DNA of 64,000 nt, from the NCBI GenBank assembly GCA_016936575.1, contig JAFGXQ010000045.1:70664-134663 (forward strand), given 5' to 3'. Each line of letters begins with the position of its first letter. Within the stretch, counting starts at the first letter, position 1. This document shows positions 1 through 64,000 of the stretch, piece after piece. Under the pieces are notes generated by a model. The model had not been told where the DNA came from. It saw nothing but the letters and a program-made list of their open reading frames with translations, and did not search any database. The position numbers were made by a program, and so were the translations under genes. Origin of the DNA: Deltaproteobacteria bacterium (GTDB lineage: Bacteria > Myxococcota_A > Polyangia > JAAYKL01).

Positions 1-1835
1 GATTTTATGGTTTCTTCATCGGCGGGGTGTTCTTCTTTGTACATCTTAAGCGGCATTTTTCCGGTAATCCAGGCCGGATTCATCGGGTATGCCGAAGGTC
101 GGAATACCGCGGAATACAAATGCCACACCACTATGGCCAGTAACGCCAACCAGGCTTCGTAATAATGGATGATTAGCAATACATCGAGCAATCCCTTCGG
201 GAACATGCTCGCGGCGACATTATCTAACATCAGAAAGAAACCGGTCATCGACATAATCGCCGTGCCCCATACCAGGGCCCAGTACTCCGCCTTTTCCACA
301 TAGCTGAAGCGCCCGAACCGCGGATGTTCGCCTTTGCCGGTCACATTGTATTTGACCATCTGCAGCGCCTGAGTGACATCCATCCAGCGAGGCAGCATCC
401 CCTTCATGAAGGAACGGCCTTCCGCCGTGAACAAATAGCCCACATGAACAATGACAGTGAACACAAACACCATCGCCGAACCCCGATGAATCAATCCGCG
501 CATGGGCGCGCCGCCTTCCCATCCGAACAGAATATCCTCCCACCAGCTTCCCGAAAAGCGCAGCGCGAATCCGGTAACGCACAGCACGGTAAACGACAAC
601 ATCAGCAGAGAATGTTGCAGCACTGCCCAGCGGCTCATACGAACCACCTGATGTTTGGCATTGAAATGGTCTGCCAGCAGTTTTCGCAAATCGATGACGA
701 TATACACAATCATCGAACCGATCACCGCGAATATCAATGCGAAGTATATATTTTTCACCAGGTTGGCAATGGGTGTCCGTCCCTCACCGGGAGCCCCGTG
801 CACCGTGGTTTGCGCCATGGCTTCGTGAATATTATTATGACATTTTGAACATGTCTTTTTCAGATTGCTCGGATGAATAGAACTTTCCGGATCACTTTGA
901 GGTAAAATATCGTGATAGCCGTGGCACGACGCGCAATTGGCCACGGTAAGATCCCCCGCCTTGCTTTTCAACCCATGATAGGTGTCCACAAAACTTCTGA
1001 GCCGACCGGTGGGAATATTGAATTTTTCATTCAGCCGCGCGGATTCATGACACGGAGAACAGGTGGCTTCCGCCAATCGGGCGGCGTTCACAGGAGAGCG
1101 GTTGTCGTCGGGCGACAGAATTCCGTGCTCCCCATGACAATCGGTGCAAATCGGCGTATCGGTTTCTCCCCGTGCGGTCAGTTTGCCGTGAATTCCTTTC
1201 CAGTAGGCTTTTGCTTCCTTTTTATGGCATTTTCCGCAGGTATCGGGAATATTGAAGTGATTGATTGACGATGCCGAATCGCCGGGCGACAAAATTCGAT
1301 GTGCGGAATTTCCGGCGGAGTGGCAATCGTTGCATGCGGCAGCCTCGGGTTTCTTACCGTCTTTGGTGGCATGCCCGTGAACACTTTTCAGATATGTTTC
1401 CACCGCATCTGAAAACCAGAGATTATGCTTCTTAATCAACTTCGAATTCTGATGGCATTTCCCGCAGGTGACTGTCATATTCTTGGGGTGAACCTTCGAT
1501 TCGGGATCTGTATGCGGCAAAATTCCGTGTGTGCCGTGGCAATCTTTACACTTGGGTACATCGGCGTCGCCCACTTTACCACGCCCGTGCTCGGTATATG
1601 TCTCGACAGCGTCGTCATGGCAATCTCCGCACGCTACCGCCGCCATCTTCTCGGGATGTTCTCCCTCTTCAAGCACCGCTTCCGTATGACAATCGGTACA
1701 ATCCATGTCCTTATGGATGGAATGGGAATGCGCCTGTTCAATGGACTTCCCGTTGTCGTGGCATTTCAAACATGTCTCATCTGCCGCCGCGTTAAAAGAG
1801 TATAACAACAAAGCGAAAAAGAGATACTTTCTCAT
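1..1835 (-). CDS. Multihaem c-type cytochrome (11 CXXCH motifs) fused to a HydC/FdnI-type (Ni_hydr_CYTB/cytochrome b561-like) membrane dihaem b domain. Architecture is CbcL-like. The C-terminus runs off the window start.
   Basis: Manual minus-strand translation from the ATG at ~1835 gives MRKYLFFALLLYSFNAAADE (signal peptide) followed by 11 CXXCH motifs (CLKCH, CTDCH, CGDCH, CKDCH, CGKCH, CNDCH, CGKCH, CTDCH, CSPCH, CASCH, CSKCH). A hydrophobic domain follows with RMSRWAVLQHSLLMLSFTVLCVTGF (R..R..HW..L..TG-like) and further His-containing TM helices. The ORF track misses it because it has no stop within the window. Confidence 0.8.
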   Translation of the reverse strand, partial: MRKYLFFALLLYSFNAAADETCLKCHDNGKSIEQAHSHSIHKDMDCTDCHTEAVLEEGEHPEKMAAVACGDCHDDAVETYTEHGRGKVGDADVPKCKDCHGTHGILPHTDPESKVHPKNMTVTCGKCHQNSKLIKKHNLWFSDAVETYLKSVHGHATKDGKKPEAAACNDCHSAGNSAHRILSPGDSASSINHFNIPDTCGKCHKKEAKAYWKGIHGKLTARGETDTPICTDCHGEHGILSPDDNRSPVNAARLAEATCSPCHESARLNEKFNIPTGRLRSFVDTYHGLKSKAGDLTVANCASCHGYHDILPQSDPESSIHPSNLKKTCSKCHNNIHEAMAQTTVHGAPGEGRTPIANLVKNIYFALIFAVIGSMIVYIVIDLRKLLADHFNAKHQVVRMSRWAVLQHSLLMLSFTVLCVTGFALRFSGSWWEDILFGWEGGAPMRGLIHRGSAMVFVFTVIVHVGYLFTAEGRSFMKGMLPRWMDVTQALQMVKYNVTGKGEHPRFGRFSYVEKAEYWALVWGTAIMSMTGFFLMLDNVAASMFPKGLLDVLLIIHYYEAWLALLAIVVWHLYSAVFRPSAYPMNPAWITGKMPLKMYKEEHPADEETIK

Positions 1836-1963
1836 TATGCCTAATTCCTTTAGCTGTATTTTTGTACAAGACCGCTGCCGATTATTGTACGGCAAAAACT
1901 GATTTATGCAAACGGGATATGGAATACCAACTTCGACGAAGACAGCGCCAGGTTGCGTAAATG

Positions 1964-3193
1964 TTATCTGGCGCTTTTCAATTTGGAAAGAACGGGATTG
2001 GCGTAAATATCCAGCAACAGTTCACGCTGTTCTTCAGCTACCTGCGACAACCGACGCTCCATCTCGGATTTCGTTTCGACATGCCTATCCAGGACGAACA
2101 CCTCTTCATCTTTTCCTACCGGAACATCAGGAACCGTTCCGTATCGCATCTCGTACGCTACCAGATTACTCGGATGAAGCACATAATTTCGCCATATCTG
2201 CTGGTCAACGGCGTCTGCCACCTGCTCCGGGGTTTCGAACTCCCCTGCTACTACTTCACCAAAATGCACATGGACCGCCCCCTTCCTGCCGGTAATCCCC
2301 TGGCCGATACTCTTCAAGTCCTCGTGCTCTTCTTTCTCGTACACGCCGCCGTCCGCTTTGTGACTCAACTCAATCACTTTGGCAACGTCGCAGGGGTCCC
2401 ATTCATAAGAAATCGAAATCGGCACCAACTGAAGCGAGGAAATGAACCCGGACAGCGTTTCAGTTTTGCGGTCCCGACTCATCGACAACATTTTCATGAT
2501 AGCGGGTTCTGTTTTATCGAGACTGTCTTTCGCTCTGCCTTCCCGCTGGGCTATCCAGATAGACTCTCTTTCCTCCAGCAGTGAAAACCGAATATACTCG
2601 GATAGCTTTTTATACGCAGCCAACATCTGACGCCCGATGGCTGACCGATTCACAATGAAGCTCTTATTCAGACGCATCAAATCCGATGCGAACGGCTTCG
2701 AAAGCAGGTTGTCTCCGATGGCAATCCGAACAGTCTCGTGATCATTGTGATACAACGCATAGCTGACAAACGCCGGGTCCAAAGCAATATCCCGATGATT
2801 ACTCATAAACAGATATGCATTCCCCTGCTTCAGGTCATCGATTCCGCCGACCGAAAAATCACTGGTCGTCGACTCTATCATGCGGTCCATATATTTCTTA
2901 ACAATCTGCTGAAAGGACTTTACATCCGCAACGTTGCACAGTTCCTGCCTCAACGCCGCCTTCACAACCGTACGCGCCAGCGGCGGAATAATGGGTTGCA
3001 TCCTGGGCAGCTTCATTTTGGCCACAGTATCGAGCAGCTCTTTATCTGCGATTAGTCGCGCAAGAACGCCATTTACTTCAGTGTCCGCATATGGCCGAAT
3101 ATCATCATAATTTTCCAACATTCGCTCCTTCGTTTTCGCCGAACCCAAACGAAGGCGAGACCATACCGAAATGATCCCTACGTGTCGCCACAA
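1964..3193 (-). CDS. PlsC/GPAT-family glycerolipid acyltransferase
   Basis: Motif I-like NHRDIALD, motif II-like SFIVNRS, motif III-like REGRAK and motif IV-like LVPISISY, in the canonical order. Complete 409-aa ORF. Confidence 0.55.
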   Translation of the reverse strand: MWRHVGIISVWSRLRLGSAKTKERMLENYDDIRPYADTEVNGVLARLIADKELLDTVAKMKLPRMQPIIPPLARTVVKAALRQELCNVADVKSFQQIVKKYMDRMIESTTSDFSVGGIDDLKQGNAYLFMSNHRDIALDPAFVSYALYHNDHETVRIAIGDNLLSKPFASDLMRLNKSFIVNRSAIGRQMLAAYKKLSEYIRFSLLEERESIWIAQREGRAKDSLDKTEPAIMKMLSMSRDRKTETLSGFISSLQLVPISISYEWDPCDVAKVIELSHKADGGVYEKEEHEDLKSIGQGITGRKGAVHVHFGEVVAGEFETPEQVADAVDQQIWRNYVLHPSNLVAYEMRYGTVPDVPVGKDEEVFVLDRHVETKSEMERRLSQVAEEQRELLLDIYANPVLSKLKSAR

Positions 3194-3319
3194 AAACGCA
3201 CGTCATATTAAAAAACGCGCCTTTTCGAATCATTCACGTCGTGATTTCACCACTTGCGAGCAAACCACATTCTCATGTACGTTACCCACGTATCACGGCG
3301 CAGTCGCAGCGGTTGTGCG

Positions 3320-4834
3320 TTAAATGGATTCTACAACGATTTTATCTTTTTCCGGATCATATACGAAGGTACATCGACTAAGTGCTTGTTTCACTAAAAA
3401 TTTGCGTCCCATAATTGAAATCTGAGTTCCGGGATACACTATTTTGTGTACAACCACCCTGAACTCACAGCACACGAGTCGCTCTCTGGTCTTGGTGGCC
3501 AGCAGCGAGGACAATTCAGTGCGTTTTTTTTGCAATTCTTTCAGTGTGGCCAACACCTTCTCAATGGCGGCCACTTCATTTTCTGATTTTCCGGTGATAT
3601 CGGGCACGCCGTCTTCACATCCCAAAAATCGATTAATCTCCTGAATCGCCTCATTTACCGAAGCGCGCTCAGAGATAATCGCATTTTCGTCTTCTGTACG
3701 CTTTCCCAACTCGATTAGTGTATCCACCTCTTTAGGGCTGCCGATCTCCTTGGCCTCGACCCATTTTGAACACACAATATGCCCGCCTCGGATAATCCCT
3801 TTTCCGGAGGTAACTTTCACATTGTCGCCGGCCAGCACATCGCAGTTGTGCAAATTGTTCGCCACCACTACATCTCCATCGGCTTTCAGCTTCGCGTTTT
3901 GCGCGAACCGGGTGTAAATGGCACCCTTGGCGGTAAAAGACGACTCAATCCCCCCCTGTTTCAGTTCAATATCTCCCCCACTGTAAATAGTCACCTCTTT
4001 CACGGTTTTTCCCACAATTACATTGCCGGACGCACTCACCTCAAACCCGGGCGCCACAGTACCTCGTATTCGAATGGAGCCCGATTCCATGTGAATGTTT
4101 CCTGTATGAAAATCAACGTCTCCCGAATGTTCGAACACTTCGGTGATGCTGAGTACGCTGTGGGCGAATTGGATCATTCCACCGGCAACAGCACGAATTT
4201 CACCGAATTCCGAAATCGACACATTGTCACCAGCCTCGAACACCACATTCTTGCCGGAGCGCGCGGCTACCGCATTCCCAAATACATCGCACCCCGGACG
4301 TCCTTCCGTCGGGAAAGTCATCTTGCCCAGCAACTCACCCTTTTTCACAGTCGCAACAAACCCGCGCTCATGATAATCCACCCGATGATGTTCATCTTCC
4401 TCCCCCACCTGAATATCTGTCTGTATCAGCAGCTTCAGTTCCCCATCCCAACCGTCAATGGGCACAGTGCCTTCAGCCAGCACCAATCGCTCCGACTCGT
4501 CCGCCGATAACACCTTCTGTCGAATCCGGTCAAGCGCGTCTTCCGCAGGCGGAACAACAACAGACGCCGCCTGAAACGCCTGCTCGAGAAGGGGCTGGCT
4601 CAATGGAACACCATCTCCACGCGCATCATACGCCTGTTTCAGGAGAACCTGCATATTGTCATCAGAAACCGTCACCTCGATATGCGCATCCAGGTTTTTC
4701 ACCGCCGCCATGAAAACCCCATGCCCCGCATCCACCAACTCCATATTCTCCGCTGAAACGCCCAACACCGAAGTAGCCTGTTGTAGCGCCGCATCCCTGG
4801 TTTCGGCTTCCACTGTTGCGGTAAACTTATCCAT
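3320..4834 (-). CDS. FapA/DUF342-family protein (beta-helical C-terminal region)
   Basis: 504 aa. The C-terminal half has repetitive G-x-V/I beta-strand repeats (GNVIVGKTVKEVTIYSGGDIELKQGGIESSFTAKGAIY...GDVVVANNLHNCDVLAGDNVKVTSGKGIIRGGHIV) typical of DUF342, followed by a coiled-coil-like tail. Confidence 0.45.
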   Translation of the reverse strand: MDKFTATVEAETRDAALQQATSVLGVSAENMELVDAGHGVFMAAVKNLDAHIEVTVSDDNMQVLLKQAYDARGDGVPLSQPLLEQAFQAASVVVPPAEDALDRIRQKVLSADESERLVLAEGTVPIDGWDGELKLLIQTDIQVGEEDEHHRVDYHERGFVATVKKGELLGKMTFPTEGRPGCDVFGNAVAARSGKNVVFEAGDNVSISEFGEIRAVAGGMIQFAHSVLSITEVFEHSGDVDFHTGNIHMESGSIRIRGTVAPGFEVSASGNVIVGKTVKEVTIYSGGDIELKQGGIESSFTAKGAIYTRFAQNAKLKADGDVVVANNLHNCDVLAGDNVKVTSGKGIIRGGHIVCSKWVEAKEIGSPKEVDTLIELGKRTEDENAIISERASVNEAIQEINRFLGCEDGVPDITGKSENEVAAIEKVLATLKELQKKRTELSSLLATKTRERLVCCEFRVVVHKIVYPGTQISIMGRKFLVKQALSRCTFVYDPEKDKIVVESI

Positions 4835-5143
4835 CCTCCGTCTCCTTTTTCAATGCGCCCCCTCTCCTTCATATATAATATCGGCAACTTCCGAGAGAAC
4901 TTGAGTCATCCCCCACCCTGCGGTCTGATTTGGACAACGGCGAAACACCCGTTGCGCCAAAATACCTCACAACAATTATCGTAACTCCACCGCTAAAGTC
5001 GCTGGAAATAATCGCAGAAAAAAAAAACAGATTTGCTGGTATTCTGGTATTGTAGACAGCAATCATCGCCCTGATTATTCAACGAATTTGTGTTGTTTAC
5101 AGGAGACATGAACTTACTTGGAGTACCACTGATGATTCATAGA

Positions 5144-5827
5144 ATGAATGTACAGGAGGCGGCCGATATCCTTCGAATGCTCCGGCTGAGTATGTGCACA
5201 GCAGTAACGTTCCTTACATTTTCGCTCTCGGCATCCGCGCAGACCACGCAGGCTGAAGCGGCCGTTCCCTCTCCTCCCCTACTTCCCATGCCTGTTCAGA
5301 AACCGACGGCTCAGCACCAAGTGGAAGCTGTGATGGGACGAAATATGGACCGGGAATACCAGCGATATGCCGCAGTTGCGCAATACGCACCGGAACTCGA
5401 TGCCGGGTTCGCTGATTTTCTGTATGACGAGTACACCGCAAAACGCAACTCCGGTATTGTATTGGCCGGAGTCGCCACGCCGCTTGTATTAAGTTTTACC
5501 GCATTGGGTGTAGTTGGACTATATCGTGCCGGTGCACGGGATGAAGGCGGATTCTGCAACCACGAGTACTACGATGAATTCACAGAACAATACGAAACCG
5601 ACTGCAAAGGCGACTATGGAGAAGTGACCGGCATTATCCTCATCTCCACAGTGGGCGGTCTCACAGCAGCCGCGCTGTTCCTGCCGGGGCTGATCAAAAT
5701 CCTAAAATACAATAAACGAATCCGGCGACTGGAACCGCTGGTCGCCGCTCCGACAGCCGCACAGCAGCCGTCCCGATTCACTTTTGGAATGGGCCCTCGT
5801 TCACTCTCTCTGAGCATGCAATTCTAA
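5144..5827 (+). CDS. Hypothetical secreted/membrane protein
   Basis: ORF with a signal-like start (MNVQEAADILRMLRLSMCTAVTFLTFSLSASAQ) and two predicted TM stretches. No recognisable domain. Start placed at the internal Met. Confidence 0.35.
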   Translation: MNVQEAADILRMLRLSMCTAVTFLTFSLSASAQTTQAEAAVPSPPLLPMPVQKPTAQHQVEAVMGRNMDREYQRYAAVAQYAPELDAGFADFLYDEYTAKRNSGIVLAGVATPLVLSFTALGVVGLYRAGARDEGGFCNHEYYDEFTEQYETDCKGDYGEVTGIILISTVGGLTAAALFLPGLIKILKYNKRIRRLEPLVAAPTAAQQPSRFTFGMGPRSLSLSMQF

Positions 5828-5937
5828 TTTTCGATACCGCTTGTGCACAACAATTGGCACAGCAATCGGCACGGCAACGGGTTGCGTGACTGTGTGACAC
5901 ATAGTACACTTGGTGGCTACATCACCAGGAGTGCTTT

Positions 5938-6939
5938 ATGAAACCAGGGGTTCCGATATCAATTTTCTGTCTATTGCTTTGCACACAGCCGACACTGGCT
6001 GATGAACCGGACGATGAGGCATCTGCGGCATTCCAGGAGGGCATTCGGTTGTACGAAGCGGGGGAATACCCTCAATCTGCAACCGCGTTTCGCCGTGCCC
6101 ATTCGCTGAAGGCGAACTGGCGCCTTCTGTACAATATCGGTCAAGCGGAAGCCGCATCGAAGCGACCGGGAATTGCGCTGCAATCGTTTGAAGAATATCT
6201 GACAACGGGCGGCGACGATATACCCGAACAACGACGCGCCGAGGTAATGGAAGAAATTCGACGTTTGCGTGAGCTGGTAGGCGCACTTGAAATTGAAGCG
6301 CCCGAAAGCGCCGTAGTGTATATCGATGATGTCGAACGAGGCACAACGCCGTTGCCCGGATCTATCATGATTTCTGCCGGTGCAACGCACCGGGTTCGCG
6401 TTGTGCATAGCAATAAAGCAATTCTGGATAGGACTGTTCGGCTAAGTGGACGACAAACAAAAACATTACATGTGTCAGAAGATGGGCCAGAAGACGACGC
6501 CGCATCTTCGACAGAAGCCCCCTCCCCTTCTTCTGATACAGAAGCCACAGTGAATGAAGCTGCCGAACCAACCCCTGCGAATCCGTTGCCGAAATCAAAG
6601 CTGAAACCTATCGGAATCGCCATTCTGTCCACCGGCAGCGTGGTGCTTGCAGCGGGTATTGTCACTGGAGGGATAGCGCTTTCGAAGGAAAAGGAACTGA
6701 ACAGCATGTGCAACGGTTCTATCTGCTACGACACAAAGGCTGCCGACACGCTCAATAGCCGCGACAGGTTGGCAGTCGCGACCGATATTCTGATTCCCGT
6801 CGGCGCCGTGCTCGCTACGATAGGAGGTATTTTACTCATTGCGAACGCGAAAAAACAGTCTGAACGGGCTGTGCGAATTCAACCTGCGACCGGTAGCCAT
6901 TTCGCCGGTGTGGCACTGCACGGAGAGTTTTCGCTATGA
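5938..6939 (+). CDS. Signal-peptide protein with TPR-like N-terminus, a PEGA domain and a C-terminal membrane anchor
   Basis: Signal peptide MKPGVPISIFCLLLCTQPTLADE. PEGA-like segment AVVYIDDVERGTTPLPGSIMISAGATHRVRVV. Ser/Pro-rich linker, then a TM helix (IGIAILSTGSVVLAAGIVTGGIAL). Confidence 0.5.
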   Translation: MKPGVPISIFCLLLCTQPTLADEPDDEASAAFQEGIRLYEAGEYPQSATAFRRAHSLKANWRLLYNIGQAEAASKRPGIALQSFEEYLTTGGDDIPEQRRAEVMEEIRRLRELVGALEIEAPESAVVYIDDVERGTTPLPGSIMISAGATHRVRVVHSNKAILDRTVRLSGRQTKTLHVSEDGPEDDAASSTEAPSPSSDTEATVNEAAEPTPANPLPKSKLKPIGIAILSTGSVVLAAGIVTGGIALSKEKELNSMCNGSICYDTKAADTLNSRDRLAVATDILIPVGAVLATIGGILLIANAKKQSERAVRIQPATGSHFAGVALHGEFSL

Positions 6940-7673
6940 TGTTTTCCAAAACAAAAATTGTCTGCCTGATTGTCACCGGATTGCTGTGCGCGTGTCAGGC
7001 AATTCTTGAAAAAGAATACCATATCGTAACCGACTCGGATTCCATTTCGGACACATCGAACGATTCTGACTCCGGGACAGATTCCGAATCAGATCCCGAT
7101 GAGCACGACACCACATCTGACTCTATGGTGGACACGGAAACCGGAAGCGACTCGCTGAGTGCTCCCGGCGAAATAATACTATATGCAACCGACAATGTTC
7201 CCAACTCGCTGGAGGGAAGTCGCAGCGCCGCACGAAGTGTTTGCAGAGATGCTGCCAATGCATTCTTTGGAGAAAATCATACGTATCATATTGAAATGTT
7301 CATTTCCATGTCGGCGGAAGATACAATCGCACTGATGCCGCAAACCTTCGGATTCTCTCATGAGAGTCGAGTAGTGGGACCGAATACGGTAGAGATCGCG
7401 TCTTCGTGGACGGATCTGTTTTCTGGAGATCTGTCAGCCACACTCATGGAGGCGAATGTTACGGGCGGCGAAACCGACACTTATCCGTACTGGTGGAGCG
7501 GCAGCAATTCATCCGGCGGCCTGGCTTCCGCCTGCAGCGGCTGGACCATCACCGACGACACGCAAAATGCCACACTTGGCGCATTGGATTCATATGGCCC
7601 TTCGTGGCTGACGTCAGACACTACCAGTTGCGACGGCTGGTGGCGATTCCTTTGCATCGCCTTTGAGGAATAA
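6936..7673 (+). CDS. Lipoprotein with an acidic D/S/T-rich linker (hypothetical)
   Basis: Start overlaps the upstream stop (ATGA). Signal plus lipobox-like LLCAC, then DSDSISDTSNDSDSGTDSESDPDEHDTTSDS, then a globular domain of unknown function. Confidence 0.5.
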   Translation: MMFSKTKIVCLIVTGLLCACQAILEKEYHIVTDSDSISDTSNDSDSGTDSESDPDEHDTTSDSMVDTETGSDSLSAPGEIILYATDNVPNSLEGSRSAARSVCRDAANAFFGENHTYHIEMFISMSAEDTIALMPQTFGFSHESRVVGPNTVEIASSWTDLFSGDLSATLMEANVTGGETDTYPYWWSGSNSSGGLASACSGWTITDDTQNATLGALDSYGPSWLTSDTTSCDGWWRFLCIAFEE

Positions 7674-7826
7674 CACACCGAAAACACCGGACACCACAGG
7701 TACAGTAGATTATTGCACAATGATCAGAATACCTGATGTTCGGTGACATCAAAACCACAGAGTGATACACTACCCCCTTCAGAATAATTTCCTGTCTCGG
7801 CGTTGCCGGGCAACCGAACGGAATAG

Positions 7827-9023
7827 ATGATGAGGAACAATTTTCTATTACTTATTTTGGCAACAATTTTACTGTGCGGTACCGGATGTGACGACGGAGG
7901 CTCCGATGTGCGCCCCGGAACCGATGGTGACACAGATTCAGATACCGATGGCGATACGGATTCAGATGCGGATTCGGATACGGATGCTGACACGGATAGC
8001 GACACCGACAGTGATACTGACAGTGATGCAGATACCGATGGTGATACCGATGGTGATACCGATAGTGACAGCGATAGTGACAGTGATACCGACGCCGATA
8101 CCGACAGCAACGCCGACCCTGCTTCACTGATCACACCCATTGAACGAAACGGCGCATACGTACTGGAGTTTGAGTACAATGGAAACACATGGCACCTCGA
8201 AGCCCGACCGGACAACGCCGGCCGAATCGTTTCGTTTCAGCTCAATGACGCCGAAATCATCGCCGACAATACCATCGGCGCGTTGTACGGTTCTGACTTT
8301 CTGATCAGCCCTCAATCCAGCTTTGAAAACAGCAACTGGCCGCCGCCGAGCGATATGTACGCCACGCCGTACACCGCAAGTGCCGACGAAGAGAACGGCA
8401 GCATCACGATGCAAAGCGGCAACATCTCGTATGTGGGGGTAGTTTGGTCCATCACCAAAACCTATTCCGTGGACCTCGACGAAAAAGCGATTGTTCTGGA
8501 ATACACCTTTACCAATGAAGGTTCTGCCCCCCAGAGCGGCGCACCGTGGGAAATCACCCGAGTGCGGAGCGGTGGCTTATCGTTCTTCCCCATGGGGAGC
8601 GGTGCCATTACCTCCGGTCCCAGCTGGTTTACCGAATATCCGAACGAAGAATTGAACGGCACGGTTTGGTGCGATCATAGCGAAATTCAATCCTCCGGCG
8701 ACTATAAACTGTTCACCGACGGGTCGGACGGCTGGCTCGCGCACACCGACGGGACGCTGGTATTTGTAAAAACGTTTGACGACATTCCCGACGGATCTGA
8801 AGCACCAGACGAAGGCGAGATTGAACTGTACGGCAACCCCAACTACGAGGAAGTAGAACAGCAGGGCGCGTATGAATCAGTTCCCGCTGGCGAATCCGCT
8901 ACCTGGACAGTGAAATGGTACCTTCGTGACTTGCCGGTCGATGCCTCTGCCTCCGCAGGCGATACCCCCCTGCTCAATTTCGTTGAAGCCATCGCCCTGG
9001 GTGACGGCGGAAACACGTTCTAA
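7827..9023 (+). CDS. Lipoprotein with a (D-T/S-D-G)n linker and a C-terminal domain of unknown function
   Basis: [21 protein letters not shown] lipobox, then about 65 residues of DGDTDSDTD... repeat, then about 300 aa of globular sequence. Confidence 0.55.
7919..8118. repeat. In-frame tandem hexa/dodecanucleotide repeat (GAY-ACN/AGY-GAY-GGY) encoding a (D-T/S-D-G)n linker
   Basis: Visible periodic gataccgat / gacagcgat units. Coding, inside 7827..9023. Confidence 0.7.
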
Positions 9024-9038
9024 GCACACAGCATCCGG

Positions 9039-11987
9039 CTACTGCGAAATGCGTTCCATGGAGCCTACGGGGCCAAGTCCGTCGTTGCCGCCCACAATGT
9101 AGATATGCGAGTTCACGCGAACCGTTCCGTAATAGGATCGAGGAACCACAAAGCCGCCATTAGAGGACATGTAGTTGGTCAGAAATTCGGTACTCGCATC
9201 CGTAATCGGCTCTTCGGTCACGATCTCAAATCGTGTACTGAGAGAACCGAGGGGAGACGGTTCCATATCGACTCCGTCCCCATCAACGCCTTCCTGCTCT
9301 GAATCCACTCCTGGGAACGCGTACAAATACTGATCCACCACGACAGAGCCGCCGGCATAGGTAGTGCGACCATTCGACAAATCCGTATCCTGAACGGTCC
9401 ATTCCCCCAAAGCCGACATATTTACATCGAGAATCGCGGCTTCGATAGTCATCAACCCGCTATTGGGCGCAGGTGACGTGAATGATTCGTCTCCCGCCAC
9501 TGCGAATAGCAGTATCTGGGTGTCTGCCGCCGCCGGCAACGGATCGGGGTTCAGCGGACTGGTTCCCTGAGGCTGCGAAGACGATAGTCCCAAAAACGCC
9601 CGCGGCGTTTGCATTTCTTCAGTGATTGCAGTCGCGTCGCCGAGCGCGCCGTCCGCAAGAACCGAAATGAACTCCACACTGCCGAGATAGTTGTCTGTGC
9701 CGCCGTCTCCCCTCCCCCCTGCAATAATCATATAGCTGCCGGCGTCAGTGACCACAACGGTTCCCGCCGCGCCCTCTCGTGGGGTGGTCAGCGTTGCATC
9801 AAGTGTTTGCCAACGTGACAATGAACCAATTGGCAATGCAGCAACGCCATCGAGGGGAAAGCTCAGTTCATCAACTGCCAACGACCCATCGTCGGTCCAA
9901 CCGGTGTCGGCAACCCCCTCAGCGATCAGGAAGGTGTCTTCCGTCCCGACAATCGCTTCCGCTACCACATTGGTCCGATACACATTATACGTGGCTCCCG
10001 GCACCGGATCCCAAGTAAGCACCACGGTTCCCTGGGTTGCGTCAGTGGTCACCGACGTGCGATATCCAGCGATGGACTCCACTCCATTCACCACACTGGC
10101 GATACGGTACACCCAGATTCCGGCAGCCAGAGTGCCGCCATCAAAGACACTGGCGGAAACGAATCCGGGGGACGGAGCCGTTTCACCGGCATCCTGGTAG
10201 CAAATGAGATCGTCGGAGCCGCTCTCGACAGATGCAATCCAACGCGTGGTTCCCGGCCGCCCGTCTCCGGCGATAGAACGATATACATTGTAACTTGTCG
10301 CTTCCGGCAACCCGTCAAAACAAATTTCCACCGTTCCAGAGGTATTCAAAATCTGTACTTCATTGGAAGCCAACCCTTCTCCGAACGCACCAACGGCAGA
10401 AATCCTATAGTACCAGGTGCCATAAGGTAAATCTCCATCGCTTACCCGCGTCGGAGCAGAAACATCAACCATCGTATCGGATCCCAAAATCGTCGCTGTT
10501 TCAATGCTGTCCAATGCAACGTTATCGGCATCGAGGACGATGCTGGTATCCGTCGCGTTTCCCCCAAACGCATACAATCGATCTTTCAAACGCAGCAATA
10601 CGTGGCCGCTTCGAGGAGTATTCAATGCATTCTCCACTCGCGGTGTATCGGAATCCTGCCATTGCAGCAATGTTCGCCATTCCCCTACTTCGCCGTAAAT
10701 ATTCACCGCGGCGACTTCTGCGTTGCCAAGCACCTCATTGTCTGCATTGAGTCCACCGACAACATACATATGGGTACCGCTCCGCATGTCAAAACCGAAT
10801 GCGGTCCCGTGTCGCTCCCGTGCAGTCGCCAGCGTAGAATCCGGGGCATCGAAATTGCCTGTGAAATGACCGTCTGTGGGGCTCTTTGCTTCAAACGCAT
10901 AAAACGTATCGGATTGCCCATCGGGGTTCACCACTTTCACTGGATACAGCCCCAGCTCCACCGTGTCGGCGGGTATTGAAGTTACCAGCTCGGTGTCTGT
11001 GGCAGTGGTCACCTCCAGGGCGATTTCACCATCCGCGGTCAATAGAGAAACCGTCGCATCCACACTGAAGTACTGCCCCAATACCGTAAACGGTGTACAA
11101 TCTTCATTAAAAGGATGCTGCACAGGATCGATCGCTGAAATCTGGGGTGGAGATACATCCGTCACTTCAAATATGCCGGGTTCTTCGGTATCGGACACCA
11201 ACCATTGCCCGGCCAGCTCATCAGGATTACTTACCCACACATAATAAGCGCCGACCGAAATCTGCGCCGACTCGGATGGAATCGATGCAATGAGGGTGTT
11301 TTCATCGATGAAATTCACTTCAGACGCCAAATACGACACATCGGGGTTCTCCACACTGACCAACGTCACCCACGGGGTATTGACAAAATGTTCGCCGCTG
11401 ATCTGAATCGTTTTATCCGATAAGACATCATCATCCGTTGTGCCCACCCAGGCCAGTGCAGGCTCCACATTGGTTACTATCGGCGGCGGCAGTATTGAAA
11501 TGGAAAGCACCCCATCAAGCGTCGCAAAGGTACCGTCCGCCAACGTAACGGTCACATCATACAGTCCTTGAACTGCGGTCACTTCGGAACCGAAAAGTAC
11601 TGTTGCGGCTTCGCCCGTCTCTATCGATGCCGCACCCAGCGCCACAATCTGATCTCCGAGAGATATCGAAACGGTCATTCCCTCTTCAAATCCCGTACCC
11701 TGTATTGTTAACAACTGCTCCGTCCCCACGCTGATCGCACCCGGAAGAACACTGACCACCGTCAGTAACGCACTGGTATCGCCATTGATACTGTCTGAAT
11801 CCGTATCATCACTGCTATCGGTGCCTTCTGATTCCGTCGCCACTGAGGTGTCATTGATACTGGTATCGGGAGTGGTATCAGAACCGGTATCCCCATCATC
11901 TGATGATTTTTTATCATCTTCGGAGCATCCGAAAACCCACATCATCGAAACAATCAAGACCGCGATTTGTACACCTGATTTTATCAT
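9039..11987 (-). CDS. Large secreted lipoprotein with Kelch-type beta-propeller repeats and IPT/TIG-like Ig domains
   Basis: Kelch-like h-Y-V-x-GG motifs (HMYVVGGLNADN, YMIIAGGRGDGG, HIYIVGGNDG). IPT/TIG-like segments (LTIQGTGFEEGMTVSISLGD...). Acidic S/T/D tract after a lipobox (VFGCSEDD). Start moved to the internal Met (MIKSGVQIAVLIVSMMWVFGC); the ORF may start at 12095. Confidence 0.5.
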   Translation of the reverse strand: MIKSGVQIAVLIVSMMWVFGCSEDDKKSSDDGDTGSDTTPDTSINDTSVATESEGTDSSDDTDSDSINGDTSALLTVVSVLPGAISVGTEQLLTIQGTGFEEGMTVSISLGDQIVALGAASIETGEAATVLFGSEVTAVQGLYDVTVTLADGTFATLDGVLSISILPPPIVTNVEPALAWVGTTDDDVLSDKTIQISGEHFVNTPWVTLVSVENPDVSYLASEVNFIDENTLIASIPSESAQISVGAYYVWVSNPDELAGQWLVSDTEEPGIFEVTDVSPPQISAIDPVQHPFNEDCTPFTVLGQYFSVDATVSLLTADGEIALEVTTATDTELVTSIPADTVELGLYPVKVVNPDGQSDTFYAFEAKSPTDGHFTGNFDAPDSTLATARERHGTAFGFDMRSGTHMYVVGGLNADNEVLGNAEVAAVNIYGEVGEWRTLLQWQDSDTPRVENALNTPRSGHVLLRLKDRLYAFGGNATDTSIVLDADNVALDSIETATILGSDTMVDVSAPTRVSDGDLPYGTWYYRISAVGAFGEGLASNEVQILNTSGTVEICFDGLPEATSYNVYRSIAGDGRPGTTRWIASVESGSDDLICYQDAGETAPSPGFVSASVFDGGTLAAGIWVYRIASVVNGVESIAGYRTSVTTDATQGTVVLTWDPVPGATYNVYRTNVVAEAIVGTEDTFLIAEGVADTGWTDDGSLAVDELSFPLDGVAALPIGSLSRWQTLDATLTTPREGAAGTVVVTDAGSYMIIAGGRGDGGTDNYLGSVEFISVLADGALGDATAITEEMQTPRAFLGLSSSQPQGTSPLNPDPLPAAADTQILLFAVAGDESFTSPAPNSGLMTIEAAILDVNMSALGEWTVQDTDLSNGRTTYAGGSVVVDQYLYAFPGVDSEQEGVDGDGVDMEPSPLGSLSTRFEIVTEEPITDASTEFLTNYMSSNGGFVVPRSYYGTVRVNSHIYIVGGNDGLGPVGSMERISQ

Positions 11988-12174
11988 GAAAGTCACCTCC
12001 ATTGCATCTGTGCTGCACACTTGCAGCAACACCGTCAATACAGCCAGAACCGTGCCACTGACGCGGAGATGCGATATGCTCGATAGAATCATCATTTATT
12101 TTATTGAGACTGAATTTTTTCGACACAATTGTCGAGCCGCTCGATATTTTGGTCGAGCATCGGAATGATTGAAA

Positions 12175-13188
12175 CTATTCTGCGACAGTTACCGGCTGGC
12201 AGCAACCGCTCACGCAATAAAAGCCGGCATCACATGGAGATACATCTGAAACAGTGCACGGTTCAATTCCCGTCGGACATTGATCATCCGGCGTACCATC
12301 GGAATCGTCGCCGTCACCGTAACAGTCCGCAGGCAATTCCGGCTTACCAATGCATATTTCGCAATAGCCGCACTCGTTCAGGCAATTCGCTACGGGCGTG
12401 CATCTCGGGCATTTGCTTTCATCCAAAATATCGGCAAACGTGCACGTTCCAATATTGTCGGCGTCTTTCGCGCCAATCCAAACATAGGCATCGTCACCGT
12501 CGGTCCCCAACCCTTCGAGTTCCGGGAAGGTGCAACACCCGAAGCAGTCACAACCGTTCGGCGTGAACGGTACACAGACATCGGTGCACAATTGGGTTTG
12601 TTCATCCGGGCAAAACTGGGGATTTCCAATTAACGTTTCATTATATTCGCAAACAGCGCCTTCCGGCTCCAGGGGATCACATTCGTGACTCCACCAACAA
12701 TCATCGCTGCCGGTGCCCATGCCGTTTCCATAGTCAAAATAGCAGTCCACATGGCACGTTGATCCGGTTACGCCGCCCACATCCGAGATCAATGCAGGCC
12801 CTTCAGTATTGTCGCACGGCCCCAGGCATTCCGGATCGCGCCAATCGGTCATCCCGTCACTGTCATTATCTTTGCAATCGCCACATTCCAGCAGCCGTCC
12901 GTCACATTGGGTTTCGTAGCACACAAACTGCTTGCCATCGCCGTCCACCAGCAGCTCTCCCCCCTCACCCACCACTACCGTTGAATCCGTACCGTCCTGC
13001 CATCCTTCATCCGTCCCCTGAACCGACGTGTCGTCCTCATCCATACCTGTTCCGGTGGCAGAATCCTGGCGGTGGGTGGTGTCGGTGTCGAGCACTGCAT
13101 TCGCCGAACTGACGTCATCACCGCACCCTAAATTGCTTACAGCCCATACCCCGCACAAAAACAAGCACACTCGTCGTACAGTGAACAT
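12175..13188 (-). CDS. Cysteine-rich secreted lipoprotein with Asp-rich putative Ca-binding motifs
   Basis: Signal plus lipobox (AVSNLGCGDD), about 40 Cys in 337 aa, and DNDSDGMTD / DGDDSDGTPDD motifs resembling thrombospondin type-3-like Ca-binding loops. Confidence 0.5.
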   Translation of the reverse strand: MFTVRRVCLFLCGVWAVSNLGCGDDVSSANAVLDTDTTHRQDSATGTGMDEDDTSVQGTDEGWQDGTDSTVVVGEGGELLVDGDGKQFVCYETQCDGRLLECGDCKDNDSDGMTDWRDPECLGPCDNTEGPALISDVGGVTGSTCHVDCYFDYGNGMGTGSDDCWWSHECDPLEPEGAVCEYNETLIGNPQFCPDEQTQLCTDVCVPFTPNGCDCFGCCTFPELEGLGTDGDDAYVWIGAKDADNIGTCTFADILDESKCPRCTPVANCLNECGYCEICIGKPELPADCYGDGDDSDGTPDDQCPTGIEPCTVSDVSPCDAGFYCVSGCCQPVTVAE

Positions 13189-13415
13189 ACTGACCTCCTC
13201 TGTTTAATTTTGAACTCATTGACAAATTTGCAGCAAATCCGATGCCACAACGGTTTGCATAAAATTTTGAGTGCACGACAGCTGATTCGTCCAGACAGCA
13301 TCATACAATTCTTAATTACAAAAAAACACGGCACCGGTGAAAGGTCGACAAAAACGTCGAATTTCCATTGTGCTCTTCGACCATTTGGACGACAATTACA
13401 CTTGTTTTGCCGGTG

Positions 13416-13904
13416 TCAATGAGCATCTCCCAGATAGATATCATCGAACGTTTCGAATGCGCAAACCGCTTCGACGCTCCCATGCACAAATGTGACCTTG
13501 TCGGCAAATTTTGAGAAACTGGGCTCCACCAGTTCCAAAACATCGTAGTCAGGCTCCACCACCGTAATATGAACCACCCCGGGCTTGCGAAGCAAACGGT
13601 ACAAGAAGCCGCCCAGACCCACATTCGTCACCAGCACGTGGCCGCGAGCGCGTCGAATAAACGGCAAATGAAGGCGCAGTGTCACCGGGTCATTCGTGTC
13701 AATCTGCCGGCCGCCGCGATACAATGCCTGGTAAACATAGTCGCGGTCGTATCTGTCGCGCACCTCGCAAACGCCGCTCACCTCTTCGGGAATAACCACA
13801 ATACCGTGCGCATAGTCGCCGAAATGGGCACCGAACCTAGGGGCATCGGCGATAAATGGAACGGCTTCTTTTCCGATGATATTATTTTCCTGAGCATTGA
13901 ACAT
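13416..13904 (-). CDS. Short spermidine-synthase-like (class I SAM-fold) protein, possibly truncated
   Basis: HVLVTNVGLGGFLYRLLRKPGVVHITVVEPDYDV resembles the SpeE VLIIGGGDGG...V..VEID motif. The ORF ends shortly after FDDIYLGDAH (cf. FDVII-D-S-DP); about 120 aa expected in full-length SpeE are missing. Confidence 0.3.
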   Translation of the reverse strand: MFNAQENNIIGKEAVPFIADAPRFGAHFGDYAHGIVVIPEEVSGVCEVRDRYDRDYVYQALYRGGRQIDTNDPVTLRLHLPFIRRARGHVLVTNVGLGGFLYRLLRKPGVVHITVVEPDYDVLELVEPSFSKFADKVTFVHGSVEAVCAFETFDDIYLGDAH

Positions 13905-14125
13905 GGGTCACCTCTCTGTTGTTTCCTGTTGTTTCCATCCCATTATCCCCCCTTGATAAGACATTTTTTGTCGCATACTACGCTACGACTCTTTTTTTCA
14001 GTTGAGCCGTTATCGGGTCTATGCGCCACATATCTAAAAAGACACACTTGTTCTGTTTTGCGACAACCTGCGCATCGGTCGAATATTGCGACACTTGTGC
14101 GCATTGAGAGAGGTACGGTACAAAG

Positions 14126-15478
14126 ATGAACTTACGATTTTTTCTTTCAATACATTGGCTGGGAGTCCTTCTTGTTGTCTGCGGTTGTTCCTCCGACAAC
14201 AACACCGATGACACCGGAGACACCACGCCCGACACCGCCGACTCGGAAACCGAATCCGATACAGAGCGGAGTACTGAAACCGCAGAACCAACCAGCGATG
14301 ATTCCACCGACACCGACACAACAATCACCGAAATCACGGTCCGCCGTATTGCCGAAGAAAATGAAACCGAAGAGGACGTGACCGCAGACTCCATTGTATG
14401 GTTCGCGGTAATGGACAACGATGAAACCCGCGCGATTCCCTGGACCCCAGACAGCGAATTGGCAATGCGCGTGTCAGTCCAAGGTGACCGGTACGGCATA
14501 GCCTATCAATGCGCCAACAACGCAGGACTGACCGCAATATACACAACCGTTCAGGAACTCACCCAGATCGATATGATTTGTCCGGTTTCTCGTGCAATGG
14601 CGGGATGCGATGCAGATGTAGAAATCGTATGGGACGGATTTGAAGGGAATGGTGCGCTGATCACCACGTGGGGACACGAATACATTGAACACCCTGAGAC
14701 ATCGGGCTATCTGGCCCCCAACAGCGACCGAAGTGAATTCTTCGTAGCCGATACCCAGGACGGCATCCCTATGCATCTGTACTCCAGACCGAGCAATGAC
14801 TTCAGTTGCTCCGATACTGTTGTGATTGACCTTGCGGCAGATGCGAACCTGTACACATCGCACCCGCTCTCTTACGGCGCGCTTTCCCATAATACCGAAC
14901 TGATACCTGATGAAACCCGACATGTTTACTGCACTTCAACCATGCCGGACGGCGCCTACGCGTACACGTGCAAGGTTCCCTCAAACAGCACTCAGTTTTC
15001 GGCAGCATCAGGAGCTGCAATAAATCAAATTGCTATCAGCGGCTGGTGGGATGACGGACACCGACGCTCATATATACAATTGGAAAATCCTCCACCCGCT
15101 GCGGTGGAATTGTTCCTGCTGACCCCCATCGAATTTACAGAAATACAACACGCCGGCAGGACACCGAGTACAGGCATCATCATTTCACAGGACCCTTACG
15201 CACTCGCGTATATCTATACATTGAGATATGAAGACGATGCAGAAATTCACATCATCGCGACGCGAAGCTGGGTCGATGACCAACTGCCGCTTCTCACCCC
15301 CGACTTGACCGGAACATCCGTATCACTCTCAACACTGGGTCAGCTCGAAGCTTCGCAACTCGTCGCCACTTGGAGCAACCTGGGAACCATGCGTGCCATC
15401 AATAAAGTCGCGGGGCATTTCCCCACTGAAAGCAATGGGGAATCTGCAGCAGAAATCACGGCAATTGAGTTTTATTAA
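14126..15478 (+). CDS. Lipoprotein with an acidic T/D/S-rich linker (hypothetical)
   Basis: Lipobox LLVVCGCSSD, then about 70 aa DNNTDDTGDTTPDTADSETESDTE..., then a 350-aa domain with no recognisable motif. Confidence 0.5.
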   Translation: MNLRFFLSIHWLGVLLVVCGCSSDNNTDDTGDTTPDTADSETESDTERSTETAEPTSDDSTDTDTTITEITVRRIAEENETEEDVTADSIVWFAVMDNDETRAIPWTPDSELAMRVSVQGDRYGIAYQCANNAGLTAIYTTVQELTQIDMICPVSRAMAGCDADVEIVWDGFEGNGALITTWGHEYIEHPETSGYLAPNSDRSEFFVADTQDGIPMHLYSRPSNDFSCSDTVVIDLAADANLYTSHPLSYGALSHNTELIPDETRHVYCTSTMPDGAYAYTCKVPSNSTQFSAASGAAINQIAISGWWDDGHRRSYIQLENPPPAAVELFLLTPIEFTEIQHAGRTPSTGIIISQDPYALAYIYTLRYEDDAEIHIIATRSWVDDQLPLLTPDLTGTSVSLSTLGQLEASQLVATWSNLGTMRAINKVAGHFPTESNGESAAEITAIEFY

Positions 15479-15511
15479 GATGCTACTTGCTATACAGAAC
15501 CCGGCTATGTT

Positions 15512-16108
15512 CTATGACGGGTCTTTGCATTGTTCAAGAATGTCTGACTTCAAACCGGGGCAACAGGTATTCGGACCGAAGTAGGAACGCCAGATTAAAT
15601 CAGCGAAGCCTTTGCCCTTGGTGATTTGTCCCATTCGCGCGCCGTTCTGCTTCAGAAGTGTTCCCTGACCGGGAATGTAAATAATCTCCACATAACTGCC
15701 CTTATTTAAATCCTTGGTGAAATACGACAAGAATACGTTAATTTTTTTCTGCAGCTCAGTGGTGTCTTTACCCTGCGGTAAATTTTTCGTGAACGTGTCT
15801 TTCAAGTTGTCAATCAACCGCTTTTTGGGAATGGTTCGCTTCATTGACAGGATCAACGCCTTTACCTCTGACTTGTAGATCACCGACCGCATGCTGCACT
15901 CGCCGCTCTCAGAGTAGGCGCTGAGGCTGTAAATATCCACGAATAGAAATTCGCGGATCGCCGTACCCAGCAATTTGAGAGATTTTCCGGCGACGGCTTT
16001 ATTTTTCGATACTGCTCCCACCGCTGGAGACGGCGGAAACACAGTAACCATAACCAACACTGCCAGCGCGACAATGTACCCTTTTCTTGTGCACCATATT
16101 GCTTTCAT
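15512..16108 (-). CDS. Chalcone-isomerase-like fold protein (bacterial CHI-like/fatty-acid-binding type), secreted
   Basis: Signal peptide. LKLLGTAIREFLFVDIYSLSAY resembles the conserved core of bacterial chalcone-isomerase-like (Chalcone_3) proteins. Start placed at the internal MKAIWC. Confidence 0.35.
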   Translation of the reverse strand: MKAIWCTRKGYIVALAVLVMVTVFPPSPAVGAVSKNKAVAGKSLKLLGTAIREFLFVDIYSLSAYSESGECSMRSVIYKSEVKALILSMKRTIPKKRLIDNLKDTFTKNLPQGKDTTELQKKINVFLSYFTKDLNKGSYVEIIYIPGQGTLLKQNGARMGQITKGKGFADLIWRSYFGPNTCCPGLKSDILEQCKDPS

Positions 16109-16141
16109 GCGGGTTCCTTTATCGTTCAGCAAATCCGCGAC

Positions 16142-17308
16142 CTAATCTTCGCAGATTTTCAGTTGAGAAATAAACCACGGCGCGGGGATAGAACAGTCAC
16201 CGCACATCAATGCCACAATCCAAATCCCTTCGTCGGTAATACCGGTGAACGCGTTGCCGTTGTCATCTGTTAATTCAGAAAGGGTCGCATAGGTACCCGC
16301 ATCGATGGTTTTTCGCCAGATTTCATCTGCCATGTTTTCGAGATTCAGAAAATCGGATTCCAGTGCCGAAATCGTCGTATCGGTGTAGTGTGCAACCATA
16401 ATCCCGGCAATCATCGTGGGTGCGAACTCGCGCCCCATCGCGTTGTTCGTCATGCTGCCGGTCCAATCCAAATACACATCGGCGGTGCCGGGCGGCAAAA
16501 TAATCGGCTCCAGGGAACTGAGATCAGCTTCATAATCCAGTTGCACCGAATCATTGTGAATGGTTACCGTTGAATTGTTCGCATCTTCGCGCACATTGAA
16601 CAACGCGAGCATACGCGCATTTTGACCGAGAATGATGCCCGAAGAAAGCATCACCGAATACGAAAAATCTTCAGGTGGAACATTGACAGGATCCAGCAGA
16701 CTCAGCATGGAGGCTTCATCGAGCGCGGATCCCCCGGGAGAAACCAAATCCAGATAATTGAATGTCGTTGTGCTCTGTTCAGTAAAATACACAGCCGGCG
16801 GATTCGCCAAATCCTGCATTGTCCAATCATCACTATTCAACTTTTCAACCAACTCCTCTTCGTTTGCGGACCAAATGGTCACCAGTGCCATCTGTATATC
16901 GCCCTCGCCATCAAGCGGCTGCCCCAGCATGTCCTGAGTCAGATCATCCCATTGGAACGTAATATCGGTGGAGGGAGTTACCGACGTGGCTTCAATTGTC
17001 ATTTCATTGGTGAACGTGTAATTCTGTGCATCCACCAGTGCATACGACACCACGCCATCTGTGACAGGCACAACATCGCACGAAGGTGGCGGTTCGTCTG
17101 CGTCTGTATCGCTGTCGCTGTCACTGTCTCCGTCGCTATCGACATCCGAGTCGCTGTCAGTATCACCGTCACCATCGGTATCTGTATCGCTGTCACTGTC
17201 ACCATCTGTGCCGCTCTGCTCAGTGTCTGAATTACCGCCGCACGACAACATCGCACCAACGCAGAATATCAACACAAAAACAAACAACCATATTACTGTT
17301 TTCGACAT
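16142..17308 (-). CDS. Lipoprotein with a (D-S/T-D-G)n linker (hypothetical)
   Basis: Lipobox AMLSCGGNSD, then [41 protein letters not shown], then a 300-aa domain. Confidence 0.5.
   Translation of the reverse strand: MSKTVIWLFVFVLIFCVGAMLSCGGNSDTEQSGTDGDSDSDTDTDGDGDTDSDSDVDSDGDSDSDSDTDADEPPPSCDVVPVTDGVVSYALVDAQNYTFTNEMTIEATSVTPSTDITFQWDDLTQDMLGQPLDGEGDIQMALVTIWSANEEELVEKLNSDDWTMQDLANPPAVYFTEQSTTTFNYLDLVSPGGSALDEASMLSLLDPVNVPPEDFSYSVMLSSGIILGQNARMLALFNVREDANNSTVTIHNDSVQLDYEADLSSLEPIILPPGTADVYLDWTGSMTNNAMGREFAPTMIAGIMVAHYTDTTISALESDFLNLENMADEIWRKTIDAGTYATLSELTDDNGNAFTGITDEGIWIVALMCGDCSIPAPWFISQLKICED
17095..17215. repeat. In-frame tandem repeat encoding a (D-S/T-D-G)n linker (minus-strand gene)
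   Basis: Periodic gtcgctgtc / gtatcgctgtcactgtc units inside 16142..17308. Confidence 0.65.
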
Positions 17309-17347
17309 TTTCGTCTCCTTTATCGAAGCGCGCAGAGCGCTGCTTGA

Positions 17348-18766
17348 CTACTGCTCCAGATCCACTGGATGGCCATATAATGTAGGCCGCCAAACCACAT
17401 ATCCGAACGCGGCTTGGCCCAAATCAATTGAACGCACAAGCTGTTCGTCAGCAGCCACCTCGTGCATCAATGCTTTATTACTATACGAAACAAGTGTGTT
17501 GCCATTCGGCAAACGCTGCACATCCCCCAAGGTAGGCGTTCCGAGACCTTCCACACGATACCGCCATATCTCCCGCAACCCGCCGGTATCGCTTGAAAAC
17601 TCGTATTCCAGTGCCTCACTGGTCAGTGTCACATCTGAAAATGAACCACCATTATTGAAAATGAGAATACTGTTGTTGAGCAAATGGTGACCATGCTGAT
17701 ATTTCCACAACCCGTCATTCTGCGTCACCCACGCAACGTCTCCACTTTTATCGAATGCGACAATTTCGCCGTGCTCGTAGTCAGATACCGTAAATAACTG
17801 TTCGGCCATGGAGTAGCGTAACGCATTGCCGTGACACCCGGTTCCCCACGTATCGGCGGTATCGTATATCAAACCGATGTTGCCGTTGGTATCCAACGAC
17901 ATCACACGCGCGCAAACCGCTGAGTTTCCAAATCCGCCTTCCGGAGTGTATTCCAACCAGGCGAACGTGTTGTCATCTACAGGGGTCAAGTCATGCGCGG
18001 CACCCGTCAGCGACGTGAACTGTTTTACTTCCTGGCCATCCATTGACACCAGTTCCACAGCACCGGCGTTTCCCTGATTATTACTCGATACTACCGCCAT
18101 CCATTTGCCGTCGTAGCTCATTCGAGCCCTGGTGCTGTCGCTAAGCGCTGTTGCAGCGTACCACCAAACGATATCGCCGTCGTTGTCTATAATGAATGCC
18201 ATAGGGTTCTGCGAAAAAGAGGCCGCAGTATACGACGCCAAAACGAAAAATCCGGGGGCGACCGACGCTGATTGCGCTACAATGATATCGGCTCGCTGAA
18301 TCACGTTCGTTACCGGTTCAGTCGTGATCACCACATCATGACTGCGATACGTTGTTCCATCAATTACCGCATTCACGCGAACATGGTAGTCAGAAGACCC
18401 CTTCATACCCAGAAGCAATGTTCTGAAATATTCCGCGGTTAACTCCACTGGTGCGGTCATTCCATACTCGCTATCCAACCCGAAGTCGATGGTCGCCGCA
18501 TCGATTTCGTTATCAACATTCGTTGACCATTCCACAATGCCCACTGTTCCGATGGCGTCACTGAGGTTCACAGACACCTCAAACGTGATGTCTCTATCTC
18601 CCGCATCAGTATTGGCATCCGTATTGTCAACTTCAGTTCCGCGGTCGCTATCGTCGGAATCGTCCGAGCGCATACCATCGCCGGCAGCTCTTTCACTGGA
18701 GCAGCTCATCCAGAATACTGCTCCACAAAGTATCGCTAGAAATGTTATGGTTATAGACGCGCGCAT
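17348..18766 (-). CDS. Arylsulfotransferase (ASST)-like beta-propeller lipoprotein with an N-terminal Ig/FN3-like domain
   Basis: Lipobox WMSCSSE and an acidic linker. Propeller region with QHGHHLLNNSILIFNNG and RLPNGNTLVSYS motifs (HH...NGN pattern of the ASST/Arylsulfotran_2 type). Paralog of the adjacent gene. Confidence 0.45.
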   Translation of the reverse strand: MRASITITFLAILCGAVFWMSCSSERAAGDGMRSDDSDDSDRGTEVDNTDANTDAGDRDITFEVSVNLSDAIGTVGIVEWSTNVDNEIDAATIDFGLDSEYGMTAPVELTAEYFRTLLLGMKGSSDYHVRVNAVIDGTTYRSHDVVITTEPVTNVIQRADIIVAQSASVAPGFFVLASYTAASFSQNPMAFIIDNDGDIVWWYAATALSDSTRARMSYDGKWMAVVSSNNQGNAGAVELVSMDGQEVKQFTSLTGAAHDLTPVDDNTFAWLEYTPEGGFGNSAVCARVMSLDTNGNIGLIYDTADTWGTGCHGNALRYSMAEQLFTVSDYEHGEIVAFDKSGDVAWVTQNDGLWKYQHGHHLLNNSILIFNNGGSFSDVTLTSEALEYEFSSDTGGLREIWRYRVEGLGTPTLGDVQRLPNGNTLVSYSNKALMHEVAADEQLVRSIDLGQAAFGYVVWRPTLYGHPVDLEQ

Positions 18767-18787
18767 TTAAAATTCGTTTTGCCTCTA

Positions 18788-20560
18788 CTACATGATAACG
18801 TCAGTCGGAGGCCCGTACAGGGTTGGACGCCACACCACATACCCGAACGCGGTCTGCCCGAAGTTGTATTCCCGCACCATCGTTTGAGAGGAATCCACCT
18901 CATGAATAATGGCCTGGTTGCTATAGGCAACAATTGTGTTGTTATTCGGCAATCGCTGAATATCACCCAGGGTGGGAGTTCCCATATTCGGTACACTGTA
19001 ACTCCATACAAGGCTCATATTTCCTCCGCCACTCATGCTGAACTCCATGCCAACACTGGTCAGATTCACATCGGTAAAAGTACCGGCATTATTGAAGATC
19101 AATAGATTGCCGTTATTCAGCAGCTGGTGCCCGTGCTGCGGTCCCCATGAACCATCATTTTGCGTCAGCCACGAGACATTACCGTTTTTGTCAAATGCAA
19201 CAATCTGATGATGTTCATAGTCGGATACGGTAAATAACCCTTCCGCCTCTGAATACCGCAAGGAATTGCCGTGACAGTTGGCCCCCCAGGTATTTGCGGT
19301 GTCATAAATCAAACTGGTGTTGCCGTTTACATCCAGCGACATCACTCTTGCACATGCGGTCGACATAATGCCGCCGGTGCTTGGTACGTACTCCAGATAT
19401 GCAAAATTGTTGTCGTCAGTCACTGTCAAATCATGCGCGGCGCCTGTCAGAGAGGTAAACTGTTTTACCTCCAACCCGTCCATCGAAATCAGTTCCACCG
19501 ACCCTGCGGTTCCATTGTTGTTGCTCGAAACTACCGCCATCCATTTGCCATCGTAGCTCATACGCGCACGAGTGCTGTCTGCCAGTGATGTGGCGGTGTG
19601 CCACCATACAATGTCGCCGTCCGTATCGGCAATAAATGCCATCGGATTCTGCATCCATGAATTTGCCGAATATGATGCGAGGACCATGAATCCTTCACCG
19701 GGTGTGGTCCCGGCATGACTATCGGTAACCGTTGCGGCCTGTATGGCATTGGTCACCGGCCCGGTCGTGACGTTGTAATCTGGGCTGGTATATGTATTAC
19801 CGTCAATCTCAATTACCACGCGCAAATGGTAGGTGCGTGAGCCTTTCATTCCGAGAAGCAGGGTTCTGAAATCTTGTGCGTGCAAGTCTACCGGCGCTTC
19901 CATTCCGTATGCGGTATCCAGACCGAATTCGATATAGGCGCTGTCGATTTGGTCATCGACATTCGTCGACCATGTGACAATCCCAACGGTGCCGATGGCG
20001 CTGCTGGTAGATGGGTTCACCGTAAATGTAACATCCGTGTCGCTGTCACTGTCAGCATCACTGTCGCTATCTGTATCGCTGTCGCTGTCGGCATCACTGT
20101 CAGTATCACTGTCACTGTCGGTATCGCTGTCGCTGTCAGTATCGCTGTCGGTATCACTGTCACTGTCGGTATCGCTGTCACTATCACTATCGCTATCGGT
20201 ATCGCTGTCGCTGTCGCTATCAGTATCACTATCGCTATCGGTATCACTATCGCTATCGGTATCACTATCGCTATCGGTATCACTATCGCTATCGGTATCA
20301 CTATCGCTATCGCCATCGCTATCAGAATCTCCGTCGCTGTCGGCATCGCCATCGCCATCGCCGTCGGAGTCACTGTCGCTATCGCCGTCAGAGTCGCCAT
20401 CACCGTCAGAATCACTATCCCCATCCGAATCACCATCCGAATCACCATCCGAATCACCATCCACATATACCACGTTACCTTCATCTGTCGTACAGCCCGC
20501 CAGTTGGATTGCCGCCAGTACCGCGCTGAGCCAAAGCACAACGAAAATTGAATATTTCAT
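18788..20560 (-). CDS. ASST-like beta-propeller lipoprotein with a very long (~150 aa) poly(D-S/G/T) linker
   Basis: Lipobox QLAGCTTDE, then [13 protein letters not shown]...[13 protein letters not shown] (~150 aa), then FN3-like and propeller parts with [19 protein letters not shown] and [12 protein letters not shown]. About 60% identical to 17348..18766 over the propeller. Confidence 0.45.
20030..20460. repeat. ~430-nt in-frame tandem repeat array encoding ~150 aa of (D-S/G/T)n, including 5 perfect tandem copies of an 18-nt unit at 20223..20312
   Basis: Unit gtatcactatcgctatcg is repeated five times without mismatch. Degenerate 6/12/18-nt units flank it. Inside 18788..20560. Confidence 0.8.
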
Positions 20561-20653
20561 TCGTCTATTCCTTTCTACGTTCCTCCAAGCCTTCCAGATT
20601 TCGGTTGGAGAAATGCGATAGTTTCTTATTAATTGTATGACACGTTTTCGAAT

Positions 20654-21484
20654 TCAGGGACGCTCCAGATATTCAGTTGTAAAATATAAATCTTTTGTAT
20701 TGGGTATATTTTCTATCTTTTCGATTTTAAAAATTGATTTTCTGCCGTTTTGTTTGTTCGTCATTTCCATATACTTTGATCGATATCTTTTTTTCAACTC
20801 GTCAAGGCATTCAATATTTTTGCTTTTCAGCTCTTTCAGCAGCTCCCCTTCCAAATCAAAATACAGCGCTTTTCGAATGGTATATTCTTCTTTCGCGATC
20901 CAGATTTTCTTTTTTGAATACCCTTCGTCCTCAGCAACGTCTTCATTTTTAGGTTTAACTTCAATCAGCCAACACGAAACACCATCCACCGCTTCTTCCT
21001 TCAGTGTTCTAAACGTGTAGTCTGTCAGCGTCGGTGTGTTCATATCGGCGTATGAAAACTCGCTTCCCATAAATGCCTTGGAACGTTCTGATGTGACAAT
21101 CCGCCGGGTTTTTCTGAGTGCAGGCAGATAAATCCACATATCATCCCCTTTATTTTCATAATCGAACGCAAGCACACCTGTTCCTTTGACGTCCGCCGGC
21201 GATAAGAACCGATATACCCGTTTTTCAGTCTTACCGTTGTCGAATAGTTTGGTAACCATCGCTATCTTGCGCTCTCGCTTTTCGCCTTTTCCGTTCTGAA
21301 TAATCAGCTTCATCACCGCCTCAGAACCATCCAGTTTGCGCGACAATGCAGCGTTTTCCATAATTTCTTTTGCCGTGAGCGTCGCCCCTGCATCTGCATT
21401 CATACCAGCGGAAATCACCAATCCAACAATAACCCCCAACACAAGCATGTTCGAAAACAAATATCGTCCTACTCTCATATCCAT
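20654..21484 (-). CDS. Outer-membrane lipoprotein-sorting (LolA-like, DUF1329-type) protein
   Basis: 276 aa with a signal peptide. It sits immediately downstream of an MMPL/RND exporter, as is typical for LolA-fold partners of MMPL-family exporters. Family assignment is by context and overall composition. Confidence 0.45.
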   Translation of the reverse strand: MDMRVGRYLFSNMLVLGVIVGLVISAGMNADAGATLTAKEIMENAALSRKLDGSEAVMKLIIQNGKGEKRERKIAMVTKLFDNGKTEKRVYRFLSPADVKGTGVLAFDYENKGDDMWIYLPALRKTRRIVTSERSKAFMGSEFSYADMNTPTLTDYTFRTLKEEAVDGVSCWLIEVKPKNEDVAEDEGYSKKKIWIAKEEYTIRKALYFDLEGELLKELKSKNIECLDELKKRYRSKYMEMTNKQNGRKSIFKIEKIENIPNTKDLYFTTEYLERP

Positions 21485-21519
21485 TCTCCTTTTTATAAAA
21501 GCACTTTAAAACAAGTGGT

Positions 21520-23841
21520 CTACGCCGCGCCGGGTAATTCCTCGGTCGAATTTCCACTCTCTGTAGGCTCCAGAAATTTTGGTTTAAATACAATCACCAC
21601 TGCCGGCAGCACCACCAGCGCACCGATAAGACACGAGACAATAGAAACCACCACCAGTAACCCGAAAAACTGTACAGGAAAAAACTGCGACAGAAGCAAC
21701 ACCACAAACCCAACCACCACCGAAAAACCATTGAACAGGATTCCCCGTCCCGCCGAACGCAATGTTATTTTCACCGCATCCATCGGTTCCGCCAGCCTGC
21801 GTTCCTCGCGATAACGCCACAGAAAATGAATGGTGTAATCAATGCCAACACCAATCATAATCGATGAAAGCATCGCGGTAATCAAATTCAATTCAATGCC
21901 CCAATACCCCATCAACCCGAACAATATTGAAACAGCAATTCCCAAAGGAATCATCGAAATCAGCCCCGCAACAACCGATCGCATTACAGCGCCTACCAAC
22001 ACACCACACAGGAGAATAGACAAAAACAAACTCAACAACTGCCCCCGTACGATGTAATCCACCATGTTGGTAATCACATCCAATAAACCGCCCACAATCG
22101 TGAACGGTGCCTGAGGATGGGCATCAATGTACGCCTGTGTGTAATGGACCACATCGGTTGCCGCCCGGGTTCCACTGTCTCGTACCTGCGCAAGGATTTG
22201 CGCATTGCGATAATTGAAGTCTACGAGTTTATTGAAATCCTCAATATCGCCGCTAAGCGAGTACAGCAGAAAGTACTGCGCAATCAAATCTCGTTTGTCC
22301 GGAACTTTATCCGCAGATGCGGCGTTGTCGTTCATTACTCTGTTCATTCCGCGCACCATTGCGGCGATTGATGATGTGGTACCCACCAGTGGATGCTTTT
22401 TCAGATGCCTTTCCAGTTTATCGATTTCCTTCATCACCGCAGGGTCTTTGATGTCGCCCTTGGCAACGATCGACACATTCGCCCACCCTCCGAAATGTTC
22501 ATTCAACATATGGGTGGCGCGCCAAACCGGATCGTTTTTTTTGTAAAAACTCATCGGATTGCTGTCTACAACAATAAATGCCGCACCTGTTGCAAATGCC
22601 ACGAGCAGAACCCCGCTGATGATTAAAATTCCTCTGGATTTTTTTGACGCGACATCCCCTATGAAATTCAACAAGCGACTCATCAATGTCGCCACATCCT
22701 GAATCTTTTTTTCTTTTTTCTTCTTCGATTTCGATTTCGGCAATACTGCCAATACCGCGGGAATAAACACCAAGCTGCCCACCATTGCAAAGGCAACACC
22801 GGCAGCAGCCAGAATTCCCAGCTGCTCTGCCGGAATGATGATATGCGAGAGCAGACAAAGAAGCCCCACCATCGTGGTGATTCCGCTTGCCAGAATGGGT
22901 TGATTTAAATGCTGAACAGTCGCATGGGCAAGCTGCTTCGAATCGAGTTCCTTGTTTTCAGCACGTTCTTCCTGATATCTCGCCATAATGTGAATTCCGT
23001 AATCATTTGCCACAGCAAGAAGGATTACGGGAAGCAACACGGTGACAGTATGAATTTTCCATCCGAGGAACGCGAGCAGACCAAGCGCAAACACGATTGC
23101 CATCACTGTCATAATAAACGGCATCAACACGCCGCGTGCTTCCCGGAAACATAACAGCAAGAAAATAAACATCAGCACCAAACCGACCGGAAGAAAACGA
23201 GACATGTCCTTTCGAATATCTTTCGAAAGCTTCACGCGGGTAACCGGCATCCCACCAATTAACGCATCTCCGGGCCCTTTCGTCTGTTTAATCAGTTGCT
23301 CCAGCTGACCAACCACTTTTTCATCTGAAGCGTCCGTCGCCAGAAAACCGATAAGCACCGTGTGTTTGAAATCCTTCGATACGATGTTCCCGTACACCAA
23401 CTCATTTTCTTTTAAATCATGACGTAGCGTTTCCTTCTGCTTCTCGCTTTTCGGTATACGGCGAATCGCCTGTTCCACCACCAGCTCTCCGCATTCGGCA
23501 CTGATATGTTTGGCGGTGAAAAGAGTGATTACCCGATCGAACTCTTTGATATGTTCAAACTTTTTCGACATTTCCTTCAACCGGTGAATCACGTCGATAT
23601 CGAGAATATCATCGGCAGAAAGCACAATCATGATCATATCGGTTCCACCGAACAGCTTTTCAATTTGGGTCAGATTTTTTCGAGTGGGCAAATCCACAGG
23701 CAGTTGATTCTTCATCTCCGTATCCAACTCAATGTGCCGAAGTTGAAAAGCAGCGGCAACCGTAACTGCAACAAAAATAACGATAATCGGCCAGGGGTGT
23801 GAGGTGACAAAATTTGCAAAACTGTTCTTCCGCTGTTTCAT
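21520..23841 (-). CDS. MMPL/RND-superfamily exporter (two 6-TM bundles, two periplasmic loops)
   Basis: 773 aa. N-terminal TM helix, a large periplasmic domain, a TM block (GLVLMFIFLLLCF...), a second periplasmic domain, then a second TM block ending in VVLPAVVIVFKP. Layout is typical of HpnN/MmpL-like exporters. Confidence 0.65.
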   Translation of the reverse strand: MKQRKNSFANFVTSHPWPIIVIFVAVTVAAAFQLRHIELDTEMKNQLPVDLPTRKNLTQIEKLFGGTDMIMIVLSADDILDIDVIHRLKEMSKKFEHIKEFDRVITLFTAKHISAECGELVVEQAIRRIPKSEKQKETLRHDLKENELVYGNIVSKDFKHTVLIGFLATDASDEKVVGQLEQLIKQTKGPGDALIGGMPVTRVKLSKDIRKDMSRFLPVGLVLMFIFLLLCFREARGVLMPFIMTVMAIVFALGLLAFLGWKIHTVTVLLPVILLAVANDYGIHIMARYQEERAENKELDSKQLAHATVQHLNQPILASGITTMVGLLCLLSHIIIPAEQLGILAAAGVAFAMVGSLVFIPAVLAVLPKSKSKKKKEKKIQDVATLMSRLLNFIGDVASKKSRGILIISGVLLVAFATGAAFIVVDSNPMSFYKKNDPVWRATHMLNEHFGGWANVSIVAKGDIKDPAVMKEIDKLERHLKKHPLVGTTSSIAAMVRGMNRVMNDNAASADKVPDKRDLIAQYFLLYSLSGDIEDFNKLVDFNYRNAQILAQVRDSGTRAATDVVHYTQAYIDAHPQAPFTIVGGLLDVITNMVDYIVRGQLLSLFLSILLCGVLVGAVMRSVVAGLISMIPLGIAVSILFGLMGYWGIELNLITAMLSSIMIGVGIDYTIHFLWRYREERRLAEPMDAVKITLRSAGRGILFNGFSVVVGFVVLLLSQFFPVQFFGLLVVVSIVSCLIGALVVLPAVVIVFKPKFLEPTESGNSTEELPGAA

Positions 23842-23854
23842 TTTATTCTCTTCC

Positions 23855-25402
23855 CTAGAACGATAATTTCATTTCCGCGTATCCGGCGCTCTGCAACTGA
23901 TCGATCATTCCGAACAATGTATCATCAGGCCCCATGTACAATTCCGCACCTACGCTGACCGTCATATCGTCGACCAACTTGTACGCAATTTTCGGGTACA
24001 CCAACCACTCTCCGGTTGAAAAGTTCGCCATACCGAACGCCACGAGAGAAAGTGTGTCGTGCAGCGTTGTCCAGGTGATACGCAACGACGCACCGTGCTG
24101 AATCTTTTCTGTATGGCCGTGAATCAGCTGATTTTTTACCGCCAATTCCCGGTACGCCATATAACTTCGCGTTTCCTCCGGAATGAATCCATAATTCTGA
24201 ATCACGGTATCCAGATGATCCAGGTCCAAATCCATGGCCAGAGAATTGATAAATTCCTCAATGGTGCTGTCACCGTCCGGTACGGTTTCCCAATCAAGTA
24301 CATATCGCCCGATATATTGACCGATAAGCAACACATTACCGATTTCCTTGTCCGCTCCAAGTACATAGTACACATCAGGCTTCGGAACATGAATACGCTG
24401 GTCACGAATGCTCGGTTTCTCGGTGGGGTACCGAAACGCAGCCTCTCCTCGCAGTCCGAATAGAGAAGCAATCGTGGTAGAAAAATCGGCCCCCACCACG
24501 TGATGTTTGTATGCACGACGCGAAACCGTCACCGATGCCGGAACGTCTGTAAGCTGGTACGACTCGAGCGACAGACCCGGCGTTAAAGAAAAGCCGTACA
24601 AATACGAAAGCGACATCTCGAACGATGAGAAAATCAGATGCGTCTTTCCGGCAATCAATCCGTTCAACACATCAAAGTCAGGATACACCGGGTCGCTAAA
24701 AACAATAGCATCTGACAACGCCACTTTCGGCATTACCGACGGAACATATATGGGCATCCACACGACTTCCAAGCGCAATGGGTTCAAGTTCAACCGCGCA
24801 CGCAATCCGATGTTGGCCAAACGCCGGTCGTCTTCTTCAGGCGAGCGAACCCGAATATCGACAGGTGTGATACTATTTGTTGGATTGATGCCATCGGCGC
24901 GTCCCCAAACAACAATCTGTTGACCCAGCCTCAGTTCCAAGCGACTGAGGTATAGATTGACATACGCTTCACGAAGCATAATTGATGTGTCAAACTCGCC
25001 TATCGACTCTCCTCCGCCCGATCGTTCTGTAGGTTGTCCCAGATATGTTTCATCATTCAAGTACCCTCCTTTCAATCGAAGCTCGGCGAAACCGTCCGTC
25101 ATCCGTTCTTTCACCGCCCGTAACTTCAACGCCAGTTCCCCATACCCTGTTTTCAGCTCAGCCCTGGGCTGTCGCGGCATTTTTCCGACAAACACGTCGC
25201 CGCGGATGTAGCCGTTCAAATCGAATGTCAAAGGATTCTGTACGACCGTTTCGGTTGATTCCCCATTGGAATCCACAGGCGATGCAGGGGCGGTATCTGT
25301 TTCATTCCCCGAAACCGCGTCGTCGAACAATCCGGCCGAAGCGATACCGGGTATGTGCGCAAGAATAAGAAATCCAATCAGTGCCTTAATACCATGTTTC
25401 AT
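23855..25402 (-). CDS. Outer-membrane beta-barrel protein (DUF1302-like)
   Basis: Signal peptide. LRLGQQIVVWGRADGINP resembles the DUF1302 conserved block. Alternating amphipathic strands. C-terminal ...AEMKLSF with a terminal Phe (OMP signature). Adjacent to the MMPL exporter. Confidence 0.4.
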   Translation of the reverse strand: MKHGIKALIGFLILAHIPGIASAGLFDDAVSGNETDTAPASPVDSNGESTETVVQNPLTFDLNGYIRGDVFVGKMPRQPRAELKTGYGELALKLRAVKERMTDGFAELRLKGGYLNDETYLGQPTERSGGGESIGEFDTSIMLREAYVNLYLSRLELRLGQQIVVWGRADGINPTNSITPVDIRVRSPEEDDRRLANIGLRARLNLNPLRLEVVWMPIYVPSVMPKVALSDAIVFSDPVYPDFDVLNGLIAGKTHLIFSSFEMSLSYLYGFSLTPGLSLESYQLTDVPASVTVSRRAYKHHVVGADFSTTIASLFGLRGEAAFRYPTEKPSIRDQRIHVPKPDVYYVLGADKEIGNVLLIGQYIGRYVLDWETVPDGDSTIEEFINSLAMDLDLDHLDTVIQNYGFIPEETRSYMAYRELAVKNQLIHGHTEKIQHGASLRITWTTLHDTLSLVAFGMANFSTGEWLVYPKIAYKLVDDMTVSVGAELYMGPDDTLFGMIDQLQSAGYAEMKLSF

Positions 25403-25403
25403 G

Positions 25404-26873
25404 TCAGAACCTGTACGATAATGCGAGCGATGAAAAGTGATAACTGCTCACATATACTCCGCTATTCGCTGTGGCTGAGGGCTGTTCAGGATAGTGGGCA
25501 TCGCAATTGTTGTTATCGGTATACGGCGCCTCACAAAAGCTTCCCGGAACTTGTTGATAAATCTGTCCGTTACTTTCGCTCATTGAAAATGGAATTTCAT
25601 ATACATAGGTGTATGACAGGGACACATCAAATCTTCCCAATATCAATGTTGTGCCCGCGCTCGCACCGAGTCGATGGGTGGCGGGAAAATCCACATAGGC
25701 AAAATTCTTTCTACTCGCTGCTGTTTCATAGAATGTACCTGCACGTATAATAAGACGATTGTCTATCACGTTCATGTCACCCCCAAACCGCACACTGAAC
25801 GTGTTTTTCCAGTGTTTCGGTATGACAATCTCTCCGACTTCAACACTGACCCCCATGACATCAGCGTACAGTCCCTTGCCGTCGATGATGTATTCATCCA
25901 TCTGGGACCAGAACTCATAGCGAACATCAAGTTCCAAGTCGTACAGATCTCTCTTTCCGCGCAAATGAATGTATCTCGCACCTGCCCGCAGCTCCATCGG
26001 AAGGGTCATTGCAAACGTCACGTTGTTATCAGGATTGTCGTTTCTGCTGAGCTCCGGCGCTTCTTCAAGAGAAAGAAACACTGGTGTGAGCGAAAGCTCG
26101 CTGTCCGCGTGTAGATAAGTAGGAATCAGCCGTCCGGAAAACGCCAGTTGAAAAGAAGGCATTGGATGCACCCAGAATCCGAGAATTGCCGAAATCCCGG
26201 TATGGTCTGCGCCTTTCACAGTAGCCGCCATATCAAACAGGCTGGAAACCGGGCTGACCTGCCCGGGAGTCGTATCTCCGTTCACAATTAATTGCAATTC
26301 CAACTGTGCCAAATCCACCCACTGCAGACTGACCCCCACACCGAACACATCCTTGTACCGCCATGCCGCACTGAGGCTGTAATACAGAATTTTTGTATCC
26401 CGCCGTGTCAACATATAGCGCTGACCACCGTCTTGCGAAAATTCCTGCGTGGAAATACCGGCCGGTGCGTAGGTTCCCAACGCAAACGCCCAGCTCTGAA
26501 GGCCGAAATCCGTCGATACGACAATCATCGGCCCGAGCAACTGCCAAGTGTGCTCGTTATTCACAGTGTCAAATGTTACGTAGTCGGGAATACCCTCGCC
26601 GGCCTCGCTCCAGTCCAGTAAAGGCGCACGCCTGAATTGTTCATGCGCGTAACCGAACCGATTACTCAGATATAGTTGCGTGCCGTGTAGAGATGTCAAT
26701 CCCGCGGGGTTATATTCAATGGCGGTGGCATCATCAGCTTTAGCAACAAAGGCACCACCTCGACCAGCGGCCACCGCGCCCTGATCTCCCACCGATATTC
26801 CAGCAGACAACACATCATTCGAAAACATGACGATGATTCCCCCCAACGCGCATAGAACAATAAAAAAAGCCAT
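25404..26873 (-). CDS. FadL/OmpP1/TodX-family outer-membrane hydrophobic-compound channel
   Basis: Signal peptide (MAFFIVLCALGG...), N-terminal ...ADDATAIEYNPAGLT (NPA-type hatch motif of FadL), and a long beta-rich body ending ...LSYRF. Start moved to the internal Met to remove overlap with the upstream gene. Confidence 0.5.
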   Translation of the reverse strand: MAFFIVLCALGGIIVMFSNDVLSAGISVGDQGAVAAGRGGAFVAKADDATAIEYNPAGLTSLHGTQLYLSNRFGYAHEQFRRAPLLDWSEAGEGIPDYVTFDTVNNEHTWQLLGPMIVVSTDFGLQSWAFALGTYAPAGISTQEFSQDGGQRYMLTRRDTKILYYSLSAAWRYKDVFGVGVSLQWVDLAQLELQLIVNGDTTPGQVSPVSSLFDMAATVKGADHTGISAILGFWVHPMPSFQLAFSGRLIPTYLHADSELSLTPVFLSLEEAPELSRNDNPDNNVTFAMTLPMELRAGARYIHLRGKRDLYDLELDVRYEFWSQMDEYIIDGKGLYADVMGVSVEVGEIVIPKHWKNTFSVRFGGDMNVIDNRLIIRAGTFYETAASRKNFAYVDFPATHRLGASAGTTLILGRFDVSLSYTYVYEIPFSMSESNGQIYQQVPGSFCEAPYTDNNNCDAHYPEQPSATANSGVYVSSYHFSSLALSYRF

Positions 26874-26922
26874 CTGAAACTGTCGATGCGGCCGATAGAA
26901 CACAGTCACCCCTTTGCCTCTC

Positions 26923-27918
26923 CTATACCCCTGTACAATCCGCTGACATGGTGTTTCTGAACAACGAAGTAACATCTTCAGCTTCAAAGAAAGCCGATAG
27001 TCGATAACCGATTCGCCCATCCGCTGTCACACAGCTGGGTACGATTTCAGCTGCATCCATAATTCCGCGAAAGGTCGCCCAGTTTCCATTTTGCCCACAG
27101 GCGCTGGCGCAATAGCCCGAAATCGCTTCCACTGAAAACGATTCAAACGGATCTTCCGGCGGTGTCGGAAAACCGGTTTCCGGTAAAGCGCCGTCTTTAC
27201 TGCACAATCCGGCCTTGATACACATACAAATTTGATTGACCGACTCCTGCGGCAGGCACCCTTCAAGATGCCCCGACGAAATCTGACTACAGTTTTCATT
27301 AAAACCGAACGTAACATGCAGATCATGAATCGGCGTGCTGTTCGCGGGAGACAACAACGGCGCACACATCAGAGGATCAGTCTGCGGCCCCAAATGAAAA
27401 TATAACGTCTGTGCCTCGGTGTTTCTGAATCTGCACTGATAACCGTTTGACGGAATGACATCAACGCCGATATTCAACGATTCATCCATAAAACAATACG
27501 ACTCAATCGTCGAAAAATCATCGTTTGAATATCCGGTAGAAGGCGTGCGCCAGGCCGGGCCCACACTCAATTGCAGCCTGGAGAAGGCCGCGAGTTCGTC
27601 GTCATCGGCTTCTGCAATGTCAACCACGAACAGCACATTCAGCAGGTAATTCGAAATCTCGTATTCCCACATGCTGTCGAGTGTCACGTTCAGCCTGGCC
27701 GGTTGGTCAACGGTTAAACGGGTAAATCGATAGGCCCGGCCTGTCACGTCCTCGGGCGTGCAGTTGCACTGAGTATTCTCCCCTGTCGCATCGCCTTGGA
27801 TAAAGACATCCGGAGCCGGCGGCTCAATAATGTCCACACAAGCAACAACGGTCATCATCGCAACGGCCAATGTAGTTGTCAGCCTATACGCCTGCGACGT
27901 TCTCACCGCTCTCTTCAT
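26923..27918 (-). CDS. Hypothetical secreted lipoprotein (Cys-containing)
   Basis: Internal start MKRAVRTSQAYRLTTTLAVAMMTVVAC (signal plus lipobox). No recognisable domain. Confidence 0.35.
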   Translation of the reverse strand: MKRAVRTSQAYRLTTTLAVAMMTVVACVDIIEPPAPDVFIQGDATGENTQCNCTPEDVTGRAYRFTRLTVDQPARLNVTLDSMWEYEISNYLLNVLFVVDIAEADDDELAAFSRLQLSVGPAWRTPSTGYSNDDFSTIESYCFMDESLNIGVDVIPSNGYQCRFRNTEAQTLYFHLGPQTDPLMCAPLLSPANSTPIHDLHVTFGFNENCSQISSGHLEGCLPQESVNQICMCIKAGLCSKDGALPETGFPTPPEDPFESFSVEAISGYCASACGQNGNWATFRGIMDAAEIVPSCVTADGRIGYRLSAFFEAEDVTSLFRNTMSADCTGV

Positions 27919-27955
27919 GTGAAATACATGCTTACAGATTCGCACAAGGGTCATC

Positions 27956-28756
27956 CTATTCTGCGCACTCCGCACTTGCTGCTACGACTTCTGTCAACTG
28001 AAGACCTGAAACGACCTGACCAGTTACATTACTTGCGGTAAGATGCATGCAGAACAACTCGCCGTCATGTTCGCATTCTTCACATGCAAATCCCATCGTC
28101 GGCGCAGTGTTGCAAATCTTTTCAGGCGTGGGGTCTGTAAACATGATTGTAAACAGTTCGTAAATATCTCTGAAATCAACTGTGGCTTTGAGGGTACCAT
28201 CGATAAATGCATCTCCTCCGTTCACCAGAGACCCTGAAATACTCAAATCATGAATGGTTGCTACTTCGAAGGCACCATTTCCTTCAATAACGGTTTCCAG
28301 ATTTGTCGGACCAATCAGAAAATCGGGATTGTCCGCAATCGTGCCGCTGCACGAGGCCGTGGCACTACACATATCCTGCACACCGTCATTCATCGTTCCC
28401 ATCGAAGTCGTCAGCGCGGATTGAGCGATTTCTACAACGGTAAAGGCAAATATCGGAACATATCCGCCCAACTCCGCCCCCACACCGGACGGTGTCCAGT
28501 TTGCAGCCGGAATTTCATCCAGGGCATAGGTATTCGCCAAAATAACACTAACGTCTTCCAGGGGCGTTGCATCTAAAGTTTCGCTGGGGGTATCTGATTC
28601 CGAATCCACATCGGTTCCGCTGTCAGATGCAGTGTCACTATCGTTCGTGTCGATATTATCAGAATCATCGGCCTCATCCCCGGTTTTGTCGCCACAACTC
28701 AGCAGTAGCAGACAAAACAACCCTACCAATCCGGACAATTTCAATTGCGTTTCCAT
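27956..28756 (-). CDS. Lipoprotein with an acidic D/S/T linker (hypothetical)
   Basis: LLLLSCGDKTGDEADDSDNIDTNDSDTASDSGTDVDSESDTPSE, then a 200-aa domain with six Cys. Confidence 0.5.
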   Translation of the reverse strand: METQLKLSGLVGLFCLLLLSCGDKTGDEADDSDNIDTNDSDTASDSGTDVDSESDTPSETLDATPLEDVSVILANTYALDEIPAANWTPSGVGAELGGYVPIFAFTVVEIAQSALTTSMGTMNDGVQDMCSATASCSGTIADNPDFLIGPTNLETVIEGNGAFEVATIHDLSISGSLVNGGDAFIDGTLKATVDFRDIYELFTIMFTDPTPEKICNTAPTMGFACEECEHDGELFCMHLTASNVTGQVVSGLQLTEVVAASAECAE

Positions 28757-28789
28757 GTTACTTTTTCCTCCATTTGTTCTTCGCCGGTT

Positions 28790-29812
28790 CTATACCCAGA
28801 TGCCTGCCACTGTGGCCATTGTGAACCCCGACGCGGCACTTCCCAGCATGAGTTTTTCATCCTTTTGCGGTTCTCTTTGAGAAAGCAGATAATCAAACAC
28901 CACACCAATCGTGGCGCTGGCGTTATTTCCGTACAAGTGATGCGTGTATACTCCCCTATCCAATTCTGCACCGATTTTCGACAGAACCTTCCGCGTCATG
29001 AATTCGCTGGGTTGATGAAATAAGTAATGCGCAACCTCGTTGGGATCCCATCCCAATTTCTTCAACACCTCCATCAGACGAGGTGCAATATACTTATGAA
29101 GTTTCATCAGTTCCGTCGATGATGAACTGAATGTGCCGTGAATCGGCACCTGGCAGAGAGACCAGTGGTTAGGCAGAGAATGCGTGTCGGTACTGACAAC
29201 CCGAACACATCCGTTTGACCAGGGATTTTTGCTCACCAGAAAACAAGCTGCTGCGTTTCCGATGGTCAAACCGGCGGCTTTGTACTGCAAATCGGTAAGT
29301 GTTTGAATATCGAACGACAAAAACTCCCGCGAGAGTTCAGCTGTACAAACCAACGCAGTCTCGTAGTCATCGTGCATATTCAGGTACGCACAGGCGACCT
29401 GCACAGCTTCCAAATGTCCCACGCACGCACTGGTTACGTCAAAAGCATGCGTCTGTGTGATGCCAAGATTCGCACACACTTCCATTGCCGTAGCAGGCTC
29501 AAAGTACTCTCTTGCCACCCCACCGAAAATCACCAAATCCACATCGTCCAAAGCAGTGCTGTTTCTCTCGAGGCAGTTAGCAGCTGCCTTTGCCGCATAC
29601 GCCGCGACCCTTGACTCAGGATTGAAATCCAGGTAGCGCACCTGAGTATTACATTTGCTCAAAATCTTTTTGGTTGCCGCTTCAATGGCTGTCCACGCAA
29701 GCTTATTTCCCTTGTAGTTTTGTTTGACCAAATCGATAATCGCAGCATTGTCATATCGTGTATCAGGTACATGAATTCCCGGCTTAGATAAATATAGTTC
29801 TGGCATCGTCAT
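28790..29812 (-). CDS. 3-oxoacyl-ACP synthase III (FabH/KAS III)-like condensing enzyme
   Basis: Thiolase-fold length and layout. Active-site Cys context DVTSACVGHLEA, His in VAHYLFHQPS, Asn in YGNNASATIG (Cys-His-Asn triad order of KAS III). Start placed at MTMPELY. Confidence 0.55.
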   Translation of the reverse strand: MTMPELYLSKPGIHVPDTRYDNAAIIDLVKQNYKGNKLAWTAIEAATKKILSKCNTQVRYLDFNPESRVAAYAAKAAANCLERNSTALDDVDLVIFGGVAREYFEPATAMEVCANLGITQTHAFDVTSACVGHLEAVQVACAYLNMHDDYETALVCTAELSREFLSFDIQTLTDLQYKAAGLTIGNAAACFLVSKNPWSNGCVRVVSTDTHSLPNHWSLCQVPIHGTFSSSSTELMKLHKYIAPRLMEVLKKLGWDPNEVAHYLFHQPSEFMTRKVLSKIGAELDRGVYTHHLYGNNASATIGVVFDYLLSQREPQKDEKLMLGSAASGFTMATVAGIWV

Positions 29813-30023
29813 TGAATTGTTCCTGTATGTGTTTCCAGAAATCGTCCATGCAAGACAGCTCAGCATGTAAAGCCGTCTTAATCGAAGATTTAAACAATGG
29901 TGCGAACGAAGCGAGGAAAGGGGTTGATATAAATGAACCTTTTTTACTTATTCTTTTTACAGAGGAAAATGATTGCAGCTTATTTGAAAAATTTCGTTCA
30001 TCTCAAATCATTTCAACATTCTG

Positions 30024-31103
30024 TCACAAAAAAGTCTGATAAAATTCGGCGTAGTCACATCGAATCTGCTCTTCTGTTAAGCCAAACTTTTCCAGATTGT
30101 ATGCATGTTTGCTTTCGAATGCGCGTTGTTTCTGAGCGGTGTTATCAATCACCGTTCGCAATTCAGCAGATATTTCTCCACCTACAAACGGAATGATTTC
30201 GTCCATCAGTCCGTCGAAATCCTTCATCAAACGATCAAACGTCACAACCTTGACATTGGAACGATTAATTCTTCCGCTTTCCCAATCCCGCTGAAAACGC
30301 AAACTGAGTTCGAGTAACGCGGCATACAGCCGCTTGATAAAATGCGTTCGTTTTTCCTCGGGTAAACTCCAGAACCCGAATGCGCCGTCCAAAACGCCGG
30401 TAACCAGACTGAGACCGGACGGCACAGTCGAGAGCGGATCTCTTGCCATGTATAAAATTTTCGCATCCGGAAACCGATTCAAGAAGGAAGGCAGACGAAT
30501 GCCAAGTGAAAACAGCTTCCCTACAATGCGTTCTTTCTTTTCACTCACCAACACGCGGCGCCAACATTTCTCAATCCATTTAAAGTCGCGTTTGGCCGTA
30601 TCCCGCAGGTCCGGATCAAACATATCTCTCAAGTCCTTTTTCGACCAAGATAAGAAGAATCCGTAAATGAAAAAGCCGTCAAAGTAGCGAAACATCAGCG
30701 CCGGATCATCGGTTTCCACAGATGTCAGATTCGTCTTGTGCGCAGCATGGGCGTGATGTTTTGCAGGACTGAACTTCTCCATAATCGGAAGAAACGGCTT
30801 CAGCAAAGTCTGCAGCGTTAAAGAGGGATAGATCATCTTCCACAGTCTGGAACCCGTCCCGAACCCGTTATCAGTTAAAAACCGCTGCAGGAACGTTGTT
30901 CCGCTTCGAGGATTTCCCACTATCACAATCGGACTCGCAACTCGTTTTTTACGAAGCGACGGAAAAAACAAATGGTCGAGCACCATAAATACCGATACTG
31001 TCGCATGCAGCAGAAAAATGCCTGAAAATATAAAAACAGGAGAGATTACCTTACGAAATGCGCGTATCAATGCTTTGTGCACCAGAAACATTCTTGAAAT
31101 CAT
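30024..31103 (-). CDS. PAPS-dependent sulfotransferase family protein (with N-terminal hydrophobic segment)
   Basis: 5'-PSB motif IVIVGNPRSGTTFL (cf. PKSGTT) and a 3'-PB-like region (ILYMARDPLSTVPS). N-terminal TM-like stretch. Confidence 0.55.
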   Translation of the reverse strand: MISRMFLVHKALIRAFRKVISPVFIFSGIFLLHATVSVFMVLDHLFFPSLRKKRVASPIVIVGNPRSGTTFLQRFLTDNGFGTGSRLWKMIYPSLTLQTLLKPFLPIMEKFSPAKHHAHAAHKTNLTSVETDDPALMFRYFDGFFIYGFFLSWSKKDLRDMFDPDLRDTAKRDFKWIEKCWRRVLVSEKKERIVGKLFSLGIRLPSFLNRFPDAKILYMARDPLSTVPSGLSLVTGVLDGAFGFWSLPEEKRTHFIKRLYAALLELSLRFQRDWESGRINRSNVKVVTFDRLMKDFDGLMDEIIPFVGGEISAELRTVIDNTAQKQRAFESKHAYNLEKFGLTEEQIRCDYAEFYQTFL

Positions 31104-31515
31104 TGTTCGGTTTTTCCTTTTTTAGTTCATCCAACAGAAACAAAATTATCACATCTCTTTAGTGCACTGTTCCGCCGCAACAGGGTTGGCTTTTATTTTG
31201 TAAAATCCGAAAAATATCTTCAGAAGGAGAATATTCGCGTCACCCTCGGTGCGATAGATTCGCAATTCTCGATACAGCGCCTTATTCGACGAACCTGACT
31301 TCATAAAAAAAATAAACACCGTTACCAATTCAGGTTACTCGTCTTGATTCGAATCTATGAGGGCCTGTGCCGAAATGCTGTAGTCGTGTGGGACTAAACT
31401 CGCGTCATTCGCAGGAAGCGCTGCAGCCGACTTGCGTAAAATCAGCGATGACAAAACTCAGGATAGCGAAGAACGTTAAAACCCGAGCTATGGAGACTTG
31501 ATTTCGACGGGCGTT

Positions 31516-33165
31516 CTAAGGTGCCAGAGTGAGTTGGCCTTCATCGAGTGAAATCTGGTAGTAGCCGTGGTCGTCCCAGGCCAGTTTCTGACCATTTTGA
31601 GTAAGTGTTCCGCCATCCACGGTAACACGCAGACATTTTCCGGACGGAAAATTATCGGGCAGGTTCCACGACCAACTATGGCCGTCACCGCTGCTCGACG
31701 GACTCACAGACGAAAATGTTTTTTGTCCAATCCAATATGCCCCCACATTCACCACGCTGTCTATCCATACATCTCCGTATGATTTCATTTCGTTGACACC
31801 CGATACCATAGAACTGATTGGAATCGCGTTATACGCACCGTCTCCATATCCAGTGAACCCGTGCACGCAGTAAACTGCCCATCCGCCTTGATTACGCGCG
31901 TTGTTTGCCGGCACGCCGAACGTATACGCGTCCGCCCCCGCCGCTGGAATATATGACGGCAGATTAAAGGGATTTGAGTTGTCATTCGGCATAATAATAG
32001 CGCCGGCCACACCGCGGTTGATGATATACCGCGTACTTGCGGGAGAAGAACAAACCGTGCTCCCCTCTGGCGCCGCCATCGTATAGATTTCGATGTCCAG
32101 CGCGCTCTCCAGCAACTGCTCCGCGGTGTCAATCGACGAAGTATTACATGTGTGATCAGTGGTGTGATTTCCGATTTCGTGCCCACCGGCAACCGCATCG
32201 TGCCAAATCGATGCATTCTCGTCGTTCCAATTGGTCACAAGGTAGAATGTGTAGTGAACCCCCAGGCCTGAGAGCGTCCCCCATTCCTGAATGGTTGATT
32301 GGGTTCCATCATCGAGAGAATAGCTCACCGCCGCAGAATATCCCGCCCAATTCAACACCTGCAAATTGCCGGCCGCTCCAGAGGGCTTCGCCTGTCCACT
32401 GCTTCCCACATCCGGAAGTCCGCAATCATACACAACCCCCGGGTCTGAATCTGAATCGGAATCAGCATCGGAATCGGCGTCTGTATCGCTATCGCTGTCT
32501 GTATCGCTATCGCTGTCTGTATCGCTATCGCTGTCTGTGTCAGTGTCACTGTCAGTATCGGTATCGCCGTCTGTTGTACCGCCGGCATTGCAGCAAATGG
32601 CGGCCCAACCGTTTTCCGGACTGGGCACACATGGCGTTGCGCCGACAATTTCGCCTCCCAAACCGCCCCAGGTCGGATCACCGGTACACGCCCATTCGCT
32701 CGATACACATTCATACGCGCAGTCAGCATCTGAGTCGGTATCGCCATCGGAATCCGTGTCACTATCTGAATCCGTGTCACTATCCGAATCCGAATCGGCG
32801 TCGGAGTCGGTATCAGTGTCTGTATCTGCATCACTATCTGAATCCGTGTCACTATCCGAGTCTGTATCAGTGTCTGAATCCGTATCGCTGTCCGAGTCGC
32901 TGTCAGCGTCTGAATCTGTATCGCTGTCGGAATCCGTATCGCTATCCGAGTCGCTGTCAGCGTCTGAATCTCCGTCACCATCGGCATCGGCATCACTGTC
33001 TGAATCAGAGTCACCGTCGGAATCCCCGTCGGAATCCCCGTCTCCGTCGGAATCACTGTCGGAGTCCGCATCCGCGTCAGTCAAATCGACCGAAGCATCC
33101 TCTTGTCCGCATGCCATCAAAAACAATTGCGCCCCGAAAATAATAATATACAAATACTTGCTCAT
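31516..33165 (-). CDS. Lipoprotein with two poly(D-S/T/G) tracts and a polysaccharide deacetylase (CE4/NodB-like) domain
   Basis: Lipobox [10 protein letters not shown]. About 120-aa and about 45-aa acidic repeat tracts. CE4 motifs SYSLDDGT (TFDDG-like) and [11 protein letters not shown] (H-x-x-x-x-H metal site). Confidence 0.5.
32442..32574. repeat. In-frame tandem repeat (second acidic tract of the CE4 lipoprotein), including 3 perfect copies of an 18-nt unit at 32481..32534
   Basis: Unit ctgtatcgctatcgctgt is repeated three times exactly. Confidence 0.75.
32712..33075. repeat. ~360-nt in-frame tandem repeat encoding ~120 aa of (D-S/A/G/T)n (first acidic tract of the CE4 lipoprotein)
   Basis: Periodic gtcagcgtctgaatc / gtatcgctgtccgagtc units. 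Confidence 0.7.
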
Positions 33166-33490
33166 ATCGCTCCGTATCCCCATTCAGATTCAAAGGATTA
33201 GTCCGTTCAAAACATACTTTTCGTGCCAACCCATAGGCAACCATCCAAACAGTACCGCCACCATCTACAACGGCTCAAAGGGATTGCGCGCACGCACAAA
33301 ATGACCAGATTTGGACATTGAAGAGAAAAACTGTACACAACACGAAGGCGTGAATTCTCACATTTAAAAGAAGTGAAACTGAGGCCCAACGACAACAGTT
33401 CTGATTTCATTGACCCATGAATACTGACGTTATTATTTGGCATGAAAGTTGAGTAGAAACATCCAAAACTCAAACGCAGGAGCATTTCCT

Positions 33491-34414
33491 ATGAGAAACC
33501 GGTCAGCAAAAGTATTTTGCTTTTATTTCATATTTTTACTGGGAGGCTGTGACATCGCCCCACATCAATCCTCATTTTCTGATTGCAGACATGTCAGCGC
33601 TGGGTACACGCATTCCTGCTGTGTGCACAGCACCGGCAAGATCACCTGTTGGGGTTCCAACACCTATGGAGAATCGTCGCCGCCGCGGTTTACAGATTAC
33701 GTACAGGTACAAGCCGACGAATACTATACCTGCGCTTTACGCGAAACTGGTGAAATTTTATGTTTCGGCGATAATATATTAAGAATTAACGGCGAAGAAC
33801 AATTCACTCTACACAATCTGGATGCACCGACGCAGGGCGGATTCGTTCAAATAGATATTAACGCATTCAATGGCTGTGCACTTCACGAAACCAGCACCAT
33901 TTCGTGCTGGGGAGATACAAACAGCGGCACGCCGGTCTCATCGCCTGAGGGAAACAACTTCACTCAGGTTTCTGTTGGCGGCAATCAAAGCTGCGCCCTG
34001 CACGGCGACTCTACGGTACAATGCTGGCCCGACCAAATCGACCGCGATGACGTGCCGCCATCCTCCCATTTCTATTCACAGATTTCGATGGGCAGCACCC
34101 ACGGTTGCGCACTGACCAGTGACGCATTTACAATTTGCTGGGGAAACGATTTCGACGGACAAGGGGATTCCCCCGGACACTGGCTCGGTCACCCGGTTAC
34201 ACAAGTTGCGGCAGGCGGCTTCCATTCGTGCGAACTGTATGCCGAAGGACTGGTGGAGTGCTGGGGAAATAACGATTGGGAACAATGTGATGTTCCGGGG
34301 GTTGACGATTTTGTCCAAATCAGCGCCGGTAGTTTTCATACCTGCGGAATCCGCAAGTCCGGACGTGTATTGTGTTGGGGAGAAAATGACAAAGGTCAGT
34401 CATCACCTCCGTGA
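33491..34414 (+). CDS. RCC1-repeat (regulator of chromosome condensation-like) beta-propeller lipoprotein
   Basis: Six to seven repeats of the G-x-x-H-(S/T)-C-A-L...CWG-x-N-x-x-GQ type (HSCCVHSTGKITCWGSNTYGES, NGCALHETSTISCWGDTNSG, FHSCELYAEGLVECWGNNDWEQ, FHTCGIRKSGRVLCWGENDKGQ). Signal plus lipobox (FLLGGCD). Confidence 0.55.
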   Translation: MRNRSAKVFCFYFIFLLGGCDIAPHQSSFSDCRHVSAGYTHSCCVHSTGKITCWGSNTYGESSPPRFTDYVQVQADEYYTCALRETGEILCFGDNILRINGEEQFTLHNLDAPTQGGFVQIDINAFNGCALHETSTISCWGDTNSGTPVSSPEGNNFTQVSVGGNQSCALHGDSTVQCWPDQIDRDDVPPSSHFYSQISMGSTHGCALTSDAFTICWGNDFDGQGDSPGHWLGHPVTQVAAGGFHSCELYAEGLVECWGNNDWEQCDVPGVDDFVQISAGSFHTCGIRKSGRVLCWGENDKGQSSPP

Positions 34415-34422
34415 ATGCGGAA

Positions 34423-34959
34423 TCAGCGTCTCTTTCGACCGAGGGTGATGATCAGCACTTCGCCGCTTTCGTCCACTTCCACCTTTTCAATGCGGGAAGC
34501 CGCGTAACGCTCCTTGCGTTTGGAGTCGTCAAGCGTGTATACGACCAGACCGTTAATGCGCTTTGCCACCAGCCGACTCACCAGATCTTTCATCTGACCT
34601 AAATCGGAAAGCTTTACTTTCCCCGTGTCGACATCCACGATGTAGATTTCATCCACATAAAACCGCTTTTTCTCAGGGTCGTATGCGATAACCCCGCGCA
34701 CATCGACCTTTCCTTTCACTTTGCGATTTAAAAACGAGGCGCGAAACTTAAGTCGTATCCCAACCTCACTACCTTCAAAATATACTTTCGGTTTGTAGAA
34801 TTTGGCTTTGGCCACTACGACACTTTTTTCAACCGGAAATTTTTTTTCCACCTTCTGCTGTACTTTGGCCAGCGGCACCTCAACATGGTGAACACAACCG
34901 CTCGCGACAAGCACCAGCAGCACCCCGATAATTTTAATACAGTGCTTCAATTCAGTCAT
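34423..34959 (-). CDS. Small lipoprotein (possible DUF1439/YceB-like)
   Basis: Signal plus lipobox LVASGC. 178 aa, Lys-rich. Family guess only. Confidence 0.3.
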   Translation of the reverse strand: MTELKHCIKIIGVLLVLVASGCVHHVEVPLAKVQQKVEKKFPVEKSVVVAKAKFYKPKVYFEGSEVGIRLKFRASFLNRKVKGKVDVRGVIAYDPEKKRFYVDEIYIVDVDTGKVKLSDLGQMKDLVSRLVAKRINGLVVYTLDDSKRKERYAASRIEKVEVDESGEVLIITLGRKRR

Positions 34960-35056
34960 AACCGTTCTCTTTGCAGATGTTTATTTTTCAATTGTTCCGC
35001 CTTTTTTTCAGGAGTACAAATATACGACAATATTTGTCGCAATGGAAGTGGATGCA

Positions 35057-36055
35057 ATGGCAGATAAAACCAAGTATAGACGGCTGTTCGATTTACACAA
35101 ACGCTTTATGTTCCATGGGCGGATAACCATCAAAACAATGATGGACGACTACGGCATCAACCGCCGCACCGCTAATAGAGATATCAACGACCTTATCAGC
35201 CTGGGGGTACAGCTGGAAAACGAGGTGCTTGAAAACGGCCTGAAAGTATGGTTTCTACCCGCATCGCAACGAAAAATCACCATTCCGTTCAACCTCACCG
35301 ATGTGGCGGCGCTGTTTCTGGGGCGAGGCCTGTTTGACTTTTCGAGAGGCACCCTTCTCGGCGACTCACTAGATAAAATATATGAGACAATAGAGACGCA
35401 AATCACCCGAGAAAAGGACCTCATTCGTCTGGGAAATCTGAAAAAGAAGGTTTACAGCGTCAATGACGGCCCCAAAGAGCTGTCCGATACCAACATCGAA
35501 GAACTCGATGAGGTTCTCACCGGACTGCTGGATGAAAAACTCATTCAGTTTGAATACACTTCTTCCACCGGACGAAAAAGTGTTCTTCGGGCCATTCCCT
35601 ACACACTGGTCACGTATAAAATGGGGCTGTACCTGCTGGCCAGACCCACTGAATCCGATTCGGACGCGATTCGAATCTACGCCATCGAACGCATGAACAA
35701 TACAGAGGCCATTCGGGGTACCAGTTACCGCCTTCCAACCAATTACGCGCCGGAGCAATATTTCCGCGACGCTTTATTTATTCAGCGGGGCAGTCCCGAG
35801 AAAATCGAATTGATTTTCGATGCGGGTTCCGCGCCGTTTGTCGCGATTCGCCGGTTTCACCATTCGCAAGAAGTGAACCGTTTGCCCGACGGGCGCACTC
35901 AGATGACACTGCATGTGCCGGCGGGAACAACGGACTTTGAAATTGTAAACTGGATCATTTCATTTCACGAGCATGTTACGGTGATTTCTCCACCCCACCT
36001 GAAAGAAGCCGTACGAAACAAGCTTGCAGCCGCGTTGAAGCAATACGATAATTAA
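35057..36055 (+). CDS. WYL-domain transcriptional regulator (HTH + WYL + C-terminal WCX-like)
   Basis: N-terminal DeoR/HTH_11-like segment (TIKTMMDDYGINRRTANRDINDLISLGV), central WYL signature (IPYTLVTYKMGLYLLA), C-terminal extension. Confidence 0.55.
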   Translation: MADKTKYRRLFDLHKRFMFHGRITIKTMMDDYGINRRTANRDINDLISLGVQLENEVLENGLKVWFLPASQRKITIPFNLTDVAALFLGRGLFDFSRGTLLGDSLDKIYETIETQITREKDLIRLGNLKKKVYSVNDGPKELSDTNIEELDEVLTGLLDEKLIQFEYTSSTGRKSVLRAIPYTLVTYKMGLYLLARPTESDSDAIRIYAIERMNNTEAIRGTSYRLPTNYAPEQYFRDALFIQRGSPEKIELIFDAGSAPFVAIRRFHHSQEVNRLPDGRTQMTLHVPAGTTDFEIVNWIISFHEHVTVISPPHLKEAVRNKLAAALKQYDN

Positions 36056-36109
36056 CTTTCATTCCCGAATGCTAAACCCGAAGGCATTTCGTCCGATATT
36101 TCATGTAGA

Positions 36110-36661
36110 ATGCGTGCGAACATTTACATTGGAGCATCTTTTTTATGCGGTATCATAGCTCTCGGGTGCGAAACCGGCGGCTGCTACTACACCTGCTGCC
36201 GGGCCGAAGATGATTGCAGCGCTTCATGCACCCAGAATGTGAACAGTGCCGAGGAATGTACCGTTCATGCGCAACGGGAGTGCAGCGAAGAGCAGGATGG
36301 CTATATCATTCGCGTGGAATGGGCGACGGTCAGCGAAGTGTTCTGTGAAAGCTGCAGCAGCTCCGCATGTGCGCCGAACTGGTGGACTGCCGACAAAAAT
36401 ATCGAAGCTGGGGAACAGACGACAGATCTGCAGGACACCGAAACAACAAGTGACATCGAGGAAGAATCATCGGATAACGTAAATATCCCCGAAGCAAGTG
36501 CCGCTGAAACATCGTCTGAAGACGCAACGGGCACATCAACCGAGAATACAAAGGAGCAAGAGACTCTCTCCTCTGACAGCGACCCATCTGTCGACCCAAC
36601 CACAAATGCGGCCACCGAAACGTCGAACGACAGTATTCAAAACATCGAATCCGATAACTAA
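36110..36661 (+). CDS. Small Cys-rich lipoprotein with an acidic S/T/E/D-rich C-terminal tail
   Basis: Lipobox IIALGCETGGC. 12 Cys in the first 90 aa. The tail is TETTSDIEEESSDN...SSDSDPSVDPTTNAATETSNDS. Confidence 0.4.
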   Translation: MRANIYIGASFLCGIIALGCETGGCYYTCCRAEDDCSASCTQNVNSAEECTVHAQRECSEEQDGYIIRVEWATVSEVFCESCSSSACAPNWWTADKNIEAGEQTTDLQDTETTSDIEEESSDNVNIPEASAAETSSEDATGTSTENTKEQETLSSDSDPSVDPTTNAATETSNDSIQNIESDN

Positions 36662-36858
36662 GTCCCTAAAAAAATTCGTTTTTCGGGAATACTCCCCCAT
36701 GTTGCGGTGTTTCGCTCCAAACGCCGGTCGCGGCATGTGGGAACGCAGTCCGATTTTCATTAAATGAACGGTTGACCTTAAATGCGCTTCAGAATAGGTT
36801 AGCGGGCGATGTCAATTTTAACCCGATAAATTTCGGTACTCGTAGGGAGTTTGCGTTA

Positions 36859-37356
36859 ATGAAAATTCAGAGTGAAGCATTTGTGGCCATCGATTACACG
36901 CTGAAAGATGACCAGGGCAATGTGGTTGATAAATCCGAAGAAAACAGTCCATTGGGGTTCATATTCGGGCGCGGTCAGATTATTCCGGGCCTGGAAAAAG
37001 CATTGGAGGGAATGTCAAAAGATGAAACCGCCCAGGTCGTTGTGGCTCCCGAAGACGGGTACGGCCCGGTGAACGAAGAATTGTTCCAGGAAATCCCCAA
37101 AGCCAACTTCCCCAATACAGAGAATCTTGAACCTGGACAGCAGTTTCAGGCCAACACCCCTCATGGTCCAATGCGATTTGTAGTTCATGAAATTAAAGAA
37201 GAAGACATAGTCGTAAATTTAAATCATCCGTTAGCTGGCCAAAGTTTGCATTTTGATGTAAAAGTCGCCGAAGTTCGAGAAGCGACCGAAGAAGAATTGG
37301 CCCCACCGGTCCACAGTCACTGTGGAGATGGTAGCCACGGCTGCTGCGGTTGTTGA
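36859..37356 (+). CDS. slyD: FKBP-type peptidyl-prolyl cis-trans isomerase SlyD-like with a C-terminal His/Cys-rich metal-binding tail
   Basis: VAIDYTLKDDQGNVVD...FIFGRGQIIPGLEKALEGM (FKBP core). An insert-in-flap region follows. C-terminal HSHCGDGSHGCCGC. Start placed at MKIQSE. Confidence 0.55.
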   Translation: MKIQSEAFVAIDYTLKDDQGNVVDKSEENSPLGFIFGRGQIIPGLEKALEGMSKDETAQVVVAPEDGYGPVNEELFQEIPKANFPNTENLEPGQQFQANTPHGPMRFVVHEIKEEDIVVNLNHPLAGQSLHFDVKVAEVREATEEELAPPVHSHCGDGSHGCCGC

Positions 37357-37440
37357 TAAAACAGTTCATTTGGCGAGTCGCGGATAGCGGTCTCGCTGCT
37401 TGAGTTTCAAGTATTTAGGAAGGAAAGAGTAGGAAACGAG

Positions 37441-39036
37441 ATGAAAAAAATACTAGCATTTGTATTTGTTGCGGCTTCTGTAGCCATGTTCGCCGTGGGT
37501 TGCGGCCCGAAAAAAAATGGTGGAGATTCGAAACCGGCAGAAGTAAAAGAAGAAGTGACCATCGACCTCTTCGTGATGTCTCAATGCCCCTATGGTGTTC
37601 AAGCAGTTGACGGATTTTATCCGTTACTGGAGAAGTTCGGCGGTCAGGTCGGCCTTAATGTAAATTATATCGGACAGAAAAAACCCGATGGTTCTCTCTC
37701 CAGTATGCACGGAGAAAAAGAAGTTCAGGGTGATATCAGTCAACTCTGCGCCAAAGAGATCGCGCCTTCAAAAAAAGAATACTGGGCATACATGACCTGC
37801 GTGAACGAAAAATGGCGGGAAATCCCCCAACACGATGCAGAATGCGCCACAACCGCCAAACTCGATGCCGCCAAATTCAAAGCATGCACAGAAGGCGAAC
37901 AAGGCAAAAAACTGCTTTCTGCCAGCTTTGACTTGGCCAAAACCAAAGGCGCCACCGGCAGCCCCTCAATCTTCATCGGTGAAGAGCGCTACAGCGGAAA
38001 TCGTTCCGACAAAGCGTTGGAGCAGTACATCTGCAATAAATTCGGCAAAGAAAAAGGTCTGAATTACTGCAATAACATGGAGCCTCCGGCAGAAGTGAAA
38101 CTGATTGCCATCACCGACAAGCGCTGCGGCGCGCCCTGCGACACCAGCAAAATGATCCAGAGCCTCAACGGTATCTTCATGGGCCTCAAACCCACCGTTA
38201 TGGATTGGTCCGACGCAGAAGCACAGAAAATCGCAAAAGCCGCCAATGTTACCAAACTTCCCGCCCTGCTGTTCGACGGCAGTGTTGAAAAAGACGATGG
38301 TGGATTCAAACACATGCAGCGCTGGCTCACCAAAACCGGCGACTACTATTTGGTTAAAGTAAAAGCCGATTTCGACCCCAATGCTGAAATCTGTGACAAC
38401 AAAAAAGATGACACCGGCAACGGTCTGGTCGATTGCGATGACGAGAGCTGCAAAAACACCCTCACCTGCCGTCCCCAGACTGAGAAAACCCTCGAAGTGT
38501 TCGTAATGAGCCAATGCCCCTTCGGCGCCATGGCCGTAAATGCGATGGGCGAGGTTCTCGAGGCATTCGGCAGCGACATGGACTTCCAGCTCCATTTCAT
38601 CGGCAACATGGCCGGGGACAAAATCTCCTCCATGCACGGTCAATCGGAAGTGGATGAAAATATTCGTTGGGCATGTGCGAAAAAACTGTATCCCAACAAC
38701 AACGATTACCTGAAATACGTATGGTGTCGTGCGGAAGACTACAAAAACCCCGATTGGAAAAAATGTGCGACCGGCCCCATCAAGGCCGCCGCCATCGAGA
38801 AATGCTTTAACGAAGAAGGCACTGAGCTGCTGAAAGAAGATATCGCGATTGCCAACGGTCTGGGCATCGGCGCCAGCCCCACCTGGATTGTAAACGGCAC
38901 CACCAAATTCAGCGGTGTAACCCCCAAAGCGATTCAGGACAACTTCTGCAAAGCCAATGCCGGCCTCAAAGGCTGTGATAAACCGCTTTCCAATGATCGC
39001 GCCAGCAAGGCACCGGCCGGTTCCTGTGGCGGTTGA
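37441..39036 (+). CDS. Lipoprotein with two tandem thioredoxin-fold GILT/DsbA-like domains
   Basis: Lipobox FAVGCG. Duplicated module (DLFVMSQCPYGVQAV...SSMHGEKEVQGD...C and EVFVMSQCPFGAMAV...SSMHGQSEVDEN...C). The layout resembles the GILT family (..LVPYGNA...CQHGEEEC..). Confidence 0.4.
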   Translation: MKKILAFVFVAASVAMFAVGCGPKKNGGDSKPAEVKEEVTIDLFVMSQCPYGVQAVDGFYPLLEKFGGQVGLNVNYIGQKKPDGSLSSMHGEKEVQGDISQLCAKEIAPSKKEYWAYMTCVNEKWREIPQHDAECATTAKLDAAKFKACTEGEQGKKLLSASFDLAKTKGATGSPSIFIGEERYSGNRSDKALEQYICNKFGKEKGLNYCNNMEPPAEVKLIAITDKRCGAPCDTSKMIQSLNGIFMGLKPTVMDWSDAEAQKIAKAANVTKLPALLFDGSVEKDDGGFKHMQRWLTKTGDYYLVKVKADFDPNAEICDNKKDDTGNGLVDCDDESCKNTLTCRPQTEKTLEVFVMSQCPFGAMAVNAMGEVLEAFGSDMDFQLHFIGNMAGDKISSMHGQSEVDENIRWACAKKLYPNNNDYLKYVWCRAEDYKNPDWKKCATGPIKAAAIEKCFNEEGTELLKEDIAIANGLGIGASPTWIVNGTTKFSGVTPKAIQDNFCKANAGLKGCDKPLSNDRASKAPAGSCGG

Positions 39037-39200
39037 TATTGACCGTCCGATAGCTTCGCGGCGATTCCCTCGCCTCCCGCTCTCCACAGCAACTTGATAT
39101 CCGCCGATTAAACCTGTCGTTTTTAACTGATATTTGCACTGGTTTATGTTTAAACCAACATGAATCCTTTGTAACAGCATATGCATGAACTGGAGACGTT

Positions 39201-39959
39201 ATGACCAACCGAAACGACATCGTATCATTTTTAGACGACTATCTGGCAATCAACCAAATCAGCGATAAATCAATGAACGGCCTACAAGTGGAAGGTGCGA
39301 CCGAAATTACCAAAGTGGCCCTGGCAACAGACGCGGCTCTGGCCACCTATGAGAAAGCATCCGCTCAACACGCGGAGATGCTTATTGTTCATCACGGTTT
39401 TATATGGGGCGGAATCAGATACATTACCGGCCGCAATTTTGAGCACATCAAGTATCTAATAAACAACGATTTAAATCTTTACGCGGCGCATCTGCCGTTG
39501 GACATGCATCCGGAAGTCGGAAACAACGCGCTGCTGGCAAACATGGTCGGATTGAAACGAATCAAACCGTTTGGCGAATATATGGGTACGAGTGTGGGGT
39601 TTGCGGGATTGCTGCCGGAGCCCATGTCACTTGCCCAATTAGAAACGCTGTACTCCACCAAACTGAATACCACCGCGCAGACCATTGCATTCGGACCTGA
39701 CCAGATTTCATCGGTGGCAATCGTTTCAGGCGGTGGTGCTTCCACGTTGGGCGAGGCGATAGCGAAGGGTTTTGACTGTTTGATAACGGGCGAAGGTTCG
39801 CACGACAAATATCACGAAGCCCGAGAAGGAAACATTCACCTGATGTATTTGGGGCACTACAAAACAGAAACCTGCGGTGTCATCGCCCTGGGTGATAAAT
39901 TGAAAGAAGAGTTTCCAAAGCTGGAAACCGTATTTATTGACGAGCCGACCGGATATTAA
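39201..39959 (+). CDS. Nif3-family dinuclear metal-centre protein (YqfO/YbgI-like)
   Basis: N-terminal ...DKSMNGLQV..., MLIVHHGFIW, and C-terminal GHYKTETCGV, all typical of NIF3. Confidence 0.6.
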   Translation: MTNRNDIVSFLDDYLAINQISDKSMNGLQVEGATEITKVALATDAALATYEKASAQHAEMLIVHHGFIWGGIRYITGRNFEHIKYLINNDLNLYAAHLPLDMHPEVGNNALLANMVGLKRIKPFGEYMGTSVGFAGLLPEPMSLAQLETLYSTKLNTTAQTIAFGPDQISSVAIVSGGGASTLGEAIAKGFDCLITGEGSHDKYHEAREGNIHLMYLGHYKTETCGVIALGDKLKEEFPKLETVFIDEPTGY

Positions 39960-40150
39960 CAGGCTCCCCCCTGCCCTCGCATACAATTCACCGTTTATTA
40001 ATGAATTTCGCCCAATAGACATCCCGCGCTGCAAACCGTCAATCGCCCGATTCCCTGAACAATTTCACCATTCCACTTGTGCAGCCGCGGCTGAAGCGTA
40101 AAAAAAAACGTCGCGACCCATGCGACCTACACTGTCATCTTGCCCGGAAA

Positions 40151-40259
40151 CCGTAGCGACACACGTGACCTCATCGTGATCTCCAAAAATATCCGTGGTG
40201 ACACACGTGACCCCATCGTTATTTTTCACTAAAATTATCGTGGCACATGTACCCCCTCC
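40151..40259. repeat. Intergenic imperfect direct repeats (~30 nt, 2.5 copies, 42-nt period), each carrying a CACGTG core
   Basis: ccgtagcgacacacgtgacctcatcgtgat (40151..40180), ccgtggtgacacacgtgaccccatcgttat (40193..40222) and a degenerate third copy atcgtggcacatgtaccccctcc (40237..40259). They lie between the convergent Nif3 and meaB genes. Confidence 0.6.
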
Positions 40260-40364
40260 ATTCATTCCACAGAAAAATGGTAGGACAAGCGGTAAAACAC
40301 CGTTATTTTCATATTAAAAGTCAAACGCTGAGAATGACATTGAAGGGCGAAGGATATTTCGTCT

Positions 40365-41369
40365 TTACTCGGTTTTCCATGCCGCGAGAATTGTTTGAAT
40401 AGCCTCGACGAGGGTTGTTTTGCCGGAAAGAAAAGCATCTTCTGTAGCGGAAAGGGCTTGCTTGACATTGTCATCGGCAAAAAAACGGGCCTGCAGTTGC
40501 GAGGCCAGACGCAACCGCAGCCATTGGCGTTGCTGTTTTTGACGGCGGTCAGTGAATGTGCCGCGGGATGTAGTGGCTTCAACGAACTGCTGCACAACTG
40601 CCCATGCGGTTTCCATACCGCTATGTTCAAGCGCTGAGCACACATCCACCGACGTTTTCCAACCCGACGTCGCAGCGCGCATAAACTCAATGGATTGCTG
40701 ATATTCGTTACGTGCGGCATCGGCTGACATGCGGTTTTCGCCGTCGGCTTTGTTGATTAGAATGTGATCAGCCAATTCCATAATTCCGCGCTTCATTCCC
40801 TGCAGATTGTCTCCCGCATTCGGTAACATAAGCAGTAAAAAGAAATCCACCAAATCCCGCACGGTCACTTCGTTCTGCCCAACCCCTACCGTCTCTACCA
40901 GAACCACATCAAACCCCGCAGCCTCACACAATAAAATGGTCTCTGTGGTGTTGGCCGCCACTCCCCCCAATGCACCCTTTGATGGAACCGGGCGAATAAA
41001 ACAATCCCGATTCCGCACCAGTGTTTCCATACGCGTCTTATCACCGAGAATTGAACCGCCCGAAATCGAGCTGCTTGGGTCTACCGCAATCACGGCTACT
41101 TTTTTTCCAATCGACAAGAGGTAACTACCGAATGCTTCGATAAACGTGCTCTTTCCCACTCCAGGTACACCGGTGATTCCAATGCGCACAGTGTTTCGCG
41201 GCACAGACACAAATCGACCCAACAATTCACCCGCCAGCTCCATGTGGTCCAGATGACTGCTTTCCACCAATGTGATGGCGCGCCCCAGCGCTGTGCGATC
41301 GCCTTCAAGAACGCCTTGCACCAGCTGTTCAATAGATAACGACGGTCGCTTCGCAGAGGGGAAGGTCAT
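40365..41369 (-). CDS. meaB: Methylmalonyl-CoA mutase-associated GTPase MeaB/ArgK
   Basis: P-loop GITGVPGVGKST, NKAD guanine-specificity motif (ILINKADG), and position directly downstream of the mutase genes. Confidence 0.75.
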   Translation of the reverse strand: MTFPSAKRPSLSIEQLVQGVLEGDRTALGRAITLVESSHLDHMELAGELLGRFVSVPRNTVRIGITGVPGVGKSTFIEAFGSYLLSIGKKVAVIAVDPSSSISGGSILGDKTRMETLVRNRDCFIRPVPSKGALGGVAANTTETILLCEAAGFDVVLVETVGVGQNEVTVRDLVDFFLLLMLPNAGDNLQGMKRGIMELADHILINKADGENRMSADAARNEYQQSIEFMRAATSGWKTSVDVCSALEHSGMETAWAVVQQFVEATTSRGTFTDRRQKQQRQWLRLRLASQLQARFFADDNVKQALSATEDAFLSGKTTLVEAIQTILAAWKTE

Positions 41370-41373
41370 CGGC

Positions 41374-43551
41374 TCACTCGTGCCCGAGGCGTTGTGACAG
41401 ACTGGCAAGAATTTTCAATGCGGCATTAGGGATCACGGTTCCCGGGCCGAACACTTCAGCAGCGCCGTTGTCTTTCAAGAACGCCACATCGGCAGGCGGA
41501 ATCACGCCGCCGGCAATGATCATGATGTCTTCGCGTTGGTACCGCTTCAGTTCCTCCACCAGAGCAGTCAGTAAGGTCTTGTGTCCTCCAGCCAAAGAGC
41601 TCATCCCAATCACATGCACATCGTTTTCAACTGCCTGCTGTGCGGTTTCTGCCGGTGTCTGAAACAGAATACCCACGTCCACATCAAATCCGAAATCCGC
41701 GAAGGCTGTTGCGATTACTTTGGCACCGCGATCATGTCCGTCCTGCCCCATCTTTGCCACCAGCAACCTCGGACGACGCCCCTCCTGTACTTCAAATGCT
41801 TCGACGCTACTGCGGATACGATCAATCACTTCTTTTTCCATAAACTCTCCTCCATACACCCCTTTTACTGCCTGTACCTGCGCCTGATGACGTCCAAACA
41901 CTTTCTCCATCGCACCGGTAATCTCGCCCAGCGTCGCCCGCGCCCGGGCTGCAGCAACACTTAATTCAAGTAAATTTCCATCACTCGACTCCGCACAACG
42001 GGTAATGGCCGAAAGCGCATCTTCCACGGCCTGTGCATCACGTTGTGCACGCAGCTGCTTCAATCGCGCCACCTGAGCGTCCCGCACTTCGGTGTTGTCG
42101 ACCTCCAGGCTTTCAATTTCTTCTTCCTCTTCAAGCGAATATAGATTCACGCCAACGATGGGTTCCACTCCGCTGTCGATGCGTGCCTGCCGCCGTGCCG
42201 CCGCCTCTTCGATGCGCATTTTGGGCACGCCGGTCTCAATCGCCTTGGCCATGCCGCCCAGCTTCTCGATTTCAACAATGTGCCGCCACGCCTGTTTCAT
42301 AATTTGATCGGTCAGGTATTCCACATAGTACGAACCGCCGAAGGGATCTACCGTGTTGCAGATACCGGTCTCTTCCTGCAGGTACAACTGTGTGTTTCGC
42401 GCGATACGCGCAGATCGTTCTGTCGGTAGCGAAAGCGCTTCATCGAGTGAATTGGTATGCAGTGACTGCGTTCCGCCGAATGCCGCCGCCATGGCCTCCA
42501 CACAGGTCCTCGCGATATTGTTGTATGGGTCCTGAGCAGTCAAACTCCAGCCCGATGTTTGAGTATGGGTGCGCAATGCCATCGATTTCGGATTTCGTGC
42601 CCCCAAAGACTTCACCAATTTTGCCCACAGTACCCGTGCGGCGCGCATTTTGGCAATCTCCAGAAAAAAATCTTTTCCCGTGGCCCAGAAAAACGAAATA
42701 CGCGGTGCAAACACATCAATATCAACCCCGGCTTGAATGCCGGTGCGCAGATATTCCAGCCCGTCGGCCAAGGTGTACGCCATTTCTAAATCGGGCGTGG
42801 CACCCGCTTCCTGCATATGATACCCGGATACCGAAATATTGTTGAATTTAGGCATGTATGCCGACGTGTACTTAAAAATGTCGGCGATAATTCTCATGGA
42901 CGGCGCGGGAGGATAAATATACGTATTTCGTACCATGTACTCTTTTAAGATATCGTTCTGAATTGTGCCGGTCAGCTGTTCGAGCGCCACCCCCTGCTCC
43001 ATGGCTGCCACAATATAAAACGCCATAATGGGCAGAACCGCCCCGTTCATGGTCATCGACACACTCATGCGATCGAGTGGAATCTGATCGAACAAAATAT
43101 TCATGTCCAAAATTGAATCGACCGCCACCCCGGCTTTTCCCACATCGCTGATCACCCGCTCATGCTCGGAATCGTAGCCGCGGTGCGTGGCCAAATCGAA
43201 TGCAATGGACAGCCCCATCTGCCCGGCGGCGAGATTCTTTTTGTAAAATTCGTTACTTTTTTCGGCGGTTGAAAAACCGGCATATTGCCGCACTGTCCAA
43301 GGCCGAGTGACGTACATCGAGGCATACGGTCCCCTTAAATACGGAGGAATTCCCGCAGTGAACCCCAGGTGAGAAATACCGGTGATATCATTCTGAGAAA
43401 ATATTTTTCGCTCATTCTCCCCTTCCTCCGTCGAAGTGGAAAATCCGACGACTGTTTCTTTCGTGACCGTTTGCATCGCTTTTTTTAATGACGCATACGA
43501 AATACCGGAAAGCGCTGTGCGCGAAGTTGACCTACTCATGGACGCCTCCAT
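41374..43551 (-). CDS. mutB: Methylmalonyl-CoA mutase large (alpha) subunit with C-terminal B12-binding domain
   Basis: Length and TIM-barrel region motifs. C-terminal cobalamin-binding motif ([23 protein letters not shown]...[10 protein letters not shown]). Start trimmed to the internal Met to limit overlap with mutA. Confidence 0.75.
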
Positions 43552-45646
43552 TCTCGTCAGCGGCCCCTTCTCCGCAAATCCTGTGTACCAGTTGCGACAA
43601 CAGTTCATAATGATCCGACCCCAAATAAATGAAGTGCTTCATTCCCGCGTCGCGTAACGCCGACTCCAACGCCCCGGGGCGGCCGGCCAACACCAACTCC
43701 GCGTTGCTTTTCTTTTTCAACTCGGTGGCCAGCAAAACAGCCGATTCGGCATAGGCTTCGTCAGTCGAACATAATACAAACACATGCGCCGTCATCGATA
43801 CGGCGGCATCCACCAGAGCAGATACCTCGTCGCAAGCGGCCGATTCAATTATCCTGAACCCGGCGGCATTGAAAAACGACCTCGAAAAATCCGTCCGCGG
43901 CTTGCTCTGCCGCAGTGTTCCCAGGCGCAACAATCCGACAGTGCAAGGCTCCAGCGATGTCTCCGCAAAGATTCGAACCCGACGGCGAAGCTGTTCATAG
44001 GCATACGTCAGTCTCCGCTTCGGAATCGGAGACACCTTTACCGGTTCCCCTTGCTTCACCGCGTGGTTTACTTCACTAAAAATTGCCCCGGATTGAAGCG
44101 CATTAACCGCAACCGCAATTACATTGTCATCATCGAGGGACAATCCAATCGAATGGCTCTGCCGAACAGAACCATCAACCTTCGCCCGCGCTGCATCTCG
44201 GGCAGGGACCTTCTCATATGCATTATCCGCCGCATCAAACGCCACAAAATCATTTACACCGATCATTTTTCGCTTTCGACGATTCAACGCTGACTGCTGA
44301 GTATTCCATGTCTCAGCGATTGCTGCCTGAACATATTCATTTTTCAGCGCGGCAACGATGCCGCCTTCTTTATCAATTTGCCCCACGCGGCGCCATGCGG
44401 CTTCCGCGATGGCATCTGTCAGGTACTCCACATAATAACTTCCACCACATGGGTCTGCCACATCGCCGAGCTTGCACTCCTGCTGCAGTACTACCTGAGT
44501 ATTTCGCGCAATCCGCTGCGCGAAAGCCCCACCGCCGAACCAGGATTCATCAAACGGTGCGGTATGCACACTTCTCGCGCCGCCCAACGCACCGCTCATG
44601 GTTGCGGTTATGCCCCTCAACGTATTTATCAACGGTTCATCCACCGAAGCATAAAAACGCGATGTACGCGCACGAATAACAATGTCATCCGGAACCTCTC
44701 CCCCCAACGATTTCACCAGCCCGGCGAATAACAGCCTCAATGCCCGTTGTTTGGCAATGTCTTCAAAGAAATCGCCTCCCACCGACAACTGAAACACCAT
44801 CTGGCCAGCAGCAGCATTCAATGAAATTCCACGCTCCGACAACGCTGCCAGATAGGCCGCGGCTTCACTAAGGCAGCATGCCAGTTCCATAGAAGCGCTG
44901 CTTCCACCTGCCTGATATACGGTGCCGTCGATTAGAATCACGCGGAGCCGTGGTGTCACTTCTTCTGCCCAGCGAATCAATACCGCGGTCTCATCGAACA
45001 GCGCGGTTTCGTCACACGGCACAGTTCCCGTCGCAGCCAATTGACTCAAGGGCGAAAACCCGAGTCCACCAGCCAGTTCGCCTGGTTCGCGCTGATGCAT
45101 AAGACAAACCGCGTGCAACAGAGAGGCGGCAGCGATTCCCGCACTTTGACAATACAACCGAATCGGCAAATTAAATAATTCTGCCGGCAGCGCTTCAGCC
45201 ATATCGCTGACAGTTTGAATGGAAACACCGACATCAGCAGTCTGGTCGGACACATCAACTCCGGCTGCCGACGATTGCTCCAACACCAATTGAATTTCAG
45301 TCAATCCAACAGCCAAATCTTTTTTTACCTGAGCCGCAAACGACGCGGGCGAGGCACATTGGTAGACCTGACCGATGTGCCAGTGCTCATGCTCAGCCTG
45401 ACCGTGTCTTCGTCCCGTACGCACAACAGAAGGGGCCGTCTGTTCAACCGCCTGATTTTCTTCAGTAAATATTGAATCCAGCGTTATTCCATCGAGATTG
45501 GTCCGTACAAGTAATTTATCGTATGGAGCCCCTTTCAGACCCTTTGTTACGGCGTCTTTCCATTCTGAGAAAGTCGACCTGGCAAAAGAGGTTATATTTG
45601 GTTCGGTTTCATTTTCTGCAATTGGTTTTAAATGTTTCAGTGTCAT
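43532..45646 (-). CDS. mutA: Methylmalonyl-CoA mutase small (beta) subunit-like protein
   Basis: About 700-aa mutase-fold protein lacking the canonical B12 His motif, immediately upstream of mutB with overlapping ends. Start placed at MTLKHLKP. Confidence 0.6.
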
Positions 45647-45820
45647 CGTTCTTTCTTCTATCGAAAAACAGAAAAATTGGAACTCACATAACACCTATTC
45701 CGCGCTGTGTTGTCAATTCTACAATGATGTGCTATTCGAGTTTTTATGAAGTTTTTTAATTTGACTGCACATAAAAAACGCCTACGTTAATGGGTAAATG
45801 ACTTTCAATGGAGCGAGAAT

Positions 45821-46735
45821 TTGAGTTTCGAACACCTAACTCCAACCGAAGTACCTGAAGCGATCGAATCTATTGCATCTTCTCGCATCATCCGTGCCGG
45901 AGCCGACAGATTACAGGGACAAATCCTGAACGGCAAGTATCGTCTCACATCCATTCTCTCCAAGGGCGGTGCGGGATCGGTGTACCTCGCCAGAAACGTG
46001 GAATCCGGTTCACTCGTTGCCATTAAAATACTTCGTTCCGATCTCAATCTGGTTCCCCGGGTTCGAGAACGGTTCCTGACGGAATCCAGAGCCGCTGCCC
46101 GTATTCGACACCCTGCAGTGGTACACGCCATCGAGTTGGGAGAAACCGCGGAAGGGGCACTCTTTTTCGTAATGGATTACGTTCCCGGCCCCCCACTTCG
46201 CAAGCTGCTGAATAGTCATACACTGACCATACAACAATCTGTTTTGATTGCTGCGGCAACCGCAGAAGGATTGAAAGCAGCTCATACTCAGGATGTTGTA
46301 CACCGCGACTTGAAACCGGAAAACATTTTAATTCCCCGAAACAAAAACGCCGGAAGCGTGGTAAAAATCGTCGATTTCGGCATTGCCAGGCTTCTGAATA
46401 CCCCGCGTATCACCACCACAGAACACATTCTGGGAACACCCAGCTATCTGTCGCCCGAACAGGCCGAAGGCCTAAGCATCGATCGTCGAACAGACATCTA
46501 TTCGCTGGGCATCATCATGTACGAAATGCTGACCGGTAGCGTACCATTTCAGGGCGATACCACCGAAGAACTGCTTGATGCACAGATACGGCGAATTCCC
46601 ACCCCCATACACAATCGAGTATTGAAACCCCTTCCTCACCCCCTTGAACAGCTCGTCATGGGATGTCTGCAGAAAAATCCGGACCACCGCCCCAACAGCA
46701 TGGACGAAGTATTGGCCATTCTTTCGATTGTGTAA
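45821..46735 (+). CDS. Eukaryotic-type Ser/Thr protein kinase (kinase domain only)
   Basis: GGAGSVYLA (Gly loop), AIKIL (VAIK Lys), HRDLKPENILI (catalytic loop), DFGIA (DFG) and SPE-like motifs. Confidence 0.8.
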   Translation: MSFEHLTPTEVPEAIESIASSRIIRAGADRLQGQILNGKYRLTSILSKGGAGSVYLARNVESGSLVAIKILRSDLNLVPRVRERFLTESRAAARIRHPAVVHAIELGETAEGALFFVMDYVPGPPLRKLLNSHTLTIQQSVLIAAATAEGLKAAHTQDVVHRDLKPENILIPRNKNAGSVVKIVDFGIARLLNTPRITTTEHILGTPSYLSPEQAEGLSIDRRTDIYSLGIIMYEMLTGSVPFQGDTTEELLDAQIRRIPTPIHNRVLKPLPHPLEQLVMGCLQKNPDHRPNSMDEVLAILSIV

Positions 46736-46749
46736 TGTTCAAAGCGAAC

Positions 46750-47139
46750 TCATTCGGCGGACTTGTTTAGGATTTGTTCAATTTTTTCTACGTAGGTATT
46801 CAATTCGAAGACCGGCTTTTTCAATACATTGGTGTCCTGGATACCCAATTTTTGCAATGGGGCACTCACTCGATAATCCAATGTTCCGGTTTGGATAAGA
46901 AATTTCATGTGACCGCATATTTCATGTGCAGCCAGCATGAAATCCTCACCATTCATCTCGGGCATACGAATATCGACGACAGCAATATCAAAGCACGCAC
47001 CCGATTTCAGCAATTGCAGTGCGGAAATCGCACTTTCAGCGGTCTGTACTTCAAAGTCGCAGTCTTCTAAATACTGTTCAAGGCTGTCTCGGACAACCGC
47101 TTCGTCGTCCACTACAAGTATGCGTTTTTCTTCTGTCAT
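46750..47139 (-). CDS. Stand-alone response-regulator receiver (CheY-like) domain protein
   Basis: ILVVDDEAVVRDSL..., phospho-acceptor Asp in DIAVVDIRMPEMNG, and the K in VLKKP. Confidence 0.75.
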   Translation of the reverse strand: MTEEKRILVVDDEAVVRDSLEQYLEDCDFEVQTAESAISALQLLKSGACFDIAVVDIRMPEMNGEDFMLAAHEICGHMKFLIQTGTLDYRVSAPLQKLGIQDTNVLKKPVFELNTYVEKIEQILNKSAE

Positions 47140-47201
47140 ATTTTCTCATCCCCCGGATTCGCAATAATCCATTGATTGCGTTTATTTCACATAAATAATC
47201 C

Positions 47202-49667
47202 CTATTTGATACCCAGTCGAATCTCCTGTATCGCACTTTTCAACATGGCCCGCTCCTGTGACGTGGCCGCAGTCATCAGCGCATGTTCCAACACCGGCAA
47301 CGAGGCTGTCGAATCTCGTTGAACCAGTCCGGAAATCGCTAAAAACCGCACATGCATATTTCTATCATTAATAATTCGTGTCTCCAGCGCAACACGCGCG
47401 CGATCGTCCATAATCGGAATCAATTCCTTCACCGCCTTATATCGGACCGTCGCACTTTTCGAATTTGTATAAAAAACCAAATCCTCGACGGTGGTTTTCG
47501 CAACCGACATCGGCACAGTGTATGTGCTTTCCTCTGCGCCCGCGACGCCCGGTTGTGCCTCCGCGCCCGCATGTTGCGACTGTTTCACCGTGGACTTTTC
47601 ACTTATGCGTTCAGCCTGTGTAGCTGCCAATCGTTCCTGCTCAGCAGCGGCACGTTCCTCCCGCTCTCGGCGTTTGGCTTCTTGGGCTTCTTCTCGGGCG
47701 AGGCGCTTGGCCTCCTCAGCCTCTTCACGTGCGATTCGCTTGGCTTCTATCTCTTCTTCCTTTTTCAGCCGCGCCAACTCTTTCTCTCTCTCCCGCTCCT
47801 GACGCGCCAGTTCCTGCTCCGCTTTCTTACGTTCTTTTTCTGCACGGCGCTCTTCCTCTTCGGCTTTCCGTTTCTCTATGGCCGCACGCTTTTGTTCCTC
47901 GCGTTCAAGCCGCTTCTGCTCCGCGAGCGCTTTTTTCTCTTCAGCTTTTCTTCTGGCGTCTTCAGCCTTCTGACGTTTTTCCTCTTCCCGCTGTGCTTTC
48001 AATTCCGCCAGGCGTTGTTTTTCTGCTTCCTTCTTCGCCAGTGCCGCCAGCCGCTGTTCTTCTTTCAGTCGTTCCCTCGCCTCTTGGGCCTTCTGTCTCT
48101 CTGCGGCAGCAACCGCTCGCTCCTCTTCAGCCTTTTTATGTGCGTCTTCGGCAGCGATGCGTTGTTCCTCTTCCAGTCGCTCTTTTTCAGCCAGTTTTTT
48201 GGCTTTGTCCGCCCTTCGCGCGGCTTCCGTCTCTTTCCTTCTGGCTTCTTCCTCTTGTCGCTGCATTTCTTTTTCGCGCGCCGCCGCTTCCGTTGCCAAT
48301 CGGCGCTCTTCAGCTTTCTGTTTTAACTCTTCTTCGCGTTTCGCGTTCGCCTCATCTCGTTTTCGCTTTTCTTCTTCACGCTTCGCTGCGAGCGCCGCTT
48401 TGCGTTCTTCGTCTTCACGCCGCTTTTCTTCAAGCGCGGCCTGTCTTTGTGCGTCCTGTTCCTTTTTTAATGCAAGCTTACGTTCCTTCGCCTCCTCGAC
48501 TTTCCGCATTGCCTCTTCCTGAGCAAAACGTTTCTTTTCAGCACGTTCCTTCTTGGCGGCTTCCAACGCAGCACGCTTTTCTGCAAGTTCCTGTTTTCGT
48601 TTTTCCGCAGCGGCTTCACGCGCCGCAGCGCGCTCTTGACGTTCCGCCTCCCTAGCGAGTTTTCGCTCTTCAGCTTCCTTCTCGCGCTGCTCTTTTTCCA
48701 ACCGTCGTTTTTCAGCTGCCTCGAACGCCGCCTGTTCTTTTTCAGCCTTTTTCTTTTCGGCCTCGGTCATCTCCACCGCAACAGGCTCTTCGATTTGCCC
48801 CGTGTCCGCTTCTGCAACTTTTTGTCCCTCATCCGTCTCGTTCTCCGACGTCCCGTTTTGTTTCGCTTCCTGCTCCTCCTTCATCGAAGGAGGTAGTTCA
48901 TCGGCTTCCTCTTCTCCCCTTCGCTCCGCAAAAATTTCGTCGGCAAGACTCTTATCGGTAACAACATCTTCACCTTTTAAAATAGATTTAATCCGATCTG
49001 TCTCCGCAACGATTCGATACGCCATATCACGGGTGATCTCAGTACCGCCGACGGCCATATATTCCTTGTATTTTTTATACGCCCAATCCCACTGTTTCGC
49101 CTTTGACGCACAAAGCGCCGACTCCAATAACAACGTATAATCCTGATTGTACTGATAGGCTGTATCGTAACTCTTGTACGCGGTTACATAGTCTTCTATT
49201 TCAATGGCTTCTTCCGCTTCAATCACCGCCACCGTTGAGCGAAGCCACTGGCCCGCCACGCTTGCGCCGACGACATCTCCGTCAGCGGCATCAATTCGTT
49301 CGATTTCCCCGCGCAGCGATTCAGTCTGCGTCTTGTCCAGCTTCTTGGAATCCACCAATGCCTGGTACCGCTTTCTGGCTTCTTTGTAGTCTTTGGCTAA
49401 AAACGCAAAATGAGCCAATGCGATTTCATACTTGATGAGAGGCTCTTTCTGACTGGCCGCGGTTACTTCAGCGACCGCACCGTCAAAGTCACGCGCCTGC
49501 GCCTTCTCGAGCCCCAAACGCCAATGGGCAGTTGCGGACATTGTGGAGTCCACCGATTGAACCGGAACATTCTGTTTGGAGCATCCCCATACGAAGAAAC
49601 ATACACACACAACAAATATCAACCGTACATTTGATTTCTCGCGCAATCCCATTTTGGACTCCTTCAC
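47202..49667 (-). CDS. Lipoprotein/membrane-anchored protein with a TPR-like N-terminal region, a ~470-aa E/K/R/A-rich single-alpha-helix-like segment and C-terminal HEAT/PBS-type repeats
   Basis: Signal plus lipobox FVWGCS. Helical repeat region with W/Y-containing pairs. Then KKKAEKEQAAFEAAEKRRLEKEQREKEAEERKLAREAER... for about 470 residues. C-terminal ATVRYKAVKELIPIMDDRARVALETRIINDRNMHVRFLAISGL. Confidence 0.6.
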   Translation of the reverse strand: MKESKMGLREKSNVRLIFVVCVCFFVWGCSKQNVPVQSVDSTMSATAHWRLGLEKAQARDFDGAVAEVTAASQKEPLIKYEIALAHFAFLAKDYKEARKRYQALVDSKKLDKTQTESLRGEIERIDAADGDVVGASVAGQWLRSTVAVIEAEEAIEIEDYVTAYKSYDTAYQYNQDYTLLLESALCASKAKQWDWAYKKYKEYMAVGGTEITRDMAYRIVAETDRIKSILKGEDVVTDKSLADEIFAERRGEEEADELPPSMKEEQEAKQNGTSENETDEGQKVAEADTGQIEEPVAVEMTEAEKKKAEKEQAAFEAAEKRRLEKEQREKEAEERKLAREAERQERAAAREAAAEKRKQELAEKRAALEAAKKERAEKKRFAQEEAMRKVEEAKERKLALKKEQDAQRQAALEEKRREDEERKAALAAKREEEKRKRDEANAKREEELKQKAEERRLATEAAAREKEMQRQEEEARRKETEAARRADKAKKLAEKERLEEEQRIAAEDAHKKAEEERAVAAAERQKAQEARERLKEEQRLAALAKKEAEKQRLAELKAQREEEKRQKAEDARRKAEEKKALAEQKRLEREEQKRAAIEKRKAEEEERRAEKERKKAEQELARQEREREKELARLKKEEEIEAKRIAREEAEEAKRLAREEAQEAKRREREERAAAEQERLAATQAERISEKSTVKQSQHAGAEAQPGVAGAEESTYTVPMSVAKTTVEDLVFYTNSKSATVRYKAVKELIPIMDDRARVALETRIINDRNMHVRFLAISGLVQRDSTASLPVLEHALMTAATSQERAMLKSAIQEIRLGIK

Positions 49668-49757
49668 ATACTAAAAACGATTTAATGAATCTTAGTATAG
49701 CACAACACCCAGCGCACCCCAACGCGGGAGAACGCAAAGCACGACACTTTTTTCATT

Positions 49758-50111
49758 CTACTTTGAAAGGTAATCCTGAAGGGCCCGGAACTGCGCTTCC
49801 AGCTCTCCCACCAGCTCAGACACAATACCCAATTCGCCATTCTTTCCAGCCTTTTCAATTTCGTAGGCAATTTGACGCATTCGCAACGCGGACACGTTGC
49901 TAGACGCCCCTTTGATAGTGTGCCCCTGGCGCACAATCTGGTCCTGATCACCACTGGACTGCGCATGTTTCAATGTTTCAATCTGATGAGGTGTATCCTC
50001 GAGATATACACTGACCACTTCGCTCACCAATTCCTCGTCATCACACAACCGCGAAAGAAGCGCTTCCTTGTCAAAAATTTTTGTATCGGTAATATTTGTC
50101 ATTTCTATCAT
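49758..50111 (-). CDS. Histidine phosphotransfer (Hpt) domain protein
   Basis: HTIKGASSNVSALRM motif (H-x-x-KG-x-S). Small helical protein. Start placed at the internal MIEM. Confidence 0.65.
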   Translation of the reverse strand: MIEMTNITDTKIFDKEALLSRLCDDEELVSEVVSVYLEDTPHQIETLKHAQSSGDQDQIVRQGHTIKGASSNVSALRMRQIAYEIEKAGKNGELGIVSELVGELEAQFRALQDYLSK

Positions 50112-50252
50112 TTTTCCCCCCAAGTGAACGACGAATGTACAAATTTTCAACACCGGTTCACCGTATAAAGATACTATCGCCCTGCTGTAATGCAAGCCCT
50201 GAACCCACAGGGGAATCGGTCAAAACAGCTGATATCGATACAATCTCAATAG

Positions 50253-52121
50253 TTACTGCATGTTAGCGTGTACCGTCGAATCCATGACCGGTTCTAATTG
50301 ATAGTCGAACAACACCGGTTTTCTTCCGTCGCTCTTGATGGTTTCGCTGACTGTCGCCAAAATCGCCTGGTGCGACTCTGTTGCTTTCCCCGAGTCAATC
50401 AGTGCCGCAACCTCAGATACCCGAGCACCGTAAATGGATGTCAACAGCACCTGCAGATAGGATTGTACCGAATTGAAAAACGGTACCGGATAAAACGCCA
50501 GTTGTTTGGCTTGGGCATTATAAACCATCCCGTGTCCGGCGAAACCGATTTCGAGTAACTTCTTGCATACCTGCTGTTCCTCCTTATTCGATGAAGCTGT
50601 GCCGCTTAGCCACCGCGCTGCCAATGCAATCCCCCGTTCTGAGACTCCCGCATCATCAATTCGTCCCATCTCCCGCTCCATAGACACAATCCATGCCGTC
50701 GTCACCTGCACAAGAATCGAAATCAACTGCGACCATTGCTTTCGATACAACTGTTTCAAACCAATCTGCTTGCCATTCTCTGTGTCAATCACTGTCCACT
50801 CCGCAGGCAACAGTGATGATGCCAGCTCTTGCGACACTCGATTCAACAGCGCCGAATCCACACTCAGCACCACTAGGGGCATCACCGTATTCAGGGAACG
50901 GGCATCCTCCTCCAACTGTGCACTAAAACGGTTCAAATCAACAATGACCTTTTCAGCAGGCAGATGCCCCACAGAGTGAATATGCCGAACAGCCGACAAG
51001 TCGCTGAAGCGAGCATGCCCCGCCGCAATCCAAGTATCTCGAACTTCAATCGACGGAATCATCGGTTTTCCCTTGTTCAGTGGCATATTTTCCGAATGCA
51101 TCGCAGTCAGCGAATCGTACAGCTCCTCGTAATGTGCCGTAAACCAATCGGTGAATTCATTCGCGGGAAGATACGGTCTGGCCAGTTGAAACTCAAACGC
51201 TTGCTTCACACCGTAGACATCAAGATCCGTCTCGAACGCACCGAAAAGAATCCGCCACGGACCGGCCTTCCCGTCCAACACCCGCTGGTCAATACCGAAC
51301 GTGTCGATATTTCCCTCCCCGGTAATTTGAGAAAGAACCGACAGAAGTTCTCGATCCGTTCGCGCAACCATAGACGCCGCATCTGAAAAAAGCCGTGACA
51401 ACGCTGCGAAGAATTCCTTGAATCTAGGATGTGCAACGTATGAAGAAACCGTCAGTCTGCCGTTGTCTCGTTCAACCAATCCGAACGGGCTGAGCAGCTC
51501 CTTTGAATTGATCAGAGTAGACAGGTTTTCAAATTCCCGCGACGTGAAGTCCATGGGCCAAAATATCGTCCCGGTATTTCGGGGTGGAATCGAGGCGACA
51601 GCATTGCATTGAAGCGCTTTAGAGAACCGACACCATGGCCCGGCATATCGATCAAATATCGCCCGCTCTACCGGTTCACCGGATTTCCGCAGTTGTTCTT
51701 CCCATATCAGATTGGAACTGTTTACCTGAAGTTTATAGATGTCGTCCACTACCTTTGCCGCCTGCTGCATGACCTGCAACAGCGGTTGCGCGGACGCAAC
51801 TGTCTCGAGAGAATGTGTGATGGTGCGAACATCCGCCGATTCAAGTTCGTGCTGCAGCATTTGAAAGCGCTCCCGGGACTGCTCAGTATCCAGGGCTATA
51901 TTCTCTCGCGCAGAATCAATATTTTTTTTTGTTGAAGGCGACGCTTGAAACAAAGTGTCATCCTCAACCAAACGACGCGGTTCCGTTTTTCCCGGCACCG
52001 CATCGGGAATTCTCTCCTCTGCGAAAAAATTGCAGCTGCTCAACGCAACAACAATAAGCAATGAAAAAAACAAGAGCGCGTTCGATTTCAATCGGCCTGG
52101 ATACATCATCTTGGACAGCAT
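50253..52121 (-). CDS. Hypothetical lipoprotein (~620 aa)
   Basis: Internal start MLSKMMYPGRLKSNALLFFSLLIVVALSSC (signal plus lipobox). No recognisable catalytic motif. Confidence 0.4.
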   Translation of the reverse strand: MLSKMMYPGRLKSNALLFFSLLIVVALSSCNFFAEERIPDAVPGKTEPRRLVEDDTLFQASPSTKKNIDSARENIALDTEQSRERFQMLQHELESADVRTITHSLETVASAQPLLQVMQQAAKVVDDIYKLQVNSSNLIWEEQLRKSGEPVERAIFDRYAGPWCRFSKALQCNAVASIPPRNTGTIFWPMDFTSREFENLSTLINSKELLSPFGLVERDNGRLTVSSYVAHPRFKEFFAALSRLFSDAASMVARTDRELLSVLSQITGEGNIDTFGIDQRVLDGKAGPWRILFGAFETDLDVYGVKQAFEFQLARPYLPANEFTDWFTAHYEELYDSLTAMHSENMPLNKGKPMIPSIEVRDTWIAAGHARFSDLSAVRHIHSVGHLPAEKVIVDLNRFSAQLEEDARSLNTVMPLVVLSVDSALLNRVSQELASSLLPAEWTVIDTENGKQIGLKQLYRKQWSQLISILVQVTTAWIVSMEREMGRIDDAGVSERGIALAARWLSGTASSNKEEQQVCKKLLEIGFAGHGMVYNAQAKQLAFYPVPFFNSVQSYLQVLLTSIYGARVSEVAALIDSGKATESHQAILATVSETIKSDGRKPVLFDYQLEPVMDSTVHANMQ

Positions 52122-52394
52122 GACAAACTTGAGAATAAAAAACAAAAAAAGGGAGTGCGAATCACCAACGCAAACCAAAGTGAACCGCACTCCCGGAACT
52201 GGGCACATCGCGTAGGATAAAGGAGGAGACCACGCGATACATAAAATATAGCACCCCCGATTTCACTTGCCAGCGGCTCCCTGGCGTTTTGTATTCGCTC
52301 CCGCTTTTTCATCGTGTAGGTAACGAAAATGTCAACATAATTCAGAAAACAGAAAATAATCCAGGCGTAATACACGACCGCCTGCAGGTATGCG

Positions 52395-53150
52395 CTAAAG
52401 CAAAAACGGTATGACCGCTTTGCGTTCAGCGGGGTATTCGGGGAATGTATTTTTGTACCACTTATGATTGGAGATTGCGCGAGGGATCAGGTTCGCTGCG
52501 GTGAACACGGCGAATGCCGCACCCGCCGGGCTCCAGGTAAGAATGGCGAAGCCGCACCATTCCACCAACTCTCCGAAATACGCAGGCATCGAAACGAATC
52601 GAAACAATCCGCCGTAAGGTATTTTGTAGCCGGACTCTCCCGGCGCACGTAGCCGAATCAGAATATTGTCGCTCTGACGATTGATGAACATCCCAACAAA
52701 AAAAATTGCCGTGCCGACTATAAACGGAATACTGTACAGCCAACTGATGTCACGTACCGGCCCCACAAAAAAAAGCCACGCACCGTTCAGAAATCCATTC
52801 CATACATTAAAAAACATGGCCATCGCCACGACGGAAACCGGCATCTTTCGGTTGTTTCCTTTTCGCTTAAACGGAAACACGTAGGTGCGATACATATAAT
52901 GCGTTTGCCAAATCAGCAAACAAACCACCACCGTCACATTGTTGAGCCTATCGCTGAACAGATACATCAGCGTGATGGTCAGCACCGCCGGCGACTCCAT
53001 GACCACCCACCCCACCGTGCTTGAAATCAGCGGTCCCCACCCGTTTCTCGAAAACCTCCCATACGGTGCGGTGACAAACCGCAGCATGATTGCCACCAAT
53101 GCCGCAATACCCAGCAGCGACCACAACAAGACCGTGAACAGCTGTTCCAT
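52395..53150 (-). CDS. 3-oxo-5-alpha-steroid 4-dehydrogenase (steroid 5-alpha-reductase/ICMT-like) family membrane protein
   Basis: C-terminal YKIPYGGLFRFVSMPAYFGELVEW and ...KWYKNTFPEYPAERKAVIPF match the family signature. Multi-TM. Confidence 0.6.
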   Translation of the reverse strand: MEQLFTVLLWSLLGIAALVAIMLRFVTAPYGRFSRNGWGPLISSTVGWVVMESPAVLTITLMYLFSDRLNNVTVVVCLLIWQTHYMYRTYVFPFKRKGNNRKMPVSVVAMAMFFNVWNGFLNGAWLFFVGPVRDISWLYSIPFIVGTAIFFVGMFINRQSDNILIRLRAPGESGYKIPYGGLFRFVSMPAYFGELVEWCGFAILTWSPAGAAFAVFTAANLIPRAISNHKWYKNTFPEYPAERKAVIPFLL

Positions 53151-53154
53151 CAAG

Positions 53155-54135
53155 TTATCCTTTCTGCGACCGATGCCACGCCACCGTATCGGCAATCGTC
53201 TCTTCAAACGCCCTCGGCGTGATTCCTAACATCGTTTTCATTTTGTCGCTAGACAGGTTACCGTGCGTATGCAATGCGCGAACGGACTCCCGGGTAAAAA
53301 CCGGCGTTCTGCCCATCAGATTCGCAAAACCTTCATAAACCGGCGCAGTGAGGCGTGCCAGCCACAATGGACACACAAACCACGGCACCGGCACTTGGGA
53401 AACGGCGCAAACCGCAGCGGCAAATTGCGACACACTGCGATAATGCCCTCCGACAATAAATACACTTCCGGTTTCAGCCACATCGACCGCACGAAGCATT
53501 ACCCGCGCAACGTCGCGGACATCCACCCAGTTGGAACCGCCTGCAACCAACGCTCCCATACGACGTGACATCAACTGCCGGACCACACCTCCGAGCGACG
53601 ATGGCTTGTGATCTGACGGCCCCACAACTCCGGTCGGACACACCACCACTGCATGCGTCCCCTCTGATGCGGCCTGCAGGATGATTTTCTGAGCCGCCGC
53701 TTTGCTGCGATCGTACATGGGAGCACGGGAATCTGAGACGAGCGGAGACAACTCATTCAACACCTCATCCTGAGTGTCTGCGAACGCGTGAATCGTGCTG
53801 CAATAAACCAGCTTCAGCTGTTTATGCGATCGGCACGCATCCACCACGGTCCGGGTTCCCTCCACATTCACCCGCCACATCCGCGCTGTGTCATTTTCCT
53901 GTAGAGGTAACACGCCCGCCAAATGAAACACGGCGTCGGAACCGGAAAATGCCTCGATTAGAAAATCAACGTCCAGAATGTCTCCATATTTCACCTGAAT
54001 GGGCAATGCAGATACATACGGTGTTTCTTTGCGCAACAGGGCGACGACTTCCCAATTGTTATCGAGTAAATGCCGAATCAGATTGATTCCGATATGGCCG
54101 GCCGCACCGGTGACTACCGCTTTCATGCCTGCCAT
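53155..54135 (-). CDS. NAD(P)-dependent epimerase/dehydratase (extended SDR) family protein
   Basis: N-terminal VTGAAGHIGINL Rossmann motif. Catalytic YDRSK (Y-x-x-x-K). About 326 aa. Confidence 0.65.
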   Translation of the reverse strand: MAGMKAVVTGAAGHIGINLIRHLLDNNWEVVALLRKETPYVSALPIQVKYGDILDVDFLIEAFSGSDAVFHLAGVLPLQENDTARMWRVNVEGTRTVVDACRSHKQLKLVYCSTIHAFADTQDEVLNELSPLVSDSRAPMYDRSKAAAQKIILQAASEGTHAVVVCPTGVVGPSDHKPSSLGGVVRQLMSRRMGALVAGGSNWVDVRDVARVMLRAVDVAETGSVFIVGGHYRSVSQFAAAVCAVSQVPVPWFVCPLWLARLTAPVYEGFANLMGRTPVFTRESVRALHTHGNLSSDKMKTMLGITPRAFEETIADTVAWHRSQKG

Positions 54136-54469
54136 TGTAGAGGGAAACCCGATAAGAGGGCAAAAAAAAATCCTCCAAAGTGCCGTAGGTTAAGCGGTGA
54201 CCCGCTGACGCTGCAAGTGGGTTCCATATCGCTGCTTAAGGCTTCCAATCGAATGGCTTGCACACCGCAACGAGAGCTGAATCCCTATTTTCTGGTACAG
54301 CTGGGTCACATATCGCAGCGTTACGTACACTTCAGAGGACTCACACTATAAATTTGGCCACAGAATCGGTTTTGCGCAAGCGCAAAAAAGACTCATTTTT
54401 TTTCGGTGCCAAGTAGTATCGGAACCTTGAATGCTGTACATATTTGAATGTTTTGATAAAAGGCGGATC

Positions 54470-54922
54470 ATGGAACGAAAACAGCACATTCATTTAGAAC
54501 GAAATTATTTAATCGCCAGCGCCGCAGCCATCTTCACGGCATTCTTATGTATCAATCTTTATCCGGACTATCACGGCGGCCCGCAAATCGGCCGGTCCGG
54601 ATTGCTGGCACTTTCGGCTGCGATGATTGCAATGATGATCTATATTGTACACAAAGCATTAACCGATAAAAAAAATAGCGAAGAACAGAAAAACGAGGAA
54701 CCGGTCAGCGATCCGGCGCGACTTAAAAAGATGTTCTTCCTTTGGTCGGGGTTCACTGTCTTGCTCAGTGCTTCCCTAGTACGTTATCCTATATATTTTT
54801 ATATTAAAGAGAACCAACCATTCGATACCCAAGGCATCGTCAGCCTTGTGCTCGGCGTCGTGCTGACTATCGGAACCGTGCTCCACGTTGCTATTCGTGT
54901 GAAACAGTACCGAAAACTTTGA
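54470..54922 (+). CDS. Hypothetical small membrane protein (4 TM)
   Basis: Hydrophobic helices. No recognisable motif. Confidence 0.3.
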   Translation: MERKQHIHLERNYLIASAAAIFTAFLCINLYPDYHGGPQIGRSGLLALSAAMIAMMIYIVHKALTDKKNSEEQKNEEPVSDPARLKKMFFLWSGFTVLLSASLVRYPIYFYIKENQPFDTQGIVSLVLGVVLTIGTVLHVAIRVKQYRKL

Positions 54923-54966
54923 CCCCGCTGCAAAATCACCTTACCAGCGGTATCCGTTGACACCCG

Positions 54967-55479
54967 GTGAAGAATCACTACCATTGCCCCATGTCAAGCG
55001 ACTCATCACCATCTCCTGAGCAGGCCATTTTACCAGATATCAGATTGTCTATTTGCCACACGGCGCTGGCCGGCGGTTTTCTGCTGCTGAATATTCAAAA
55101 CCCCTACAAACTGGAAAACATCATGTACCTCATCATCATGAGCGCCATGCCCATCGTGGCGGTCATCAGTTGGTACTTTTTCGTCAAACGGCTTCAAGTG
55201 TGGAAAAAAATTCCACCGGAGATACGAAACCGGATTACCCGTACGCCGGCGGCACTGAAAAACCGGGCGTTCTCTCACATGCTCATGTCTCTGCTGGCCG
55301 CATCGCTGACAGCGCTCGGGTACATCGGTCACCTCATCAGTCCCCTGCAGGAACAGTACAACAAAGTTATCGAAATCATTGTGCTGTCTCTCGATGGGCT
55401 CATCGGTGTGGTTGCGATTGCCGTGCTTGCGCGAACGGTGCGCGATTTGTTCACCTTCTTCGCTGCCCAACGTTCATAA
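54967..55479 (+). CDS. Hypothetical small membrane protein (4 TM)
   Basis: Hydrophobic helices. Similar size to, and adjacent to, the previous membrane protein. Confidence 0.3.
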   Translation: MKNHYHCPMSSDSSPSPEQAILPDIRLSICHTALAGGFLLLNIQNPYKLENIMYLIIMSAMPIVAVISWYFFVKRLQVWKKIPPEIRNRITRTPAALKNRAFSHMLMSLLAASLTALGYIGHLISPLQEQYNKVIEIIVLSLDGLIGVVAIAVLARTVRDLFTFFAAQRS

Positions 55480-55604
55480 CCCCATTTTTCCATTTTTTTT
55501 GTTTTCACCTCCGAATCTTCTACTCTCTGCTGTAGAGGCAAACATTCGAAATCGACTACAGAGGCAAAAAGCAGACGATTTCAATTAGTCCCGGGAGGAA
55601 AACA

Positions 55605-57104
55605 ATGGCACTGCATACATATGGATTGCCGGAACGATGGTTCTGCGCATTGATTTTTATTGGATTCGGCTGTTCTACGGTGGTAGGCCCCGAAAACGCC
55701 GAGGAAGAACCCACCCCATCAGTGGATACATATTCGATGGATATGCCCACAGGTGTTCAACAAACCACATCAATTGACGAATCCGATGCGGCCACGCGAA
55801 CAGCCGATTCACAATCTGACGCCGACAAAGATAAACCTGATGCAAGTGCCGATCCGAACATCGACAACGAAATATCGATCCTGGACAGCTGTTCCTCAGA
55901 TTTGCCAAACGTGATTTATGTGGATGCCCATAACATTCAAAGTCAGGACGGCTTGAGTTGGCAGACAGCGTATTCAAAAATTCAACCGGCAATCGACACG
56001 GCGAACGCTATTGCCGCGAAGTGTGGCCGACACGTTGCGGTCTGGGTGAAGGCAGGTCACTACTATCTGTACGAAGCCGATGCGCCATACGGCGTTCTGG
56101 TTCGTGAAAAAGTTCATCTGTATGGCGGATTCACCGGGAATGAATCAACGGCAAATGACCGGGAAATCAAAACTTCTCCAACCATTCTGGACGCGCGAGC
56201 GAATGAAACGGCCGACCTGCGCCTGCCCCATGTAGCGGTTCTGGAGGATGCTTCGGTTCTGGACGGTGTTGTACTGACCGGCGGCTATGCGGGCGGTACC
56301 GGATTGGCGGGAATGGGCGGTGCACTGATGATTTCAAATGCATCGGTGCAACTGAGAAATGTGAACTTCATCGGGAATGTCAGTGCCTTGTCGGGAGGGG
56401 CGGTAGTTATAAAAGACAGCGACGTCTCAATAGAAAACTGTCATTTTGAATCAAACTTCACCGATGGTGACGGCGGGGCGGTACACGCAGAAAACGCAAC
56501 GATTGCCTGCACTCAGAGTACGTTCCTCGACAACCGAGCTGCCGGATACGGCGGGGCAGTTGTTGCACAGAACACCACGATGACCTTCGAAAAAAATATT
56601 TTCACCGGCAACAACGCGACCGGGGGGGGTGCCGTATCCGCCGGGGAAAGCACTTTCACTGCGACCAACTCGCTGTTTGCCGACAATACCGGATTCTTCG
56701 GCGGCGCGGTATATCTGCTCAATTACCAGATCCTATCAGTGCTCAACTGCACGTTCGCCGACAATTACGCCCAGGACAGCGGAGCTTCCCTGCTACTGGA
56801 AATCGGCAATGAAACGGTTTCGAGCGCTATTGTGAATAGCATCTTCGCAGGCGGGTACCCGAATGAACTGGCGTTGAACGATTATGCGGACGGCGATTCA
56901 GAAATATCGATTCTATGGAACGCGATTGAGGGTGGATACGCCGGAGAAGGCAATATCGATGCAGCCCCGATTTTTGAGGCAGACTCTTACATGCTTACCG
57001 AAGGTTCCCCCTGTGTGAACGCAGCGCTTGACGAAATGGCTCCCCATGATGATATTAACGGCAAACCAAGAACCAGCGCAGACATGGGCGCATATGAACT
57101 GTAG
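55605..57104 (+). CDS. Lipoprotein with right-handed parallel beta-helix repeats (Pmp/polymorphic-membrane-protein-like GGA-I/V motifs)
   Basis: Lipobox IGFGCS. Repeated GGAL/GGAV/GGAVS strands (MGGALMISNASV, SGGAVVIKDSDV, DGGAVHAENATI, YGGAVVAQNTTM, GGGAVSAGESTF, FGGAVYLLNYQI). Confidence 0.5.
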   Translation: MALHTYGLPERWFCALIFIGFGCSTVVGPENAEEEPTPSVDTYSMDMPTGVQQTTSIDESDAATRTADSQSDADKDKPDASADPNIDNEISILDSCSSDLPNVIYVDAHNIQSQDGLSWQTAYSKIQPAIDTANAIAAKCGRHVAVWVKAGHYYLYEADAPYGVLVREKVHLYGGFTGNESTANDREIKTSPTILDARANETADLRLPHVAVLEDASVLDGVVLTGGYAGGTGLAGMGGALMISNASVQLRNVNFIGNVSALSGGAVVIKDSDVSIENCHFESNFTDGDGGAVHAENATIACTQSTFLDNRAAGYGGAVVAQNTTMTFEKNIFTGNNATGGGAVSAGESTFTATNSLFADNTGFFGGAVYLLNYQILSVLNCTFADNYAQDSGASLLLEIGNETVSSAIVNSIFAGGYPNELALNDYADGDSEISILWNAIEGGYAGEGNIDAAPIFEADSYMLTEGSPCVNAALDEMAPHDDINGKPRTSADMGAYEL

Positions 57105-57115
57105 AGGATGACAAT

Positions 57116-57706
57116 ATGAACGTGAAATCAGCAATGATAGTTGGATTGGCGGTGGCTGGACTCAGCGGATGTAACGCGAAAAAAAATGATATTGAAGACC
57201 TGGGGCGCGCCAACGCGCCGGCTCAGTCAACTCAGACCCCAGCGCCGACCGGCCAGATGCCTTCGGGAATGGTGGAGACCGCAAGCACAGGAAAAGTTCA
57301 TAGCGGCACCATTCTGGAAACCATTGACGTATCCAACTACACCTACATTCGATTCAAGGACAATCAGAATCTAGAACATTGGGCTGCAGTGCTGAAGGGC
57401 AAGTTCGAAAAAGGACAGCCGGTATCAATTGTGGAATCCATCGTGCAAAAGAACTTCAACAGCCCTTCACTGAATCGAACATTTGAAACCATTATTTTCG
57501 GAAACGTGAAAGGCGCCGGAGCACCTACCGCCGATATGGCGCCGCAGGGAGCGCTGCCCGCCGGGCATCCCCCCATCGATGGTTCGAAAGCCGCTCCCGA
57601 AGCCGCTCTGCCGGAAGGTCACCCCCCGGTGGAAGGCAATGCCCCCAAAACCTCTCTCCCCGAAGGCCACCCACCCATCAGCAACATCGCCGACACTGCC
57701 GAATAA
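57116..57706 (+). CDS. Lipoprotein with a C-terminal triple L-P-x-G-H-P-P repeat (putative metal-binding)
   Basis: Lipobox GLSGCN. N-terminal small beta-rich domain. C-terminus LPAGHPPIDG...LPEGHPPVEG...LPEGHPPIS. Confidence 0.45.
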   Translation: MNVKSAMIVGLAVAGLSGCNAKKNDIEDLGRANAPAQSTQTPAPTGQMPSGMVETASTGKVHSGTILETIDVSNYTYIRFKDNQNLEHWAAVLKGKFEKGQPVSIVESIVQKNFNSPSLNRTFETIIFGNVKGAGAPTADMAPQGALPAGHPPIDGSKAAPEAALPEGHPPVEGNAPKTSLPEGHPPISNIADTAE

Positions 57707-57795
57707 AGAAGCCGATCTCTTAGCGCAATCTATTTTCAAGCGAAACAGATAAAGATGAAGAACGTTTTCACATCTTTTAACAAGAGGAAACCTCA

Positions 57796-58146
57796 ATGAA
57801 CCCGGTAATCATCACTATTTGTATGCTGGTCTGCAGTAATATTTTCATGACATTCGCATGGTACGGCCATTTGAAAGAGCTAAACAACAAAACGTGGATC
57901 GTGGCTGCGTTAATCAGTTGGGGAATTGCGCTGTTTGAATATCTTCTGCAGGTACCTGCGAATCGAATTGGCTACAAGGTGCTGACAGTCGGTGAGCTGA
58001 AAATTATTCAGGAAGTAATTACACTGAGTATTTTCGTACCGTTCTCATATTTCTATTTAAAGGAACCCCTGAAAATCGATTATTTGTGGGCGGGTATCTG
58101 CCTGGTCGGCGCTGTATACTTCATGTTCAGAAGTCGGTTCGCATAA
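57796..58146 (+). CDS. Small DMT/EamA-like 4-TM membrane protein
   Basis: 116 aa, four hydrophobic helices, and an EamA-like half-transporter size. Confidence 0.35.
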   Translation: MNPVIITICMLVCSNIFMTFAWYGHLKELNNKTWIVAALISWGIALFEYLLQVPANRIGYKVLTVGELKIIQEVITLSIFVPFSYFYLKEPLKIDYLWAGICLVGAVYFMFRSRFA

Positions 58147-58195
58147 AATACACACCCACATCTTGCGCACCGCACGCATATAGCCTCTGAAACGG

Positions 58196-58945
58196 TCAGA
58201 TACCTGAACCGTCGGTGAAATTCATGCCGCAATAGGCAGGGCCGGTTCGTTCTCCCTCGCGTAGATGACGCCAACGCCCCGCGCGAGCATCTTCTCCGGG
58301 CAACACCGGGGTGGTGCAGCAGCCGCATCCGATACTCGGATACCCCAGCGCGTGCAGGGAATGTACAGGTACATGGTGTTTGAGCAGATAGGCATCGATG
58401 TCTTCCTGGCTCCAATCTACAAGAGGGTAAACCGAATACCCTGAAAAGCGCGGATCCTCAGCAACAACCTCGATGCTCCCCCTTGCCTGCCCTTCCGCCC
58501 TGCGAAGTCCCCCCACAACAGCCGTTTTCTTCTGTTGTTTCATGTATCGCAGAAACGGTTTGCCTTTGCGCAAATCGCAGCACACGGGCTGACCCTCACT
58601 GGTCTTGAATAATTTGCAGCGATACTGTTCTTCCTGCTGCTCCGGGGTAAGCGTCGGGTACAATGTGACAATCGGCAGCGCGTAACTTTCAATAAATTGA
58701 TCGCGCAGTAGCAGCGTTTCATGAAAATGATACCCTGTATCTACAAACAGAATTTTATTCTTCAACCCCAATGTATGAAACATATGCATTAAAACCGAAG
58801 CGGTTTTTTGCATACTGGAAAGGAGCACCAGCCCGTCACCGAACTGTTCCACCGCGAACGAAATCCGTCCCGCAGCATCTCGCTCTTCCATCGATGTATT
58901 CATTTGTTTCAGATTCAGCGTCATCTGCGTTGTCCAACCATCCAA
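58196..58945 (-). CDS. cysH: Phosphoadenylyl-sulfate/adenylyl-sulfate reductase (CysH family, Fe-S cluster type)
   Basis: PAPS-reductase fold (ILFVDTGYHFHETL), and the C-terminal GYPSIGCGCCTTPVLPGEDARAGRW block characteristic of bacterial APS-reductase-type CysH (CC...C-x-x-C). Confidence 0.7.
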   Translation of the reverse strand: MDGWTTQMTLNLKQMNTSMEERDAAGRISFAVEQFGDGLVLLSSMQKTASVLMHMFHTLGLKNKILFVDTGYHFHETLLLRDQFIESYALPIVTLYPTLTPEQQEEQYRCKLFKTSEGQPVCCDLRKGKPFLRYMKQQKKTAVVGGLRRAEGQARGSIEVVAEDPRFSGYSVYPLVDWSQEDIDAYLLKHHVPVHSLHALGYPSIGCGCCTTPVLPGEDARAGRWRHLREGERTGPAYCGMNFTDGSGI

Positions 58946-60724
58946 TTACGAATCGAGTTTCACACACCCGATTCGAGAAAGTCGCTTCATGGAAATCGCC
59001 TGTGTCGGGCACACACGGAGACATTTTCCACAGCGAATGCAATCCTGATTATCAATATATATAAAGGTGGTATCTTTTGACAGCTCCGCTTCAAACACTT
59101 TGGTGGGAAACCCGTCGTCATCGCAATAAATCTGTGCCGCCTTTTTGATACACTCCCTTGGCGCCGCCTGGATACACCAATCGCAATGGATACATAAATC
59201 CTGATCGATTTCAAACTTGTACTGACACAGATAACATCTGGTCGCGGCCACTTGCGCAATCTCAGGGGTAAACCCAGTCTCCACCTCTGCCTGGTTTTCA
59301 AATCGCCCCACTACATCAAGCATCGGCATCGGAAGCGCCCACTGGATGTCGTGGTCCCGAAATCGTCCGGTTTCTCCATCACAATCAGTGGTTTCCACCC
59401 GCACCCCCTCCACGTAGCGCGTTTGTCCCATCAGATGCGTGTCCACCACTTGCGCGGTCTTCTTCCCGGATGCCACCGCGGTAATCACGTCGGCACTGGT
59501 TCCCTCAAAATCTCCTGTGGCGAACAAATTCTCCTTCGAAGTACGAATTCCATCGAGTTCAATACCGTTTGGCAAAATGCGTGGATCGGACCGCTGCCCA
59601 ATAGCCAGAATCAACACGTCACAAGGAATCTCAACTTCGCTTTCATTCAGAGTTTCGATTGCCGGCTTGCGACGAGTATCGCCCGCCTTCACCACGTTGC
59701 GCTCACAAACGAGTATTCCTCGGGAACCGTCTGTTTTCCATCGTTTGGGAGACAGCAGCGTACGCACAGCCACGTCTTCTTCGCGCATGGCTTTGAATTC
59801 ATTTTTGTCAGCCGCCATGGAAGCTTCTGTCCGCCGATACACAATGGATACCGCGGAATCCGCAGAAACCAAACGCCGTGCGGCGCGGGCACAATCCACT
59901 GCAGTGAACCCGCCGCCGACAACTACCACATTGCCCGACAGCGCGGGCAGTTCCCCCCGATTGTAGCGTTTCATGAAGTCAAGACCGGTAAATCGTTGTG
60001 TCTCATCATCACCCACGCCGTCAATGGTTGTCTGATTACTTAGGGTTGTACCGGTGGCAACAATTACCGCATCGTTCTCTTCAATCAGGATGCTCATTTC
60101 AGACGCGCCGACCGCGCATCCGGTCTGAATGGTCACTCCTCCGTCCTGAATGAGCGCGATTTCCGCAGCTACAATGTCTCGGGGCAATCGAAACGCGGGA
60201 ATCCCGTCCACCAGCATACCCCCGGGAAGGGGTTCCTTCTCCAGTACGGTCACTTGATGTCCCAACCGATTCAACTCCCGCGCCGCAGTGAGTCCGGCGG
60301 GCCCAGCCCCCACGATGGTCACCTTCTTGCCGGAGGGTCCAAAATGGGGCGCCAACGGCGTCTGAGTGTTTGCGATGTGATCCGCCGCATACCGCTTGAG
60401 ATGACAAATCTGAACCGGTCCTTCCACATTCGTCCAATTGTGGCGACACTCGTCTTCACACACCCGTGTACAGATTCGTCCAAGAACACCGGGAAACACG
60501 TTGTCTTCCAGATTGATGCGATACGCCGCGTCATGTTCCCCTCTGGCAATGTGTTCAATGTACCCGGGCACATTGGTTTTGGCCGGGCACGCTTCCTGAC
60601 ACGGTATCGCTTTGCCAATCGTTTTCAAATCAAGCGGGGATGTCCCCACACCGGTCTGCACCGAATTCTCTTTGGGCTTTTGCGCTTTTTGATATTCAAA
60701 TCTCACCGTACACCGCCTTTTCAA
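58946..60724 (-). CDS. GltD-like FAD/NAD(P)H oxidoreductase with N-terminal Fe-S region and C-terminal 2x[4Fe-4S] ferredoxin domain (likely electron donor to sulfite reductase)
   Basis: N-terminal Cys clusters (AIPCQEACPAKTNVP...GRICTRVCEDEC). Two dinucleotide folds (VTIVGAGPAGLTAA; VVVVGGGFTAVDCA). C-terminal CIHCDWC...CIRCGKCLRVCP. Confidence 0.6.
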   Translation of the reverse strand: MKRRCTVRFEYQKAQKPKENSVQTGVGTSPLDLKTIGKAIPCQEACPAKTNVPGYIEHIARGEHDAAYRINLEDNVFPGVLGRICTRVCEDECRHNWTNVEGPVQICHLKRYAADHIANTQTPLAPHFGPSGKKVTIVGAGPAGLTAARELNRLGHQVTVLEKEPLPGGMLVDGIPAFRLPRDIVAAEIALIQDGGVTIQTGCAVGASEMSILIEENDAVIVATGTTLSNQTTIDGVGDDETQRFTGLDFMKRYNRGELPALSGNVVVVGGGFTAVDCARAARRLVSADSAVSIVYRRTEASMAADKNEFKAMREEDVAVRTLLSPKRWKTDGSRGILVCERNVVKAGDTRRKPAIETLNESEVEIPCDVLILAIGQRSDPRILPNGIELDGIRTSKENLFATGDFEGTSADVITAVASGKKTAQVVDTHLMGQTRYVEGVRVETTDCDGETGRFRDHDIQWALPMPMLDVVGRFENQAEVETGFTPEIAQVAATRCYLCQYKFEIDQDLCIHCDWCIQAAPRECIKKAAQIYCDDDGFPTKVFEAELSKDTTFIYIDNQDCIRCGKCLRVCPTQAISMKRLSRIGCVKLDS

Positions 60725-62276
60725 AATAACCGAGCCCCACCCGATTCACACAGTCGGTCAAAAATTCATCAGATATGCGTACCGCGACAAACGCATTCAG
60801 CACCAATCGCAGCATCTCCTCGCAATCACTCAATTTAAATTCTCCCAACTTCTGTCCAAAGGCAGTCTGCGAACCGCCGAGCAGAACTTCGTACCCTTCC
60901 ACAGAACCGGACTCTTCCCGAATGCGCATGCCCCGAAAGCCGATATCGGCAATACGGTAAGGTGAACACGAGTTGGGGCAACCGGTGATATTGATGACAC
61001 CGCTTTGCGCAATCGATTCATATCGAGGCTCTCCGACCACGCGCTGCACAATATCAAACAATGCCCGCGTCTGAGTGACCGCCTTGGGGCAATACGTGGT
61101 CCCCACACAACTGACAATATCACTGAGAGTGAAGCTGCCGGACGTTTGATACCCCAATGCACGGATTTCGCTCTCCAACGCTTTCACATCGCTCGGCGCA
61201 ACCCCCTGAAACTGCAGATTCTGCCGATTAGATGTGTATACCCGCTGATTGGCATATCGCTCCGACAACTCGGCCATCCGGTAAAATGTCGAAAAAGAAA
61301 GCTCCCCTTTGGGAACAATCACCCGCACCGTGTGCTGTCCATCTGTCCCTTGTGGGGAATCGTCGAGAAGCGGCCGCAGTGAGAACGGAACGCCTTCATC
61401 TGTGACTGGTTCAACGATGATATCATCCGAGGACACATTTTCTGTATGCAGATTACTTATTACTTCCGTTCGGCAGAAATCGATGCCCTTGCGATGCACC
61501 ACAAATTTCAGACGCGACTTGGCGCGATTGAACCGATCTCCATGCTCTCGAAACAGTATCGCCACCGCACGACACACCTGTTTTACTTTGTTGTGCGGCA
61601 CGAAACCGAACAGTGATTCGGCCACGAACGGCTTCCACCCCATACCGCCGCCGATAACCACCTTATACCCCGGAACACCGTTGTGAATGACACCGGAAAG
61701 CCCCACACAGTTGATATGGGGTTGGGCGCAATCGGCACCACACCCCGAAAAATTTATTTTAAACTTTCGAGGCAGATCATCCAGGTCGCGGCACATACCC
61801 AAAAACTCAGCCATCTCAACCGCCGCAGCGCGGGCATCCAATCGTCGGTACGCGCAAGTTTCCGCCAATGGGCACGCGGTCACGTTGCGAGTCACATCGC
61901 CGCAACCGTGTTTGGTCGAGTTCCCGTATTCACCCAGCTCCCGAAGCATGTCTGCCAGGTTTCCCACCTTCAGCCAATGAAACTGCAGCGCCTGCCGTGT
62001 GGTCACATTCACAATACCCTGCCCGTATTTCTCGGCAATTCCGGCGATATTCTTGGCCTGGGCACTGGTAATCACGCCTCCGGGAATCACAATTCGCGCC
62101 ATATGATTTCCCGGCTGTCTGCTTTTGTAAATACCGTACCACTTTGCAATACTGCTGTCGTCCGCCTGCATGGCCCCTTTTTTGGCCATCTCATCAAAAT
62201 CCAGGAAGAGGCCGGCGGCCTTGATATCTTCGTCTTCACTACGACGAGTGAACGTCAGTTTTTTAGGCATTGCCAC
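60696..62276 (-). CDS. Assimilatory sulfite/nitrite reductase haemoprotein (sirohaem-[4Fe-4S], CysI/Sir family)
   Basis: Two NIR_SIR ferredoxin-like halves, plus the sirohaem-cluster Cys motif TGCPNSCSP...C. Confidence 0.65.
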   Translation of the reverse strand: MAMPKKLTFTRRSEDEDIKAAGLFLDFDEMAKKGAMQADDSSIAKWYGIYKSRQPGNHMARIVIPGGVITSAQAKNIAGIAEKYGQGIVNVTTRQALQFHWLKVGNLADMLRELGEYGNSTKHGCGDVTRNVTACPLAETCAYRRLDARAAAVEMAEFLGMCRDLDDLPRKFKINFSGCGADCAQPHINCVGLSGVIHNGVPGYKVVIGGGMGWKPFVAESLFGFVPHNKVKQVCRAVAILFREHGDRFNRAKSRLKFVVHRKGIDFCRTEVISNLHTENVSSDDIIVEPVTDEGVPFSLRPLLDDSPQGTDGQHTVRVIVPKGELSFSTFYRMAELSERYANQRVYTSNRQNLQFQGVAPSDVKALESEIRALGYQTSGSFTLSDIVSCVGTTYCPKAVTQTRALFDIVQRVVGEPRYESIAQSGVINITGCPNSCSPYRIADIGFRGMRIREESGSVEGYEVLLGGSQTAFGQKLGEFKLSDCEEMLRLVLNAFVAVRISDEFLTDCVNRVGLGYFEKAVYGEI

Positions 62277-62282
62277 TCCTCT

Positions 62283-63203
62283 CTAATCCTCATAAAACAA
62301 CAACGTGGACGTATACCGTTCAGCGGTATCAGGAAGAACCACCGCAATTTGTCTGCCTCGGTTCTCCGGACGCGCGGCAATACGATACGCCGCCGCCATC
62401 GCCGCGCCGGAAGAGATGCCCACAAGCAGGCATTCATCGCGCGCCAGCTGCTTGGCGGTTTCTATCGCATCGGCACTGGAAACCGGAATCACTACATCAA
62501 TCACAGCGGTGTCCAACGTTTTGGGAATAAAGCCGGCGCCGATTCCCTGAATCATATGCGGGCCTGCGGGCTCTCCGGACAATACGGCAGATTCGGCGGG
62601 CTCAACCGCCACCACATGAACATCGGCGTTTTTTTCCTTCAGATACTTTCCCGCTCCTGATATGGTTCCACCGGTTCCCACGCCGGCGACAAAAATGTCC
62701 ACCTGACCGCTCAATGCGTCCCATATTTCGGGGCCGGTGTTCCGATAATGCACATCGGGATTGGCGGGGTTCTCGAACTGTCGCGGCATGAAAGCCCCCA
62801 GTTCGCTGCAAAGCGATTCCGCCTCTGAAATGGCTCCCCGCATTCCGTCCCGACCTTCGGTCAGCACCAATTTCGCTCCCAGTGCACGCAGCAGCTTTCT
62901 GCGCTCAATACTCATCGATTCAGGCATCACCAAAACCACCGGATATCCCCGTTGTCTTCCTACTACAGCCAATCCAATACCGGTATTTCCCGATGTGGGT
63001 TCCACAATCGTCATTCCGGCGGCCAATGATCCGTCCTGTTCGGCCGCATCAATCATCGACAGCGCAATACGATCTTTTACCGATGAGCCGGGATTGCTGC
63101 ATTCCAACTTTCCAAAAATCGCGCACGGTGACGCATTCCGGGAAATCGGTACCAGCGGTGTGTTTCCGATCAGAGATAATATCGGGCGAGGTGCGCGTTC
63201 CAT
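62283..63203 (-). CDS. cysK: Cysteine synthase (O-acetylserine sulfhydrylase), PLP-dependent
   Basis: IGNTPLVPI, PLP-Lys context SVKDRIALSMI, and the GNTGIGLA/GTGGT glycine-rich loops. Start placed at the internal MERAPRPIL. Confidence 0.75.
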   Translation of the reverse strand: MERAPRPILSLIGNTPLVPISRNASPCAIFGKLECSNPGSSVKDRIALSMIDAAEQDGSLAAGMTIVEPTSGNTGIGLAVVGRQRGYPVVLVMPESMSIERRKLLRALGAKLVLTEGRDGMRGAISEAESLCSELGAFMPRQFENPANPDVHYRNTGPEIWDALSGQVDIFVAGVGTGGTISGAGKYLKEKNADVHVVAVEPAESAVLSGEPAGPHMIQGIGAGFIPKTLDTAVIDVVIPVSSADAIETAKQLARDECLLVGISSGAAMAAAYRIAARPENRGRQIAVVLPDTAERYTSTLLFYED

Positions 63204-63327
63204 CTTTTCTCCTGTCTTTATATATACCGACAGCTGTGGAACTGACGGCATCGAACAGTGGAATACTGGTACTCATATACTTTAATAAAACAGAATGCAA
63301 TTGAATGTTTTTTTTTTCAGGGTCTGC

Positions 63328-64000
63328 CTAAAGACCGGGCGCTTCGGGAAACCACTGAAGCTCACGACGCAGAGAAACCACATCCCCGACCACGATGAGC
63401 ACCGGCCTCGGAAACTCGGAATATGCCGACGATTCGCAATTCGCTGCTTCCGCCACCGTCGTCTCGTACACGGTCTGCTCGGGAAGTGTGCCTCTTGATA
63501 TCAGCGCCACCGGGCAATGCCCTGGTTTGCCGTGCTGAATCAGCTTCTGTGCTATTTCAGACAGGCGATGCGCCCCCATCAGAAAAACCACCGTTCCAGC
63601 GCTGTCGGCAATCCCCGCCCAATTGATTCGGCTTTCGGTCTTGGACGGCGCTTCATGGCCGGTCACCACTTGAAAAAACGAAGCGCAATGTCTGTCTGTC
63701 ACCGGAATCCCGGCGTATGCCAACGCGGCGACCGCAGAAGTGACTCCAGAGATTATTTCATACGGAACCTGCGCCTCCCGCAGGGCGCGCATTTCCTCTG
63801 TTACCCGACCGAACACACATGGGTCGCCCCCTTTCAGCCGGCACACTATCTTTCCCTCCAGTGCCAACTGAACCATCAGCGCGTTAATATCTTCCTGGCG
63901 ATGCAGCCGGCAGCCCGCGCGCTTCGAGGTATCGAACAGCTCTTTTTCCCGAGCATCGACATTTGACAGCATCGCAGGATTCACCAACCCGTCGTGCAGA
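63328..64000 (-). CDS. cobA: Uroporphyrinogen-III C-methyltransferase (SUMT; CobA/CysG C-domain); N-terminus lies beyond the window end
   Basis: VCRLKGGDPCVFGRVTEE, VPYEIISGVTSAVAALAYAGIPVTDR and KRAG... blocks. The reading frame stays open to position 64000. Confidence 0.7.
   Translation of the reverse strand, partial: LHDGLVNPAMLSNVDAREKELFDTSKRAGCRLHRQEDINALMVQLALEGKIVCRLKGGDPCVFGRVTEEMRALREAQVPYEIISGVTSAVAALAYAGIPVTDRHCASFFQVVTGHEAPSKTESRINWAGIADSAGTVVFLMGAHRLSEIAQKLIQHGKPGHCPVALISRGTLPEQTVYETTVAEAANCESSAYSEFPRPVLIVVGDVVSLRRELQWFPEAPGL

What the first reader, a model, noticed from the sequence alone, without database searches (positions are those of the whole stretch)
17348..20560. Tandem paralogous ASST-like beta-propeller lipoproteins, one with an expanded linker
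The two adjacent genes share an FN3-like domain plus a propeller with HH...NGN motifs typical of periplasmic aryl-sulfate sulfotransferases. One carries a ~150-aa poly(Asp-Ser/Gly/Thr) tether and the other only ~25 aa. Duplicated periplasmic sulfotransferases next to a lipid export module suggest extracytoplasmic trans-sulfation of an exported substrate. Tether lengths diverge after duplication.
Basis: partly seen in the sequence, partly recalled or inferred. Interest (0 to 1): 0.5.

Follow-up and report, generated by a model that had tools for sequence, protein, structure and literature searches.

The report
Tethered sulfotransferase pair in sulfo-lipid export cluster
Two neighbouring genes encode membrane-tethered enzymes of the aryl-sulfate sulfotransferase fold, and they belong to a conserved gene cluster that also makes, sulfates and exports a lipid, which suggests how these bacteria could carry activated sulfate out of the cell.

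Summary
Two adjacent minus-strand genes, A (17348-18766, 472 aa) and B (18788-20560, 590 aa), are 66% identical paralogs. Each has a signal peptide with a lipobox cysteine, an acidic low-complexity tether (37 vs 153 aa), an FN3-like sandwich and a six-bladed propeller.

They pass both Pfam ASST models. A family profile matches Cpz4 and E. coli ASST, and a confident AlphaFold model finds these two as its best structural matches. The sulfo-histidine nucleophile and three further active-site residues are invariant. The sulfate-binding Arg374 is Tyr in both proteins.

The larger result lies outside the given coordinates. A and B sit in a co-directional 12-gene cluster (15.5-31.1 kb) with a membrane-anchored PAPS-type sulfotransferase, a KASIII/OleA-like condensing enzyme, an MMPL/HAE3 exporter, a LolA-like carrier, DUF1302 and FadL barrels, and a conserved partner lipoprotein. 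All seven KASIII-anchored contexts examined, including the window, contain an ASST-like gene. Some also carry PAPS-synthesis genes.

Best reading (about 0.5): an envelope version of the caprazamycin two-step sulfation, in which an exported sulfated lipid feeds tethered transferases outside the cytoplasm. No biochemistry exists. I call it a new variant of a known kind.

The parts
18788..20560 (-). ASST-like lipoprotein B (590 aa). Signal peptide and lipobox Cys23 at 20492-20560. Acidic D/S/T/G tether (aa 24-176) at 20033-20491. FN3-like domain at about 19760-20032. Six-bladed propeller at about 18791-19759. Active-site equivalents are H376, H430, N432 and H476; the Arg374 position is Y448.
17348..18766 (-). 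ASST-like lipoprotein A (472 aa). Signal peptide and Cys22 at 18701-18766. Short acidic tether (aa 23-59) at 18590-18700. FN3-like domain at about 18317-18589. Propeller at about 17351-18316. Active-site equivalents are H258, H312, N314 and H358 (codon 17693-17695); the Arg374 position is Y330. C285 and C311 are an invariant pair.
16142..17308 (-). Partner lipoprotein 'lipo388' (388 aa): lipobox, about 50-aa D/S tether, then a roughly 310-aa beta-rich domain with no Pfam match and no fold match. Its family lies directly beside ASST-like genes in 19 of 80 loci.
15512..16132 (-). Secreted chalcone-isomerase-like protein (PF16036 Chalcone_3), a putative periplasmic lipid binder. It recurs in L008, L018 and L090.
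20654..21484 (-). LolA-like / TP_0789-like periplasmic carrier (PF17131, with a weak DUF1329 match).
21520..23841 (-). MMPL-family RND transporter, closest to HAE3 (TIGR00921, 319 bits, below its cut-off).
23855..25402 (-). DUF1302 outer-membrane beta-barrel protein.
25404..27020 (-). FadL/Toluene_X-type outer-membrane channel for hydrophobic compounds. The NCBI gene call is 25404-26909.
26923..27918 (-). 331-aa exported protein with no Pfam match ('p331'). It keeps the same position in L088 and L089.
27956..28756 (-). 266-aa D/S-tethered lipoprotein with no Pfam match ('lipo266'). It recurs in 13 related loci.
28790..29866 (-). KASIII/OleA-like thiolase-fold condensing enzyme with Cys-His-Asn motifs present (NCBI start at 29812). 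It falls below the cut-offs of all NCBIfam FabH and DarB models.
30024..31103 (-). PAPS-type sulfotransferase (PF13469/PF00685) with a conserved N-terminal hydrophobic anchor, a 5'-phosphosulfate loop GNPRSGTTF and an ARDP...S motif.

Best explanation
A and B are two old tandem paralogs of a large, Polyangia-centred subfamily of the PAPS-independent aryl-sulfate sulfotransferase (ASST) fold. They are exported, lipid-anchored and held on acidic disordered tethers of 37 and 153 residues.

They are the extracytoplasmic end of a conserved gene cluster that I read as an envelope-spanning two-step sulfation pathway:
1. In the cytoplasm, a KASIII/OleA-like condensing enzyme builds a lipidic enol or phenol head group from acyl thioesters.
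2. A membrane-anchored PAPS-dependent sulfotransferase sulfates that head group.
3. The MMPL/HAE3 transporter, the LolA-like and chalcone-isomerase-like carriers, and the DUF1302 and FadL-type barrels move the sulfated lipid across the envelope.
4. The tethered ASST-like enzymes, together with the partner lipoprotein lipo388, take the sulfuryl group onto His358 (His476 in B) and pass it to acceptors where PAPS is unavailable.

Shown here: fold, paralogy, conserved catalytic residues, gene content and conserved linkage.
Inferred: the chemical nature of the lipid, the direction of transport, the donor role of the lipid, and the acceptors.
For: Family and fold:
- Both proteins exceed the gathering thresholds of PF05935 and PF14269.
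- The family profile hits Cpz4 (9KF4, E = 1.2e-12) and E. coli ASST (3ELQ, E = 1.4e-7). hhalign against E. coli AssT gives 96.4% probability.
- The AlphaFold model has pLDDT 93 and pTM 0.93, with six four-stranded blades.
- Its best PDB matches are ASST (E = 2e-17, TM 0.7, including the N-terminal sandwich) and Cpz4 (E = 1e-11). Generic propellers follow only at about 1e-8.

Active site:
- The equivalents of His252, His356, Asn358 and the sulfo-His436 are invariant in 43 family members.
- They are present in 92-97 of 99 further family ORFs.
- They sit at the starts of the innermost strands of blades 3, 4 and 5.

Cluster content in the window:
- A PAPS-type sulfotransferase (PF13469, 6e-14) and a KASIII-like enzyme lie upstream in the same co-directional cluster as the MMPL, LolA-like, DUF1302 and FadL genes.

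Conserved linkage:
- Among 80 ASST-anchored loci, the lipo388 family is adjacent in 19, KASIII is present in 10, and MMPL/DUF1302/LolA-like in 4-6.
- All 6 KASIII-anchored contexts, plus the window, contain an ASST-like gene within 10 kb even though gene order differs. Three of them also hold the sulfotransferase.
- L092 carries an APS kinase. L093 carries CysD and a CysN/CysC fusion inside the cluster.

Precedent:
- In caprazamycin biosynthesis, pyrones made by the type III PKS Cpz6 are sulfated by the PAPS-dependent Cpz8 and then serve as donors for the ASST-type Cpz4 (PMC4257720, PMC4924298).
Against: - No biochemical data exist for any member of this subfamily.
- Arg374, which coordinates the sulfuryl group in E. 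coli ASST (PMC13426309), aligns with Tyr in A and B. It is Arg in only 32 of 101 family members.
- The condensing enzyme is KASIII/OleA-like, not a type III PKS. Nothing shows that it makes an aryl or enol product whose sulfate would be a good leaving group.
- The sulfotransferase is not next to the KASIII gene in the two closest relatives, L088 and L089.
- 61 of 99 ASST-like ORFs examined lie in loci with no cluster gene within 10 kb.
Confidence: 0.5

Rival explanations
1. The sulfated lipid is itself the end product, an outer-membrane or secreted sulfolipid as in mycobacterial MmpL8-dependent sulfolipid export. The ASST-like lipoproteins only remodel it outside the cell. They would add, move or remove sulfate on the lipid, possibly using other aryl sulfates as donors, rather than using the lipid as a general donor.
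For: - The sulfotransferase is most similar to a mycobacterial-type Stf enzyme (2Z6V).
- MMPL transporters are lipid exporters.
- The OleA/FabH-like enzyme need not make an aryl product.
- Characterised ASTs accept aliphatic alcohols and sugars as acceptors (PMC13426309).
Against: - It does not explain why a second, PAPS-independent sulfotransferase type is kept in every cluster examined.
- It does not explain why genomes hold many extra ASST-like paralogs away from the cluster.
- The only characterised system that combines a thiolase-superfamily enzyme, a PAPS sulfotransferase and an ASST-type enzyme uses the small lipid as donor.
Confidence: 0.2
2. The propeller proteins are non-catalytic scaffolds or substrate-handling components of the export machine. 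They would play the role of the BNR/Ycf48-like propeller in the known DUF1302-DUF1329-propeller-RND four-gene module.
For: - That four-gene module includes a periplasmic beta-propeller of unknown role (bioRxiv 10.1101/072470).
- Arg374 is missing in A and B.
- Some cluster-associated paralogs have lost the His252 and His356 equivalents.
Against: - A and B keep all four aligned catalytic residues. Across the family these are the most conserved positions, which is not expected of a mere scaffold.
- The degenerate copies always coexist with intact ones.
Confidence: 0.12
3. The subfamily uses the conserved His triad for different chemistry, for example transfer or hydrolysis of another acidic group through a covalent histidine intermediate, or a metal site formed by H258, H312, H358 and H360. 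In that case the sulfur-related neighbours reflect the substrate rather than sulfuryl transfer by these proteins.
For: Family-specific features are absent from E. coli ASST and Cpz4: a further near-invariant His360 (HGH), Asp259, Asp415, Glu436, Arg418, a Cys285/Cys311 pair, and loss of Arg374.
Against: - The nearest relatives by sequence and by fold are both sulfotransferases.
- The cluster contains PAPS-pathway genes.
- No metal-enzyme fold appears among the top structural matches.
Confidence: 0.08
4. These are ordinary periplasmic detoxifying ASSTs, of the gut-bacterial type, that merely happen to lie beside lipid-export genes.
For: NCBI already names protein A 'aryl-sulfate sulfotransferase'. 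Most paralogs in the family are not next to the cluster.
Against: - All seven KASIII-anchored contexts, from different assemblies and with rearranged gene orders, contain an ASST-like gene within 10 kb.
- My rough estimate, not a computed value, is that a random 20-kb window would contain one only about 2% of the time, assuming about ten paralogs in a genome of about 10 Mb.
- A dedicated partner lipoprotein is adjacent in 19 of 80 loci.
Confidence: 0.05

Closest known systems
E. coli CFT073 periplasmic aryl-sulfate sulfotransferase AssT (PDB 3ELQ, 3ETS, 4P04)
   Same: - N-terminal beta-sandwich plus six-bladed propeller.
- Exported from the cytoplasm.
- Best structural match of the model (E = 2e-17, TM about 0.7).
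- His252, His356, Asn358 and the sulfo-His436 align with invariant residues.
   Different: - About 12% sequence identity.
- Lipoprotein on a disordered tether rather than a soluble protein.
- No DsbL/DsbI genes alongside, and the Cys418-Cys424 loop is absent. A different invariant Cys pair (C285, C311) is present instead.
- Arg374 aligns with Tyr.
- An extra conserved His360 is present.
- Dimer formation was not tested.
Caprazamycin two-step sulfation in Streptomyces: Cpz6 (type III PKS), Cpz8 (PAPS sulfotransferase), Cpz4 (ASST-type; PDB 9KF4/9KF6)
   Same: The same three enzyme roles are encoded together: a thiolase-superfamily condensing enzyme, a PAPS-type sulfotransferase and an ASST-fold enzyme. 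Cpz4 is the closest solved relative by sequence profile (E = 1.2e-12).
   Different: - The condensing enzyme here is KASIII/OleA-like, not a chalcone-synthase-type PKS.
- The ASST-like enzymes are extracytoplasmic lipoproteins.
- A complete envelope transport set (MMPL, LolA-like, DUF1302, FadL) lies between the two sulfation steps.
- There is no nucleoside-antibiotic pathway.
- Cpz4 keeps the Arg374 equivalent.
DUF1302 - DUF1329 - BNR/Ycf48-like propeller - COG1033 RND module of Proteobacteria
   Same: It combines a DUF1302 barrel, a DUF1329/LolA-like protein, an RND/MMPL-type exporter and a periplasmic beta-propeller, and was proposed to export an envelope component.
   Different: The propeller here has the ASST fold with catalytic residues, not a BNR fold. 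The cluster also adds biosynthetic (KASIII), sulfation (PAPS sulfotransferase) and FadL components.
Mycobacterial sulfolipid pathway (Stf0, Pks2, MmpL8). This comparison rests on my own knowledge, not on a tool result.
   Same: A PAPS-dependent Stf-type sulfotransferase and an MMPL transporter act on a lipid that is exported to the cell envelope.
   Different: There is no ASST-type second sulfotransferase, a different envelope architecture, and a trehalose-based lipid.
Lipid-linked donors for periplasmic glycosylation (undecaprenyl-phosphate sugars used by GT-C enzymes). This is a conceptual analogue, from my own knowledge.
   Same: The logic is shared: an activated group is loaded onto a lipid in the cytoplasm, moved across the membrane, and used by extracytoplasmic transferases because the nucleotide-activated donor is absent there.
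   Different: The chemistry, carrier and enzyme families all differ. The sulfate version is hypothetical.

Membership tests
PAPS-independent aryl-sulfate sulfotransferase (ASST; PF05935/PF14269; E. coli AssT type) | Score above the curated thresholds of the family HMMs | tested here: met
   A scores 47.8 bits on PF05935 and 30.5 on PF14269. B scores 37.6 and 29.3. The cut-offs are 24.2 and 27.
PAPS-independent aryl-sulfate sulfotransferase (ASST; PF05935/PF14269; E. coli AssT type) | N-terminal beta-sandwich followed by a six-bladed beta-propeller | tested here: met
   The AlphaFold model (pLDDT 93) shows 6 x 4 strands after an FN3-like sandwich. Foldseek aligns the whole length to 3ELQ, 3ETS and 4P04 with E = 2e-17 and TM 0.7.
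PAPS-independent aryl-sulfate sulfotransferase (ASST; PF05935/PF14269; E. coli AssT type) | Catalytic histidine that forms the sulfo-histidine intermediate (His436) | tested here: met
   It aligns with His358 of A and His476 of B. It is invariant in 43 of 43 family members and present in 97 of 99 further ORFs. Formation of the intermediate itself is not testable here.
PAPS-independent aryl-sulfate sulfotransferase (ASST; PF05935/PF14269; E. coli AssT type) | Sulfuryl-coordinating residues His252, His356 and Asn358 | tested here: met
   They align with H258, H312 and N314 of A, and with H376, H430 and N432 of B. They are invariant or near-invariant.
PAPS-independent aryl-sulfate sulfotransferase (ASST; PF05935/PF14269; E. 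coli AssT type) | Sulfuryl-coordinating Arg374 | tested here: not met
   It aligns with Tyr330 in A and Tyr448 in B, both by hmmsearch and by hhalign. The family column is R in 32 of 101 members and otherwise L, V, W or Y. A substitute arginine (R215 or R418) could not be checked without model coordinates.
PAPS-independent aryl-sulfate sulfotransferase (ASST; PF05935/PF14269; E. coli AssT type) | Thr501 in the active site | tested here: inconclusive
   hhalign places it at Leu413. A Ser/Thr column (40 of 43) lies three residues earlier, and the loop alignment is unreliable.
PAPS-independent aryl-sulfate sulfotransferase (ASST; PF05935/PF14269; E. coli AssT type) | Essential Cys418-Cys424 disulfide made by a co-encoded DsbL/DsbI pair (specific to the E. 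coli enzyme) | tested here: not met
   That loop is absent in the alignment and no Dsb genes lie in the cluster. The family has its own invariant pair, Cys285 and Cys311. A DsbA/GILT-like lipoprotein lies about 17 kb away.
PAPS-independent aryl-sulfate sulfotransferase (ASST; PF05935/PF14269; E. coli AssT type) | Ping-pong sulfuryl transfer between phenolic donors and acceptors without PAPS | not testable with these tools
   This requires an enzyme assay.
Two-step sulfation system (Cpz6/Cpz8/Cpz4 type) | A PAPS-dependent sulfotransferase encoded together with an ASST-type enzyme | tested here: met
   Window 30024-31103 matches PF13469 (6e-14) and PF00685 (1e-7) and carries a PSB loop. The same pairing occurs in L049, L079, L090, L091 and L092.
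Two-step sulfation system (Cpz6/Cpz8/Cpz4 type) | A type III polyketide synthase that makes the pyrone sulfate carrier | tested here: not met
   The co-encoded condensing enzyme hits only the ACP_syn_III and Thiolase models. Its best PDB relatives are OleA and FabH, with MxnB and CorB only weakly matched. It belongs to the same thiolase superfamily but to a different family.
Two-step sulfation system (Cpz6/Cpz8/Cpz4 type) | The sulfated small molecule serves as donor for the ASST-type enzyme | not testable with these tools
   This is inferred only from conserved linkage and from the precedent.
DUF1302/DUF1329/propeller/RND envelope export module | Co-encoded DUF1302 barrel, DUF1329/LolA-like protein and COG1033-type RND transporter | tested here: met
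   PF06980, PF17131 (plus weak PF07044) and PF03176/TIGR00921 lie in adjacent genes. The set recurs in L008, L018, L049, L079 and L088-L092.
DUF1302/DUF1329/propeller/RND envelope export module | BNR/Ycf48-like propeller as the fourth component | tested here: not met
   The propellers here have the ASST fold. No BNR model is hit.
Bacterial lipoprotein | Signal peptide ending in a lipobox with an invariant Cys | tested here: met
   B has ...AAIQLAGC (Cys23), which is canonical. A has ...AVFWMSC (Cys22), which is non-canonical at position -3 but aligns with FIGC in the L008 orthologue. A lipobox-like motif occurs in 68 of 115 homologues as annotated. Lipidation itself is not testable here.

The most novel reading that the evidence does not exclude
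Polyangia-type bacteria use a lipid-linked aryl or enol sulfate as an exported carrier of activated sulfate. It is made by a KASIII-like enzyme plus a membrane-anchored PAPS sulfotransferase. It is moved across the envelope by the MMPL, LolA-like, DUF1302 and FadL proteins. It is then consumed by a large, diversified set of tethered ASST-fold lipoproteins, which sulfate different extracytoplasmic acceptors. This would be a sulfate counterpart of undecaprenyl-phosphate sugar donors. It would also supply the first physiological donor, and so a physiological role, for a bacterial ASST family outside antibiotic biosynthesis.
Probability: 0.35. Interest if true: 0.85.

Novelty: new variant of a known kind. 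Interest (0 to 1): 0.6.

Why it matters
A recent review states that the physiological role and natural substrates of bacterial PAPS-independent aryl sulfotransferases remain poorly understood (PMC13426309). PAPS is made in the cytoplasm, so sulfation outside it needs another donor.

This cluster places ASST-fold lipoproteins in conserved linkage with a dedicated PAPS-dependent sulfotransferase, a lipid-forming condensing enzyme, PAPS-synthesis genes and an envelope lipid transporter. That gives a concrete candidate donor pathway, and each step can be tested by expression, mass spectrometry and gene knock-outs.

If the model is right, it would define a way of exporting activated sulfate. It would explain the large expansion of this family in predatory and degradative myxobacteria. 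It would also provide new PAPS-free sulfation catalysts with natural donors.

If the model is wrong, the pair is still a well-characterised new subfamily of the ASST fold, with a changed active-site residue and a conserved partner protein of unknown fold.

Tried and rejected
- phmmer of protein A alone against PDB sequences found nothing at E <= 1. A family profile was needed.
- I suspected that p331 (26923-27918) was a lipo388 paralog. BLASTP shows no similarity.
- The promoter and terminator scan of 14.5-34 kb did no better than shuffled sequence. The operon structure therefore rests only on co-direction and short gaps.
- Recent gene conversion between A and B is rejected. Nucleotide identity is 65%, only 47% of same-amino-acid codons are identical, and the longest exact match is 20 nt.
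- The jackhmmer search seeded with the 555-aa deacetylase-like lipoprotein was contaminated, spuriously hitting ASST-like proteins. I discarded it.
- Arg317 ('NALRY') as a substitute for Arg374. It is anticorrelated with Arg at the Arg374 column. However, it lies five residues down the innermost strand of blade 4, away from the entry face, so I do not rely on it.
- Literature searches for 9KF4, 2Z6V/STF9 and any description of an ASST + KASIII + sulfotransferase + MMPL cluster found nothing relevant.
- Model coordinates are not exposed by the tools, so no distances could be measured.

Full report
**1. The observation**

Two ORFs lie on the minus strand exactly where the finding states. A is 17348-18766 (472 aa) and B is 18788-20560 (590 aa), and they are 21 nt apart. 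BLASTP aligns 413 residues at 66% identity with E = 0.

Both proteins begin with a signal peptide that ends in a cysteine. B has LAGC (Cys23). A has WMSC (Cys22), which aligns with a canonical FIGC in its orthologue in L008.

An acidic low-complexity tether follows. It is 153 aa in B (D 48%, S 28%, T 10%, G 8%) and 37 aa in A. The B tether is encoded by degenerate 6/18/36/48-nt tandem repeats.

The window is contig JAFGTB010000154.1 of a 'Deltaproteobacteria' MAG, GCA_016934495.1. NCBI already names protein A 'aryl-sulfate sulfotransferase', although its start at Met20 cuts off the signal peptide.

**2. Family and fold**

Both proteins exceed the gathering thresholds of PF05935 and PF14269. 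A single-sequence search of the PDB found nothing. A profile built from 43 family members (A1) did find relatives:
- Cpz4, the Streptomyces caprazamycin sulfotransferase (9KF4/9KF6), at E = 1.2e-12.
- E. coli ASST (3ELQ) at E = 1.4e-7.
- For the N-terminal part, tenascin FN3 domains at E = 1e-4.

hhalign of A1 against the E. coli CFT073 AssT precursor, taken from the RefSeq genome, gives 96.4% probability over 233 columns.

The AlphaFold model is confident (pLDDT 93.1, pTM 0.93). It shows a beta-sandwich followed by six four-stranded blades. Foldseek against the PDB ranks the E. coli ASST entries first (E about 2e-17, TM about 0.7 over the whole length, including the N-terminal sandwich). Cpz4 is next (E about 1e-11). 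Unrelated propellers appear only from about 1e-8. The ASST-fold assignment is therefore solid.

**3. Active site**

A 2026 review lists the E. coli active site as the sulfated His436 plus His252, His356, Asn358, Arg374 and Thr501 (PMC13426309). The two alignments give these correspondences:

| E. coli ASST | Protein A | Protein B |
|---|---|---|
| His252 | His258 | His376 |
| His356 | His312 | His430 |
| Asn358 | Asn314 | Asn432 |
| His436 | His358 | His476 |
| Arg374 | Tyr330 | Tyr448 |
| Thr501 | not placed reliably | not placed reliably |

The first four are invariant in the 43-sequence alignment. They are present in 92-97 of 99 further family ORFs. In the model's secondary-structure map they sit at the starts of the innermost strands of blades 3, 4 and 5.

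Arg374 does not hold. The family column is Arg in only 32 of 101 members and otherwise Leu, Val, Trp or Tyr.

The E. coli Cys418-Cys424 loop is missing. The family instead has an invariant Cys285/Cys311 pair, with Cys311 immediately preceding His312. It also has family-specific conserved residues: His360, Asp259, Asp415, Arg418, Glu436, and Arg115-Thr116 in the FN3-like domain.

I could not measure geometry, because the tools do not expose model coordinates.

**4. The tethers and the duplication**

Among the 120 best homologues, a low-complexity linker between the lipobox and the FN3-like domain is the rule. Its median is about 111 aa and its range is 10-173 aa. It is S/T/G-rich in most Polyangia and D/S-rich in this lineage. 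B is therefore typical and A is unusually short, so 'expanded linker' reads the direction wrongly.

D/S tethers are also a general habit of this genome's lipoproteins. At least nine occur in the window.

The closest relative, L008, has the same order: a long-tether copy (600 aa), a short-tether copy (496 aa), then lipo388 and Chalcone_3. L018 also has a long copy followed by a short one.

Domain identities complicate the history. A-B is 65.6%, A-A' is 58.3%, B-B' is 52.9% and A'-B' is 54.3%. An unsupported NJ tree places A and B together, next to the short L008 copy. Tandem pairs in other genomes also cluster by genome.

At the DNA level A and B are 65% identical, with largely saturated synonymous positions and no exact match longer than 20 nt. 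The duplication, or the last homogenisation, is therefore old. Whether tether length diverged after duplication cannot be decided here.

**5. The surrounding cluster in the window**

All of the following genes are on the minus strand with short gaps. In transcription order they are:
- 30024-31103: PAPS-type sulfotransferase.
- 28790-29866: KASIII-like enzyme.
- 27956-28756: D/S-tethered lipoprotein lipo266.
- 26923-27918: exported protein p331.
- 25404-27020: FadL/Toluene_X channel.
- 23855-25402: DUF1302 barrel.
- 21520-23841: MMPL/HAE3 RND transporter.
- 20654-21484: LolA-like carrier.
- B, then A.
- 16142-17308: lipo388.
- 15512-16132: secreted Chalcone_3 protein.

The sulfotransferase matches PF13469 at 6e-14 and PF00685 at 1e-7. 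It has the 5'-phosphosulfate loop GNPRSGTTF and an ARDP...S motif. Its best solved relative is 2Z6V, deposited as an uncharacterised protein, which I recall as Mycobacterium avium STF9. Its orthologues share a conserved N-terminal hydrophobic helix, which suggests a membrane anchor.

The KASIII-like enzyme shows the FabH-type Cys, His and Asn motifs on direct reading. Its best PDB relatives are Xanthomonas OleA (E = 3.5e-15), then FabH. The pyrone-forming MxnB and CorB match only weakly. It falls below the cut-offs of all NCBIfam FabH and DarB models.

**6. Is the linkage conserved?**

A scan of one genome per GTDB species found 259 relatives of the ASST-like protein. The best 80 are all from Polyangia/Myxococcota-type MAGs, often with many paralogs per genome; one MAG contributes at least eight loci.

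I ran iterated HMM searches of ORFs within 10 kb on either side of the ASST-like gene in those 80 loci. The neighbour families occur as follows:

| Neighbour family | Loci out of 80 |
|---|---|
| lipo388 (directly adjacent) | 19 |
| FadL | 10 |
| KASIII | 10 |
| lipo266 | 8 |
| MMPL | 6 |
| DUF1302 | 6 |
| LolA-like | 4 |
| PAPS sulfotransferase | 2 |

The lipo388 pairing is sometimes repeated as two or three ASST+lipo388 pairs in tandem.

Anchoring on the KASIII-like gene gives a sharper picture. That gene has 569 homologues, and the best 120 listed are at least 52% identical. All six independent contexts contain an ASST-like gene within 10 kb, despite different gene orders. LolA-like occurs in 6 of 6, DUF1302 in 5 of 6, and MMPL, FadL and lipo388 in 4 of 6 each. 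The sulfotransferase is present in three of them (L090, L091, L092).

L092 has an APS kinase inside the cluster. L093 has CysD and a CysN/CysC fusion next to the KASIII and LolA-like genes.

In the two closest relatives, L088 and L089, the sulfotransferase is not adjacent. Most ASST-like paralogs, 61 of 99 ORFs, lie away from any cluster gene.

**7. Mechanism**

The one characterised system that combines these enzyme types is the caprazamycin two-step sulfation. Pyrones made by the type III PKS Cpz6 are sulfated by the PAPS-dependent Cpz8. The resulting phenolic sulfate esters serve as donors for the PAPS-independent Cpz4 (PMC4257720 and PMC4924298, both citing Tang et al. 2013).

Here the same three roles are present, with two differences. 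The ASST-fold enzymes are extracytoplasmic lipoproteins, and a full envelope lipid-transport set lies between the two steps.

My best-supported reading is therefore as follows:
1. A lipidic enol or phenol is made by the KASIII-like enzyme.
2. It is sulfated at the inner membrane.
3. It is exported.
4. A and B use it outside the cytoplasm as a sulfuryl donor, through a sulfo-histidine on His358 (A) or His476 (B).

The many unlinked paralogs would then be acceptor-specific users of the same donor pool.

Shown: the gene content, the fold, the conserved residues and the linkage. Inferred: the chemistry of the lipid, the direction of transport, the donor role and the acceptors. I put this reading at about 0.5.

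**8. Rivals**

- The sulfated lipid is the end product, and the ASST-like enzymes only remodel it (0.2).
- The propellers are non-catalytic parts of the exporter, like the BNR propeller of the DUF1302/DUF1329/RND module described from fitness data (bioRxiv 10.1101/072470) (0.12).
- The subfamily performs different chemistry with the His cluster (0.08).
- The linkage is accidental (0.05). The 7-of-7 co-occurrence argues against this.

**9. Comparison and novelty**

At the level of 'ASST-like protein' the finding is already in the public annotation. It is not a standard member of that family:
- It is tethered to a membrane.
- It has an FN3-like N-terminal domain with invariant residues.
- It lacks the Dsb partners and Arg374.
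- It has a conserved partner of unknown fold.

The cluster resembles three known systems without matching any of them: the Cpz two-step sulfation, the DUF1302/DUF1329/propeller/RND module, and, from my own knowledge, mycobacterial Stf/MmpL sulfolipid export. I found no paper describing it. I classify it as a new variant of a known kind.

**10. Dead ends**

- lipo388 could not be assigned a fold.
- p331 is unrelated to lipo388.
- Promoter and terminator scans were uninformative.
- The anticorrelation between Arg at the Arg374 column and Arg317 remains unexplained.

Noticed in passing
window 6936-7673(+), 7827-9023(+), 9039-12095(-), 14126-15478(+), 16142-17308(-), 27956-28756(-), 31516-33183(-): Acidic D/S/T/G low-complexity tethers after a lipobox are a general feature of the lipoproteins in this window, not a peculiarity of the ASST pair. 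They produce spurious NCBIfam matches to staphylococcal SD-repeat adhesins (SdrC/SdrD/ClfA/ClfB).
   Followed up: partly
window 31516-33183 (-); L008 7992-9794 (+): The 555-aa polysaccharide-deacetylase-like lipoprotein upstream of the cluster has a tether of about 230 aa interrupted by a six-cysteine mini-module ([12 protein letters not shown]...CCNAGG). The L008 orthologue of protein B has a similar six-cysteine insert in its tether (CPGTCVAQGEC...CCEY). This may be a small disulfide-knotted module embedded in the linkers.
   Followed up: no
window 58196-63251 (-): An assimilatory sulfate-reduction gene set: a CysH-like PAPS reductase, a Pyr_redox/4Fe-4S protein, a NIR_SIR sulfite reductase and a PALP cysteine-synthase-like enzyme. 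It shows that the organism handles PAPS or APS.
   Followed up: partly
window 37441-39036 (+): A 531-aa lipoprotein with GILT, Thioredoxin_4 and DSBA domains lies about 17 kb from the ASST pair. E. coli ASST needs a dedicated DsbL/DsbI oxidase, and this family has an invariant Cys pair, so this protein is a candidate oxidase. The link is not conserved as far as I checked.
   Followed up: no
L049 5755-7113, L055 6406-7767, L058 16082-18148, L075 16202-17671, L076 16114-17568, L092 1402-4760: Some cluster-associated ASST-like paralogs, usually the copy next to FadL, have lost the His252 and/or His356 equivalents. Most of them keep the His436 equivalent. They may be non-catalytic or functionally shifted copies.
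   Followed up: partly
family alignment columns 258 and 271 (A residues 317 and 330): Arg at the Arg374-equivalent column occurs in 32 of 101 members. It is anticorrelated with Arg/Lys at column 258 (4 of 32 versus 44 of 69). This could be a compensatory swap or simply phylogenetic structure. Column 258 lies well down the strand, away from the channel mouth.
   Followed up: partly
window 18707-18766: The NCBI gene call for protein A starts at Met20 (453 aa) and so removes the signal peptide. The 472-aa ORF restores a signal peptide plus lipobox. The exact 590-aa sequence of protein B is absent from the large protein collection, and its NCBI record carries no Pfam hit.
   Followed up: yes
window 9039-13188 (-) and 33449-34414 (+): Other exported repeat proteins flank the cluster: a 1018-aa TIG/Kelch lipoprotein, a 337-aa cysteine-rich lipoprotein with no Pfam match, and an RCC1-repeat protein. 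None recurs next to ASST-like genes in other loci.
   Followed up: partly
window 40365-43608 (-): The MeaB GTPase and a methylmalonyl-CoA mutase are encoded together. They are a possible source of branched or odd-chain extender or starter units, but no link to the cluster is shown.
   Followed up: no
L089 3632-6571; L093 18503-20602; L006 16915-17934: Formylglycine-type sulfatases, or an FGE-sulfatase domain protein, lie within 10 kb of the KASIII cluster or of an ASST-like gene in three related loci. This hints at sulfate-ester turnover in the same neighbourhoods.
   Followed up: no

What the first reader, a model, noticed from the sequence alone, without database searches (positions are those of the whole stretch)
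28790..31103. FabH-like KAS III immediately downstream of a PAPS-type sulfotransferase
The KAS III homologue keeps the Cys/His/Asn triad order. The sulfotransferase has a clear 5'-PSB P-loop (GNPRSGTT) and an N-terminal hydrophobic anchor. Pairing of a free-standing condensing enzyme with a sulfotransferase is unusual. It is reminiscent of ST-mediated chemistry in natural-product pathways (alkyl-sulfate formation, or sulfation-activated decarboxylative termination as in ST-TE modules). It could specify a sulfated fatty-acid-derived product.
Basis: partly seen in the sequence, partly recalled or inferred. Interest (0 to 1): 0.55.

Follow-up and report, generated by a model that had tools for sequence, protein, structure and literature searches.

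The report
Sulfate-relay lipid gene cluster
A condensing enzyme and a PAPS-dependent sulfotransferase lie in one gene cluster with secreted aryl-sulfate sulfotransferases and a lipid exporter, so the cell probably makes a sulfated lipid-like carrier that takes activated sulfate outside the cytoplasm, which would show what bacterial aryl sulfotransferases use as their natural donor.

Summary
Two minus-strand genes, a PAPS-type sulfotransferase (30024-31103) and a KAS III-fold enzyme (28790-29812/29866), lie 157-211 bp apart.

The KAS is not housekeeping FabH. Its closest curated family and solved structure is OleA. It carries the OleA/PpyS catalytic Glu that marks head-to-head, non-decarboxylative condensation. 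It still scores far below every family cut-off.

The pair heads a 13-gene operon-like cluster (15512-33183). The cluster holds an MMPL/HAE3 exporter, a LolA-like protein, DUF1302-like and FadL-like outer-membrane proteins, several acidic lipoproteins, and two ASST-like lipoproteins that keep the catalytic histidine.

The linkage is conserved. In 80 Myxococcota loci that carry this KAS, ST occurs in 48 (directly downstream in 19), ASST in 47 and APS kinase in 31. ST homologues in Ketobacter, KSB1 and Bacteroidota sit next to a different KAS III lineage and secreted ASSTs.

The best reading is a two-step sulfation system like caprazamycin Cpz6/Cpz8/Cpz4. A KAS-made enolic lipid, plausibly a dialkyl-hydroxypyrone, is sulfated from PAPS, exported, and used as donor by extracytoplasmic ASSTs. 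The product and the acceptor are only inferred. ST-TE-type olefin chemistry is not supported. I rate this a new variant of a known kind.

The parts
30024..31103 (-). PAPS-dependent sulfotransferase (Sulfotransfer_3, Stf-like) with a conserved hydrophobic N-terminal segment
   Evidence: Pfam hit. Best PDB match 2z6v, E 2e-6. PSB and PB motifs invariant. Hydropathy. Homologues at 52-80% identity in several phyla, next to ASST and KAS III genes.
28790..29812 (-). KAS III-fold condensing enzyme, OleA/PpyS-like (Cys130/His266/Asn296 plus Glu105). The ORF extends to 29866.
27956..28756 (-). u266: Cys-rich lipoprotein with an acidic linker, function unknown
   Evidence: Lipobox LLSC. No Pfam or PDB match. 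Homologues in 18 KAS loci, some in the order KAS-ST-u266-ASST.
26923..27918 (-). unk331: Cys-rich lipoprotein, function unknown
   Evidence: Lipobox VVAC. No Pfam hit. Found only in close relatives and in L079.
25404..26873 (-). FadL/TodX-like outer-membrane channel for hydrophobic compounds
   Evidence: Pfam Toluene_X, 1.4e-17. Present in 42 of 80 loci.
23855..25402 (-). DUF1302-like outer-membrane beta-barrel
   Evidence: Pfam DUF1302. Present in 50 of 80 loci. Shares a motif region with the 494-aa protein of Bacteroidota-type ST loci, E 6e-13.
21520..23841 (-). MMPL / HAE3-family RND inner-membrane exporter
   Evidence: Pfam MMPL, 1.9e-45. TIGR00921 HAE3, 319 bits. Present in 39 of 80 loci. 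A different MMPL follows KAS-ST-APS kinase in L082.
20654..21484 (-). LolA_like / DUF1329-related periplasmic lipid carrier
   Evidence: Pfam LolA_like, 8.9e-55. Present in 46 of 80 loci.
18788..20560 (-). ASST-like (arylsulfate sulfotransferase) lipoprotein a, with a long Ser/Asp linker
   Evidence: Pfam Arylsulfotrans and Arylsulfotran_2. Lipobox LAGC. Equivalents of His252, His356, Asn358 and His436 are kept; the Arg374 equivalent is not.
17348..18766 (-). ASST-like lipoprotein b
   Evidence: Pfam hit. The family profile hits PDB 9kf4 at 2.4e-31 and E. coli AssT 3elq at 3.3e-22. Catalytic His is kept.
16142..17308 (-). u388: lipoprotein with two beta-sandwich domains, function unknown
15512..16132 (-). 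Secreted chalcone-isomerase-like (Chalcone_3) protein, a possible lipid or pyrone binder
   Evidence: Pfam hit, 1.4e-21. Weakly related to family c14, which occurs in 34 loci.
31516..33183 (-). Polysaccharide-deacetylase-like lipoprotein with two Ser/Asp tracts. Whether it belongs to the system is uncertain.
   Evidence: Pfam Polysacc_deac_1, 8.4e-9. Found only on the identical contig L001 and not in other loci.

Best explanation
The ST-KAS pair is the cytoplasmic half of a two-step sulfation (sulfate-relay) system.

Step 1 (inferred). The KAS III-fold enzyme has the Cys-His-Asn triad plus the OleA/PpyS-type Glu. It joins two fatty-acyl thioesters head-to-head. The product is a lipid-like compound with an acidic enol or phenol hydroxyl, most plausibly a 3,6-dialkyl-4-hydroxy-2-pyrone.

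Step 2 (enzyme class shown, substrate inferred). The membrane-anchored PAPS-dependent sulfotransferase sulfates that hydroxyl.

Step 3 (gene content shown, direction inferred). The sulfated amphiphile crosses the envelope. The MMPL/HAE3 pump, the LolA-like carrier and the DUF1302-like and FadL-like outer-membrane proteins carry it.

Step 4 (inferred). Outside the cytoplasm there is no PAPS. There, the two ASST-like lipoproteins take the sulfuryl group onto their catalytic histidine and pass it to an unknown acceptor. The carrier is regenerated.

This is the logic of caprazamycin Cpz6 (pyrone synthase), Cpz8 (PAPS sulfotransferase) and Cpz4 (ASST). Here it is rebuilt with a KAS III enzyme and adapted to a diderm envelope.
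For: KAS chemistry:
- The closest curated family is NF006720. I showed that this model is the OleA family: an X. campestris OleA fragment scores 394.6 bits against a cut-off of 285.
- The best PDB sequence hits are OleA entries, at E 3e-15, against 1e-9 to 1e-11 for FabH.
- In the fold search, TM-score normalised to the query is 0.84-0.86 for OleA and 0.77-0.80 for FabH.
- Glu105, in the motif YFEPATAME, aligns with OleA Glu117. It replaces FabH Phe87 and is invariant in the family.
- That Glu is the catalytic base of head-to-head condensing enzymes, including the pyrone synthase PpyS (PMC4578411).

Linkage in Myxococcota:
- Among 80 loci: ST in 48, ASST-like in 47, APS-kinase domain in 31.
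- Among the 39 loci with full 10-kb flanks: ST in 28, ASST in 31, and either one in 37.
- ST lies less than 300 bp downstream of KAS in 19 loci.
- L082 reads KAS-ST-APS kinase-MMPL.
- L003 has ST next to a DHHA1-like gene, CysNC and CysD.

Linkage across phyla:
- ST homologues at 58-67% identity in Ketobacter, KSB1 and Bacteroidota lie directly after a KAS III gene. They are flanked by one to five ASST genes, and in KSB1 and Bacteroidota most of these carry T9SS secretion tails.
- Among metagenome ST loci of at least 10 kb, 17 of 20 carry an ASST.

ASST identity:
- The family profile matches E. coli AssT.
- The window copies keep the equivalents of His436 (catalytic), His252, His356 and Asn358.
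- The residue roles come from PMC13426309.

Precedent:
- Alkyl-4-hydroxy-pyrones relay sulfate from PAPS through Cpz8 to Cpz4 (PMC4257720, PMC6731281, PMC4924298).

Location:
- Both ASST-like proteins and four other cluster proteins have lipoprotein signal sequences.
Against: - No product, donor or acceptor has been observed. The pyrone is an inference from the Glu signature and from the lack of any reductase.
- The KAS scores far below the OleA cut-off (118 against 285). It could not be compared with PpyS or PyrS sequences.
- The KAS III next to ST in other phyla is a different lineage at 16-20% identity and lacks the Glu. The carrier chemistry may therefore differ between lineages.
- In both window ASST-like proteins the Arg374 equivalent is Asp.
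- The linkage is not fixed in the window's own sub-lineage. The closest KAS loci (L007-L009) have no ST within 10 kb. The closest ST relatives (L090, L171, L172) have no KAS or ASST within 10 kb.
- No CysN, CysD or APS kinase gene is present in the 64-kb window.
- The direction of transport is not shown.
Confidence: 0.5

Rival explanations
1. The sulfated lipid is the end product. KAS and ST make a sulfolipid that the MMPL/LolA-like/DUF1302/FadL set places in the outer membrane or on the surface, as SL-1 (Stf0/MmpL8) and sulfomenaquinone S881 (Stf3) are handled in mycobacteria. The ASST-like lipoproteins only remodel it or have an unrelated role.
For: - The cluster has a full envelope lipid-transport set.
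- L082 has the compact order KAS-ST-APS kinase-MMPL with no ASST gene detected within 10 kb.
- JGI names ST homologues Stf3-type, and the best PDB match is a mycobacterial-type ST.
- The Arg374 equivalent is missing in the window ASST-like proteins.
Against: - ASST-type genes are the most constant neighbours of this ST family across phyla: 17 of 20 metagenome loci of at least 10 kb, and up to five copies per locus.
- In KSB1 and Bacteroidota they are secreted enzymes with carbohydrate-binding modules. That is hard to explain if the sulfolipid is only structural.
- The catalytic His is retained.
Confidence: 0.3
2. The cluster takes up or detoxifies compounds. It imports or expels environmental hydrophobic or phenolic compounds. 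The FadL-like channel and HAE3/DUF1302/DUF1329 sets are known from hydrocarbon and terpene metabolism. ASSTs and the ST conjugate those compounds with sulfate, and the KAS acts on an imported acyl compound.
For: DUF1302/DUF1329/HAE3 sets are linked to fatty-acid, alcohol and monoterpene handling in Pseudomonas and Castellaniella (titles and abstracts). FadL-family channels import hydrophobic molecules (family knowledge).
Against: - The cluster has no catabolic enzymes such as oxygenases, dehydrogenases or CoA ligases.
- The tight KAS-ST adjacency and the dedicated PAPS-synthesis genes point to biosynthesis.
- The same trio occurs in Bacteroidota and KSB1 loci where no RND/MMPL gene was called within 10 kb.
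Confidence: 0.1
3. One reading: sulfation-activated decarboxylative elimination. An OleA-type condensation, then reduction, gives a 2-alkyl-3-hydroxy acid. The ST sulfates it, and loss of sulfate and CO2 gives an internal olefin. This would be a route to head-to-head hydrocarbons without OleC and OleB, like CurM ST-TE.
For: The KAS is OleA-like with the catalytic Glu. OleB, OleC and OleD are absent from the cluster, so an alternative activation step is conceivable. A lipid exporter is present.
Against: - There is no ketoreductase or thioesterase in the cluster or in the minimal KAS-ST loci.
- The ST is free-standing and membrane-anchored, not an ACP-ST-TE module.
- This model gives no role to the ASST genes that co-occur so strongly.
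- The only 3beta-HSD-type gene in the window is 23 kb away and sits next to a steroid-reductase-like gene.
Confidence: 0.04
4. The adjacency is accidental in this genome. The ST was inserted next to an unrelated lipid-export cluster and works on another substrate.
For: The closest KAS loci lack ST within 10 kb. The closest ST homologues stand alone. The gap between ST and KAS, 157-211 bp, is the largest in the operon.
Against: The same pairing arose or persisted in at least two Myxococcota sub-clades. It also occurs, with a non-orthologous KAS III, in three other phyla.
Confidence: 0.06

Closest known systems
Caprazamycin two-step sulfation: Cpz6 (type III PKS making alkyl-hydroxypyrones, the presulficidins), Cpz8 (PAPS sulfotransferase) and Cpz4 (ASST) in Streptomyces sp. 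MK730-62F2 (Tang et al. 2013, read only through citing papers PMC4257720, PMC6731281, PMC4924298)
   Same: The same three enzyme roles are genetically linked: a thiolase-fold condensing enzyme, a PAPS-dependent ST and an ASST-type PAPS-independent sulfotransferase. PAPS-synthesis genes are often nearby.
   Different: - The condensing enzyme is a KAS III (OleA-like here, FabH-like in other phyla), not a type III PKS.
- The hosts are diderm bacteria.
- The ASSTs are lipoproteins or T9SS-secreted and occur in several copies.
- Dedicated envelope lipid-transport genes are present.
- There is no antibiotic scaffold pathway, so the acceptor is unknown.
- Homology of the ST to Cpz8 was not tested.
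OleA (Xanthomonas campestris), the head-to-head Claisen condensing enzyme of olefin biosynthesis; NCBIfam NF006720
   Same: It is the best-matching curated family and solved structure. The Cys-His-Asn triad and the Glu117-type base are conserved, and so is the overall fold (TMq about 0.85).
   Different: Sequence identity is only about 19-24%. The NF006720 score is 118 bits against a cut-off of 285. There are no oleBCD neighbours.
PpyS/PyrS photopyrone and pseudopyronine synthases (PMC4578411)
   Same: These are stand-alone OleA-related KS enzymes with an essential Glu (E105 in PpyS). Unaided, they make 3,6-dialkyl-4-hydroxy-2-pyrones. This is the same 4-hydroxy-2-pyrone compound class as the Cpz sulfate relay, and it would explain a self-sufficient KAS-ST pair.
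   Different: Their known products are signals or antibiotics and are not known to be sulfated.
Mycobacterial sulfolipid systems: SL-1 (Stf0, MmpL8) and sulfomenaquinone S881 (Stf3)
   Same: An Stf-type PAPS sulfotransferase acts on a lipid and is linked to an MMPL exporter. JGI assigns the Stf3 name to ST homologues.
   Different: The lipid scaffolds differ (trehalose esters, menaquinone). No KAS III or ASST is involved. The envelope architecture is different.
HAE3 RND transporters with DUF1302/DUF1329 partners (Pseudomonas putida cluster; Castellaniella AmeABCD)
   Same: The same transport gene set: an HAE3 pump, a DUF1302 barrel and a DUF1329/LolA-like protein.
   Different: Those systems are tied to tolerance or catabolism of hydrophobic compounds. 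They are not linked to KAS, ST or ASST genes.

Membership tests
FabH (housekeeping KAS III) | Scores above the curated FabH model cut-offs | tested here: not met
   TIGR00747 scores 82.8 bits against 292.1. NF006829 scores 99 against 249.
FabH (housekeeping KAS III) | Cys-His-Asn catalytic triad | tested here: met
   Cys130, His266 and Asn296 are invariant in 17 homologues and align with FabH C112, H244 and N274.
FabH (housekeeping KAS III) | ACP-docking Arg249, and Phe87 at the dimer-interface pocket | tested here: not met
   In the pairwise alignment Arg249 corresponds to Phe271 and Phe87 to Glu105.
FabH (housekeeping KAS III) | Location in a fab operon (plsX/fabD/fabG/acpP) | tested here: not met
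   The neighbours are an ST, lipoproteins and transport genes.
OleA (NF006720) | Scores above the curated cut-off of the OleA-containing model | tested here: not met
   It is the best hit, but at 117.8 bits against 285. A control OleA fragment scores 394.6.
OleA (NF006720) | Glu117-type catalytic base contributed across the dimer | tested here: met
   Glu105 aligns with OleA Glu117 and is invariant. Its position across the dimer was not modelled.
OleA (NF006720) | oleB, oleC and oleD neighbours | tested here: not met
   There is no alpha/beta-hydrolase, AMP-ligase or SDR in the cluster or in related loci.
PpyS/PyrS-type pyrone synthases | Triad plus an essential Glu, in a stand-alone KS that needs no partner enzymes | tested here: met
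   Residues are shown. Minimal KAS-ST loci have no other biosynthetic gene. The criterion comes from PMC4578411.
PpyS/PyrS-type pyrone synthases | Placement in the PpyS clade; a pyrone product | not testable with these tools
   No PpyS or PyrS sequence or model was available. No chemistry could be done.
PAPS-dependent sulfotransferases (Sulfotransfer_3, Stf-like) | Pfam score above the gathering threshold, with the 5'-PSB and 3'-PB motifs | tested here: met
   53.2 bits against 27. GNPRSGTTF and RDP..PSG..S are invariant.
Arylsulfate sulfotransferase (ASST) | Catalytic His436 and the sulfuryl-binding residues His252, His356, Asn358 and Arg374 | tested here: inconclusive
   The His436, His252, His356 and Asn358 equivalents are present in both window proteins. 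The Arg374 equivalent is Asp. Thr501 was not examined.
Caprazamycin-type two-step sulfation system | Linked condensing enzyme, PAPS-dependent ST and ASST | tested here: met
   All three are in the window cluster and in loci from four phyla.
Caprazamycin-type two-step sulfation system | The condensing enzyme is a type III PKS that makes triketide pyrones | tested here: not met
   The enzyme is KAS III-fold. Chal_sti_synt_N gave only a weak sub-threshold hit, and only for one distant KAS III, in L122.
Caprazamycin-type two-step sulfation system | The sulfated intermediate serves as the ASST donor | not testable with these tools
   This needs biochemistry.
CurM/OLS-type ST-TE termination module | The ST is embedded in a PKS module next to ACP and TE domains | tested here: not met
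   The ST is a free-standing 359-aa protein with an N-terminal hydrophobic segment. The cluster has no ACP, TE or PKS domains.

The most novel reading that the evidence does not exclude
Many Gram-negative bacteria (Myxococcota, Bacteroidota, KSB1, some Gammaproteobacteria) have a dedicated extracytoplasmic sulfation pathway. A KAS III-made enolic lipid is charged with sulfate from PAPS at the inner membrane and exported. It then acts as a reusable sulfuryl carrier for secreted ASST enzymes. Its role would parallel that of undecaprenyl-phosphate carriers in extracytoplasmic glycosylation. This would identify the long-unknown natural donors of bacterial aryl sulfotransferases and a route to sulfating surface or extracellular polymers where no PAPS exists.
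Probability: 0.35. Interest if true: 0.85.

Novelty: new variant of a known kind. Interest (0 to 1): 0.66.

Why it matters
Bacterial ASSTs are widely used as biocatalysts, but a 2026 review states that their natural substrates and physiological role are still unknown (PMC13426309). The only worked-out physiological case is the caprazamycin pathway in Streptomyces.

This window shows an ASST genetically tied to a donor-making pair, a condensing enzyme and a PAPS sulfotransferase, and to an export route. Related loci show the same linkage across four phyla. That turns the open question into a three-gene reconstitution experiment.

If the model holds, it explains how diderm bacteria could sulfate molecules outside the cytoplasm. 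It would also add a new role for OleA/PpyS-type head-to-head condensing enzymes. All carriers of the myxobacterial version found here are uncultured MAGs, so sequence context is at present the only way to study it.

Tried and rejected
- Housekeeping FabH: rejected on curated model scores and gene context.
- True OleA / ole olefin pathway: rejected. The score is sub-threshold and oleBCD are absent.
- DarB/StlD dialkylresorcinol synthase: only 23-30 bits against cut-offs of 450-550.
- ST-TE decarboxylative chemistry: no supporting domains.
- PDB sequence searches for ASSTb, u388 and u266: no hits. Only a family profile for the ASST-like proteins found AssT.
- Promoter and terminator scan around ST and KAS: nothing above the shuffled expectation.
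- PAPS-synthesis genes in the window: none found. A CysH/sulfite-reductase operon lies 27 kb away.
- PDB entry 9kf4, the best ASST-profile hit: could not be identified from the literature.
- Tang et al. 2013 and Malojcic et al. 2008 are not held in the library. I used citing papers and a review instead.
- Literature searches found no earlier description of a KAS III + ST + secreted ASST module. This is not proof that none exists.
- From memory only: 2z6v as M. avium Stf9, and the typed E. coli FabH sequence. (That 3row, 4kti and 5vx* are OleA entries was later confirmed.)
Full report
**1. The observation**

The interval 28790-31103 holds two minus-strand ORFs.

The upstream ORF (30024-31103, 359 aa) is a PAPS-type sulfotransferase.
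- Pfam Sulfotransfer_3 scores 53.2 bits against a gathering score of 27.
- The 5'-phosphosulfate loop GNPRSGTTF and the 3'-phosphate motif RDP..PSG..S are invariant in a 15-member cross-phylum alignment.
- Residues 19-43 are hydrophobic, with a 19-residue Kyte-Doolittle mean of about 1.9. The whole N-terminal region is conserved (P22, D43, P48). It is a conserved feature of the family, not a chance signal-like stretch.

The downstream ORF (28790-29866) is a KAS III-fold protein.
- The public copy starts at Met19, giving 340 aa.
- Cys130, His266 and Asn296 are invariant in 17 homologues.

The two genes are 157-211 bp apart. No terminator-like site lies between them.

**2. What the two proteins are**

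The KAS is not housekeeping FabH.
- Every curated NCBIfam model is missed by a wide margin: FabH TIGR00747 scores 83 bits against 292, and DarB scores 23 against 550.
- The best model is NF006720, at 118 bits against a cut-off of 285. A fragment of X. campestris OleA scores 394.6 bits on that model, so the nearest curated family is OleA.
- OleA entries are also the best solved-structure sequence matches, at E 3e-15, against 1e-9 to 1e-11 for FabH.
- An AlphaFold model (pLDDT 88.6) superposes on OleA with TM-scores of 0.84-0.86 normalised to the query, against 0.77-0.80 for FabH. The Foldseek E-values for the two are equivalent.

The key residue is Glu105, in the motif YFEPATAME.
- It aligns with OleA Glu117 and takes the place of FabH Phe87.
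- It is invariant in the family.
- This Glu is the base that deprotonates the enzyme-bound acyl chain in head-to-head, non-decarboxylative condensation. It is essential in the photopyrone synthase PpyS, as E105A abolishes activity. It is absent from FabH-clade enzymes (PMC4578411).
- The FabH ACP-docking Arg249 corresponds to a variable position, Phe in this protein.

The sulfotransferase's best solved relative is 2z6v (E 2e-6). From memory, that is a mycobacterial Stf-type enzyme. JGI labels several homologues 'omega-hydroxy-beta-dihydromenaquinone-9 sulfotransferase', the Stf3 function. Nothing points to a NodH-like carbohydrate enzyme, but no phylogeny was built.

**3. The surroundings**

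The pair heads a tightly packed minus-strand array running from 33183 or 31103 down to 15512. After the KAS, intergenic gaps are 1-93 bp. The order is:
- ST
- KAS
- two Cys-rich lipoproteins
- a FadL/TodX-like outer-membrane channel
- a DUF1302-like barrel
- an MMPL/HAE3 RND pump
- a LolA_like/DUF1329-type protein
- two ASST-like lipoproteins
- a further lipoprotein (u388)
- a secreted chalcone-isomerase-like protein

Five proteins, and probably a sixth, carry a lipobox Cys followed by Asp/Ser/Thr-rich linkers. The ST and the KAS are therefore the only two predicted cytoplasmic biosynthetic enzymes among the annotated genes. The rest of the cluster is envelope machinery.

**4. Conservation in Myxococcota**

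The sequence comes from a 'Deltaproteobacteria' MAG. A pattern scan of one genome per species found the KAS family only in MAGs, nearly all labelled Myxococcota (Polyangia, Polyangiaceae, Myxococcales) or unclassified (delta)proteobacteria. It gave 80 loci.

Searching those loci with the window proteins, and clustering all their ORFs, gave these counts:

| Gene family | Loci out of 80 |
|---|---|
| ST | 48 |
| ASST-like | 47 |
| u388 | 47 |
| DUF1302-like | 50 |
| LolA-like | 46 |
| FadL-like | 42 |
| MMPL | 39 |
| APS-kinase domain | 31 |
| CysD | 15 |
| DHHA1-domain protein lying between ST and CysNC | 19 |

- Among the 39 loci with full 10-kb flanks, 28 have ST, 31 have ASST, and 37 have one or the other.
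- In a divergent sub-clade (KAS 45-51% identical) the ST follows the KAS on the same strand within 9-139 bp. This holds in 19 loci, often with ASST and u266 alongside.
- L082 reads KAS-ST-APS kinase-MMPL.

The dedicated PAPS-supply genes make PAPS-dependent sulfation of a KAS-derived compound the natural reading.

Some evidence cuts the other way. The three closest KAS loci (72-77% identity) lack ST within 10 kb. The three closest ST relatives examined (74-79% identity) stand alone. The window itself has no CysN, CysD or APS kinase gene.

**5. Conservation beyond Myxococcota**

The ST family is much wider than the KAS family. Homologues at 58-80% identity occur in KSB1, Bacteroidota, Ignavibacteriota, Chitinispirillaceae, Pseudomonadales and Ketobacter.

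The contexts are:
- Ketobacter: KAS III, then ST, with an ASST on the other strand and an AMP-binding/PP-binding gene next to it.
- KSB1: three ASSTs, KAS III, ST, two ASSTs.
- Bacteroidota: two ASSTs, KAS III, ST, APS kinase, three ASSTs.

Most of the ASSTs in the KSB1 and Bacteroidota loci carry type IX secretion tails, and several in the KSB1 locus carry carbohydrate-binding modules.

A metagenome scan with the ST alignment gave 80 more loci. Among those of at least 10 kb, 17 of 20 have an ASST, 8 of 20 a KAS III and 7 of 20 an APS kinase.

A typical marine order is: ASST | ST, a 203-aa secreted protein, a 494-aa barrel, KAS III | T9SS proteins and an ASST. The 494-aa barrel shares the DUF1302 motif region with the window's protein (E 6e-13).

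The KAS III in these phyla is a different lineage. It is 16-20% identical to the window KAS and FabH-like. It has the triad but lacks the Glu. The ST and ASST are thus the constant partners, and the condensing enzyme has been replaced non-orthologously.

**6. Are the ASST-like proteins real ASSTs?**

Single-sequence PDB searches failed. A 16-member family profile hits a 'Sulfotransferase' entry, 9kf4, at 2.4e-31 and E. coli AssT (3elq) at 3.3e-22.

Counting along the printed alignment identifies the conserved HD, H-x-N and QH motifs as His252, His356/Asn358 and His436. His436 is the residue that is transiently sulfated (PMC13426309). Both window proteins keep all four residues. The Arg374 equivalent is Asp, so catalytic competence is likely but not certain.

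**7. Mechanism**

The one physiologically understood ASST is Cpz4 of the caprazamycin pathway.
- The type III PKS Cpz6 makes 3-methyl-4-hydroxy-6-alkyl-alpha-pyrones.
- The PAPS-dependent Cpz8 sulfates them.
- Cpz4 passes the sulfate on to the antibiotic (PMC4257720, PMC6731281, PMC4924298).

The window cluster has the same three roles. An OleA/PpyS-type enzyme can form a 3,6-dialkyl-4-hydroxy-2-pyrone unaided. That would explain why a bare KAS-ST pair suffices in the minimal loci, and why no reductase is present.

I therefore propose four steps:
1. The KAS makes an enolic lipid.
2. The ST charges it from PAPS at the membrane.
3. The MMPL, LolA-like, DUF1302 and FadL-like proteins export it.
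4. The ASST-like lipoproteins use it as a sulfuryl donor where PAPS is unavailable.

What is shown: the enzyme classes, the conserved residues, the predicted protein locations and the genetic linkage. What is inferred: the pyrone product, the ST substrate, the direction of transport, the donor role and the acceptor. My confidence is about 0.8 that KAS and ST act in one pathway. It is about 0.5 for the full relay model.

**8. Rivals**

- The sulfolipid is the end product, as with mycobacterial SL-1 or S881 (0.3). It fits the exporter and the Stf-like ST. It leaves the multi-copy secreted ASSTs unexplained.
- Uptake or detoxification of hydrophobic compounds (0.1). It fits what is known of HAE3/DUF1302/DUF1329 sets. 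It does not fit the biosynthetic pair or the PAPS genes.
It lacks a reductase, a thioesterase and ACP, and gives the ASSTs no role.
- Chance adjacency (0.06). It is contradicted by recurrence across clades and phyla.

**9. Novelty and verdict**

I found no paper that describes a KAS III + PAPS-ST + secreted ASST module. The principle, a two-step sulfate relay, is known from one group of Streptomyces antibiotic clusters.

This is therefore a new variant of a known kind. It differs in four ways: another type of condensing enzyme, a diderm export apparatus, secreted multi-copy ASSTs, and a wide phylogenetic spread.

It bears directly on the open question of what bacterial ASSTs use as natural donors, which the 2026 review says have not been identified. 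It can be tested with three genes.

Noticed in passing
window 58196-63987 (-): An assimilatory sulfate-reduction operon: PAPS/APS reductase, a Pyr_redox/Fer4 protein, sulfite reductase, a PALP cysteine-synthase-like gene and a tetrapyrrole methylase. It lies 27 kb from the cluster. No CysN, CysD or APS kinase gene occurs anywhere in the window.
   Followed up: partly
window 52395-54135 (-): A steroid 5-alpha-reductase-like gene (Steroid_dh) overlaps a 3beta-HSD/epimerase-family gene. This may be a sterol-modifying pair. OleD belongs to the same broad reductase family (from memory), but this gene is not linked to the KAS in other loci.
   Followed up: no
window 15512-33183, several genes: Five or six cluster proteins are lipoproteins. 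The lipobox Cys is followed by long Asp/Ser/Thr-rich acidic linkers, which gave spurious MSCRAMM SdrC/ClfA hits. The deacetylase-like protein has two such tracts.
   Followed up: partly
window 37441-39036 (+): A 531-aa protein with GILT, Thioredoxin_4 and DsbA-like domains lies about 4 kb from the cluster. Enterobacterial AST genes are co-encoded with dsbA or dsbL/dsbI (PMC13426309), and several cluster lipoproteins are Cys-rich.
   Followed up: no
L017, L020, L035 and others (19 Myxococcota loci), e.g. L020:17008-17988: A 326-aa protein with a borderline DHHA1 domain lies between the ST and CysNC. It is a candidate phosphatase for pAp, the by-product of PAPS-dependent sulfation.
   Followed up: partly
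L122:9070-11140 and L154:9082-11109: In marine Bacteroidota-type loci the ST is followed by a 200-aa secreted protein and a 480-aa outer-membrane barrel with a DUF1302-like motif. Both lack Pfam hits. They may be the export pair for the sulfated product.
   Followed up: partly
L087:12710-14860: In Ketobacter an AMP-binding + PP-binding (fatty-acyl-AMP ligase/ACP-like) gene lies next to the KAS III-ST-ASST trio. It may load the starter acyl chain.
   Followed up: no
L090, L171, L172 and L007-L009: The closest ST homologues (74-79% identity) have no KAS or ASST within 10 kb. The closest KAS loci have no ST within 10 kb. Within the window's own sub-lineage the two genes are usually unlinked.
   Followed up: yes
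window 16142-17308 and 47 related loci: The lipoprotein family u388 often occurs twice per locus, in many loci with one copy divergently upstream of the KAS and another after an ASST. A confident model shows two beta-sandwich domains with no informative structural neighbour.
   Followed up: yes
window 40365-45694 (-): MeaB and two methylmalonyl-CoA mutase subunits. This is ordinary propionate/methylmalonyl-CoA metabolism, with no evident link to the cluster.
   Followed up: no

What the first reader, a model, noticed from the sequence alone, without database searches (positions are those of the whole stretch)
45821..50111. Signalling island (Ser/Thr kinase, receiver, Hpt) flanking an 821-aa protein with a ~470-residue E/K/R-rich single-alpha-helix-like rod
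The 47202..49667 product has a lipoprotein-type signal, a TPR-like region, an unusually long stretch of alternating (E/K/R/A)-rich heptad-less sequence typical of stable single alpha-helices (ER/K motif), and a C-terminal HEAT/PBS-type repeat. If fully helical, 470 residues would span about 70 nm, a molecular ruler or spacer much longer than the periplasm. It is wedged between an Hpt protein (convergent), a stand-alone receiver and a eukaryotic-type kinase, suggesting a regulatory or cytoskeletal role. The DNA of this segment is itself low-complexity (GAA/AAG/CGC-rich). All plus-strand ORFs over it are artefacts.
Basis: partly seen in the sequence, partly recalled or inferred. Interest (0 to 1): 0.5.

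Follow-up and report, generated by a model that had tools for sequence, protein, structure and literature searches.

The report
Lipoprotein with very long charged-helix spacer
The gene encodes a rare, uncharacterised bacterial envelope lipoprotein whose two small protein-binding domains are held apart by a roughly 390-residue, highly charged single helix, and its gene is always found next to signalling genes, but this is a new variation on known envelope-spanning tether proteins rather than a new kind of system.

Summary
The genes are a kinase (45821-46735, +), a receiver (46750-47139, -), a large protein (47202-49652, -) and an Hpt (49758-50111, -).

Corrections:
- The protein is 816 aa, starting at ATG 49652.
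- The charged rod is about 390-405 residues, not 470.
- Hpt is co-directional and upstream. The convergent gene is the kinase.

The protein has five parts:
- a lipoprotein signal with a family-invariant Cys;
- a disordered acidic linker;
- a Gly/Pro-free E/K/R/A helix;
- a HEAT_2 domain.

The rod has no hydrophobic heptad. It has a strong 7-residue charge periodicity, with opposite charges at i±3/4. That is a single-alpha-helix pattern, not a coiled coil. It is not a repeat collapse.

The family is rare, with about 28 confident relatives among 1.84 billion representative proteins. Its end domains are conserved. The spacer ranges from almost nothing (Pro/Glu-rich in some members) to 405 residues, as in TolA/TonB domain II. 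This fits a flexible reach element better than a fixed ruler.

An orthologous kinase-only Ser/Thr kinase lies convergent to the gene in 9 of 11 loci. Hpt and receiver flank it only in the long-rod clade.

Best reading: an extracytoplasmic tether or reach lipoprotein. Its link to signalling is inferred from gene order only.

The parts
47202..49652 (-). Gene for the 816-aa rod lipoprotein (NCBI MAG protein JXX29_04925). The mechanical ORF extends to GTG 49667, giving 821 aa. Residue numbers below use the 821-aa numbering.
   Evidence: ORF. AAGGAG lies 7 nt before ATG 49652. P0001 is 100% identical over 816 aa. Seven homologues at 41-52% identity share the same architecture.
49581..49652 (-). Lipoprotein-type signal peptide, MGLREKSNVRLIFVVCVCFFVWG|C. 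The lipidation Cys (Cys29, or Cys24 of the 816-aa form) is encoded at 49581-49583.
   Evidence: The Cys is invariant in alignments A1 and A6. The signal has a K/R n-region and a 13-residue h-region, with G at -1. A PS51257-like rule written from memory passes 13 of 20 family members. The window's own sequence fails only because of W at -2.
48882..49580 (-). N-terminal all-helical TPR-fold domain (residues 30-262). It is 234 aa in every close homologue.
48882..48965 (-). The most conserved motif of the family, VVTxKSLADEI[F/Y]AERxGEEExDxLPPSM (residues 235-262). It lies at the end of the TPR domain in a region modelled with low confidence. It is a candidate short linear binding motif.
   Evidence: Invariant columns K239 to M262 in A1. 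The motif is retained in distant members as SLADx[IV]YxER...PPS. pLDDT is 36-62.
48771..48881 (-). Acidic, Gly/Pro/Ser/Thr-containing disordered linker (residues 263-299).
   Evidence: pLDDT is below 50 for residues 250-316. Net charge is about -9 to -11 per 40 residues. Identity is 27% and length is 6-37 aa among homologues.
47598..48770 (-). E/K/R/A-rich rod (residues 300-690, 391 aa). Composition is E 27.6%, A 22%, R 16%, K 15%, and LIVMF 9%. It lies within a 405-residue Gly/Pro-free run.
   Evidence: Composition and charge pairs. No hydrophobic heptad. Charge period 6.75, z 9.8. AF2 helices 302-495 and 502-683 have pLDDT 70-77. No tandem DNA repeat.
47496..47597 (-). Second disordered linker (residues 691-724).
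   Evidence: pLDDT is below 50 for residues 676-724. Identity among homologues is 20%.
47205..47495 (-). C-terminal HEAT_2-type repeat domain (residues 725-821; six short helices).
   Evidence: Pfam PF13646 at 1.2e-6 and 29.1 bits on the isolated domain, and 7 of 7 homologues match. The PDB profile hit is YibA, 1oyz, at 3.2e-5. Mean identity is 76% and length is fixed at 96-99 aa.
49758..50111 (-). Stand-alone Hpt protein (117 aa). It is upstream of the rod gene and co-directional with it. The phospho-His lies in GHTIKGAS.
   Evidence: Pfam Hpt at 4.5e-14. The start is ATG 50111, after GGGGG. It occupies the same position in L001, L003, L004, L006 and L007.
46750..47139 (-). Stand-alone receiver domain (129 aa), 62 nt downstream of the rod gene on the same strand. 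The acceptor Asp lies in VVDIRMP.
   Evidence: Pfam Response_reg at 8.9e-15. Its position is conserved in six genomes.
45821..46735 (+). Ser/Thr protein kinase consisting of the kinase domain only (304 aa, no signal peptide or membrane segment). It is convergent, with its stop 14 nt from the receiver stop.
   Evidence: Pkinase at 4e-51. Orthologues at 46-71% identity have the same length and orientation next to rod-family genes in 9 of 11 loci.
50253..52109 (-). Upstream lipoprotein of about 618 aa, distantly related to dipeptidyl-peptidase III (M49). It has no conserved His motif. It is a conserved neighbour whose relation to the rod protein is unknown.
   Evidence: Invariant lipobox Cys in A4. 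The profile hits PDB 6eom at 3e-9 and 5zum at 2.7e-5. The NCBI record is 618 aa. M49-like genes lie 2-3 kb upstream in L010 and L012.

Best explanation
The product is an exported, lipid-anchored envelope protein built as a tether. A TPR protein-binding domain sits next to the lipid anchor. A small HEAT-repeat protein-binding domain sits at the far end. Between them is a spacer made of two disordered linkers and a 390-residue, highly charged helix.

The helix is most probably a monomeric single alpha-helix, stabilised by Glu-Lys/Arg pairs at i+3 and i+4, and not a coiled coil. The spacer supplies reach and mechanical compliance, not a defined sequence or a fixed length. It therefore works like domain II of TolA/TonB or the linkers of LpoA/LpoB/RcsF. 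It lets a membrane-anchored protein engage a partner tens of nanometres away, either across the envelope or along it.

What is shown: the domain anatomy, the charge pattern, the absence of a hydrophobic seam, the conservation of the end domains, the variability of the spacer, and the gene neighbourhood.

What is inferred: export and lipidation, a monomeric helical state, which membrane holds the anchor, the partners, and any functional link to the neighbouring kinase, Hpt and receiver genes.
For: Signal and topology:
- The Cys is invariant, is preceded by a K/R n-region and a 12-15-residue h-region, and usually has G/S/A at -1.
- The organism is diderm: FadL-type and LolA-like proteins are encoded in the window.

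End domains:
- The N-terminal domain has a TPR fold.
- The C-terminal domain is HEAT_2.
- The end domains keep fixed lengths (234 and about 97 aa) and 66-76% identity. The linkers show 20-27% identity, and the rod is 139-391 aa long.
- In distant members the spacer shrinks to 25-100 charged residues, or is replaced by EP/AP-rich segments (P0013, P0021). Signal, TPR domain, SLADxxYxER motif and HEAT domain all remain.

Rod properties:
- 60% E/K/R/D and 22% Ala, with no Gly or Pro for 405 residues.
- i±3/4 opposite charges are enriched (z 6.6) and like charges depleted (z -6.9).
- Charge autocorrelation is -0.28 and -0.25 at lags 3 and 4, and +0.36 at lag 7. The spectral peak is at 6.75 residues, z 9.8.
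- Hydrophobic residues show no 3.5-residue periodicity (z -0.8), and a/d occupancy equals shuffles.
- These are the sequence features used to define SAH domains (PMC4183817).
- AF2 predicts helix with pLDDT 70-77.

Precedent: TolA/TonB spacers likewise vary between helical and Pro-rich forms, and in length (PMC12204202).
Against: - No signal-peptide predictor could be run. The window's own lipobox (V-W-G-C) is atypical at position -2.
- A straight 58-nm helix is about twice the usual periplasmic width (general knowledge). A simple perpendicular span is therefore not the whole story.
- AF2 breaks the helix at 496-501, and the alignments used were shallow (7-8 sequences).
- The SAH-type charge pairing is strong in this protein (z 6.6) but weaker in close homologues (z 0.3-3.3) and near random in several distant ones. 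The monomeric-helix property may not hold across the family.
- All conserved neighbours with a recognisable function (kinase, Hpt, receiver) are cytoplasmic. This is unexpected for an exported protein.
- No partner or phenotype is known.
Confidence: 0.5

Rival explanations
1. A cytoplasmic or membrane-proximal scaffold for the adjacent signalling proteins. In this reading the N-terminal hydrophobic segment is only a membrane anchor. The TPR and HEAT domains recruit the kinase-only Ser/Thr kinase, the Hpt and the receiver, and the rod spaces them apart.
For: - The orthologous kinase lies next to the gene in 9 of 11 loci, across 25-35% protein identity.
- Hpt and receiver flank the gene on the same strand, with gaps of about 100 and 62 nt, in six genomes.
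- TPR and HEAT repeats are common scaffolds.
- The kinase has no localisation domain of its own.
Against: - The invariant Cys directly follows a 12-15-residue hydrophobic stretch with [G/S/A] at -1. This is the lipoprotein signal pattern, and the stretch is too short for a membrane helix.
- Positive charges precede the hydrophobic segment, so even an uncleaved anchor would place the rest of the protein outside.
- The upstream neighbour is also a predicted lipoprotein.
- Convergent genes are not co-transcribed.
Confidence: 0.15
2. The rod is a canonical parallel dimeric or trimeric coiled coil, or an intramolecular antiparallel hairpin. The protein would then be an oligomeric fibre, as with Lpp or the trimeric models proposed for TolA.
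For: - Charge has a 7-residue period, which coiled coils can also show.
- 22% Ala could in principle pack as an Ala-rich core.
- AF2 splits the rod into two helices of about 190 residues.
- There is weak self-similarity at offset 192.
Against: - LIVMF make up only 9% of the rod.
- There is no 3.5- or 3.67-residue hydrophobic periodicity, with or without Ala (z between -1.0 and 0.8).
- Best-register a/d occupancy is 0.21 (0.51 with Ala), identical to shuffles.
- The AF2 break has pLDDT below 50 and contains no Gly or Pro.
- The offset-192 signal only equals the best of 300 shuffles.
Confidence: 0.12
3. The charged segment is an intrinsically disordered polyampholyte that acts as an entropic linker or brush, not a stable helix.
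For: - Composition is low-complexity and hydrophobic content is low.
- Length and sequence evolve quickly, and some relatives have clearly disordered Pro-rich linkers in its place.
- AF2 confidence is only 70-77.
- SAH regions are known to be cross-predicted as disordered (PMC5302728).
Against: - A 405-residue run without Gly or Pro, combined with 22% Ala.
- Non-random i±3/4 opposite-charge pairing and a 7-residue charge period. A purely entropic linker would not need either.
- The rod aligns at 43% identity among close homologues, against 15% expected from composition alone.
Confidence: 0.18
4. An artefact: an assembly collapse of a repeat, or a spurious ORF in purine-rich DNA.
For: The DNA is compositionally biased (AT skew down to -0.73). 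Long antisense ORFs exist over the same region.
Against: - Only one 15-nt tandem repeat is found, and the dispersed repeats are only weak, at 64-83% identity.
- An identical protein is present in NCBI and Logan assemblies.
- Orthologues with conserved flanking domains occur in at least ten other loci.
- The antisense ORFs have no family match.
Confidence: 0.01

Closest known systems
TolA / TonB periplasmic force transducers (domain II)
   Same: Both have a membrane-anchored N-terminus, a long periplasmic spacer and a C-terminal globular domain of about 100 residues. In both families the spacer is Ala/Lys/Glu-rich and helical in some lineages, Pro-rich or disordered in others, and highly variable in length (PMC12204202; compare).
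   Different: The anchor here is a lipobox Cys, not a transmembrane helix with the SHLS motif. A 234-residue TPR domain follows the anchor. The C-terminal domain is HEAT_2, not TonB_C/TolA_C (no such Pfam hit). No TolQR/ExbBD-type motor genes were seen among the ORFs scanned in the window.
Eukaryotic ER/K single alpha-helix (SAH) domains (myosin-10, myosin-6, CAF-1 KER and others)
   Same: Both are rich in Glu, Lys and Arg, show enriched i±3 and i±4 opposite-charge pairs, lack a hydrophobic seam, and sit between two functional domains (PMC4183817).
   Different: The rod here is about four times longer than the 97-residue myosin-10 SAH. It contains more Ala (22%) and has a lower charged fraction (60%, against 65-83%). 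It is bacterial and predicted to be extracytoplasmic. Its monomeric state is untested.
Outer-membrane lipoproteins that reach across the periplasm (RcsF, LpoA, LpoB, Lpp)
   Same: These are lipid-anchored proteins whose reach matters for function. LpoA has a TPR-like N-terminal domain (from memory). RcsF must span the periplasm to trigger a His-Asp phosphorelay that includes an Hpt step (PMC5771553). Here the gene lies between Hpt and receiver genes.
   Different: There is no sequence or fold relationship to RcsF, LpoB or Lpp. The spacer is a charged helix of about 390 residues, not a short disordered linker or a 56-residue trimeric coiled coil. No sensor kinase is encoded nearby.
TPR lipoproteins and periplasmic TPR proteins (BamD, PilF/Tgl pilotins, CpoB/YbgF)
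   Same: The N-terminal domain has a TPR fold and sits directly after a lipoprotein signal. BamD, PilF and YbgF are among the structural matches.
   Different: Those proteins end after the TPR domain, or in CpoB carry a short coiled coil. None has the rod plus a HEAT domain. Sequence similarity is only at the generic TPR level.

Membership tests
Single alpha-helix (ER/K, CSAH) domain | High Glu/Lys/Arg content | tested here: met
   E+K+R is 59% (60% with D) over 391 residues. This is slightly below the 65-83% quoted for myosin-10 (PMC4183817).
Single alpha-helix (ER/K, CSAH) domain | Enriched (i, i±3) and (i, i±4) opposite-charge pairs, with a charge period of about 6-9 residues | tested here: met
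   0.514 pairs per residue against 0.365 in shuffles, z 6.6. Spectral peak at 6.75 residues, z 9.8, reached by 0 of 500 shuffles. Lag-3/4 autocorrelation is -0.28 and -0.25.
Single alpha-helix (ER/K, CSAH) domain | Monomeric, highly helical in isolation, with non-cooperative melting | not testable with these tools
   Needs CD, AUC or SEC-MALS on residues 300-690. AF2 predicts helix with pLDDT 70-77.
Coiled coil | Hydrophobic residues at heptad a/d positions (3.5-residue periodicity) | tested here: not met
   z is -0.8 for LIVMF and -0.1 with Ala at period 3.5. Best-register a/d occupancy is 0.21 (0.51 with Ala), equal to shuffles.
Bacterial lipoprotein | Signal peptide ending in a lipobox [LVI][ASTVI][GAS]C with a conserved Cys | tested here: inconclusive
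   The Cys is invariant in 17 sequences, and 13 of 20 members pass a PS51257-like rule. The window's VWGC fails only at position -2. The rule was written from memory, and SignalP/LipoP are not available.
TPR repeat domain | Stacked helix-turn-helix repeats with a TPR fold | tested here: met
TPR repeat domain | Pfam TPR models at or above the gathering score | tested here: not met
   The best results are TPR_11 at 8e-4, TPR_19 at 1.2e-3 and TPR_2 at 0.015. All are below their cutoffs.
HEAT_2 / PBS-lyase-type HEAT repeats | Pfam PF13646 at or above the gathering score | tested here: met
   The isolated C-terminal domain scores 29.1 bits against a cutoff of 27.7, and all 7 members match. There is no hit when the full-length protein is scanned. 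The PDB profile hit is YibA at 3.2e-5.
TolA / TonB | N-terminal transmembrane helix with the SHLS motif, and a TonB_C/TolA_C C-terminal domain | tested here: not met
   The N-terminus is a short signal ending in Cys, with no S-H-L-S motif. The C-terminal domain is HEAT_2, and no TonB/TolA family is hit.
His-Asp phosphorelay modules (the neighbouring genes) | Hpt with a conserved His in HxxKG, and a receiver with an acceptor Asp | tested here: met
   Pfam Hpt at 4.5e-14 and Response_reg at 8.9e-15. GHTIKGAS and VVDIRMP are conserved in L006 and L007.
His-Asp phosphorelay modules (the neighbouring genes) | A cognate (hybrid) histidine kinase encoded in the locus | tested here: not met
   None was found among the window ORFs scanned. 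One relative has a hybrid kinase 4 kb upstream (L004).

The most novel reading that the evidence does not exclude
The rod lipoprotein is the envelope-side sensor of a signalling pathway that works like RcsF. In this reading the protein is anchored in the outer membrane. Its very long, spring-like single helix lets the HEAT domain touch an inner-membrane signalling partner only when envelope geometry or tension changes. The signal then passes to the co-located Hpt and receiver and to the conserved kinase-only Ser/Thr kinase.

If true, this would be the first natural use of an ER/K-type single helix as a periplasmic distance or force sensor. It would also be a conserved coupling between an envelope lipoprotein and a eukaryotic-type kinase.
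Probability: 0.12. Interest if true: 0.75.

Novelty: new variant of a known kind. Interest (0 to 1): 0.42.

Why it matters
If the rod is a monomeric single alpha-helix of about 390 residues, it would be among the longest such elements known. It would also show that bacteria use the ER/K design outside the cytoplasm.

The family is a natural experiment. The two end domains stay constant while the spacer varies from nothing to 405 residues, and from helical to Pro-rich. That makes it a good system for asking how reach and compliance of envelope tethers are set, a question so far studied mainly with engineered Lpp, RcsF and TolA/TonB variants.

The conserved pairing with a kinase-only Ser/Thr kinase gives a concrete, testable lead to the function of both proteins in an uncultivated Myxococcota-related lineage. 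The same holds for the Hpt and receiver pairing in the long-rod clade.

Without experiments it remains an uncharacterised protein with an unusual but explicable architecture.

Tried and rejected
- Pfam and NCBIfam scans of the full-length protein found nothing. Only the isolated C-terminal domain reaches the HEAT_2 threshold.
- An exact-sequence look-up of the 821-aa form failed because the real start is 5 codons downstream.
- A PDB profile search with the full-length alignment found nothing significant: FixL at 0.24 and klebicin at 0.82.
- Tandem-repeat and dispersed-repeat searches on the DNA found only weak low-complexity matches, so a repeat collapse was rejected.
- Internal duplication of the rod was considered. 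Self-similarity at offset 192 is 0.307, equal to the best of 300 shuffles, and the Smith-Waterman z is 2.4. It is not convincing.
- A period-11 hydrophobic signal (z 3.3) was judged not significant after 65 tests.
- Two metagenome scans gave nothing and then two short loci. The genome scan gave 3 loci. A C-domain profile search found only fragments. Synteny statistics therefore rest on 11 loci.
- The word-based search with the upstream 651-aa protein found only itself.
- The afdb50 fold library was unavailable.
- The promoter and terminator scan was no better than shuffles, so operon structure is not established.
They are not relied on.
- Literature searches found no description of this family.

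Full report
**1. What is in the sequence**

The ORF list confirms four genes:
- a plus-strand kinase ORF at 45821-46735;
- minus-strand ORFs at 46750-47139 (129 aa), 47202-49667 (821 aa) and 49758-50195.

Pfam identifies the three neighbours as Pkinase (4e-51), Response_reg (8.9e-15) and Hpt (4.5e-14). The large protein matches nothing in Pfam or NCBIfam when scanned whole.

Reading the DNA fixes two starts:
- An AAGGAG lies 7 nt before ATG 49652, so the protein is 816 aa. This agrees with the identical NCBI record, MAG Deltaproteobacteria bacterium JXX29_04925.
- Hpt starts at ATG 50111 after a G-run, giving 117 aa. Homologues are 99-118 aa.

Hpt, the large gene and the receiver all lie on the minus strand, in that order, with gaps of about 100 and 62 nt. 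The kinase is the convergent gene, and its stop lies 14 nt from the receiver stop.

**2. Anatomy of the protein (821-aa numbering)**

- *Signal:* MGLREKSNVRLIFVVCVCFFVWG-C.
- *Residues 30-262:* an all-helical domain.
- *Residues 263-299:* an acidic linker containing Gly and Pro.
- *Residues 300-690:* a rod with E 27.6%, A 22%, R 16%, K 15%, Q 6% and L 6%. It lies inside a 405-residue stretch (296-700) with no Gly or Pro.
- *Residues 691-724:* a second linker.
- *Residues 725-821:* a small helical domain.

The rod is thus about 390-405 residues, not about 470. At 0.15 nm per residue that is 58-61 nm if straight.

AlphaFold2 on an 8-sequence alignment gives the following:
- pLDDT of about 90 for residues 41-200;
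- disorder at 250-316 and 676-724;
- helices at 302-495 and 502-683, with pLDDT 70-77;
- six short helices at 727-818, with pLDDT 70-80.

The isolated C-terminal domain reaches the HEAT_2 gathering score (29.1 against 27.7 bits) in all seven homologues. Its profile finds the HEAT-like E. coli protein YibA at 3e-5.

**3. Single helix, coiled coil, disorder or artefact?**

*Hydrophobic pattern.* LIVMF make up 9% of the rod. They show no 3.5- or 3.67-residue periodicity (z -0.8 and -1.0; with Ala, -0.1 and -0.6). The best heptad register places hydrophobic residues at a/d positions no more often than in shuffled sequence. A canonical coiled coil is therefore not supported.

*Charge pattern.* Charges are strongly ordered.
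- Opposite charges at i+3/i+4 occur at 0.514 per residue, against 0.365 in shuffles (z 6.6). Like charges are depleted (z -6.9).
- Charge autocorrelation is -0.28 and -0.25 at lags 3 and 4, and +0.36 at lag 7.
- The charge spectrum peaks at 6.75 residues (z 9.8), and no shuffle out of 500 reaches it.

These are the sequence properties by which SAH domains are described (PMC4183817). The sequence is 'heptad-less' in hydrophobic residues only.

*Not an artefact.* At the DNA level there is only one 15-nt tandem repeat and only weak dispersed similarity. The sequence recurs in an independent assembly. It is therefore not a repeat collapse. The long plus-strand ORFs are antisense to purine-rich codons (72% purine) and match no family.

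*Limits.* Monomeric helicity cannot be shown here. A disordered polyampholyte remains a live alternative.

**4. The family**

A word-based search found seven homologues at 41-52% identity with the same architecture.

An exhaustive profile search with the N-terminal domain found only 59 proteins at E below 1e-3, and 28 below 1e-10, among 1.84 billion representatives. About twenty of them have one N-terminal copy of the domain.

Every complete one that I read has the same layout (17 sequences in A6):
- a signal ending in the family-invariant Cys, usually ...GC-GG;
- the TPR domain;
- the motif SLADx[IV]YxER...PPS;
- a low-complexity spacer;
- the HEAT domain.

Within the close clade the regions differ sharply in conservation:

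| Region | Length among homologues | Mean pairwise identity |
|---|---|---|
| N-terminal domain | 234 aa | 66% |
| C-terminal domain | 96-99 aa | 76% |
| Linkers | variable | 20-27% |
| Rod | 139-391 aa | 43% (15% expected from composition) |

In distant members the charged helix is 25-106 residues in most and about 250-330 in P0019. In P0013 and P0021 it is absent and replaced by (E/D)P- or AP-rich segments.

The window's protein has the longest rod and the strongest SAH-type charge pairing. Close relatives give z 0.3-3.3, and several distant ones are near random.

So the spacer is selected for being a spacer. It is not selected for one length, and across the family it is not necessarily a perfect SAH. 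This is the behaviour recently documented for domain II of TolA and TonB (PMC12204202).

**5. Location**

The h-regions are 12-15 residues long, which is too short for a membrane helix. They follow a K/R-containing n-region and end in [G/S/A]-Cys. A PROSITE-like lipoprotein rule that I wrote from memory passes 13 of 20 members. The window's own VWGC misses only at position -2.

No member has Asp at +2. Under the E. coli sorting rule (established knowledge, and possibly different in this lineage) this would favour the outer membrane.

The window also encodes FadL-type and LolA-like proteins, so the organism is diderm.

Export as a lipoprotein is therefore the best reading. It argues against a cytoplasmic or cytoskeletal role. 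It was not tested with a dedicated predictor.

**6. Neighbourhood**

Six genomes share the same order: DPP III-like lipoprotein, Hpt, rod gene, receiver, convergent kinase, then methylmalonyl-CoA mutase. These are the window, L001, L003, L004, L006 (labelled Polyangia) and L007.

In distant members Hpt and receiver are absent. The kinase is again the immediate convergent neighbour in L009, L010 and L011, is one gene away in L008, and is absent only in the rod-less L012.

The kinases are orthologues:
- identity of 46-71%;
- all about 300 aa;
- kinase domain only;
- a shared PRITTTxH[VI]xGTP activation segment.

A DPP III-like gene also recurs 2-3 kb upstream in L010 and L012.

No histidine kinase is present among the window ORFs I scanned. 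The promoter and terminator scan is uninformative.

The association with signalling genes is thus real at the level of gene order. Its deepest component is the kinase, not Hpt or the receiver. All these neighbours are cytoplasmic, so any functional link to an exported protein would have to be indirect. This step is inference only.

**7. Most likely mechanism**

The protein is a lipid-anchored tether with a peptide-binding TPR module at the membrane and a HEAT module at the end of a long, compliant, mostly helical spacer. The spacer allows contact with a partner far from the anchor point.

A 58-nm rod exceeds the usual periplasmic width. It would have to lie obliquely or along the envelope, bend, or extend beyond it. 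Together with the variable length, this argues against a strict ruler.

My confidences are:
- about 0.5 for this reading;
- 0.15 for a cytoplasmic scaffold;
- 0.12 for a coiled coil;
- 0.18 for a disordered linker, which differs only in the physical state of the spacer;
- 0.01 for an artefact.

**8. Comparison and novelty**

It works like TolA/TonB domain II and like the reach lipoproteins RcsF, LpoA and LpoB (PMC5771553). It is not a member of any of these families:
- there is no SHLS transmembrane helix;
- there is no TonB_C domain;
- there is no similarity to RcsF or Lpp.

The rod resembles eukaryotic ER/K helices in pattern, but it is longer and richer in Ala.

The components are all known kinds. 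The combination and the family are undescribed in the libraries and papers I could search.

I rate it a new variant of a known kind, of moderate interest.

The most novel reading not excluded is an RcsF-like envelope sensor that uses an SAH spring and feeds the neighbouring Hpt, receiver and kinase. I give it a probability of about 0.12.

Noticed in passing
window 54168-54341 (-): A full-length 6S (SsrS) RNA gene: Rfam RF00013, 84.4 bits against a gathering score of 46.4.
   Followed up: no
window 50253-52109 (-): The gene upstream of Hpt encodes a predicted lipoprotein of about 618 aa with an invariant lipobox Cys. It is distantly related to dipeptidyl-peptidase III (PDB 6eom at 3e-9, 5zum at 2.7e-5). 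No conserved His or zinc motif appears in a 5-sequence alignment, so it is probably non-catalytic. It evolves fast (25-27% identity) yet keeps its position next to the rod gene.
   Followed up: partly
window 48882-48965 (-), residues 235-262 of the rod protein: The most conserved stretch of the whole family is VVTxKSLADEI[F/Y]AERxGEEExDxLPPSM. It lies outside the confidently folded TPR core (pLDDT 36-62). It looks like a short linear binding motif, possibly a ligand for a TPR groove.
   Followed up: partly
window 45821-46735 (+) and loci L008-L011: The kinase-only Ser/Thr kinase forms a deeply conserved tail-to-tail gene pair with the rod-lipoprotein gene: 9 of 11 loci, with 46-71% kinase identity. 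In the window and in L010 it is followed by the methylmalonyl-CoA mutase genes.
   Followed up: yes
window residues 496-501 of the rod (about 48165-48182): AlphaFold2 breaks the rod here into two helices of about 190 residues, although there is no Gly or Pro at the break. There is weak self-similarity at offset 192 (0.307, equal to the best of 300 shuffles). This may reflect an old internal duplication or a modelling artefact.
   Followed up: partly
window 52395-53207 (-) and 53155-54135 (-): A steroid 5-alpha-reductase-like membrane protein (Steroid_dh, 2.4e-53) lies next to a 3-beta-HSD/epimerase-family protein. The former is also syntenic in relatives. This may indicate sterol or polyprenol modification.
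   Followed up: no
window 33449-34414 (+), 9039-12095 (-), 37441-39036 (+): Proteins with eukaryote-like repeats or domains: an RCC1-repeat protein, a 1018-aa TIG/Kelch protein, and a GILT plus DsbA/thioredoxin fusion.
   Followed up: no
window 17348-20560 (-), 30024-31103 (-), 58196-62276 (-): Several sulfur-related genes are scattered through the window: two arylsulfotransferase-like proteins, a sulfotransferase, a PAPS reductase, and a sulfite/nitrite reductase with an adjacent flavoprotein.
   Followed up: no
locus L004 1669-3309 (+): In one relative a PAS-HisKA-HATPase-receiver hybrid histidine kinase lies about 4 kb upstream of the Hpt-rod-receiver block. It is a candidate input for the orphan Hpt and receiver. 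No such gene was seen in the window.
   Followed up: partly
locus L008 5781-6881 (-): In the distant member P0019 the single gene between the rod gene and the kinase encodes a 366-aa protein with a weak HEAT_2 match (1e-4, below threshold).
   Followed up: no
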